Source: a virus (taxonomy: Duplodnaviria; Heunggongvirae; Uroviricota; Caudoviricetes). Taken from it: a DNA stretch of 21,577 bases. The notes under the pieces were generated by a model. The model made no database searches. It saw nothing but the letters and a program-made list of their open reading frames with translations, and was not told the DNA's origin. The stretch's first letter is position 1, and every line of letters starts with the position of its first letter. Below are positions 1-21,577 of this stretch, piece after piece. The stretch lies in the IMG/VR virus record IMGVR_UViG_3300044824_000100, positions 64,001 through 85,577 of that record. One strand, 5' to 3'. A program made the position numbers and the translations under genes.

Positions 1-1
1 C

Positions 2-550
2 GTTGCGCTCGGTGGATTCTTCTCTAGCACAGTAGGACAAATTACAAATATACTTAATCAAGCTAATAAAGCGGTCAGTGCTATCAGTGGACTTTTTGGT
101 GGAACTAGCGGTCAAGCGCAACCTGAAACTGGCATTTACACCAATCAAACAGGTTATCTTGCATTTCACAATCTATACCGCTTTCTGTTAAAATATAAAA
201 AAGACGCTGCTGGTGTAGAAAATGGTGGTACGCCAAGAGCTAGACATCCTCTAACATTCTTTAATTATAAAGACGGCAACGAGTATGATGTTGCCATTAG
301 GAATTTTGTACTTAGGAGAAGCGCTGAGAACCCTATGATGTATTACTACTCTATTACCATGAGAGCTTACAACATACGCAGCGCAGGGCAGCAGTTGCAA
401 GTCACTGAGGATTTAACGCAGCGTCTGAGTGATCTTGGTCTTAATGGTGTAAAATCTTCGTCATTACTCTCTAGCATCTCTAGCATCTCCAATTCTGCCA
501 AAGCTATCGTTGGATCAGCGGTAAATGGCGTTAACTTATTTGGTAAGTAA
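2..550 (+). CDS. 5'-truncated phage tail/baseplate protein, probably hub or tail-tube-initiator-like (>=182 aa visible)
   Basis: Frame 2 is open from position 2 to the TAA at 548-550 (VALGGFFSSTVGQ...LTFFNYKDGNEYDVAIRNFVLRRSAENPMMYYYSITMRAY...), so the 335 start in the ORF track is internal. The beta-rich 'FFNY..G.EY.V....F.L.RS.E.P..Y.Y.I.M' segment resembles tube-initiator/hub proteins that precede LysM and gp25 genes. The function is inferred mainly from synteny. Confidence 0.55.
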   Translation, partial: VALGGFFSSTVGQITNILNQANKAVSAISGLFGGTSGQAQPETGIYTNQTGYLAFHNLYRFLLKYKKDAAGVENGGTPRARHPLTFFNYKDGNEYDVAIRNFVLRRSAENPMMYYYSITMRAYNIRSAGQQLQVTEDLTQRLSDLGLNGVKSSSLLSSISSISNSAKAIVGSAVNGVNLFGK

Positions 551-551
551 C

Positions 552-2150
552 ATGTCAACACTTGCCCAATCTTATCAAAGTATTGCTAACATAAATACGT
601 GGTTTAAACTGCAAAACGGTACTGCTTTGAATCTTGCAGATATTCCCTCTATCATTCCCCTAAGGTGGACATATTTTGCTCAGAATTGGAATCAGTTATT
701 ACCTACCCTGTTAATCCAAGTCCCTGGATATATATATCCAGATCTTTTTCAACAGCAATTAAATGACTTCACCAACTTTATAAACTTGCAAAGAAATAGT
801 ACCTCAATCATAAATCCACTATCAAATGGATCTACGCTTTATAGGTTTTACACTGTGTTTGATAACATATCTATAAATTCTATAAATCTCACTGTTCAAG
901 AGCAAACTATCGTTACGAATACCACTACTGCAATTTCGCAGTATGGCAAGAATGATTTTCTAGCGCAGCAAGCAAACATTATTTCATACCGAGATGCGTA
1001 TGCAGATACCGTTGGCCTAGAAGATCCTACTTATAACAGTACCTTTAACAGAAGTTCAATACCCCAGCAAACTACCGCAGTTGTAGCAGATAGCTCATAC
1101 CTCGCAACACTGCAGGCGTCAATACAGTCGGTAGATTTCATCCTTGCAAACCTATTCGCAGTCGATACTGCTGTAGACCCATTCGCTCTTGCAAGAGCGA
1201 ATGCTAACAATCCTGCTATAGATATAACCCCTTATTCATCTGGACAACTAGTTAGATTTCAATATGGCGATGATCTTGAATCACTTGCAACTCGATATCT
1301 AGGCGATCCTAACAAATGGATTGACATTGCACTTGCAAACGGTTTGCAACCTCCATATATAGACGAAGTTGGTCAAACTGTACCTCTACAAACAAATGCC
1401 GATGGAAACCAAATCAACATAGCAGCAACCGATGCACAAGGTAATGACAACAGTGAGAAGTTCTACGTAAATCAGACGATCTTTTTGCAGTCGTCTTCTC
1501 TACCATTTCCAAATCAAAGAAATATCACTAACATCAACATTAACCCAGTCACAAGTGACTTAGTTTTGACTTTATCAGGAACAGCTAACTTAGGTGAGTA
1601 TACAACTGCACAAAATGCATCTGTGTTGGTATATGCGCCGGACACAGTTAATAGTGCACTGTTCATACTCATTCCATCTACTGAACCATTACCAAACAAC
1701 AGGCAAGAAACTGTACCTTGGTTCTTAGCGTCTGCCGCTCAGGACGAGAAACAAATGGGGATCGACCTATTATTGGGTGAGAACGACGATTTAGTCTTTA
1801 CTCCTAACCATGATCTTAGTCTTAGTTATAGTCTTCAAAACGCTGTACAAGCTATGAGGTTAAAGATAGTCACAGAACTTGGAGAACTTAGATACCATCA
1901 AAGTTTTGGACTGATTAACATAGTTGGTAATAAAAACAACAACTTAGATGGTATAAAGAACTCAATCACTAACTCCCTGACATTGAGTGTGTCCCAGGAT
2001 AGTAGGTTTGACCGTATAGAGACACTTAACATATACTACATAGCAAATCAAAATGTGGCTTCGACCTTTGTCATCAGCATGGAGGTGAGGCTTGCGGGTG
2101 GTAGTAACCAGGTGATTCCTATTAGTTTTAACATCAACTACTCAACGTAG
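552..2150 (+). CDS. Baseplate wedge protein: LysM/tail-X-like domain fused to a C-terminal gp25/gpW-like domain (532 aa)
   Basis: ATG at 552 follows the upstream TAA by 1 nt. LysM-like motif GQLVRFQYGDDLESLATRYLGDPNKWIDIALANGL. C-terminal gp25/DUF2634-like motif MGIDLLLGENDDL...LQNAVQAMRLKIVTELGELRYHQSFGL...QDSRFDRIETL. Lies just upstream of baseplate J. Confidence 0.8.
   Translation: MSTLAQSYQSIANINTWFKLQNGTALNLADIPSIIPLRWTYFAQNWNQLLPTLLIQVPGYIYPDLFQQQLNDFTNFINLQRNSTSIINPLSNGSTLYRFYTVFDNISINSINLTVQEQTIVTNTTTAISQYGKNDFLAQQANIISYRDAYADTVGLEDPTYNSTFNRSSIPQQTTAVVADSSYLATLQASIQSVDFILANLFAVDTAVDPFALARANANNPAIDITPYSSGQLVRFQYGDDLESLATRYLGDPNKWIDIALANGLQPPYIDEVGQTVPLQTNADGNQINIAATDAQGNDNSEKFYVNQTIFLQSSSLPFPNQRNITNININPVTSDLVLTLSGTANLGEYTTAQNASVLVYAPDTVNSALFILIPSTEPLPNNRQETVPWFLASAAQDEKQMGIDLLLGENDDLVFTPNHDLSLSYSLQNAVQAMRLKIVTELGELRYHQSFGLINIVGNKNNNLDGIKNSITNSLTLSVSQDSRFDRIETLNIYYIANQNVASTFVISMEVRLAGGSNQVIPISFNINYST
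1245..1361 (+). other. LysM-like (P2 gpX / T4 gp53-type) domain
   Basis: GDDLESLATRYLGDPNKWIDIALANGL matches the G-D-x-L-x-x-L-A-x-x-Y-x-G-x-x-x-x-W-x-x-I-A-x-x-N tail LysM pattern. Confidence 0.75.
1755..2150 (+). other. gp25/gpW-like sheath-initiator domain
   Basis: 'IDLLL...DL.......L..SLQNAVQAMRLKI.TELGEL.YH.SFG' followed by '...DSRF.RI..L' is the typical gp25/XkdS pattern. Confidence 0.75.
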
Positions 2151-2156
2151 TTTGAA

Positions 2157-2166
2157 GTAGAATAGA
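2157..2166 (+). promoter_or_regulatory. Putative -10 promoter element GTAGAATAGA; TAGAAT ends 6 nt before the HNH ATG
   Basis: The identical 10-mer occurs at 13003-13012 with the same spacing to the ATG. TAGAAT is a -10-like hexamer. No clear -35 is visible. Confidence 0.45.
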
Positions 2167-2169
2167 AGT

Positions 2170-2751
2170 ATGGAAGTTAAAATCTGCTCTAATAAAAGCT
2201 GTGCCCACATTGGGATGCAACCATTGGAAGCGTTTAACAAAAGTTCGCGCGCAAAAGATGGACGTCAACAGTTTTGTAAGGTTTGCAGTAACTTAAAGAA
2301 AAAAGAGTGGTATTTGGCCAACAAGGATAAAGAGTTGACCAAGATTAGAAATTACCAGCAAGATAACAGGGCACATCTAGCTCAAAAACACAATGAATAT
2401 ACAAAACTTCGTAAGAGGCAAGATCCGACATTTAAGATTGCTTGTAACTTAAGAACACGTGTTAATGAAGTTATAAGTGGAAAAAACAAAAAAGGATCTG
2501 CTATTAAGGATCTTGGGTGCTCTGTAAGAGAACTCAAAACATACTTAGAATCCAAATTTCAACCAGGAATGACTTGGGATAATCATAGTCAACATGGTTG
2601 GCACCTAGATCATATTAAGCCATTAGTAGATTTTAACTTAGAAGATACAGAACAGTTTAAACAAGCCTGTCATTACACTAACTTACAGCCATTGTGGGCC
2701 GAAGATCATGTTGTAAAAACAGCAATTGAAAATCAAAATAGAGTTAAATAA
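2170..2751 (+). CDS. Free-standing HNH homing endonuclease with N-terminal Cys zinc ribbon (193 aa)
   Basis: N-terminal CSNKSC...CKVC. C-terminal 'LGCS..ELK.YLESKF.PGMTWDN....WHLDHIKPL..F.L.......ACHYTNLQPLWAEDH', an HNH-type nuclease family common in environmental phages and large DNA viruses. Lys-rich. Hand-counted GC is about 35%. It interrupts a structural operon. Confidence 0.85.
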   Translation: MEVKICSNKSCAHIGMQPLEAFNKSSRAKDGRQQFCKVCSNLKKKEWYLANKDKELTKIRNYQQDNRAHLAQKHNEYTKLRKRQDPTFKIACNLRTRVNEVISGKNKKGSAIKDLGCSVRELKTYLESKFQPGMTWDNHSQHGWHLDHIKPLVDFNLEDTEQFKQACHYTNLQPLWAEDHVVKTAIENQNRVK

Positions 2752-5700
2752 TGGCGTCACAAATCCAAATCCAGAGCTTCAATCAGTTTCTTGGTGCCAT
2801 GATACGTAGTATTATTGCCAATACCCCTCTGAATGATGTTAATCAGGGGTCTGTGCTTTTAACAATTCTCGAAGCTGCTGCTGCAAATGATTACGAGAAC
2901 TCGGCTGCTATCCTTTCACTACTTAACCTATTAAACATAGCTACAGTTTCTGGTACTGACCTTGATAACAGGGCTGCTGACTATGGTTTGACTCGTTATC
3001 CGGCTACGAAGGCCTCTGGCAATGTAAGCATCTTCAATACAAGCATAACTCTTCAGAGTACAAGTCTGTACATCCTTAAGCCACCACCTATTGCCAGCCA
3101 AACTGTACTATATGTGAACAATACCACTGGGTGGGCAGCGTCCGGAACTCTGTACATAGGCAGAGGCACCATATCATTTGAAGGGCCTATTCCGTACAGC
3201 TCTATCGTTGCGTACCCAACGTATTCACAGATTAATCTTTCGTCTGCCCTAAACAACAACCATCTCATCTCAGATACTGTTGTAAACGCCCAGGGTCAAC
3301 CGGATCGCGTCATTGCGGCAGGAACGGTCGTTAGCATACCTGCGAACAATCAGAACCCTCAGATTGATTATAGCACTCTGAGAGACGCCATTCTACCAGC
3401 CGGCGAAACTGAGGTTGACAACATAGCTGCAACGGCCGCAGTAGCAGGCTCCATCGGCAATGCCCCTAACAACACTATCACTCAGTTTGCAACATCTCCT
3501 TTCCCAGGGGCCAAGGTGTCCAATACATCAGCTTTCACTGGCGGAACAGACGTGGAAACTGACCAGGAACTTAGGGACAGAATCAACTCTTACACTAACA
3601 CCCTAGCTAGAGGCACAGAGGCAGCAATATTGGCAGCCGTTATCAACGTGTCGGATTCGAGTGACAACAAGCAGGTCGCCTCTGCCGTTATCACCGAACC
3701 ACCAAGCCTTGGCCAGCCGTCTATCCTATACATCGATGACGGTACCGGCTTCCAGCCTTCGTATGCGGGTCAATCCGTAGACACACTACTCACTGATGCT
3801 ACCGGCAAGGAACAGTTCTTGCAGCTAGCTAACTTTCCAGTAACTAGACCCCAAGTTGTCAATGCTGGTATTGGACCATTCGACCTAGTGCCGGGTTCAT
3901 CTCTGAGCGTCTCTGTCGATGGTCAAGAAGAGACTATATTTTTTACTACAGCGGACTTCGTCAATATATCTTCGGCTCAAGTAGGCGAAATCGTCGTTGC
4001 AATAAACAGCCAAGCAACATTGTTCAGCGCCAGGTTAACAAACAATTCAGCTAACATACTAATCTATCCAGACGCGTGGGATGCGGAGATAATTCAGGTT
4101 GCTGCATTGCTACCTACGGCAGATGCGTCGCTGTATGCAAACTCGGTACTACAGTTTCCAACGTCTCAATTTTCGTTCATCGCACTGTACCAGAATACGA
4201 CAAGGCTCAGAGAGAAGACCATAAGTGCAGAGCTTCAAACAGCTCCTTTCGGATCATGGAACATCACTAGTCCTGGCGATCTCATAATCTCGGTAGACAA
4301 TACACCTCAGCAGGATAGAACATTCAACTTGAGCAACTTCCCTGGCGCATCAACGTTTGCGTCGTTAACGCTTGCTGATTGGGTCACTGCATTCAACCAG
4401 CAATTTGCCGGCATTACGGCTACGGCTACTCCGGATCAAACTATGCAGATCAACTCTAATCAGAGTGGATCTGCATCAGCACTAAGCATCTTAGGTGGCA
4501 CAATGCTTGCCCAGTTATTTCCTACCCAGGCCAAGACTGCCGTTGGTCAGACTGGCCAGTTCATATTGAACAGACAGACAGGAAATCTAGAGATACTTAC
4601 AACTATCAATCCTGGCGATAACATAACAGCTGGTTCCGCGGACACTAAGGGCTTCATCATCTCTACGTCTACGCCTAGCGGTAACTACAATGTATCGACC
4701 GATGCGTTTGGGCGCGCTGCCCAACTCATCATAGTTGCTGATTCAACATACTGCACACAGCGTGCATTGAATGCGCCTGTAGGTTCGACCCTGACAATAA
4801 GCAATCCAAGTGGCAACGTGATGAGAATCATGTCGAACTTGCTAACTGCTTTCCCAGCTGTACTACCTGGCGATTTCGTCTACATGACGCAAAGAACCAG
4901 CGGATGGTTAGCACCTAACAATGCAGGTCTATTTAAGATAGTCGACAAGGGTTCTCACACTACTCCAGGTGTAGATACATACATCGATGTACTAAACGCA
5001 GGAGACCTAGCAACTCCAAGTATCACTCCTCAGGTTGTCACCATCGCAGACACCCTTGATATACAGGCTTTTACGACCGACGGGTATCCTCAGATCTGGT
5101 TGGGTACCTTCCTTACGAATCCACCAGTTTCGTCTCTGTCGAGCGTAGTCAATTCTATAAATGACAACATCATCAACGTTATAGCATCTATATACGAGTC
5201 TAACTCTATTAAGTTAACATCAACAACAGAGAACAACGGTTCTATAGCTATCCCTGTCGTAATGGGTAGCAACGCGCTAGCATTGTTTGCATCTACTCCG
5301 CTAGCATTGTTTGGCAATCCACCGTTGACAGCATCTATCGTGTCTAGCAAGAGTTTGCTAACGCACTTCAAGATTGACCCAACTACTAACAAGAATACAT
5401 GGTTGAATAGACAAGTATTCGATGACTCTAAGGGAACTCTCACGGCTAATGCAATCCCTGATGTGCCTCCATACTCAGGACCTTACAGTGAAGTATTGGA
5501 ATGCACCGGTGAACTCAACACGACACATGTTGACTTCGATAGCATTATCTCGTTCACAGACGGGAACAACAAAGACCAACTGAGAAGCATCGCAGCTTTT
5601 AACCCAGTTGGATATCCTTCTGACACTGTCGGCACGCAGGAAGCATTAGCCAGGACGAGTCTCGACAACGTGATCGGCGACCAGTTTGAAATTCTCAGAC

Positions 5701-8700
5701 CTCTGCAGCTCTCTGCTACGGACTCGATCGCTATGGTGATCGACGAGAATCCTCAGAACAATACTATCAATATTCCTCTGGCAAGAACTGGTCAGGTAAA
5801 CTCAGGCTCTGATTCGTTGTCGTTTCCCCCAACATCCACCGAGTTTTCTGCTAATGACTATGACAACCAAGCTGGTATCGACTTCTCTAATCAGAACGTC
5901 TGGGGCACAGCCATCAATGGCACCAACTTTAGTGACTATGCTGCATGGTTCAGAGCTAGAAACTGGTATGCTTCCGGCGGCGTTGGCTCCGGCAAGGGCG
6001 TCATGATAATGAGAGCTGACGAGTACGGTCCAGATGGGGACTTCTTGCGCTTCAACATGCAGTATCCTTCTGCACCTAACCAAGCTGCTACGACATCGTT
6101 TGTCAACACACCGTCGTTCACCACCTTTTCATATATATTCGGTTCGGGAGCGGCAAGAGCTACAGCACTGTCGACCGGTAATACAATCACGGTGAAGGGT
6201 CCATACCCTAATGCGTCTACCAACTTCCCTGATGGAGCTGTTTCTAGCGGAAACTACTACGACTACACATTCAGTGCTGGTAGTTTAACGTCTGTACAGA
6301 TCGGTGACATCATAAGCATAACTTCTCCTTCTGGCGTATCTAACTCTAACAGCGGTACATACAGCGTGCAGAATATTAGCGGGAATACCGTACGTGTGCT
6401 CAATGCTACTGCCTCTGTAACGTCGCCAGGATCACCGGAAGTCGACACGATCACCACTGTTGCCGATATTTTGGGCACTCCTACATCGTACGCGCTAACT
6501 GCCGTAGCAGATGTAAGCGGTTCACTCAATGGAACATATTTCTTGATCTACAATACAGCAGGATCCGTAGCGGTGTGGATCAATGAGGGTGGAACTGCTG
6601 CACCACCTTCCATCGGAGCCAATTCCTACCTCATGGTGGGCACGATCCTGTCTGGTGATTCTGCATCCACTGTTGCCACTAAGATAGTTCAAGCCATAAA
6701 TCAGAGCAGTTCATTTACAGCAACTGTAAGTGGTCCTACGATGATGATTACCAACGTTCAGAACGGCGCTTTGCCTAGTGCCACCACCGGTACATCTGGC
6801 TTTTCGATGTCGACCCCTTCTGCCCTAGCAACTGCTTCTGGCTTTGCTGTATTGGGCGCATCAACAGTTACCAACACAGGCTCGAGCGTTCTTACTGGGA
6901 ACCTTGGTCTATATCCTGGAACATCTATTACCGGCTTCCCACCAGGGACGTATTCCGGAACCGAATACATAGCAAACTCTGTAGCACAGACGGCGCAAGC
7001 CGATGCTCTATCCGCATATAACACATTCAACGCAATGAGTGCAACTTCAATCTCTGCAACCCTTGATAGTCAGACTCTTACTCCTGGCGTATACACAGAA
7101 TCTAGCGGCACTTTCAACTTGGCGGCATCTGGTCCAGGCACATTAACATTGAATGGCTCCGGTACATATGTATTCATCTGCTCAAGCACACTAAATACAG
7201 GCGCTGGCGGCGCAGCAACTATAACCCTTACTGGCGGTGCATCAGCAGCCAACGTCTACTGGATTGTTCGTTCATCGGCTACTATCAATGTAACAACTGG
7301 CAGCGTATTCAACGGTAACGTCCTAGCACAAGCAAGCATCACAGTTGGCGGGAGCACGGTGAACGGCACTCTAGCAGCTCTGACTGCTGCAGTTACTATT
7401 AGCACTGCTGCCACCATCACGGCTGCATCAATATCTGGTGGTTCTGGCGTAGTTGGCACCAACAATGATTCGTTGAGCGGTAAGTATTTCATCGTTTACG
7501 ACAACGGTGGTCCAGTATCTATCTGGTTTGACGTTGGTAATCAAGGTACTCCAGAGCCATACGACGGGTCATACAGGTCCATCAGAGTATTCAACTTGAG
7601 TGCAGGAGCTAACGCAACAACCGTAGCTCTGGCCATAGTGCAAGCTGTCACCGGTGATATATCGTTCATACCAACGTCGACTAGCAACGTTGTCACTCTC
7701 ACTAATAATTTTAATGGAAATGTTCCCGCTGGAAATGCTGGAACATCTGGGTTTACGGTCACCTCAACTCCTGGATCGCTGGCTAACCCAGAAGTGATCA
7801 ACAACCCAAACGGCGTAAACATGTTCCCTCTAGTGGGAACTACGACGGCTAGCATCTCTACGACCATAAATAATAGCTCGGTCATGTCTGCTACACCAGT
7901 TGGATCAAGTTCTCTAACCATCTCCCTAGCTACACAGGAAGAAACTTCTGCTACGCTGGCGTACGGATTTACTCCTGGACATAACTACATCAGCATGTAC
8001 GATGGTGCAAACTGGATTAAGTCATTTGAGAACCCAAATCCTAACTTCATAACCAAGACGCCATTTGTACTACAAGGCGCACAGCCATCTGTCTATTCCA
8101 TGGATACGGCTCCCAACTTTGATGTTCCAACCAATGGAGAGTTATTCAAACTTATTCCAACTACAGTACAGAACTTATATCACCAGTTTACACAGCCAGC
8201 ACTCTCCCAGCTCCCTATCGTTGCAACGGTTGAAATCACCGATGACAGGAGAAATGTACAAATTAAGTCCATGCAACTTGGTTCTTCCGGTGCAGTAGAA
8301 GTCCTTGGCGGTACAGGCAATCAGATCCAGATGTACCTGCAATCTGAATCTGAAATTGAAACAGACTCTAGCGGAAGTTACCTAACGGTTCAGGTCCAGG
8401 CATTCCCAGATACATTTAGTGTGGGCGATACTGTATTACTTGAGAACTCTACTGGCGTAGCGAGATTGAATCGCTTGCAAGCTTCAGATACAATTACAAC
8501 CCTGAACATCAATCCGATCACGAATGCCATCGAGTATGCGTACAACGCCAAAGTTACAGGCATCGCTTCCGGAACATCGTTTACCATCGTTGACGTATCT
8601 TCAACGTACTCTATCCCCGCTGGTTTCGTATGGAGATGGATTGCAACAGGAATCGGAGTAACATTCGCTGACGTTAATCCTGGCGATCTCATTTATGCGT

Positions 8701-10481
8701 TTGGCACTTTATCCGGTTGGGCTCAACAAAACCAAGCTAAACCATCAGGCGATGGCGCTGTGTCTGGACTTCCTATCATCGCTGTCAATGTAGGTTCTAA
8801 CTACGTAGATGTAGTCAATCCATTTGGTACGGCCATGTCAGCTACCACTGTCGGTAGCGGCACGGTTCAGATATGCCCAACTCCAGTTATTCAGTGGACT
8901 CCAGCACACGCAGCCTATGTAGATGTTGCGACCCTAAGCAGCGTTTCAGATGTCGTGACAGTCAACACAGAAACTGCACACTTCTTGAATACCGGCGACA
9001 GTATCAGTTTCCGTGATAGCACTAATGTCCCAGATGGTGTTTACACCGTAACTGTCACAAGCGCAACACAGTTTACGTTCAGTTTTTCTGGCCCTAACTT
9101 TACCGAGACACCAACGTTCGCATCGTTGATACAGTCTACTCTCACGCAATCACGTTATAGGTTGCAATCCCTCAAGTTCAATAGTTTGATGAGACTTAAC
9201 AGACAAAACGGTCAGTCTCCAAGCTTTATCGATGTGGGCGTTGCCGTAGATGACTACATAGTTTTCAGCGGAACAACGTTCTCTTCGAACAACAACGGGC
9301 GCTTCAGAGTACTTGCTGTAGACAACGACTCCATCATATTCATCAATCCATCTGGTACAGACCAGATAAACACGATCAGGCCAATGAACAACATGGGCTT
9401 CGACGCTGTGTTCACTGCCAACGCAAGCTACATCACTGGTCCTGTCGGAACATTCAAGTATGTGCAGGTCGGCGATTGGGTAAAAGGTCAAGCAGATCCA
9501 GACTCCTATTACTTACAAGTGTTGAGCATCAACAATGCTAATCCTGCACTTGCAACCCAAATCAACCTGGGTGGTAATTATGCTGGTGCAACAGGATCTG
9601 CAATAGGTGTTGTATACAGAGAAACAATAGATTATGACCAAGGCGTATTCCTAGAGAATGCTGGCGATATCGCCATCTATGAAGGCGATGCAGTATGTCA
9701 AAACGATACGCTATACGTGCAAGATCTTGTTGAGCCAGGATGGTTTAACGTTAACAACGTGGGCAGCTTCAATATCGTTCAATACGGTACAGAAGCTAAC
9801 TACTTGCCATTCGTAAGAGTAATCAACGCCGCTGGTGTTACGGCCAACACAGCTGACATATCTGTAAGCCCAGATGGCTTCTACATCATAGAAGGTCTCG
9901 CTAACAAGTTCTACACCATAAGGGAAGTAGTATACTCAGTATTGGACTCTACGAATAGCAATCTAAGGAATATCTACATCACTCCTTGGAGCAGAAGTTA
10001 TAAGTTTACTCCTGCTAATGCCTCCAGCATCACGCACTTGGGCAAAATCGGCTACAGTAATAATGTCGTTATTGGTATCGATGGATATACATACTATACG
10101 GGCTTGCTACAAAAGGTGCAACGCATCGTAGACGGCTTCGAGCCAGATGCTACTGATTATCCAGGGCAACGTGCAGTTGGAAGTGCTATCGAGACGCTAC
10201 CTCCTCTACCGTTTCAGGTTAACCTAGCACTTACAGTAATTACTAACGCTGGCGTGAACCTGGGAGATGTGTCTAATAACATCAAGTCAACTATCATTAA
10301 CTATGTAGAGGGTCTAAGCGTCGGTGCACCTATCGTGCTTTCGCAGATCATCGCTGACATTCAGCCAATCACTGGTGTCGCATCTGTAGTATTCACTAAC
10401 CCAGTACCAAGCACACAGAGCATTACACTGGCAAACAACGAGAAGGCTATCATCTCGGCTGACAATATTTCAATAGCGTAA
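2751..10481 (+). CDS. Giant baseplate J-like (T4 gp6 / P2 gpJ / XkdT family) wedge protein with a ~2100-aa multi-domain insertion including a DUF3494 ice-binding domain (2576 aa)
   Basis: J-like N-terminus ([59 protein letters not shown]). J-like C-terminus ([14 protein letters not shown]...[26 protein letters not shown]..ITGV). The ATG overlaps the HNH stop (TAATG). Confidence 0.9.
   Translation: [2576 protein letters not shown]
6522..7769 (+). repeat. Two ~100-aa homologous modules (6522-6815 and 7470-7769) flanking DUF3494 copy 1
   Basis: [16 protein letters not shown]...TVATKIVQA...ITN..NG..P....GTSGFSMST versus [16 protein letters not shown]...TVALAIVQA...LTN..NG..P....[10 protein letters not shown]. 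Confidence 0.75.
6825..7424 (+). other. DUF3494 ice-binding-like domain, copy 1 (aa ~1359-1558 of baseplate J)
   Basis: Canonical motifs: [35 protein letters not shown]; helix [65 protein letters not shown]. Confidence 0.9.
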
Positions 10482-10484
10482 CGT

Positions 10485-12983
10485 ATGGCAAACAACATTA
10501 CCAAGATTGATCAGATTCACAACATAATGCCAGCGCATTTCAACACCAGGACCAATCCTAACTGGAATGCGTTGATCACGGCCATTGGTCAATCAGATCA
10601 AAACCTGGCTAACCTGATAGTCGCTATAAAAAATCAATTTTTTATCAAGACCGCTAGCGCTCCTTACTTAGATAACCTGGCAGCCAATGATGGGGTTTCT
10701 AGACCTGCAGGCACGGGTATGAGCGATACGACGTTTAAGCAGTTTATCCCAGTGATGGCATATCAACCAAAGCAGGTTAAGTTGATCATAGATCAACTGC
10801 TCAATATATTCTTTTCTAAAGAAACCACCACAGCTTTTATAGAGTCTGGTAAGGCACAACCGTACATTCTTGAGGATGGGTGGGAGTTAGAGTACACGGT
10901 AGATGGCATCTACGATGAGCTTATTACTTTTCACACGGCCGATTTCACAAATATTGGTGCCGCACTGGCTGAAGAGATAGCGGCTACCATAAATAGACAA
11001 GCAGAACACAGTGCTGCAGAGAGCTATTACGACAACACCAATAAACTTTACTATGTAAAGATATTCACGAACACCGTGGGTTCAAAAGGATCAATTCAAT
11101 TGGTCGGTGGACGTGCAAACATAGCTTTGCAGTTCAACGGCTTCATAACTACGGCCGGAACAGCTACGAACACCGAATGGACAGTGACTAAAGTCGGGGA
11201 AAAGGTCACATTTCAGTATGTCGGAGGAAACTCTCCTGGGCTGAATCAGCTTCAGGTCGGTAACGTGTTTATATCGCTAATCCCGGATAATATAGGGTCG
11301 TTTCCTATCACCAGTATTGATTTAAGTAACAACAGTTTCACATTTGATAACCTATTTGCTACTCCTGGGACATATACACAGACTGATTCTACGCAAAGCA
11401 AGTTTTTCGTAGCCGACAAGTACGTGGTTTACACCCAGGATGTACGCGCCGTAACGTGGGAAGTTACACCAGGTGAAGTCATCGTCGAAATCCCAGCTAC
11501 TCCCCCTGTTGTCAAAAGATCGCTCATTGGCGCTGCCCACATAAACGGTGCCGAGAGTCTAGTCACTGCAACTAACAGTCTTACGTCAATTACTGTATCA
11601 GATGCGTCGCAGTTTCCGCTATCCGGGACGTTCTGGCTCCAAAAGGAAGAAGAAATAATCACAAGATATCTCACTCCTACTCAGGATACCATCTCTACAA
11701 ACACCTTTAACACGAGGTTTCAGGGAAGACCTATTGAATACACGTATGCAAGTAGGATCGTGTTGGAAACCATAGGCAACACGGTAACTGGTAGCACTAT
11801 TGTTTCTAATCTTGGATCAACAGCTGGCCTAGTGGTAGGTCAGAATGTGTTTATGACAGGTGTACCGTCATATGCACTTATCACCGAGATTCTAGGAGAC
11901 ACAGTTACGCTAGATTACCCGGCCACGGCAGATGGTACGGCCGTGATCGTACAATTTGGCGGCAATACGCTCAACGGCATCACGCCAAATTTGCCAGCAT
12001 TGGCCACACTCAACACTAATACGCTTACATCGTTAGTTAGATCGGGTGACGTAGTAACTGCTACAACTACAACTCCACATGGTTATCAGGTAGGTGACGT
12101 AGTTACCGTATATGGCTCAAGCGGTATAGTGAGCACAACTGCCACAGGCACAATAAGCACTGGATCGTCAGATATCACCGGCGTCTCTCCTGTTGGTACT
12201 ACGTCGCCAGGGGAATTAGTAGTTGGAACATACATTCCACAAGGTACTCTAGTCAAAGATGTAGTTGGAACTACAGTTACTATGACCCAGGTTGCTACCA
12301 ATAATGCTACTGAAACTATAAACTTTAATGAGAACTTAAACGGTGCATTCGTTATAACCTCAGTGACTGGGAACACGTTTACTTATGACTCCATCGGACT
12401 AGATGGCACTGCAACAGTAGCAGGAACCTCTGAGTTTGATGTCATTGGTATGGCACCGACAGGTTCGTTAGTGTTGATCACCGGCGCCCAACCAGTTAGT
12501 TTCACCAGGATACCTGGTCCTTATGTTTGGGATCTCACTGCGCCATTTGTGTTATCTGACAACGTCGCACTGCTGACGGAGAGCATACAGGCTGGCCAGA
12601 CGATACCGCTTCTAACCTTAAGTGAGAACACGATCCCATCTACTAGTGGTTTTGTAGTATTTGACTACGGCTTGAATACACAAGAGGGTCCTGTCAAGTA
12701 CCTATATACGCCTAACAGCACAACCATCGTTATAGACCCATCTTACACGTTTCAATACAGCCATGCTATCGGCTCCAGTGTTATCTCGATCGACAACAAA
12801 GGTCCCCATATAATGAGTGGCCTTGGAACTGAGTATCCACCGTATATCACCAATCCGTCAGCAGTCAGAGTTACTCTTGAGCAACTCATAGAGTCAGTGG
12901 CCAGCGCTGGCATATTCATAGACTTCTTGGTACGCTATCCAGACCAACTTTATAGCGTTTTACCAACATATACAGTAACATGA
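10485..12983 (+). CDS. Baseplate wedge gpI-like (P2 gpI / Mu gp48 / T4 gp7-type) protein with inserted beta modules (832 aa)
   Basis: gpI-like N-terminus (FFIKTASAPYLDNLAANDGVSRP....SDTTFKQFI). gpI-like C-terminus (LEQLIESVASAGIFIDFLVRYP). Directly follows J after a 3-nt spacer. Confidence 0.75.
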   Translation: MANNITKIDQIHNIMPAHFNTRTNPNWNALITAIGQSDQNLANLIVAIKNQFFIKTASAPYLDNLAANDGVSRPAGTGMSDTTFKQFIPVMAYQPKQVKLIIDQLLNIFFSKETTTAFIESGKAQPYILEDGWELEYTVDGIYDELITFHTADFTNIGAALAEEIAATINRQAEHSAAESYYDNTNKLYYVKIFTNTVGSKGSIQLVGGRANIALQFNGFITTAGTATNTEWTVTKVGEKVTFQYVGGNSPGLNQLQVGNVFISLIPDNIGSFPITSIDLSNNSFTFDNLFATPGTYTQTDSTQSKFFVADKYVVYTQDVRAVTWEVTPGEVIVEIPATPPVVKRSLIGAAHINGAESLVTATNSLTSITVSDASQFPLSGTFWLQKEEEIITRYLTPTQDTISTNTFNTRFQGRPIEYTYASRIVLETIGNTVTGSTIVSNLGSTAGLVVGQNVFMTGVPSYALITEILGDTVTLDYPATADGTAVIVQFGGNTLNGITPNLPALATLNTNTLTSLVRSGDVVTATTTTPHGYQVGDVVTVYGSSGIVSTTATGTISTGSSDITGVSPVGTTSPGELVVGTYIPQGTLVKDVVGTTVTMTQVATNNATETINFNENLNGAFVITSVTGNTFTYDSIGLDGTATVAGTSEFDVIGMAPTGSLVLITGAQPVSFTRIPGPYVWDLTAPFVLSDNVALLTESIQAGQTIPLLTLSENTIPSTSGFVVFDYGLNTQEGPVKYLYTPNSTTIVIDPSYTFQYSHAIGSSVISIDNKGPHIMSGLGTEYPPYITNPSAVRVTLEQLIESVASAGIFIDFLVRYPDQLYSVLPTYTVT

Positions 12984-13002
12984 GAGGCTAACTTAGGATA
13001 AG

Positions 13003-13015
13003 GTAGAATAGAGTT
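13003..13015 (+). promoter_or_regulatory. Putative -10 element GTAGAATAGAGTT directly upstream of the ATG at 13016
   Basis: TAGAAT (13004-13009) + 6 nt + ATG, the same geometry as at 2158-2170. Confidence 0.45.
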
Positions 13016-16000
13016 ATGGCCGTACTTGGAAGACTACTAATTAGCTCTGCAGAGCGACTCGATCTCCCAGATCTGCTCAGCATAGATAGCTATTCTGCGG
13101 GCGACTGGAAGTACTTCATGGATACCCTTGTAGGCGAGGACACTCCCTACATCATCAAGGGCTTTGACGTAATCAATCCAGGGCTAGCTATTGGTACTCA
13201 AAACATCTCGATTAACATTGCCGACTCAGCTATGTACTATCCAGGCTCTGGGGCAGGTTCATTCTTTTATGGCCTACCAGCTGGTAGCCCAAGTGCACAA
13301 CCACTTGTCCCATCGCTCGTACTAAACGCGACAAACTATGTTTATCTAACATTTACCACTGCTGCTACAGCAGAGGACACTAGAGCATTCTGGGATCCAG
13401 ACGCTAACGGCGGACAGGGTGACGAGTTCACTCAGGAAGTGAACACTGAATCCGTAATCCAGGTTCAGGTGAATGTTTCAACAGGTTCATTCCCAGATAA
13501 TACAGTTCCAGTGGCCATCGTAGTTGTGGGCCCAACATCCATCTCTAGCATCGAAGATGCAAGACCGATGATGTTCAGACTAGGAACTGGTGGCATCGAT
13601 CCTAATCCTTCGAACAGATTCGCATGGCCAGCAATTCCTAGCACCATGTACGAGCAGATGGAGACTCCAATCACCATCACCTCGTTCTCGCAACCAAACC
13701 CTTTTCAGGGTGGCGACAAGAATATAACATCACTAAAGCAGTGGATGGATGCGGTTATGTCGCAGCTGGCAAATATTGCCGGCACGCAGTATTGGTATGA
13801 AGACAACGCTACCTTTAGCTTGGTGAGCTTGTTCAATGATTTGAACATCACCTTCTACTCTAAAGGAAAGTACGAACACAGTTCATCCGTCCCAGGCGAA
13901 CTCACTTTAACCGAAAACCTAGTTGTTAAGAGTGCTAATTCTCCACAGGACATAATCATTCAACCTGGCACTATAATAATCCCAGATGAATATGTCGCAT
14001 ATATTACGCTCAACAGCGCTCAACCAGTAAACTCTCTCAACCAACCAGTTCTCTGGACAAACGGCTCGCTGTATCTAAATACTCCTAATGGCTCTATCGG
14101 ATATTTCTCAGAGTTAAGCGTTGGCGACTGGGTTACTGCAGCAGGCGATCCTGGTAATTACGCTCTACAAGTAGAGCAGTTCTATAGCGGTACGAACGGT
14201 AGCGGATCTGTCACGACTGCTGCAAATGCTAAATCTGTCCTATTAGGCGGTACGTACCAAGGGTTAACCGGCAGTAAACTTGGTGCCTTCAATCAGGGCA
14301 TCTATGCAATCAGCGACATACAGATTCAACCTAGATCTAGCCCAGCAATCGCTGCGGCTGGTGGAAATTTCCTATGGTTGGTGCTACGCAGTGATACCAT
14401 CGAAGGAATCGGAGATATCCACGCTGTTACCGTATCTGGCACTCTCACTGTAACTGACGGCAGTGCCGCATCTCCAACTGGCACAGTTGCAGAAGTTATA
14501 GCGATGGGCCATGGCATGATCGATGGAGATCGTATCACTGTCACCGCTCCATTCGGACAGGTAGGAACGTACACAGTAGAAGTAATCGATGCTAACACGT
14601 TCTTCTTTAATACGACTAGTACCTCAACCGGCGCATTCACGGGTTTCTACGGGTTATGCACAACCGTAGCGCTAGGTAACGAATCAGCGAATAACGGATT
14701 TGAATCCGGCGAAACTGTTAACATCGCTGGAACCACAAACTATAACGGCGAGTACGTAATTAATTACAGATCCCCAACGCAGTTTGAGTTTCCATTTGGT
14801 TCTATTCCTACTCCACCGCCAGGAAGTCCAAATCTAGCAACCGCGGCAGAGTATGCTGTTCTAGCTGGTTCAGCTATTACAAATACTGGTTCAACAGTTA
14901 TCACTGGAAACCTTGGTTTATATCCTGGAACATCTGTGACTGGTTTTCCACCTGGCACGGTATCGGGAACGCAGGATATAGCTGAAGCAGCAGCTCAACA
15001 GGCTGAAGTGGACGCTACCAACGCCTACAATGCGATGCAGGCCTTGACTCCAACTATTATTCCTACAGAACTCGGTGGTCAAACATTGGCGCCTGGAATA
15101 TATGCAGCTTCGTCTGGCACATTTACACTGAATGGGACTTTGACGCTTTCTGGTACTTCTTCAAGTGTATATGTATTTCAAACAGCAAGCACGCTTATCA
15201 CCGGTGCATCTTCCACTCCAGTCGTAGCTCTTGGCAGTGTGTTACCAGCTAACATCTACTGGGCAGTCGGAAGTTCAGCCACTATTAACTCCGGTCACGC
15301 CGGCACGTTTCCTGGTAATATCGTTGCCCAAGCAAGCATCACGGATACCCTGGGCGGCACAGTAAACGGCAGATTAATTGCCTTGACGGGTGCGGTAACA
15401 TTCAGTGCTGCTGCTACATTAAACGCTCCATCGGTTGGCCCAACGCCTCCACCAACAGTTTTAGGACCTGCAGGAACGTTCGCTATATTAGCTGCTTCTG
15501 CAGTAACCAACAGCGGTTCAAGTGTGTTAACGGGAAATCTAGGCATCAGCCCAGGTACTTCTATTACCGGCTTCCCACCAGGAACATATACTGGAACAGA
15601 AGATATTGCTAACACCGCTTCGGCAGTAGCGCAAGCGGCAGCCTCTAGCGCGTATACGACGTTGTCAGGCATGACGTCGACAGCTATCCCATCCATCCTC
15701 GATGGTCAAACCCTTACTCCCGGCGTCTACCGTGAAGCCAGTGGAACCTTTAATCTAGCTGCTTCCGGAAACGGAACCTTGACGCTGAACGGCGCAGGAC
15801 AGTACGTGTTCATCTGCTCAAGCACCTTAACAACGGGCGCTGGCGGTATTCCTACTATTGCACTAACTAACGGTGCTCTAGCTGGTAACATCTACTGGGT
15901 TGTAGGTTCTTCTGCTACCATTAATTCTGGTAACGCTGGAACATTCCAAGGTAACATCATCGCGCAGGCTAGCATCACGGATACGTCTGGCGGTACTGTC

Positions 16001-17920
16001 AACGGAAGCATGATAGCTCTCAACGGTGCTGTAACCCTGAGTGCTGCTGCCAACGTAAATGCGGTAGCTGCAGTGAGTCCTCCGGTCCCACCCGAAAGTG
16101 CTGGTACGGCAACTCTTGCACGCCTCGATGTACGCTCAGAAGAAGGTATCACCAAAGTAGTTCAAGGTGAGACGATCGACATCGGCGAAGGTGATTCTGA
16201 CAACATTCAGAGATTCATCGGCATGAGTTCGCTAGCAGAGACCTATCCGATCTACTTTACTGGGCCATATAATACACTGTGGAATCTAGCTAACTACAAC
16301 GGCAACATCACAGACAACTTAACGCTTCGTACCAGTAAGCTCACTGCCATGATGGCAGATAAGGCGCAAGACAAGACTATTAAGTACTTGACTACTGCTA
16401 GCACAGCAGTAAACACTGCTAATGGATTGTCACAACAGATTACATTTTTGCCTTCAGCTAGTACGTTGACCATATTGCAACCCGGATCCCCAGGAAACGC
16501 AGTAATATCATTGCCAAACGTTTCCCCAGGTATTTCTCTGCTCGCTAACCAATCAGCTTATGTAGTTATAAACAGAAACGCAGCAAGTACACCAAGTATT
16601 GTTGTGGTAAATACAGCAGATGTGCCAATCGACGAGAATGTCATAGTTATCGCAAGTAGACTTGGTGATAACAGCATATGGTTATGGAATGGCGAGAATG
16701 TAATTGGTGCAGCGCCATTACAACCAACTAGTGGTGGATTGGTTAAAGTTAAATATTTTGATCCTATTAGTACATCGTTGCCCACGGGGTCTGTAATCGA
16801 AGACGGAGATACAGTTGTCGCAGGTGACACAGTACTTTTTGCCGCTCTTACCTCTGGAACCAATAACGCCGTCTATATGGCTAATGGAACTGGGAGTACC
16901 ATAGCCGGATGGACTCTACAAAATGCATTTAATGGAAACGCTTCGCCATCAAGCGCAGACACAGTCATCATTCAAGAAGGTAACTCATTCCAAGATCAGA
17001 TCGGCAAGTGGAACGATACTGCATGGGTATTCAATGATAAGGTTAGATATTTTAATATTGATACTGCCACGGGCGTATATAGTTACTTCGAACAGGATGC
17101 TATAGCAGTAAGCACATTAACGGATAACACTGCTAACGGCACAGTAACTAGCTTTAATTATCCTGGCAGTGAATTCATGATTGTTGATTTCTCTGTAAAC
17201 AGAGGATCAGCTAGGGACACGGGTACGATATGGGTTACCACGGATGGAATATCTACTGTAGAAGTTGCAACCGGTGGAGCATACATAAATAACAGCGGTG
17301 TGTCATTTAGCGGAAGCATATCTGGTGGCGTATTCAGTCTTCTATACACAACCACGTCTACTGGCAGTGATGCAACAATGAAGTTTATGATACGCAGATG
17401 GTCTAATACGAACGGCGGGCCTGGTGGCGTTCCTAGTTATAGCGGTGCAAGTAGTTCTGTTGTTGCGGCCGGACCAAACGAAGCGATACAATTTAACAAC
17501 GGCGGTTTAATCGACGGCGTAGCTAGTTTCTTAATAGATACAACGAATAGTTATCTAGGTACTGTTGGTGCTATAGTGCTTAACGGCTTAAGTCAAGGCA
17601 TATTATCCTCAGGAATAACATTAACAGATAACACTTCCACGCCTACTGCTATTTTTTCATACCCAGCAGCATCTTCTCCATTTGCTGTCGTAGAGTATTC
17701 CATTGCAAGAGGTGGTGATTCTAGTACGGGGAGACTCATGATCGCTAACAATGGCTCAGTTAGTTCAGAGAGCGATGACTTTGTTGAAACAGATCAATTC
17801 GCTCCAATAGGAGTCACATTTAGTACCGCTATAGTTGGATCCGACGTCGTAGTGTATTACATGACCAGCAGTACAGGCTTCAATGCCATATTTAAGTACT
17901 CTGGTAGGTCTTGGAGTTAA
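13016..17920 (+). CDS. Baseplate-attached fibre/appendage protein with tandem DUF3494 ice-binding domains (1634 aa)
   Basis: Occupies the gpH (fibre) position after J and I. T/S/G/A-rich beta modules. Two complete DUF3494 domains bounded by Pro-rich linkers. Two ~100-aa C-terminal repeats. Confidence 0.75.
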   Translation: MAVLGRLLISSAERLDLPDLLSIDSYSAGDWKYFMDTLVGEDTPYIIKGFDVINPGLAIGTQNISINIADSAMYYPGSGAGSFFYGLPAGSPSAQPLVPSLVLNATNYVYLTFTTAATAEDTRAFWDPDANGGQGDEFTQEVNTESVIQVQVNVSTGSFPDNTVPVAIVVVGPTSISSIEDARPMMFRLGTGGIDPNPSNRFAWPAIPSTMYEQMETPITITSFSQPNPFQGGDKNITSLKQWMDAVMSQLANIAGTQYWYEDNATFSLVSLFNDLNITFYSKGKYEHSSSVPGELTLTENLVVKSANSPQDIIIQPGTIIIPDEYVAYITLNSAQPVNSLNQPVLWTNGSLYLNTPNGSIGYFSELSVGDWVTAAGDPGNYALQVEQFYSGTNGSGSVTTAANAKSVLLGGTYQGLTGSKLGAFNQGIYAISDIQIQPRSSPAIAAAGGNFLWLVLRSDTIEGIGDIHAVTVSGTLTVTDGSAASPTGTVAEVIAMGHGMIDGDRITVTAPFGQVGTYTVEVIDANTFFFNTTSTSTGAFTGFYGLCTTVALGNESANNGFESGETVNIAGTTNYNGEYVINYRSPTQFEFPFGSIPTPPPGSPNLATAAEYAVLAGSAITNTGSTVITGNLGLYPGTSVTGFPPGTVSGTQDIAEAAAQQAEVDATNAYNAMQALTPTIIPTELGGQTLAPGIYAASSGTFTLNGTLTLSGTSSSVYVFQTASTLITGASSTPVVALGSVLPANIYWAVGSSATINSGHAGTFPGNIVAQASITDTLGGTVNGRLIALTGAVTFSAAATLNAPSVGPTPPPTVLGPAGTFAILAASAVTNSGSSVLTGNLGISPGTSITGFPPGTYTGTEDIANTASAVAQAAASSAYTTLSGMTSTAIPSILDGQTLTPGVYREASGTFNLAASGNGTLTLNGAGQYVFICSSTLTTGAGGIPTIALTNGALAGNIYWVVGSSATINSGNAGTFQGNIIAQASITDTSGGTVNGSMIALNGAVTLSAAANVNAVAAVSPPVPPESAGTATLARLDVRSEEGITKVVQGETIDIGEGDSDNIQRFIGMSSLAETYPIYFTGPYNTLWNLANYNGNITDNLTLRTSKLTAMMADKAQDKTIKYLTTASTAVNTANGLSQQITFLPSASTLTILQPGSPGNAVISLPNVSPGISLLANQSAYVVINRNAASTPSIVVVNTADVPIDENVIVIASRLGDNSIWLWNGENVIGAAPLQPTSGGLVKVKYFDPISTSLPTGSVIEDGDTVVAGDTVLFAALTSGTNNAVYMANGTGSTIAGWTLQNAFNGNASPSSADTVIIQEGNSFQDQIGKWNDTAWVFNDKVRYFNIDTATGVYSYFEQDAIAVSTLTDNTANGTVTSFNYPGSEFMIVDFSVNRGSARDTGTIWVTTDGISTVEVATGGAYINNSGVSFSGSISGGVFSLLYTTTSTGSDATMKFMIRRWSNTNGGPGGVPSYSGASSSVVAAGPNEAIQFNNGGLIDGVASFLIDTTNSYLGTVGAIVLNGLSQGILSSGITLTDNTSTPTAIFSYPAASSPFAVVEYSIARGGDSSTGRLMIANNGSVSSESDDFVETDQFAPIGVTFSTAIVGSDVVVYYMTSSTGFNAIFKYSGRSWS
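14834..15427 (+). other. DUF3494 ice-binding-like domain, copy 2 (aa ~607-804)
   Basis: YAVLAGSAITNTGSTVITGNLGLYPGTSVTGFPPG; AAQQAEVDATNAYN; ELGGQTLAPGIY; VYVFQTASTL; NIYWAVGSSATI; TVNGRLIALTGAVT. Confidence 0.92.
15461..16063 (+). other. DUF3494 ice-binding-like domain, copy 3 (aa ~816-1016)
   Basis: FAILAASAVTNSGSSVLTGNLGISPGTSITGFPPG; AVAQAAASSAY; LDGQTLTPGVY; NIYWVVGSSATI; FQGNIIAQASIT; TVNGSMIALNGAVTL. Confidence 0.92.
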
Positions 17921-17932
17921 TAAGTCAACATG

Positions 17933-17950
17933 GTAGTATCTAAGTAGGAG
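17933..17950 (+). promoter_or_regulatory. Putative extended -10 (TG-g-TAGTAT, 17931-17939) plus Shine-Dalgarno AGGAG (17946-17950)
   Basis: AGGAG lies 5 nt before the ATG at 17956. GTAGTAT resembles the GTAGAAT motif of the other spacers. Confidence 0.5.
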
Positions 17951-17955
17951 TTAAC

Positions 17956-20376
17956 ATGGCCGTAAATGCACTAAATTTTGGTAGTAAGGTCGTATTCTTA
18001 AATGGATTCGCTGTTACGTTGCCTATTGCTGCCTCTAATCCAGCTTCAGCAGTGGCCGGTGACTTTTATTACAACTCAACATCTAACACTATTTACTACT
18101 ATAATGGCAGTGCTTGGGTTCAACTAGCAACTGGCGGAACTGCTTTAACGAGTGTTTCTGTTGCTTCTGCGAACGGTTTAGCTGGTACATCTTCTGGTGG
18201 TACGACTCCCACTCTAACACTTTCAACGACGATCACTGGTATACTACAAGGCAACGGAACGGCAATCAGTGCAGCTACGACTACCGGCACTGGCAGCGTC
18301 GTACTTGCAACTAGTCCAACTCTAATTACTCCTGCATTAGGGACTCCTAGTGCATTAGTAGGAACAAATATAACTGGTACTGCTTCTGGCCTTACAGCAG
18401 GAACAGTGACTACTAATGCTAACCTGACAGGTGATGTGACGTCAGTTGGTAATGCCACAACTTTAGCTACCGTCAATTCTAACGTTGGCAGTTTCGGCAG
18501 CAGTACGTCTATCCCAAGCCTTACTGTCAATGCGAAAGGTTTAATCACCGCAGTATCTAGCAACGTAGTGATTGCCCCAGCTGGCACGTTATCGGGTACA
18601 GTATTAAATTCTAGCGTTGTAACTTCTTCTTTAACTTCTTTGGGTATTCAGGCTCAGGCCCTAAACATGGGTAGCAACCAGATCAATAATCTGGCAACTC
18701 CGTCCGTTTCAAGTGATGCTGCAACCAAGGGATATGTGGACTCTTTAGTTAGTGGCCTAACTTGGCAGGGTCCCGCTAAAGCTTACGCTGACTCCAACAT
18801 ACCTCTTACTGGTGGCGCGACACTAACAATCGATGGATACTCTGTTCAAAACGGTGACCTTGTTATCCTTGGAAACCAAACTATTGCCTCTCAAAATGGT
18901 GAGTATACCGCTAGCGGAATCGGTACGGCATACACACTAACGCCAAACGGACTTCCTTCCGCAGCAGGTGATGCTTGGTTGATCCTTGACGGTGCAGTAT
19001 ACGGAGATAGCGCCTTCGTAGCTAACGCCGCCGTTCCAGCAGCTACGTTCACAGAATTTGCTGGTCCAACCGCTTACACATTCAATGCTCCGCTATCTTT
19101 ATCAGGACGTTCGATAAGTATTACTGAAGCTACTACTTCAACCAATGGTTATCTGAGTTCAACGGATTGGAACACCTTTAACAATAAGCAACCAGCTGGT
19201 AGCTACATCACTGCTCTAACCGGCGATGCCACTGCTTCTGGTCCAGGTTCTGCAGTTCTGACTCTGGCCACTGTCAATTCTAATGTAGGATCATTTGGTT
19301 CGTCTACAGCAATACCATCATTCACAGTTAATGCAAAGGGTTTAATCACCGCTGCATCAACCAGCGTTGTTACTGCTCCAGCAGGAACTCTAACTGGAAC
19401 TACACTCGCTGCAAATGTTGTCAGCTCATCGTTGACGTCTGTTGGAACCATTACAAGCGGTACATGGACAGGAACAACTATTGCCATAGCAAATGGCGGC
19501 ACTGGACAGACAAGTGCATCGGCAGCATTCAATGCTCTCTCGCCAATCACAACCACTGGCGACATGATATATAGTACAAGTGGCGCCACTAACTCACGTC
19601 TACCTATTGGGTCTACAAATCAAGTTTTAACTGTTATTGCTGGTGTTCCCACGTGGGCATCTCCTGCAACCTCAGGAACTGTAACATCGGTGAGTGTTGT
19701 TTCTGCTAATGGATTCAATGGTTCTGTAGCAACTGCTACGTCAACGCCAGCTATTACGATCTCTACCACCGTTAACAGTCCGGTGCTTGCTGGCAACGGA
19801 ACGGCAATCAGTGCAGCTACGACTACCGGCACTGGCAGCACGGTTGTTCTTAACGCATCTCCCACACTTACCGGCACGCTCACTGCAGCAGCTGCTAATT
19901 TTTCTGGGGTAATTGGTGCTAACGGCGGCATTACATCTACTGGGACATTGCTAATAAACGTAAACGGCGGAGCAAGCGCATTACAAATTGAAGCCTTAAA
20001 TTTCCAAAGATCAACCAATGGTACTAACTTTGTTACCGAAACTTATGTTGACTCTACAACATTAATAGATAACTCTGGTCCTACTGCTGTCGCCGCCTTT
20101 CAATTTGCTGTTTCAGTGTTCTCTGGAATTGAGATCACATATGTCATTGAATCTGCTGACGGTGCCGCCGATAGGCGTGTTGGAACCATCCGCGTAACAG
20201 CTAACAGTATCGGAACCATTACTCCTTCTATCTCTGATATGTACACTGAATCTGCAGATTGCGGAGTTACATGGAGTGCTACTAACTCTGGTGGAACTAT
20301 TTCAGTCAACTACACAACTTCCAATCAAGGTGCTGCTAGGACTATGAGGGCTGATGCTAAGTTTTTTAGAGCATAA
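17956..20376 (+). CDS. Tail-fibre-like protein with internal repeats (806 aa)
   Basis: Good SD. Very T/S/G/A-rich. Fibre motifs GDFYYNSTSNTIYYYNGSAW, DAATKGYVD, TVNAKGLITA (x2) and IAIANGGTG. C-terminal ~100-aa domain shared with the previous gene. Confidence 0.8.
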   Translation: MAVNALNFGSKVVFLNGFAVTLPIAASNPASAVAGDFYYNSTSNTIYYYNGSAWVQLATGGTALTSVSVASANGLAGTSSGGTTPTLTLSTTITGILQGNGTAISAATTTGTGSVVLATSPTLITPALGTPSALVGTNITGTASGLTAGTVTTNANLTGDVTSVGNATTLATVNSNVGSFGSSTSIPSLTVNAKGLITAVSSNVVIAPAGTLSGTVLNSSVVTSSLTSLGIQAQALNMGSNQINNLATPSVSSDAATKGYVDSLVSGLTWQGPAKAYADSNIPLTGGATLTIDGYSVQNGDLVILGNQTIASQNGEYTASGIGTAYTLTPNGLPSAAGDAWLILDGAVYGDSAFVANAAVPAATFTEFAGPTAYTFNAPLSLSGRSISITEATTSTNGYLSSTDWNTFNNKQPAGSYITALTGDATASGPGSAVLTLATVNSNVGSFGSSTAIPSFTVNAKGLITAASTSVVTAPAGTLTGTTLAANVVSSSLTSVGTITSGTWTGTTIAIANGGTGQTSASAAFNALSPITTTGDMIYSTSGATNSRLPIGSTNQVLTVIAGVPTWASPATSGTVTSVSVVSANGFNGSVATATSTPAITISTTVNSPVLAGNGTAISAATTTGTGSTVVLNASPTLTGTLTAAAANFSGVIGANGGITSTGTLLINVNGGASALQIEALNFQRSTNGTNFVTETYVDSTTLIDNSGPTAVAAFQFAVSVFSGIEITYVIESADGAADRRVGTIRVTANSIGTITPSISDMYTESADCGVTWSATNSGGTISVNYTTSNQGAARTMRADAKFFRA
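18250..19839 (+). repeat. Perfect 48-bp direct repeat (18250-18297 and 19792-19839) encoding GNGTAISAATTTGTGS
   Basis: GGCAACGGAACGGCAATCAGTGCAGCTACGACTACCGGCACTGGCAGC is identical at both sites, in frame, 1542 bp apart. Confidence 0.95.
18424..19446 (+). repeat. Diverged ~75-aa repeat (18424-18645 and 19216-19446)
   Basis: LTGD...TLATVNSNVGSFGSST.IPS.TVNAKGLITA.S..V..APAGTL.GT.L...VV.SSLTS.G occurs twice. Synonymous positions are largely different. Confidence 0.9.
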
Positions 20377-20380
20377 TATA

Positions 20381-20413
20381 GTATAATAAGTTAAAGACTA
20401 ACGAGGATAGGGA
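20381..20413 (+). promoter_or_regulatory. Putative -10 GTATAAT (20381-20387) and SD-like GAGG/AGGGA (20403-20413)
   Basis: Perfect TATAAT in the 42-nt spacer. Purine-rich tract ends 5 nt before the ATG at 20419. Confidence 0.45.
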
Positions 20414-20418
20414 ATCGA

Positions 20419-21577
20419 ATGTCACTGAATTCACTTAAGGTCCGCAATGCGATTACCTTAAAACCAAATAGTACACCAACAAATCCAGAAAATGGCGATA
20501 TCTATTACGATGCTACTGCTAACGTATTCTATTTCTATCAAAATGGCGCGTTTATCTCCATACCTGTTTCTACTTCATCTCCTACATTTGATAACCTAAC
20601 ATTAACTGGATACGAGGCAAGACAAGAACTCGTCGATACTACTACAACTGGTAGTGCTGCAGTTCTTAATAGTGCTGCTGCTAGTTTGGTTGTCTTAACT
20701 AACGTTTCATTAACATCATTGAGCACCATCCCAGCTGGTGCTAATGGTCAACTACTTATCTTGAACAATCAAACCGGTGCTGCGATTACAGTTAATAACG
20801 ACGCTGGGTCTCCCACTGCAAATCAGATCACGACAGGTACGGGATCAAACTTAAGCTTGGCAAATACTGCATCGATCCTGATGGCTTACGATAACCACTC
20901 TAGCAAGTGGATTGTCGTTGGTGGTTCAGGTTCTGGTGGTGGCGGTGGAGTAAGTTCAGTAACCGCGTCCACTCCATTAGCTAGTTCTGGTGGAACAACG
21001 CCCAATATAAGTTTAACTGGTACGATTCCAGTCGCAAATGGCGGTACTGGTCTAACTTCTGTGGGAACCGCCGGTCAGCTCTTAGAGAGCACCGGAACAG
21101 GCTTACAGTTTGTAAATCAATCGGTGGTGGGGACTATTGTTGCTCAATATGGGGTAACCACAGGAGCGACAACTGCTGCTGGAGTTCCTATTAACTTCGA
21201 TACCAAAATCGTAGATACTAATAATGCCGTAACAACGGGTGTAGGTACTTGGAAGTTCACCGCTCCTGTTGCCGGTTTTTACATGGTATCTAATGTAATT
21301 TCCACCTCCACTAATCAAGATATTCTTTTATATAAAAATGGTGTGAGTCAAAACTTTATTCAAGATAGTTTAACCGGAGAAGTTATTTCTTCTGGAACTA
21401 GTGGTATCCAATTGAATCAAGGAGATACTTTCTATCTATCGTTTAATTCAGGCGGAGGAACGACAGAAGGTGGAACAGCTCCAAGGTTTCTCTGTAGCAT
21501 ACTCATAACTCTAGTCACCGGCAATGTAACCGCCAGCGCCCCCACAGTCACTACTCTCCTCTCCGGATCTGGAACCT
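20419..21577 (+). CDS. 3'-truncated tail-fibre-like protein with a C1q/TNF-like domain (>=386 aa; absent from the ORF track because no stop lies in the window)
   Basis: Hand translation is open to the window end: MSLNSLKVRNAITLKPNSTPTNPENGDIYYDATANVFYFYQNG...GGSGSGGGGGVSSVTASTPLASSGGTTP...IPVANGGTGLTSVGTAGQLL...PINFDTKIVDTNNAVTTGVGTWKFTAPVAGFY...LYKNG...IQLNQGDTFYL...TTLLSGSGT. Confidence 0.85.
   Translation, partial: MSLNSLKVRNAITLKPNSTPTNPENGDIYYDATANVFYFYQNGAFISIPVSTSSPTFDNLTLTGYEARQELVDTTTTGSAAVLNSAAASLVVLTNVSLTSLSTIPAGANGQLLILNNQTGAAITVNNDAGSPTANQITTGTGSNLSLANTASILMAYDNHSSKWIVVGGSGSGGGGGVSSVTASTPLASSGGTTPNISLTGTIPVANGGTGLTSVGTAGQLLESTGTGLQFVNQSVVGTIVAQYGVTTGATTAAGVPINFDTKIVDTNNAVTTGVGTWKFTAPVAGFYMVSNVISTSTNQDILLYKNGVSQNFIQDSLTGEVISSGTSGIQLNQGDTFYLSFNSGGGTTEGGTAPRFLCSILITLVTGNVTASAPTVTTLLSGSGT
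21130..21516 (+). other. C1q/TNF-like beta-sandwich domain
   Basis: I.FD.....N......G...FTAPVAG.Y ... LYKNG ... SG...I.L..GD...L is the gC1q-like pattern seen in phage fibres and bacterial surface proteins. Confidence 0.7.

Follow-up and report, generated by a model that had tools for sequence, protein, structure and literature searches.

What would a domain of an ice-binding family be doing in the tail of a phage? Members of the DUF3494 family (PF11999) have been described both as ice-binding and as substrate-binding or adhesive proteins, and they are found in non-icy settings, including rock and subsurface metagenomes (PMC12337378). An earlier note on the DNA considered here, made from the sequence alone, had recognized three such domains within structural genes, one in a baseplate J protein and two in a nearby appendage protein, and had proposed that they form a multivalent ice-binding surface. 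The window (the whole stretch of DNA analysed, 21,577 nucleotides) is the terminal part of IMG/VR record IMGVR_UViG_3300044824_000100, an 85.6 kb fragment that is ~50% complete.

Genomic context

The window belongs to a large, uncultured contractile-tailed phage of peat. Non-structural genes on the contig comprise RNR, DNA ligase, NAMPT/PRPP synthetase, NAD-salvage genes, and many small early genes, and the relatives have genomes of 150-177 kb, of which some carry direct terminal repeats and reach 100% completeness in CheckV. The RNR, DNA ligase, and NAD-salvage genes, together with these terminal-repeat relatives, remove the contractile injection system that the earlier note had entertained in place of a virion; an extracellular injection system or T6SS, that is, a cellular tail module devoid of phage functions, was ruled out by the virus record and the phage replication genes. 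Both DUF3494 carriers in the window sit within the tail/baseplate gene block. The features of the window are the following:

2..550, +, 3' part of a tail-tube-initiator-like/virion structural gene (PF23980 Phage_tail_tube_init, 7e-5, under the cut-off; phrog_1011, 3.6e-10)
525..2150, +, 541-aa baseplate protein (phrog_975, 4e-14; kept 5' of J in relatives)
2170..2751, +, 193-aa endonuclease VII/HNH-like gene before J, non-virion (phrog_1035, 5.4e-14)
2751..10481, +, baseplate J, 2576 aa, a gp47/gp6-type wedge/triplex protein (PF04865, phrog_6, and PDB matches)
3279..3614, +, N-terminal part of the J core fold (PF04865 stretch, aa 177-288)
6822..7454, +, J DUF3494 cassette, aa 1358-1568 (PF11999, envelope 6849-7409; 6eio; gap in the sister J)
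10101..10352, +, C-terminal part of the J core fold (PF04865 positions 178-253, 6.3e-5; PF26079 Baseplate_J_C in relatives)
10485..12983, +, 832-aa baseplate protein without DUF3494 (phrog_1160, 9e-4, weak; an 832-aa gene after J is kept in relatives)
13016..17920, +, 1634-aa fibre-like baseplate appendage (gene order 3' of J, homology to J, sister orthologues)
14792..16093, +, tandem DUF3494 cassette of the fibre, aa 593-1026 (sister fibres lack it as a single block; AlphaFold2)
14858..15409, +, fibre DUF3494 copy 1 (PF11999, 2.4e-44; 6eio, 4.4e-36)
15485..16048, +, fibre DUF3494 copy 2 (PF11999, 6.6e-40 in the genome scan and 2.3e-38 for the copy alone)
17956..20376, +, 806-aa fibre/decoration-like protein without DUF3494 (phrog_2647 'head decoration', 3.8e-22, aa 217-356)
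20419..21576, +, C1q-domain protein, its 3' end lost at the contig end (PF00386 C1q, 2.3e-6)

Carrier proteins in the window

The product of 2751-10481 is a genuine baseplate J protein, flanked by tube-initiator-like and baseplate neighbours. It matches PF04865 (68.5 bits, E 7e-19) in two stretches, profile positions 26-132 corresponding to aa 177-288 and positions 178-253 to aa 2451-2534; the fold is interrupted by an insertion of ~2100 aa that holds a single PF11999 domain (aa 1367-1553, E 3.4e-34, 118.8 bits; window 6849-7409). The J assignment is also carried by phrog_6 (E 8.6e-34) and by PDB matches to 9g8s_C ('Baseplate J / triplex 1a', 1e-8), 8v3w_E (TRI-2, 1.7e-6), and 9euf_C, while the cassette itself matches 6eio at 1.7e-28. 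The 832-aa protein that follows is, from its position, a candidate J partner (gpI/gp7/triplex-2 position).

Next but one after J lies the fibre-like protein, which bears two PF11999 domains, at aa 615-798 and aa 824-1009 (whole-protein E 3.2e-77, 259.3 bits); taken as single-domain cassettes, the two span aa 604-803 and aa 813-1015. Outside the cassette, it matches nothing in PHROG, Pfam, or PDB, and a phmmer search of residues 1-600 and 1010-1634 against the PDB likewise returned no match. Residues 526-1554 are, however, homologous to J residues 1113-2105 (BLAST, 1e-81). As BLAST was run without composition correction, giving many weak matches among Thr/Ser/Gly-rich proteins, only this J-fibre match was kept. 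Pro-rich linkers precede, separate, and follow the two domains, and AlphaFold2 (AF2) predicts two complete, confident solenoids with a low-confidence linker between them.

The span given to the baseplate array in the earlier note, 6825-16063, fits the PF11999 matches at 6849-7409, 14858-15409, and 15485-16048, and profile matches in both carriers bear out its count of one domain in J and two in the appendage. The profile check that it had called for placed all copies above the curated cut-off of 28.7 bits. A scan of the whole genome yielded four copies, at 147, 133, 126, and 95 bits, the fourth lying outside the window.

The subfamily is that of PF11999 (1e-38) rather than the adhesive-type PF20597 (0.011), and the best PDB relatives (6eio, 4.4e-36; 7bwx, 2e-27; and 5uyt) are all proven ice-binding proteins. 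Structural models agree: AF2 shows the coil strands and an 18-residue helix in each copy, and in Foldseek the DUF3494 insert matches 6eio, 7bwx, 9lhn, and 6bg8 at rmsd 1.9-2.7 A.

The carriers, as the earlier note had stated, begin with J-type or other structural N-termini and have no signal peptide. Extracellular exposure would thus come about through virion release. This gene structure bears directly on the published reading of viral PF11999/antifreeze genes in polar oceans, namely that they are auxiliary ('AMG') genes for host cryoprotection (PMC11515562, PMC8407431). Each copy here lies in frame within a sheath, J, or fibre ORF, with neither a signal peptide nor a gene of its own; the AMG reading is contradicted by this arrangement and was rejected as extremely unlikely.

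A fourth copy in the tail sheath

The remaining PF11999 copy (100.4 bits) was found 13 kb upstream of the window, in the gene for the tail sheath. The carrier is a contractile tail sheath by both core fold and gene order: it matches phrog_279 (4.5e-28), and its AF2 model (pLDDT 84.5) retrieves phage 812 in Foldseek (1e-18, TM by target up to 0.71), as well as Lin1278, P1, T4, and Mu. The DUF3494 domain is circularly permuted and placed in the variable N-terminal region, its cassette spanning aa 160-374. Superposition of the insert gives 2.2 A and 38% identity with 6eio and 1.9 A with 7bwx; a weak CBM-like match (PF14683, 0.011) adjoins the cassette. The sheath cassette is conserved across many phages (the ~935-963 aa class).

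This copy changes the arithmetic of display. The earlier note had allowed for about 12 domains per particle from J and up to 36 from a trimeric appendage; the former number agrees with the homology of J to solved triplex baseplates, but the sheath copy makes the overall estimate far too low. Each sheath ring would contribute six further domains, and the fibre copies would add to these. If a tape-measure-like ORF of 925 aa, downstream of the sheath and upstream of the window, is indeed the tape measure (it is a lead only), the sheath copies would number ~200 per tail. The proposal of multivalent display thus stands as regards true DUF3494 domains in virion structural proteins, given the PF11999 matches and the identities of J and sheath, whereas incorporation and surface exposure are points that we only infer.

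Optional cassettes among related phages

All four copies are clean, optional, in-frame cassettes that are absent from the sheath, J, and fibre of sister phages, whose proteins are shorter by ~201, 211, and ~430 aa, respectively. In one sister genome (G001), the sheath has 742 aa and 77% identity and is without a clean block of ~201 aa, and the J protein (2374 aa) shows one 211-aa gap at the cassette with conserved flanks. Sister fibre orthologues of 1197-1205 aa (1197 in G001) match aa 2-594 and 1023-1634, the cassette being missing as a single block. The cassettes are evidently dispensable for assembly, as these sister phages possess none of them.

Among related genomes, the DUF3494 trait is all-or-none. 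PF11999 was detected in none of the 15 whose J lacks the domain (11 of which are at least 90% complete), while positive records have 3-5 matches over 2-3 ORFs, and single contigs exist in which sheath, J, and fibre are all positive. The wider families comprise 183 related J loci, ~620 sheath proteins, and at least 165 viral DUF3494 loci. That the cassettes are kept or lost together suggests a trait of the particle as a whole, not of any single protein. On a sheath-core tree, at least six gains or losses of the cassette in the sheath are needed, and DUF3494 on tails arose convergently in an unrelated myovirus lineage, in which a 116.7 kb contig carries PF11999 in a 783-aa, Pfam-verified sheath and in a fibre-like protein. 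For a further set of carriers in relatives, of 441-468 aa, no PHROG or Pfam partner domain was found.

This distribution also bears on whether the J and fibre copies are specific host-receptor-binding domains, domain shuffling having left the sheath copy as a by-product. Receptor-binding modules do usually sit in baseplate and fibre proteins, the homology of J 1113-2105 to fibre 526-1554 speaks of module exchange between the two, and the DUF segment diverges rapidly in close relatives. The sheath-borne copy, however, cannot plausibly act as a specific receptor tip, and a cassette that is kept in so many phages and has arisen independently in an unrelated sheath is no shuffling by-product. Moreover, fibre variability in close relatives peaks at the C-terminus (57-64%), outside the less variable cassette; the C1q protein at 20419-21576, a candidate host-receptor-binding head, is the better candidate for such a tip; and the putative binding face stays invariant even where the core proteins of the phages have diverged by more than 60%. 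We therefore consider the receptor reading very unlikely.

Among 50,697 deposited phage genomes, tblastn with three different DUF3494 domains as queries found no match, although its low-complexity filter may hide weak ones; the result shows rarity among cultured phages only. When close cellular relatives were sought in the GTDB species genomes, only Pontibacter came up, at 32-35% identity, and hence neither a donor nor a host.

The phage was found in peat metagenomes of two studies, and a relative in peat and permafrost. The habitat evidence covers these two members, and peat is a heavily sampled environment; runs X3 and X7, with only short pieces below 90% identity, and small-share rows (lake water, soil) were left out of the habitat evidence. 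A literature search on SRR7151494 and SRR7151495, the runs that contain relative P0015, found nothing. Reads from four runs gave no contig skipping a cassette, so no cassette-free variants were seen there; two apparent X7 joints (6953>15887 and 7082>15896) were rejected as deletions, since they reflect a related DUF3494 copy that matches first the J and then the fibre copy. At the level of data sets, IMG 3300030044 holds both a cassette-positive phage (L009) and a cassette-free one (L030), indicating that the domain is unnecessary for persistence there.

Ice or another surface

The anatomy of a DUF3494-decorated tail is, in our judgement, very probably correct: a phage of a ~165-177 kb clade in which self-contained cassettes are spliced into loops of virion proteins. 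As to what the cassettes do, the likeliest mechanism is a weak, multivalent adhesion of the tail, through the B-face of each solenoid, to an invariant environmental surface, for which ice is the best-supported ligand. Virions would then be held at ice-water interfaces or in unfrozen films of seasonally frozen peat, and/or suffer less recrystallization damage.

The B-face segments have been defined in AnpIBP, where S153 and T156 are essential for activity (PMC7277481). Mapped onto these segments through sequence alignment, that is, by homology and without use of coordinates, the phage B-face reads as a Ser/Thr ladder with S, T, A, G, or N at outward positions, near-invariant among 46 phage copies; the SSAT strand, which includes the S153 and T156 equivalents, is conserved in all 46. 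The sheath copy shows the same motifs. As read from the alignment, the flat face would bear small, uncharged, regularly spaced residues, and variation among the phage copies is concentrated in the helix and loops. Ligands are nonetheless not discriminated by this conservation, as the Ser/Thr face may be a family-wide, partly structural feature: it is conserved in 11 cellular copies recovered alongside as well, and so are other solenoid strands.

Could the solenoids instead be structural decorations that bind no ligand, bracing the tail through, say, lateral contacts between sheath subunits or shielding it in peat against acidity, desiccation, or proteases? The beta-solenoid is a rigid and stable fold, there are many decoration domains on phages for which no ligand is known, and the insert is tolerated at loop positions in sheath, J, and fibre; the all-or-none pattern would also suit a particle-stability trait. 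This explanation seems unlikely, however, for it leaves the conserved solvent-facing Ser/Thr residues on one face unexplained, the fibre copies sit on flexible Pro-rich linkers and are unable to brace anything, and assembly in sister phages proceeds without solenoids.

The main and serious rival to ice is a non-ice surface ligand, the cassettes being general adhesion modules for peat or biofilm polysaccharide, host capsule or EPS, or humic or mineral surfaces. By the logic of Ig-like decoration domains (T4 Hoc-type 'adherence to mucus'), weak multivalent sticking of the whole tail would raise host encounter. The adhesive roles and the rock and subsurface occurrences noted at the outset favour this rival, as does the CBM-like match beside the sheath cassette. 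So does the repeated gain and loss, with cassette-free sisters in the same data set, as with niche- or host-linked adhesins. Furthermore, no other part of J has diverged as much in close relatives as the DUF3494 segment (58-78% versus 73-97%), which resembles the behaviour of diversifying binding modules and would count against an ice ligand. On the other side, the outward B-face is near-invariant over the 46 copies, three carriers, and deeply diverged lineages, and, as variation spares the flat face and falls in helix and loops, an invariant ligand fits better than varied glycans; in addition, the domains belong to PF11999 rather than PF20597, and all solved relatives bind ice. We consider a non-ice ligand somewhat less likely than ice.

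For ice as the selected ligand, judged from sequence conservation and homology, the case is plausible, and we would put it just short of an even chance. The fuller reading is more tentative: virions would be ice-adhesive particles whose few hundred ice-binding domains dock on ice or inhibit local recrystallization in freezing peat, the trait being modular, exchanged among phages, convergent in unrelated myoviruses, and switched on or off as a set. What benefit ice adhesion might bring to a virion is speculative.

Implications

Should ice binding be true, the phage would provide the first case of adaptation to freezing at the level of the virion and the first virus particle adapted to bind ice, as well as a natural high-valency ice-binding nanoparticle, and it would hint at how soil and permafrost phages remain positioned or intact during freeze-thaw cycles. 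A rigid tube with ~200 ice-binding domains would be a multivalent scaffold of cryopreservation interest. Should the ligand be another, the cassettes would represent a class of adhesion module that is widespread on phage tails but had gone unremarked, and a clear example of DUF3494 serving another surface. A natural control is built in, as sister phages differ essentially by the presence of the cassette in three genes. For viromics, 'ice-binding AMG' calls may often be virion parts.

The earlier note knew of no description of this architecture, and in the literature we too found no published account of DUF3494 in virion tail proteins; viral PF11999 is reported there as host-cryoprotection genes only.

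Comparison with known systems

The closest known domains are the single-domain EfcIBP (6EIO) and AnpIBP (7BWX). They share the Pfam family with the phage copies and also the fold, in which a long helix flanks a triangular beta-solenoid. They are the best sequence relatives (E 4e-36 and 2e-27), the sheath insert superposes on them at 1.9-2.2 A, and their B-face strands can be aligned with those of the phage copies, in which S153 and T156, needed for activity in AnpIBP, are conserved. Unlike these free, secreted cellular proteins of ~220-250 aa, the phage domain is spliced into virion loops and has no signal peptide, and in the sheath it is also circularly permuted.

Bacterial ice adhesins and anchored ice-binding proteins, such as SfIBP_1 (6BG8), IBPv (5UYT), and MpIBP, offer the same general design of an ice-binding module on a large extracellular scaffold that keeps its carrier at the ice, and the tandem DUF3494 of IBPv resembles the fibre cassette. 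MpIBP, an RTX ice adhesin (PMC5550230), differs in fold from DUF3494. In the bacterial adhesins, the carrier is a cell, whereas here it is a phage tail with a predicted valency of hundreds per particle.

With regard to the tail, phage 812/A511-type (Herelleviridae-like) particles and their triplex baseplates (8q1i, 9euf/9eui, 9g8s) are related in the sheath core and the J N-domain, and Pfam hints for the tube and its initiator lead to this group as well. Their logic of two J proteins per wedge leads to the ~12 J copies expected here. The present J, with its ~2100-aa insertion, is ~7 times longer, and the sheath has an extra solenoid. To the best of our knowledge, no solved tail contains a DUF3494 domain.

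A functional parallel is provided by the Hoc Ig-like domains of T4 and by Ig-like, BACON, and CBM decorations on tails, which are dispensable, surface-exposed, high-copy, and gained or lost, and are thought to confer weak environmental adhesion. The DUF3494 cassettes differ from Hoc-type decorations in fold family and in being present simultaneously on sheath, baseplate, and fibre. Finally, PF11999 genes on cold-habitat viral contigs of the Central Arctic surface microlayer virome were described as 'ice-binding-like AMGs' and, without structural context, read as host cryoprotection (PMC11515562); in the peat phage, the same domain is part of virion proteins.

DUF3494 domains in the baseplate and fibre

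The earlier note had placed three DUF3494 (Pfam PF11999; Ice_binding) domains within two structural proteins, and a Pfam profile search bore this out:

Window 2751-10481 (+): 2576-aa baseplate J, one match (aa 1367-1553, 3.4e-34)
Window 13016-17920 (+): 1634-aa fibre-like baseplate appendage (the fibre), two matches (aa 615-798 and aa 824-1009)

The identity of the first carrier likewise held, through PF04865, phrog_6 and PDB matches, the latter to phiCD508 'Baseplate J/triplex 1a' and to diffocin TRI-2. The J fold is split, with PF04865 profile positions 26-132 at aa 177-288 and positions 178-253 at aa 2451-2534; thus, approximately 2100 aa are inserted within it, the DUF3494 domain lying mid-insertion. 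Homology of J residues 1113-2105 to fibre residues 526-1554 (1e-81) indicates that J carries a whole fibre-like module. Both fibre domains sit in one block, bounded and separated by Pro-rich linkers, and AlphaFold2 modeling of this cassette yielded two complete, confident solenoids joined by a linker at low confidence. A fibre subtype in relatives (proteins P0016, P0019, P0020, P0021, P0024, and P0027) carries a canonical DUF3494 followed by an apparent circularly permuted second copy, which runs from about position 87 to 200 of the HMM and continues with 2-80/139.

The tail sheath carries a fourth copy

Scanning the whole contig with PF11999 gave five matches, namely the three known copies and two adjacent stretches in one 943-aa ORF (L003 denotes a stretch of the same contig):

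Contig 50381-53212 (L003:10381-13209): 943-aa tail sheath, 13 kb upstream of the window (phrog_279, 4.5e-28)
L003:10858-11502 (aa 160-374): sheath DUF3494 cassette of ~210 aa, not in sister sheaths (739-756 aa)

The sheath domain (Pfam PF11999, 1.4e-28) matches profile positions 26-204, then 2-73; it is circularly permuted, with the helix and coils 2-6 first and coil 1 last. An AlphaFold2 model of the sheath (56-row alignment, mean pLDDT 84.5) matches the phage 812 sheath (1e-18; TM by target up to 0.71), as well as Lin1278, P1, T4, and Mu, and the insert within it superposes at 2.2 A on EfcIBP 6EIO, with 38% identity, and at 1.9 A on AnpIBP 7BWX. In T4 gp18-type sheath proteins, variable domains nest outward from a conserved C-terminal core; by this analogy, the insert at aa 160-374 most likely lies on the outer tail surface. 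The sheath copy, outside the region covered by the earlier note, is the largest contributor to DUF3494 valency. A CBM-like match to the domain adjoining the cassette (aa 418-492) is weak and falls below the cut-off (PF14683, E 0.011).

Source phage and habitat

The virus record is a single 85,577-bp contig without a terminal repeat (CheckV estimate ~50% complete); the window forms its final 21.6 kb. The contig is organized in two arms:

Minus-strand arm: small early genes, along with those for NAMPT, PRPP synthetase, DNA ligase, and ribonucleotide reductase
Plus-strand virion arm: tail sheath, tape-measure-like ORF, and baseplate genes

Relatives have genomes of 150-177 kb; several are rated as 100% complete, and direct terminal repeats occur in some. 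Together with the nucleotide-metabolism genes and the virion arm, these genomes identify the source as a large contractile-tailed phage, so that the contractile injection system once offered as an alternative can be set aside. A C1q-domain protein (window 20419-21576; PF00386, 2.3e-6), truncated at the contig end, is plausibly a host-receptor-binding head distinct from the DUF3494 carriers.

DNA identical to this phage is present in peat metagenomes from two studies. One peat run (X1) is probably the source; in another (X2), the identical short pieces include the fibre's DUF3494 region. A distant relative (L015) reaches a share of at least 0.2 in several peat studies and one permafrost study.

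Presence, absence, and turnover of the cassettes

A complete sister genome of 176.8 kb (G001) lacks all cassettes. Its sheath has 742 aa (77% identical), its J 2374 aa, and its fibre 1197 aa, each missing a single clean block relative to this phage (sheath aa 160-374, J aa 1358-1568, fibre aa 593-1026) between conserved flanks. Sheath sizes across the family are bimodal, at about 732-743 aa when PF11999 is absent and about 935-963 aa when it is present. Judged by these alignments, the DUF3494 domains are optional cassettes. Of 80 IMG/VR loci that encode a related giant J (taken from 183 found; J-core identity 36-87%), only 4 carry the domain within J; the giant split J therefore characterises the clade, and the cassette is an add-on.

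No PF11999 match was found in 15 related J-negative genomes (11 of them at least 90% complete) by the same search that finds five in the window's contig. Five J-positive records hold 3-5 matches each, over two or three ORFs, with sheath-, J-, and fibre-sized ones among them, and positive sheath, J, and fibre proteins are linked on common contigs of 172,777, 109,366, 53,764, 49,366, and 177,560 bp. In a maximum-likelihood phylogeny of the sheath core (56 rows, cassette columns removed), cassette presence requires at least six changes versus 18.3 with shuffled labels, in a sample whose proportions are not representative because positives were picked deliberately; the trait is thus clustered yet repeatedly gained or lost.

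Among close relatives, no part of J has diverged as far as the DUF3494 segment (58-78% versus 73-97%). Across J lineages that share only 25-36% identity, this segment is better conserved than any other part (52-65%), lies at other positions, and sometimes occurs in two copies. Such behaviour fits a module that circulates between phages. Within this genome, the four copies are 59-67% identical to each other, share no exact nucleotide match longer than 23 nt, and are old paralogues maintained separately.

An endonuclease VII/HNH-like gene (window 2170-2751) directly precedes J, its stop adjoining the J start codon, and relatives have I-HmuI-like or GIY-YIG genes beside J; homing endonucleases near these genes might promote module exchange. 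In a permafrost run (X7), contigs of a diverged relative join window 6953/7082 to 15887/15896. These align to the J copy, then to the second fibre copy, and are consistent with mosaic DUF3494 copies rather than deletion. IMG data set 3300030044 contains two positive loci (L009, L137) and a cassette-free one (L030), all of the same phage clade, and thus offers a natural paired comparison.

Other phage lineages

A diverse DUF3494 alignment recovered at least 165 DUF3494 stretches from IMG/VR contigs, a pattern-limited lower bound; among 74 loci, about 32 fall in this clade, and other carriers account for about 42. Deposited phage genomes gave no DUF3494 match. One unrelated IMG/VR contig of 116.7 kb (loci L150:7785-10133 and L181:6894-10592) encodes three carriers:

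783-aa sheath (Phage_sheath_1C and Phage_sheath_1 by Pfam; phrog_2839): canonical, non-permuted PF11999 at aa 84-263
1233-aa tail-fibre-like protein: PF11999
677-aa protein: PF11999

Placement on sheath and fibre has therefore arisen convergently in a second myovirus lineage. A recurrent 441-468-aa carrier in positive relatives (L106:1420-2742 (-); also L125, L128, L129, L140, and L141) combines a C-terminal DUF3494 with an N-terminal part matching no known family. In one genome (G006), it adjoins an endonuclease VII/HNH-like gene; it could be another virion protein.

Conserved face and candidate ligands

The solved structural relatives of the phage domains are all ice-binding proteins. In AnpIBP, S153Y and T156Y reduce activity to 17% (PMC7277481). 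When the AnpIBP face positions were carried onto the phage domains through the HMMER alignment, the equivalents of S153 and T156 proved conserved in 46/46 phage copies. Outward positions hold S/T/A/G/N, Thr forms a nearly unbroken column, and the face motifs recur in the permuted sheath copy. Variable columns cluster in the helix and loops (mean column entropy 0.67 vs 1.16, p = 2e-4), and the phage domains match PF11999 at 1e-38 versus 0.011 for the adhesive-type PF20597. Because the mapping is by homology only, the 11 cellular copies in the alignment conserve the same face residues, and the other solenoid strands are conserved too, the face is compatible with ice binding rather than diagnostic of it.

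Ice is tentatively ranked first as ligand because it is the sole invariant ligand known for the DUF3494 family and the habitat freezes. A non-ice surface (polysaccharide, EPS, or organic matter) ranks second, as a possible if rather doubtful candidate, since substrate-binding DUF3494 proteins are recognised (PMC12337378) and at least one data set contains both positives and cassette-free sisters. The copy on the sheath wall speaks against a specific host-receptor role, for which better candidates are the variable C-terminus of the fibre and the C1q-head protein encoded downstream.

Proposed mechanism and copy number

Complete solenoids occupy loop positions in three virion proteins, are dispensable, co-vary as a set, and conserve one face. 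From this we infer a surface property of the whole particle, in which multivalent adhesion would be mediated by the B-face, the flat solenoid face homologous to the proven ice-binding face of AnpIBP. J occurs twice per wedge in solved homologous baseplates ('triplex 1a/1b') and would, by analogy, contribute ~12 copies per particle, the sheath would contribute 6 per ring, and the fibre would add two per chain. T4 and lambda tails have ~1.5 A per tape-measure residue and ~40 A per ring; if a 925-aa ORF (atlas score 0.91, a lead only) is the tape measure, there would be ~35 rings and hence ~200 sheath copies.

Relation to known systems

Viral PF11999 or antifreeze genes have been read as presumed host-cryoprotection AMGs (PMC11515562, PMC8407431). 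Full-text literature searches, with most subscription journals beyond their reach, found viral PF11999 in this guise only and no ice-binding domains in virions, nor any mention of them in peat and permafrost virome papers; within that scope, the earlier note's impression of an undescribed architecture stands. The phage DUF3494 cassettes belong among the dispensable decoration and adhesion modules of phage tails; what would be new here is that such modules are made of the DUF3494 fold and occur on sheath, baseplate, and fibre together.

What the first reader, a model, noticed from the sequence alone, without database searches (positions are those of the whole stretch)
14804..16099. Tandem DUF3494 pair inserted into a loop on proline-rich stalks
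The pair is bounded and separated by Pro-rich linkers: IPTPPPGSPN, APSVGPTPPPTV and AAVSPPVPPES. It interrupts the end of a barrel module (...NYNGEYVINYRSPTQFEFPFGS // PESAGTATL...). Pro-rich linkers are otherwise rare in these proteins. Inference: semi-rigid spacers project the two binding domains outward, as in tandem-DUF3494 ice adhesins of bacteria.
Basis: partly seen in the sequence, partly recalled or inferred. Interest (0 to 1): 0.8.

Follow-up and report, generated by a model that had tools for sequence, protein, structure and literature searches.

The report
Ice-binding-fold pair looped from phage fibre
An uncultured large phage from peat has two complete copies of the fold that cold-adapted microbes use to grip ice spliced into a surface loop of a tail-fibre protein on short proline-rich tethers; close relatives carry none, one or two copies, and whether the domains bind ice or something else is untested.

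Summary
Residues 597-1028 of a 1634-aa protein (window 13016-17920) hold two PF11999/DUF3494 domains. They are bounded and separated by the only three proline-rich segments in the protein.

The prediction that orthologues lack the insert holds. About 100 of 120 orthologues join '...FEFPxGxx' to '(T/P)E(S/T)xGTATLAR' with about 6 residues. One clade carries one or two domains, and one member has lost them again.

The site is the loop before the last strand of the second of two FCCH-type beta-barrels.

The pair is not a simple local duplication. D1 and D2 have different nearest relatives, and D2 groups with the DUF3494 domain of baseplate J.

The same phage also carries DUF3494 in its tail sheath. 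Seven near-complete relatives have none anywhere.

The face that binds ice in the solved homologue AnpIBP is Thr/Ser-rich here and more conserved than average.

My reading is an outward-displayed, copy-variable adhesion cassette that is part of a tail-wide display. The ligand is unresolved: ice about 0.4, hydrated polysaccharide about 0.3.

"Stalks" overstates 10-12-residue tethers, and "tandem-DUF3494 ice adhesins" is not an established class.

The scan has already noted DUF3494 on phage tails in at least five other genomes. I found no paper describing it.

The parts
13016..17920 (+). Gene for the 1634-aa carrier protein (P0001). It is a baseplate-attached, fibre-like protein and the third gene downstream of baseplate J.
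   Evidence: ORF. Gene order J - 832 aa - this gene. The same order occurs in Myxococcus phage Mx1, whose homologue matches aa 13-261. More than 400 orthologues have variable C-terminal modules.
14447..14665 (+). FCCH-type beta-barrel 1 (aa 478-550).
   Evidence: In the model of the insert-free orthologue, the equivalent residues align with the FCCH domain of Uba6/Uba1: Z 8.0-8.7, rmsd 1.6-1.8 A, 64-66 residues. Foldseek probability is 1.0. pLDDT is 84-90 in the model of this protein.
14669..14803 (+). FCCH-type beta-barrel 2, strands before the insert (aa 552-596, ending FEFPFGS).
   Evidence: hhalign of barrel 1 against barrel 2: probability 96%, E 2.3e-9, 50 columns. Sub-threshold Pfam E1_FCCH hit on the same stretch of orthologue P0114, 26.2 bits. 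Strand pattern.
14804..14833 (+). Linker 1, IPTPPPGSPN (aa 597-606).
   Evidence: 5 Pro in 10. pLDDT below 50 at aa 599-604. Conserved as (I/LV)P(T/S)PPxGSP in 16 of 17 insert-bearing orthologues.
14834..15424 (+). DUF3494 domain D1 (aa 607-803).
   Evidence: PF11999. phmmer E 1.1e-36 against EfcIBP 6EIO. pLDDT mostly above 90, beta-solenoid plus long helix. Groups with D1 of P0007/13/14, support 99/98.
15425..15460 (+). Linker 2, APSVGPTPPPTV (aa 804-815).
   Evidence: 5 Pro in 12. pLDDT 69-81. The pattern GPxPxP is conserved in two-domain orthologues and resembles the C-terminal linker VGPPAPE of one-domain orthologues.
15461..16066 (+). DUF3494 domain D2 (aa 816-1017).
   Evidence: PF11999. 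62-63% identical to D1, 66% to this phage's own J domain and 77% to a relative's J domain. Groups with D2 of P0010/12/18, support 100/96.
16067..16099 (+). Linker 3, AAVSPPVPPES (aa 1018-1028).
   Evidence: 4 Pro in 11. pLDDT below 50 at aa 1020-1024. Conserved as PPxPPE(S/T) or GPPAPE(S/T).
16100..16129 (+). Last strand of barrel 2 (AGTATLARLD, aa 1029-1038).
   Evidence: In the insert-free orthologue the strand ATLA forms 11 residues after the preceding strand. pLDDT is 78-93 there and collapses below 50 just after it. The strand order parallels barrel 1.
6825..7427 (+). Paralogous DUF3494 domain in the 2576-aa baseplate J protein (aa 1359-1559). It belongs to the same tail-wide display.
   Evidence: PF11999, E 3.4e-34, together with Baseplate_J. 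It lies between two homologous ~100-aa modules. It has no Pro-rich linkers.

Best explanation
The segment is a derived display cassette whose copy number varies between relatives.

Anatomy. Two DUF3494 (IBP-1 fold) beta-solenoids are looped out of the loop between the last two strands of the second FCCH-type beta-barrel. The carrier is a baseplate-attached fibre protein of an uncultured Mx1-like phage from peat. Related complete genomes are 150-177 kb. Each junction is a short, conserved proline-rich tether of 10-12 residues.

Geometry (inferred). In this fold the first and last coils stack next to each other. Each solenoid is therefore probably tethered by one end and points away from the fibre shaft, leaving its long faces free.

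Proposed mechanism (inferred, not shown). The pair acts with the DUF3494 domains in the tail sheath and baseplate J as a multivalent adhesin. Binding would be through the conserved Thr/Ser-rich b-face, to an extended, repetitive, hydrated surface.

Ligand (undetermined). I rank ice first (about 0.4). Host or matrix polysaccharide comes second (about 0.3).

Shown here: the architecture, the insertion, the fold, the conservation of the face, and the cassette exchange.
For: - Insertion. About 100 of 120 orthologues have ~6 residues at the site. A clade has ~224 (one domain) or ~434-441 (two domains).
- On the backbone tree all insert-bearers form one clade (support 100). One insert-free member is nested inside it, and one- and two-domain forms are intermingled, giving 7 state changes.
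- Two more distant orthologues carry a DUF3494 at the same site.
- Barrel and loop.
- Fold. pLDDT is above 90 for both domains. The best Foldseek hit is the tandem IBPv 5UYT, and the next 30 hits are all ice-binding proteins.
- D1 aligns over nearly its full length with EfcIBP (E 1.1e-36) and AnpIBP.
- The b-face segments mapped in AnpIBP (PMC7277481) correspond here to outward positions that are 85% Thr/Ser/Ala/Gly. These positions are more conserved than average (entropy 0.78 against 1.10, permutation p 0.009).
- The equivalents of AnpIBP S153 and T156 are Ser in 34 of 34 and Thr in 33 of 34 phage domains.
- Cassette exchange. D1 and D2 have different nearest relatives, and D2 sits nearest the J domains, though that grouping is not strongly supported (81/93).
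- Tail-wide display. DUF3494 also occurs in the sheath and in J. Where the contig covers those genes, every related record with DUF3494 in the fibre also has it in J and the sheath. None of 7 near-complete relatives has any.
- 78 IMG/VR loci carry the domain: 20 in sheaths, 12 in J proteins, 9 in fibre-like proteins and 39 in other proteins.
- The termini lie at the same end of the fold: the coil order is beta1-beta6-...-beta2.
Against: - No binding was measured and no virion structure exists.
- The b-face mapping rests on one phmmer alignment and on the out/in pattern of AnpIBP.
- Inward-pointing positions of these strands are equally conserved (entropy 0.76), so part of the conservation is structural.
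- A Thr/Ser array on one face is a general feature of the family and does not identify the ligand (PMC7783341).
- That the carrier is a fibre rests on gene order and modularity. It matches no PHROG family.
Confidence: 0.6

Rival explanations
1. One reading: the pair is an ice adhesin. The selected function is to bind ice crystals. That could hold the virion at ice surfaces or veins where hosts concentrate, or protect the long tail during freeze-thaw. Two domains would raise avidity or cover different ice planes, as in IBPv. This is one answer to the ligand question left open in the best explanation.
For: - Ice binding is the only activity measured in the characterised DUF3494 proteins I read about here.
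- The closest solved relatives are active ice-binding proteins (6EIO, 7BWX, 5UYT).
- Residues equivalent to AnpIBP S153 and T156 are conserved. Replacing either with Tyr cuts AnpIBP activity to 17%.
- In IBPv the two domains cooperate.
- The source is peat.
- The nearest cellular homologues come from bog, palsa and SPRUCE peat MAGs.
- Display on sheath, baseplate and fibre together fits a non-specific surface better than a specific receptor.
Against: [quoted passage not shown]
- An earlier scan note reports the same display in a rhizosphere soil phage.
- No ice assay has been done.
- I could not obtain habitat or temperature data for insert-bearing versus insert-free relatives.
Confidence: 0.4
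2. The domains bind hydrated polysaccharide, such as host capsule or EPS or the biofilm or peat matrix. This would give weak, reversible, multivalent adherence that raises host encounter, in the manner proposed for Ig-like capsid decorations. This is the second answer to the ligand question.
For: - The nearest cellular homologues are signal-peptide + DUF3494 + PEP-CTERM surface proteins of Acidobacteriota, Verrucomicrobiota and others.
- The family is found in non-freezing habitats.
- Copy-number change and allele swapping are typical of host-interaction modules.
- The carrier has other swappable adhesin-type modules in relatives: collagen, C1q, beta-propeller.
Against: As far as I know, no DUF3494 domain has been shown to bind a carbohydrate. 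Phages usually deal with capsules through enzymatic tailspikes.
Confidence: 0.3
3. The pair is a specific receptor-binding domain that sets host range.
For: It lies in a fibre-like protein of the baseplate module. It varies among close relatives.
Against: - The insert is in the middle of the protein, about 600 residues from the C-terminal modules, which vary most among orthologues.
- The same domain also decorates the sheath and baseplate J. The sheath is not placed to meet a receptor.
- The putative binding face is conserved rather than hypervariable.
Confidence: 0.12
4. The domains are structural decoration or spacers with no ligand. A stable beta-solenoid would have been picked up as bulk that stiffens or shields the tail.
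For: Insert-free relatives and a secondary loss (P0015) show the cassette is dispensable for assembly. Extra sheath domains of unknown role are common in large phages (my own knowledge).
Against: Outward-pointing b-face residues are conserved across paralogues that are only 52-66% identical overall. The domain is retained in three proteins at once in every record where the genes are covered.
Confidence: 0.12
5. The segment is an assembly chimera or mis-join that brings a bacterial DUF3494 gene into a phage ORF.
For: None beyond the metagenomic origin of the contig.
Against: - The frame is open over 1634 codons.
- 16 further orthologues from several sources carry inserts at the same site.
- An independent study holds the junction at 99% or more identity.
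Confidence: 0.01

Closest known systems
IBPv, two-domain antifreeze protein of Flavobacteriaceae strain 3519-10 (PDB 5UYT; PMC5673226)
   Same: It has two DUF3494 beta-solenoids in one chain and is the best Foldseek match (E 2.5e-13). Its two domains are diverged paralogues (44% identical; 62% here) and cooperate in ice binding.
   Different: IBPv is a secreted soluble protein, not an insert in a structural protein, and the word 'linker' does not occur in the paper's text. In the superposition with the model the rmsd is 24 A over 463 columns, so the relative arrangement of the two domains is not shared or not defined.
EfcIBP (6EIO) and AnpIBP (7BWX), single-domain DUF3494 ice-binding proteins without the capping region
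   Same: They are the closest solved sequences (E 1.1e-36 and 4.6e-28; 41% and 38% identity in Foldseek). The phage domains share the b-face Thr/Ser rows, including the equivalents of S153 and T156.
   Different: They are free secreted proteins of a bacterium and a fungus from Antarctica with measured activity. The phage domains are embedded in virion proteins and untested.
PEP-CTERM-anchored DUF3494 proteins of soil and peat bacteria (for example the Nostoc-associated nIBP, PMC7783341; loci L064 and L066 here)
   Same: They are the nearest cellular relatives found (42-48% identity). The domain is displayed on a biological surface rather than released.
   Different: They have one domain, a signal peptide and a C-terminal PEP-CTERM anchor. 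They fall outside the main phage clade (support 99/99; only 11 cellular sequences were sampled).
'Ice-binding-like' (PF11999) genes reported on Arctic marine viral contigs as auxiliary metabolic genes (PMC11515562)
   Same: The same Pfam family on viral sequence, interpreted as cold adaptation.
   Different: Those genes are read as cryoprotection for the host. Here the domains are built into the sheath, baseplate and fibre, so they belong to the particle. The phage named in that paper, S-SKS1, has no PF11999 match in a six-frame search.
FCCH beta-barrel of ubiquitin E1 enzymes (Uba1, Uba6) and the beta-barrel domain of phage endosialidases (3JU4, 4HIZ)
   Same: This is the fold of the two barrels that carry the insert: Z 8.0-8.7 and 7.0-7.3, Foldseek probability 1.0.
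   Different: This is a resemblance of fold only. No functional link is implied, and no DUF3494 insert is known in those proteins.

Membership tests
DUF3494 / IBP-1 fold (Pfam PF11999 Ice_binding) | Match to the Pfam profile above the gathering score | tested here: met
   259.3 bits against a cut-off of 28.7. Two stretches, each nearly full length (domain limits).
DUF3494 / IBP-1 fold (Pfam PF11999 Ice_binding) | Beta-solenoid with a long alpha-helix alongside | tested here: met
   AlphaFold2 model: pLDDT above 90 for both domains, one 18-residue helix in each. The 31 Foldseek matches with E <= 0.001 are all DUF3494 ice-binding proteins.
DUF3494 / IBP-1 fold (Pfam PF11999 Ice_binding) | Flat b-face lined with small and hydroxyl residues, including positions shown by mutation to matter (AnpIBP S153, T156) | tested here: met
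   By alignment only. Outward positions are 85% T/S/A/G. The S153 equivalent is Ser in 34 of 34 domains and the T156 equivalent is Thr in 33 of 34. Flatness itself was not measured.
DUF3494 / IBP-1 fold (Pfam PF11999 Ice_binding) | Ice binding (thermal hysteresis, recrystallisation inhibition, ice affinity) | not testable with these tools
   Needs recombinant protein.
Multi-domain secreted antifreeze protein (IBPv type) | Two DUF3494 domains in one polypeptide | tested here: met
Multi-domain secreted antifreeze protein (IBPv type) | Free secreted protein with a signal peptide | tested here: not met
   The pair is internal (aa 607-1017 of 1634). The N-terminus is a conserved structural domain shared with Mx1.
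Bacterial ice adhesin (large surface protein that ties a cell to ice) | Anchored to a cell surface through extender domains, with a demonstrated ice-binding domain | tested here: not met
   The carrier is a phage baseplate-module protein. Ice binding is untested. To my knowledge the best-known ice adhesin, MpIBP, uses a different ice-binding fold.
E1_FCCH-type beta-barrel (Pfam PF16190) | Pfam profile match | tested here: inconclusive
   No hit in this protein. Sub-threshold hits in orthologues: barrel 1 in P0067 at 24.7 bits and barrel 2 in P0114 at 26.2 bits, against a cut-off of 29.5.
E1_FCCH-type beta-barrel (Pfam PF16190) | Six-stranded small barrel that superposes on solved FCCH domains | tested here: met
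   Barrel 1 of the insert-free orthologue: Z 8.0-8.7, rmsd 1.6-1.8 A, 64-66 residues. Barrel 2 is homologous to barrel 1 (hhalign 96%, E 2.3e-9).
Phage tail fibre / baseplate-attached appendage | Encoded in the baseplate module next to baseplate J, with a conserved N-terminal part and swappable distal modules | tested here: met
   Gene order. N-terminal 596 aa are 50-87% identical across the 120 listed orthologues of >400, while the part beyond ~200 aa after the junction varies and carries collagen, C1q and beta-propeller modules.
Phage tail fibre / baseplate-attached appendage | Match to a curated tail-fibre family | tested here: inconclusive
   No PHROG family and no Pfam family other than PF11999. 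The protein atlas gives only weak leads to viral proteins and to DUF6519 (scores 0.77-0.87).
Viral auxiliary metabolic gene 'ice-binding-like' | Stand-alone gene expressed in the host for host cryoprotection | tested here: not met
   All five PF11999 matches on this contig lie inside the sheath, baseplate J and the fibre-like protein.

The most novel reading that the evidence does not exclude
The tail of this phage clade is a true ice-binding machine. Functional ice-binding domains would be displayed on the sheath, the baseplate and, as a tethered pair, the fibres, so the virion itself adheres to or shapes ice. This would be the first ice-binding virus particle and a particle-level adaptation of soil phages to seasonal freezing. 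The change between one and two domains would tune avidity or ice-plane coverage.
Probability: 0.3. Interest if true: 0.85.

Novelty: new variant of a known kind. Interest (0 to 1): 0.6.

Why it matters
DUF3494 is the most widespread ice-binding fold, yet what it does outside icy habitats is an open question.

Here the domain is part of a virus particle, which needs no metabolism and no secretion. Its role must therefore be direct contact with something outside the particle.

Nature has also supplied the controls. There are close relatives with none, one or two domains at the same loop, and whole genomes with or without the tail-wide display.

That makes two questions directly testable with a few recombinant fragments and with metagenome metadata. 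First, do these domains bind ice or another hydrated surface? Second, does tandem display raise avidity?

If they bind ice, phage survival and host encounter in frozen soils would have a structural basis that has not been described. If they bind something else, that would be, to my knowledge, the first non-ice ligand for the family.

The loop-and-tether arrangement in a small barrel is also a compact natural scaffold for displaying folded domains on a phage fibre.

Tried and rejected
I could not read the neighbourhoods or sample records of the orthologues returned by the protein search. I used IMG/VR loci instead.
- Model coordinates are not returned. I could not measure whether the b-faces are exposed, how far the termini are apart, or whether the last strand pairs with the barrel. 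I relied on secondary structure, pLDDT and the homology between the two barrels.
- PHROGs gave nothing for the carrier protein, nor for ten short proteins carrying a DUF3494 domain 65-73% identical to D2.
- tblastn of the whole protein and of D2 alone against 50,697 GenBank phage records found no DUF3494 match. Only the Mx1 N-terminal match appeared. This covers that collection at that sensitivity only.
- An apparent 481-residue insert in orthologue P0114 and a 363-residue one in P0105 were artefacts of taking the best BLAST segment. The P0114 junction is contiguous.
- I looked for recent gene conversion between D1, D2 and the J domain. DNA identity is only about 70%, and there are no long identical stretches.
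- The joint reported by read laying in run X1 (14959 to 15809) is a cross-match to a paralogous domain on another contig, not a deletion variant.
- The linkers share no DNA repeat that could explain duplication by slippage.
- Run X2 covers only parts of the gene. The uncovered parts say nothing.
- Literature searches for DUF3494 or ice-binding together with phage, virus, tail fibre, peat or virion found no description of virion-borne DUF3494.
- Habitat comparison of insert-bearing against insert-free relatives could not be done, because no sample metadata are available through these tools.
Full report

Yes. The window has a run of large genes, all on the + strand. The finding lies in the ORF at 13016-17920, a 1634-aa protein. 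Coordinates 14804-16099 are exactly residues 597-1028.

Pfam gives two nearly full-length Ice_binding (PF11999, DUF3494) stretches. The E-value is 3.2e-77 at 259 bits, against a cut-off of 28.7. I set the domains at aa 607-803 (D1) and 816-1017 (D2).

The three quoted linkers are at aa 597-606, 804-815 and 1018-1028. They hold 5 of 10, 5 of 12 and 4 of 11 prolines, in a protein that is 5.3% proline overall. They are the only 10-residue windows with four or more prolines in this protein. Only one other such place exists in the seven large ORFs of the window.

A second, independent peat study holds fragments 99% or more identical. One of them spans the barrel-linker-D1 junction.

**2. What carries the insert?**

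The window is the last 21.6 kb of an 85.6-kb IMG/VR virus contig estimated at 50% complete. The run search labels its source a peat metagenome.

The gene order is as follows:
- baseplate-like proteins;
- a 2576-aa baseplate J protein, which has one DUF3494 domain;
- an 832-aa protein;
- the carrier;
- an 806-aa fibre-like protein;
- a protein with a C1q domain.

Residues 13-261 of the carrier match a hypothetical protein of Myxococcus phage Mx1. In Mx1 that gene sits in the same place, downstream of baseplate J and before the endolysin.

The carrier has more than 400 relatives in metagenomes. Most are about 1200 aa long and sit on contigs of up to 178 kb. Among them the first 596 residues, and about 200 residues after the junction, are conserved. 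The distal part varies and can carry collagen, C1q, beta-propeller or further barrel modules.

I therefore read the carrier as a baseplate-attached fibre. That is an inference from gene order and modularity; no curated fibre family matches it.

**3. Is it an insertion?**

I anchored the N- and C-terminal parts by BLAST. About 100 of the 120 listed orthologues have about 6 residues where this protein has 432. Seven have about 224 (one domain) and nine, this one included, have 432-443 (two domains).

The alignment shows the predicted contiguous junction, for example ...QVEFPIGAS-PES-SGTATLARMDVR....

I built a tree from the backbone with the insert removed:
- All insert-bearing proteins form one clade (support 100).
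- The single insert-free member, P0015, is nested inside it. That indicates a secondary, clean loss.
- One- and two-domain forms are intermingled. Parsimony needs 7 state changes.

Two more distant orthologues (46-47% identity) carry a DUF3494 at the same structural site.

The region is therefore derived and variable, not ancestral and invariant.

**4. Is the site a loop of a barrel?**

I modelled residues 480-870 of an insert-free orthologue with 67 aligned sequences (mean pLDDT 83).
- Its first 67 residues superpose on the FCCH domain of ubiquitin E1 enzymes: Z 8.0-8.7, rmsd 1.6-1.8 A, 64-66 residues.
- Foldseek also finds the beta-barrel of phage endosialidases.
- The next module is a homologous repeat of the first: hhalign probability 96%, E 2.3e-9.
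- That second module gives a sub-threshold E1_FCCH hit in orthologue P0114.

In the second barrel the strand order matches the first. The last strand (ATLA) forms 11 residues after the preceding one with good confidence, and confidence collapses just after it.

The DUF3494 pair sits inside that 11-residue loop. The claim that it interrupts the end of a barrel module is supported. I could not check strand pairing in the model itself, because coordinates are not returned.

**5. The domains**

I modelled residues 480-1110 of this protein. Both domains have pLDDT mostly above 90, and each has the long helix typical of the fold. Linkers 1 and 3 fall below 50, and linker 2 is at 69-81. pTM is 0.51, so no fixed arrangement between the domains is predicted.

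The best Foldseek match is the tandem antifreeze protein IBPv (5UYT). The next 30 matches are all DUF3494 ice-binding proteins.

By sequence the closest solved proteins are EfcIBP (E 1.1e-36) and AnpIBP. Both belong to the group without the capping region.

The AnpIBP paper lists the b-face segments and shows that S153Y and T156Y each cut activity to 17% (PMC7277481). I transferred these segments through the alignment. The outward positions in 34 phage domains are 85% Thr, Ser, Ala or Gly. They are more conserved than average columns (entropy 0.78 against 1.10, permutation p 0.009). The S153 equivalent is always Ser, and the T156 equivalent is Thr in 33 of 34.

Inward positions of the same strands are equally conserved, so part of this signal is structural.

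**6. The linkers**

Linker 1 is conserved as (I/LV)P(T/S)PPxGSP in 16 of 17 insert-bearing orthologues. Linker 3 is conserved as PPxPPE(S/T) or GPPAPE(S/T). Linker 2 follows the pattern GPxPxP and resembles the C-terminal linker of one-domain forms. That suggests the second domain was added within that linker.

The DUF3494 inserts in baseplate J and the sheath have no proline-rich linkers. In J the domain lies between two homologous ~100-aa modules, like a bead on a string.

The proline-rich tethers are thus specific to the loop insertion in the fibre. At 10-12 residues they are tethers rather than stalks.

In this fold the coils stack in the order beta1-beta6-beta5-beta4-beta3-beta2. The two chain ends of a domain therefore lie at the same end of the solenoid. 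From this I infer that each solenoid is held by one end near the barrel and points away from it. This is inference, not a result.

**7. How the pair arose**

D1 and D2 are 62-63% identical in protein and about 70% in DNA.

In a tree of 47 domains, most phage domains form one clade apart from 11 cellular homologues (support 99/99). Three phage domains group with the cellular ones. Within the phage clade:
- This protein's D1 groups with D1 of three orthologues (99/98). It does not group with D1 of the one-domain forms, nor with D1 of the orthologues that have the closest D2.
- Its D2 groups with D2 of three other orthologues (100/96).
- D2 lies nearest the baseplate J domains (81/93, not strongly supported).

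The pair is therefore a mosaic built by cassette exchange, not a local tandem duplication. The sample of cellular sequences is small, so the origin of the phage clade is not settled.

**8. The wider picture**

The tail sheath of the same phage lies outside the window. It carries a DUF3494 domain and a degenerate second copy.

Among 25 related virus records, six have PF11999. Those six have it in the fibre, in J, and in the sheath wherever the contig reaches those genes. None of seven near-complete relatives (153-177 kb) has it anywhere.

A scan of IMG/VR with the domain alignment found 78 loci. The carriers are 20 sheaths, 12 J proteins, 9 fibre-like proteins and 39 other, mostly short, proteins.

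The nearest cellular homologues (42-48% identity) come from peat and soil MAGs. The two I read are signal peptide + DUF3494 + PEP-CTERM surface proteins.

**9. What it most likely does**

Shown: a folded, conserved DUF3494 pair is displayed from a loop of a fibre. It is gained, lost and exchanged among close relatives, and it accompanies the same domain on the sheath and baseplate.

Inferred: it is an adhesion module that works through the conserved b-face, and many copies act together.

The ligand is open.
- For ice: it is the only activity measured in the characterised DUF3494 proteins I read about here; the domains are close to active proteins; the critical residues are conserved; IBPv shows cooperation between two domains; and the habitat is peat.
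- Display on the sheath argues against a specific receptor.

I put ice at about 0.4, hydrated polysaccharide at about 0.3, and a specific receptor and plain structural decoration at about 0.12 each.

**10. Comparison with what is known, and novelty**

The domains are members of DUF3494 by profile, fold and face composition. Ice binding could not be tested.

The protein is not an IBPv-type secreted antifreeze protein, not a bacterial ice adhesin, and not a stand-alone viral auxiliary gene.

PF11999 genes have been reported on Arctic marine viral contigs, where they were read as host cryoprotection (PMC11515562). The phage named in that paper, S-SKS1, shows no PF11999 match in a six-frame search, and neither does Mx1.

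No GenBank phage record matched the domain by tblastn. I found no paper that links DUF3494 to phage structural proteins.

Within this scan the tail-wide DUF3494 display has already been noted in at least five other genomes and on this window.

What this report adds:
- the loop-insertion site in an FCCH-type barrel;
- the conserved proline-rich tethers;
- the 0/1/2 copy polymorphism with a secondary loss;
- the mosaic origin of the pair;
- the conservation of the b-face.

I class it as a new variant of a known kind, with interest 0.6.

Noticed in passing
G000:C1:50381-53212 (outside the window; L063:4382-7213): The 943-aa tail sheath (phrog_279) carries a PF11999 domain at aa 149-315 and a degenerate second copy after it. 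Related sheaths in IMG/VR have two full copies 4-5 residues apart, without proline-rich linkers.
   Followed up: partly
window 2751-10481 (baseplate J, aa 1258-1356 and 1574-1674): The DUF3494 domain of baseplate J lies between two homologous ~100-aa modules (39% identity, E 1e-18). It is a bead on a string there, not a loop insert.
   Followed up: partly
window 16700-17920 and 19750-20376: The C-terminus of the carrier has two related modules (40% over 47 aa, E 7e-7). Both resemble the C-terminal domain of the next fibre-like protein (E 1e-8 and 8e-4). This looks like a shared distal module.
   Followed up: partly
window 18250-18297 and 19792-19839: An exact 48-nt direct repeat inside the 806-aa fibre-like gene. 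It encodes the same 16 residues twice, 1542 nt apart.
   Followed up: no
window 20419-21576: The last ORF, which is open at the contig end, has a C1q domain (PF00386, E 2.3e-6). It is probably another fibre tip.
   Followed up: no
IMG/VR loci L090-L162 (39 of 78 loci): Many proteins of roughly 310-600 aa (two over 1000 aa) on viral contigs carry a DUF3494 domain 42-73% identical to D2. They have no counterpart on this contig and, for the ten tested, no PHROG match. One cluster member is labelled VgrG by its source.
   Followed up: partly
proteins P0019 and P0021, and locus L050: Three phage DUF3494 domains group with cellular homologues rather than with the phage clade. P0019 lacks the proline-rich linker 1. 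This suggests separate captures at the same site.
   Followed up: no
proteins P0126, P0133, P0130 (from the representative search): Some proteins carry three to seven DUF3494 domains in tandem. One of 3189 aa combines them with InlB B-repeat and Ig domains. Large multi-DUF3494 surface proteins therefore exist outside phages.
   Followed up: no
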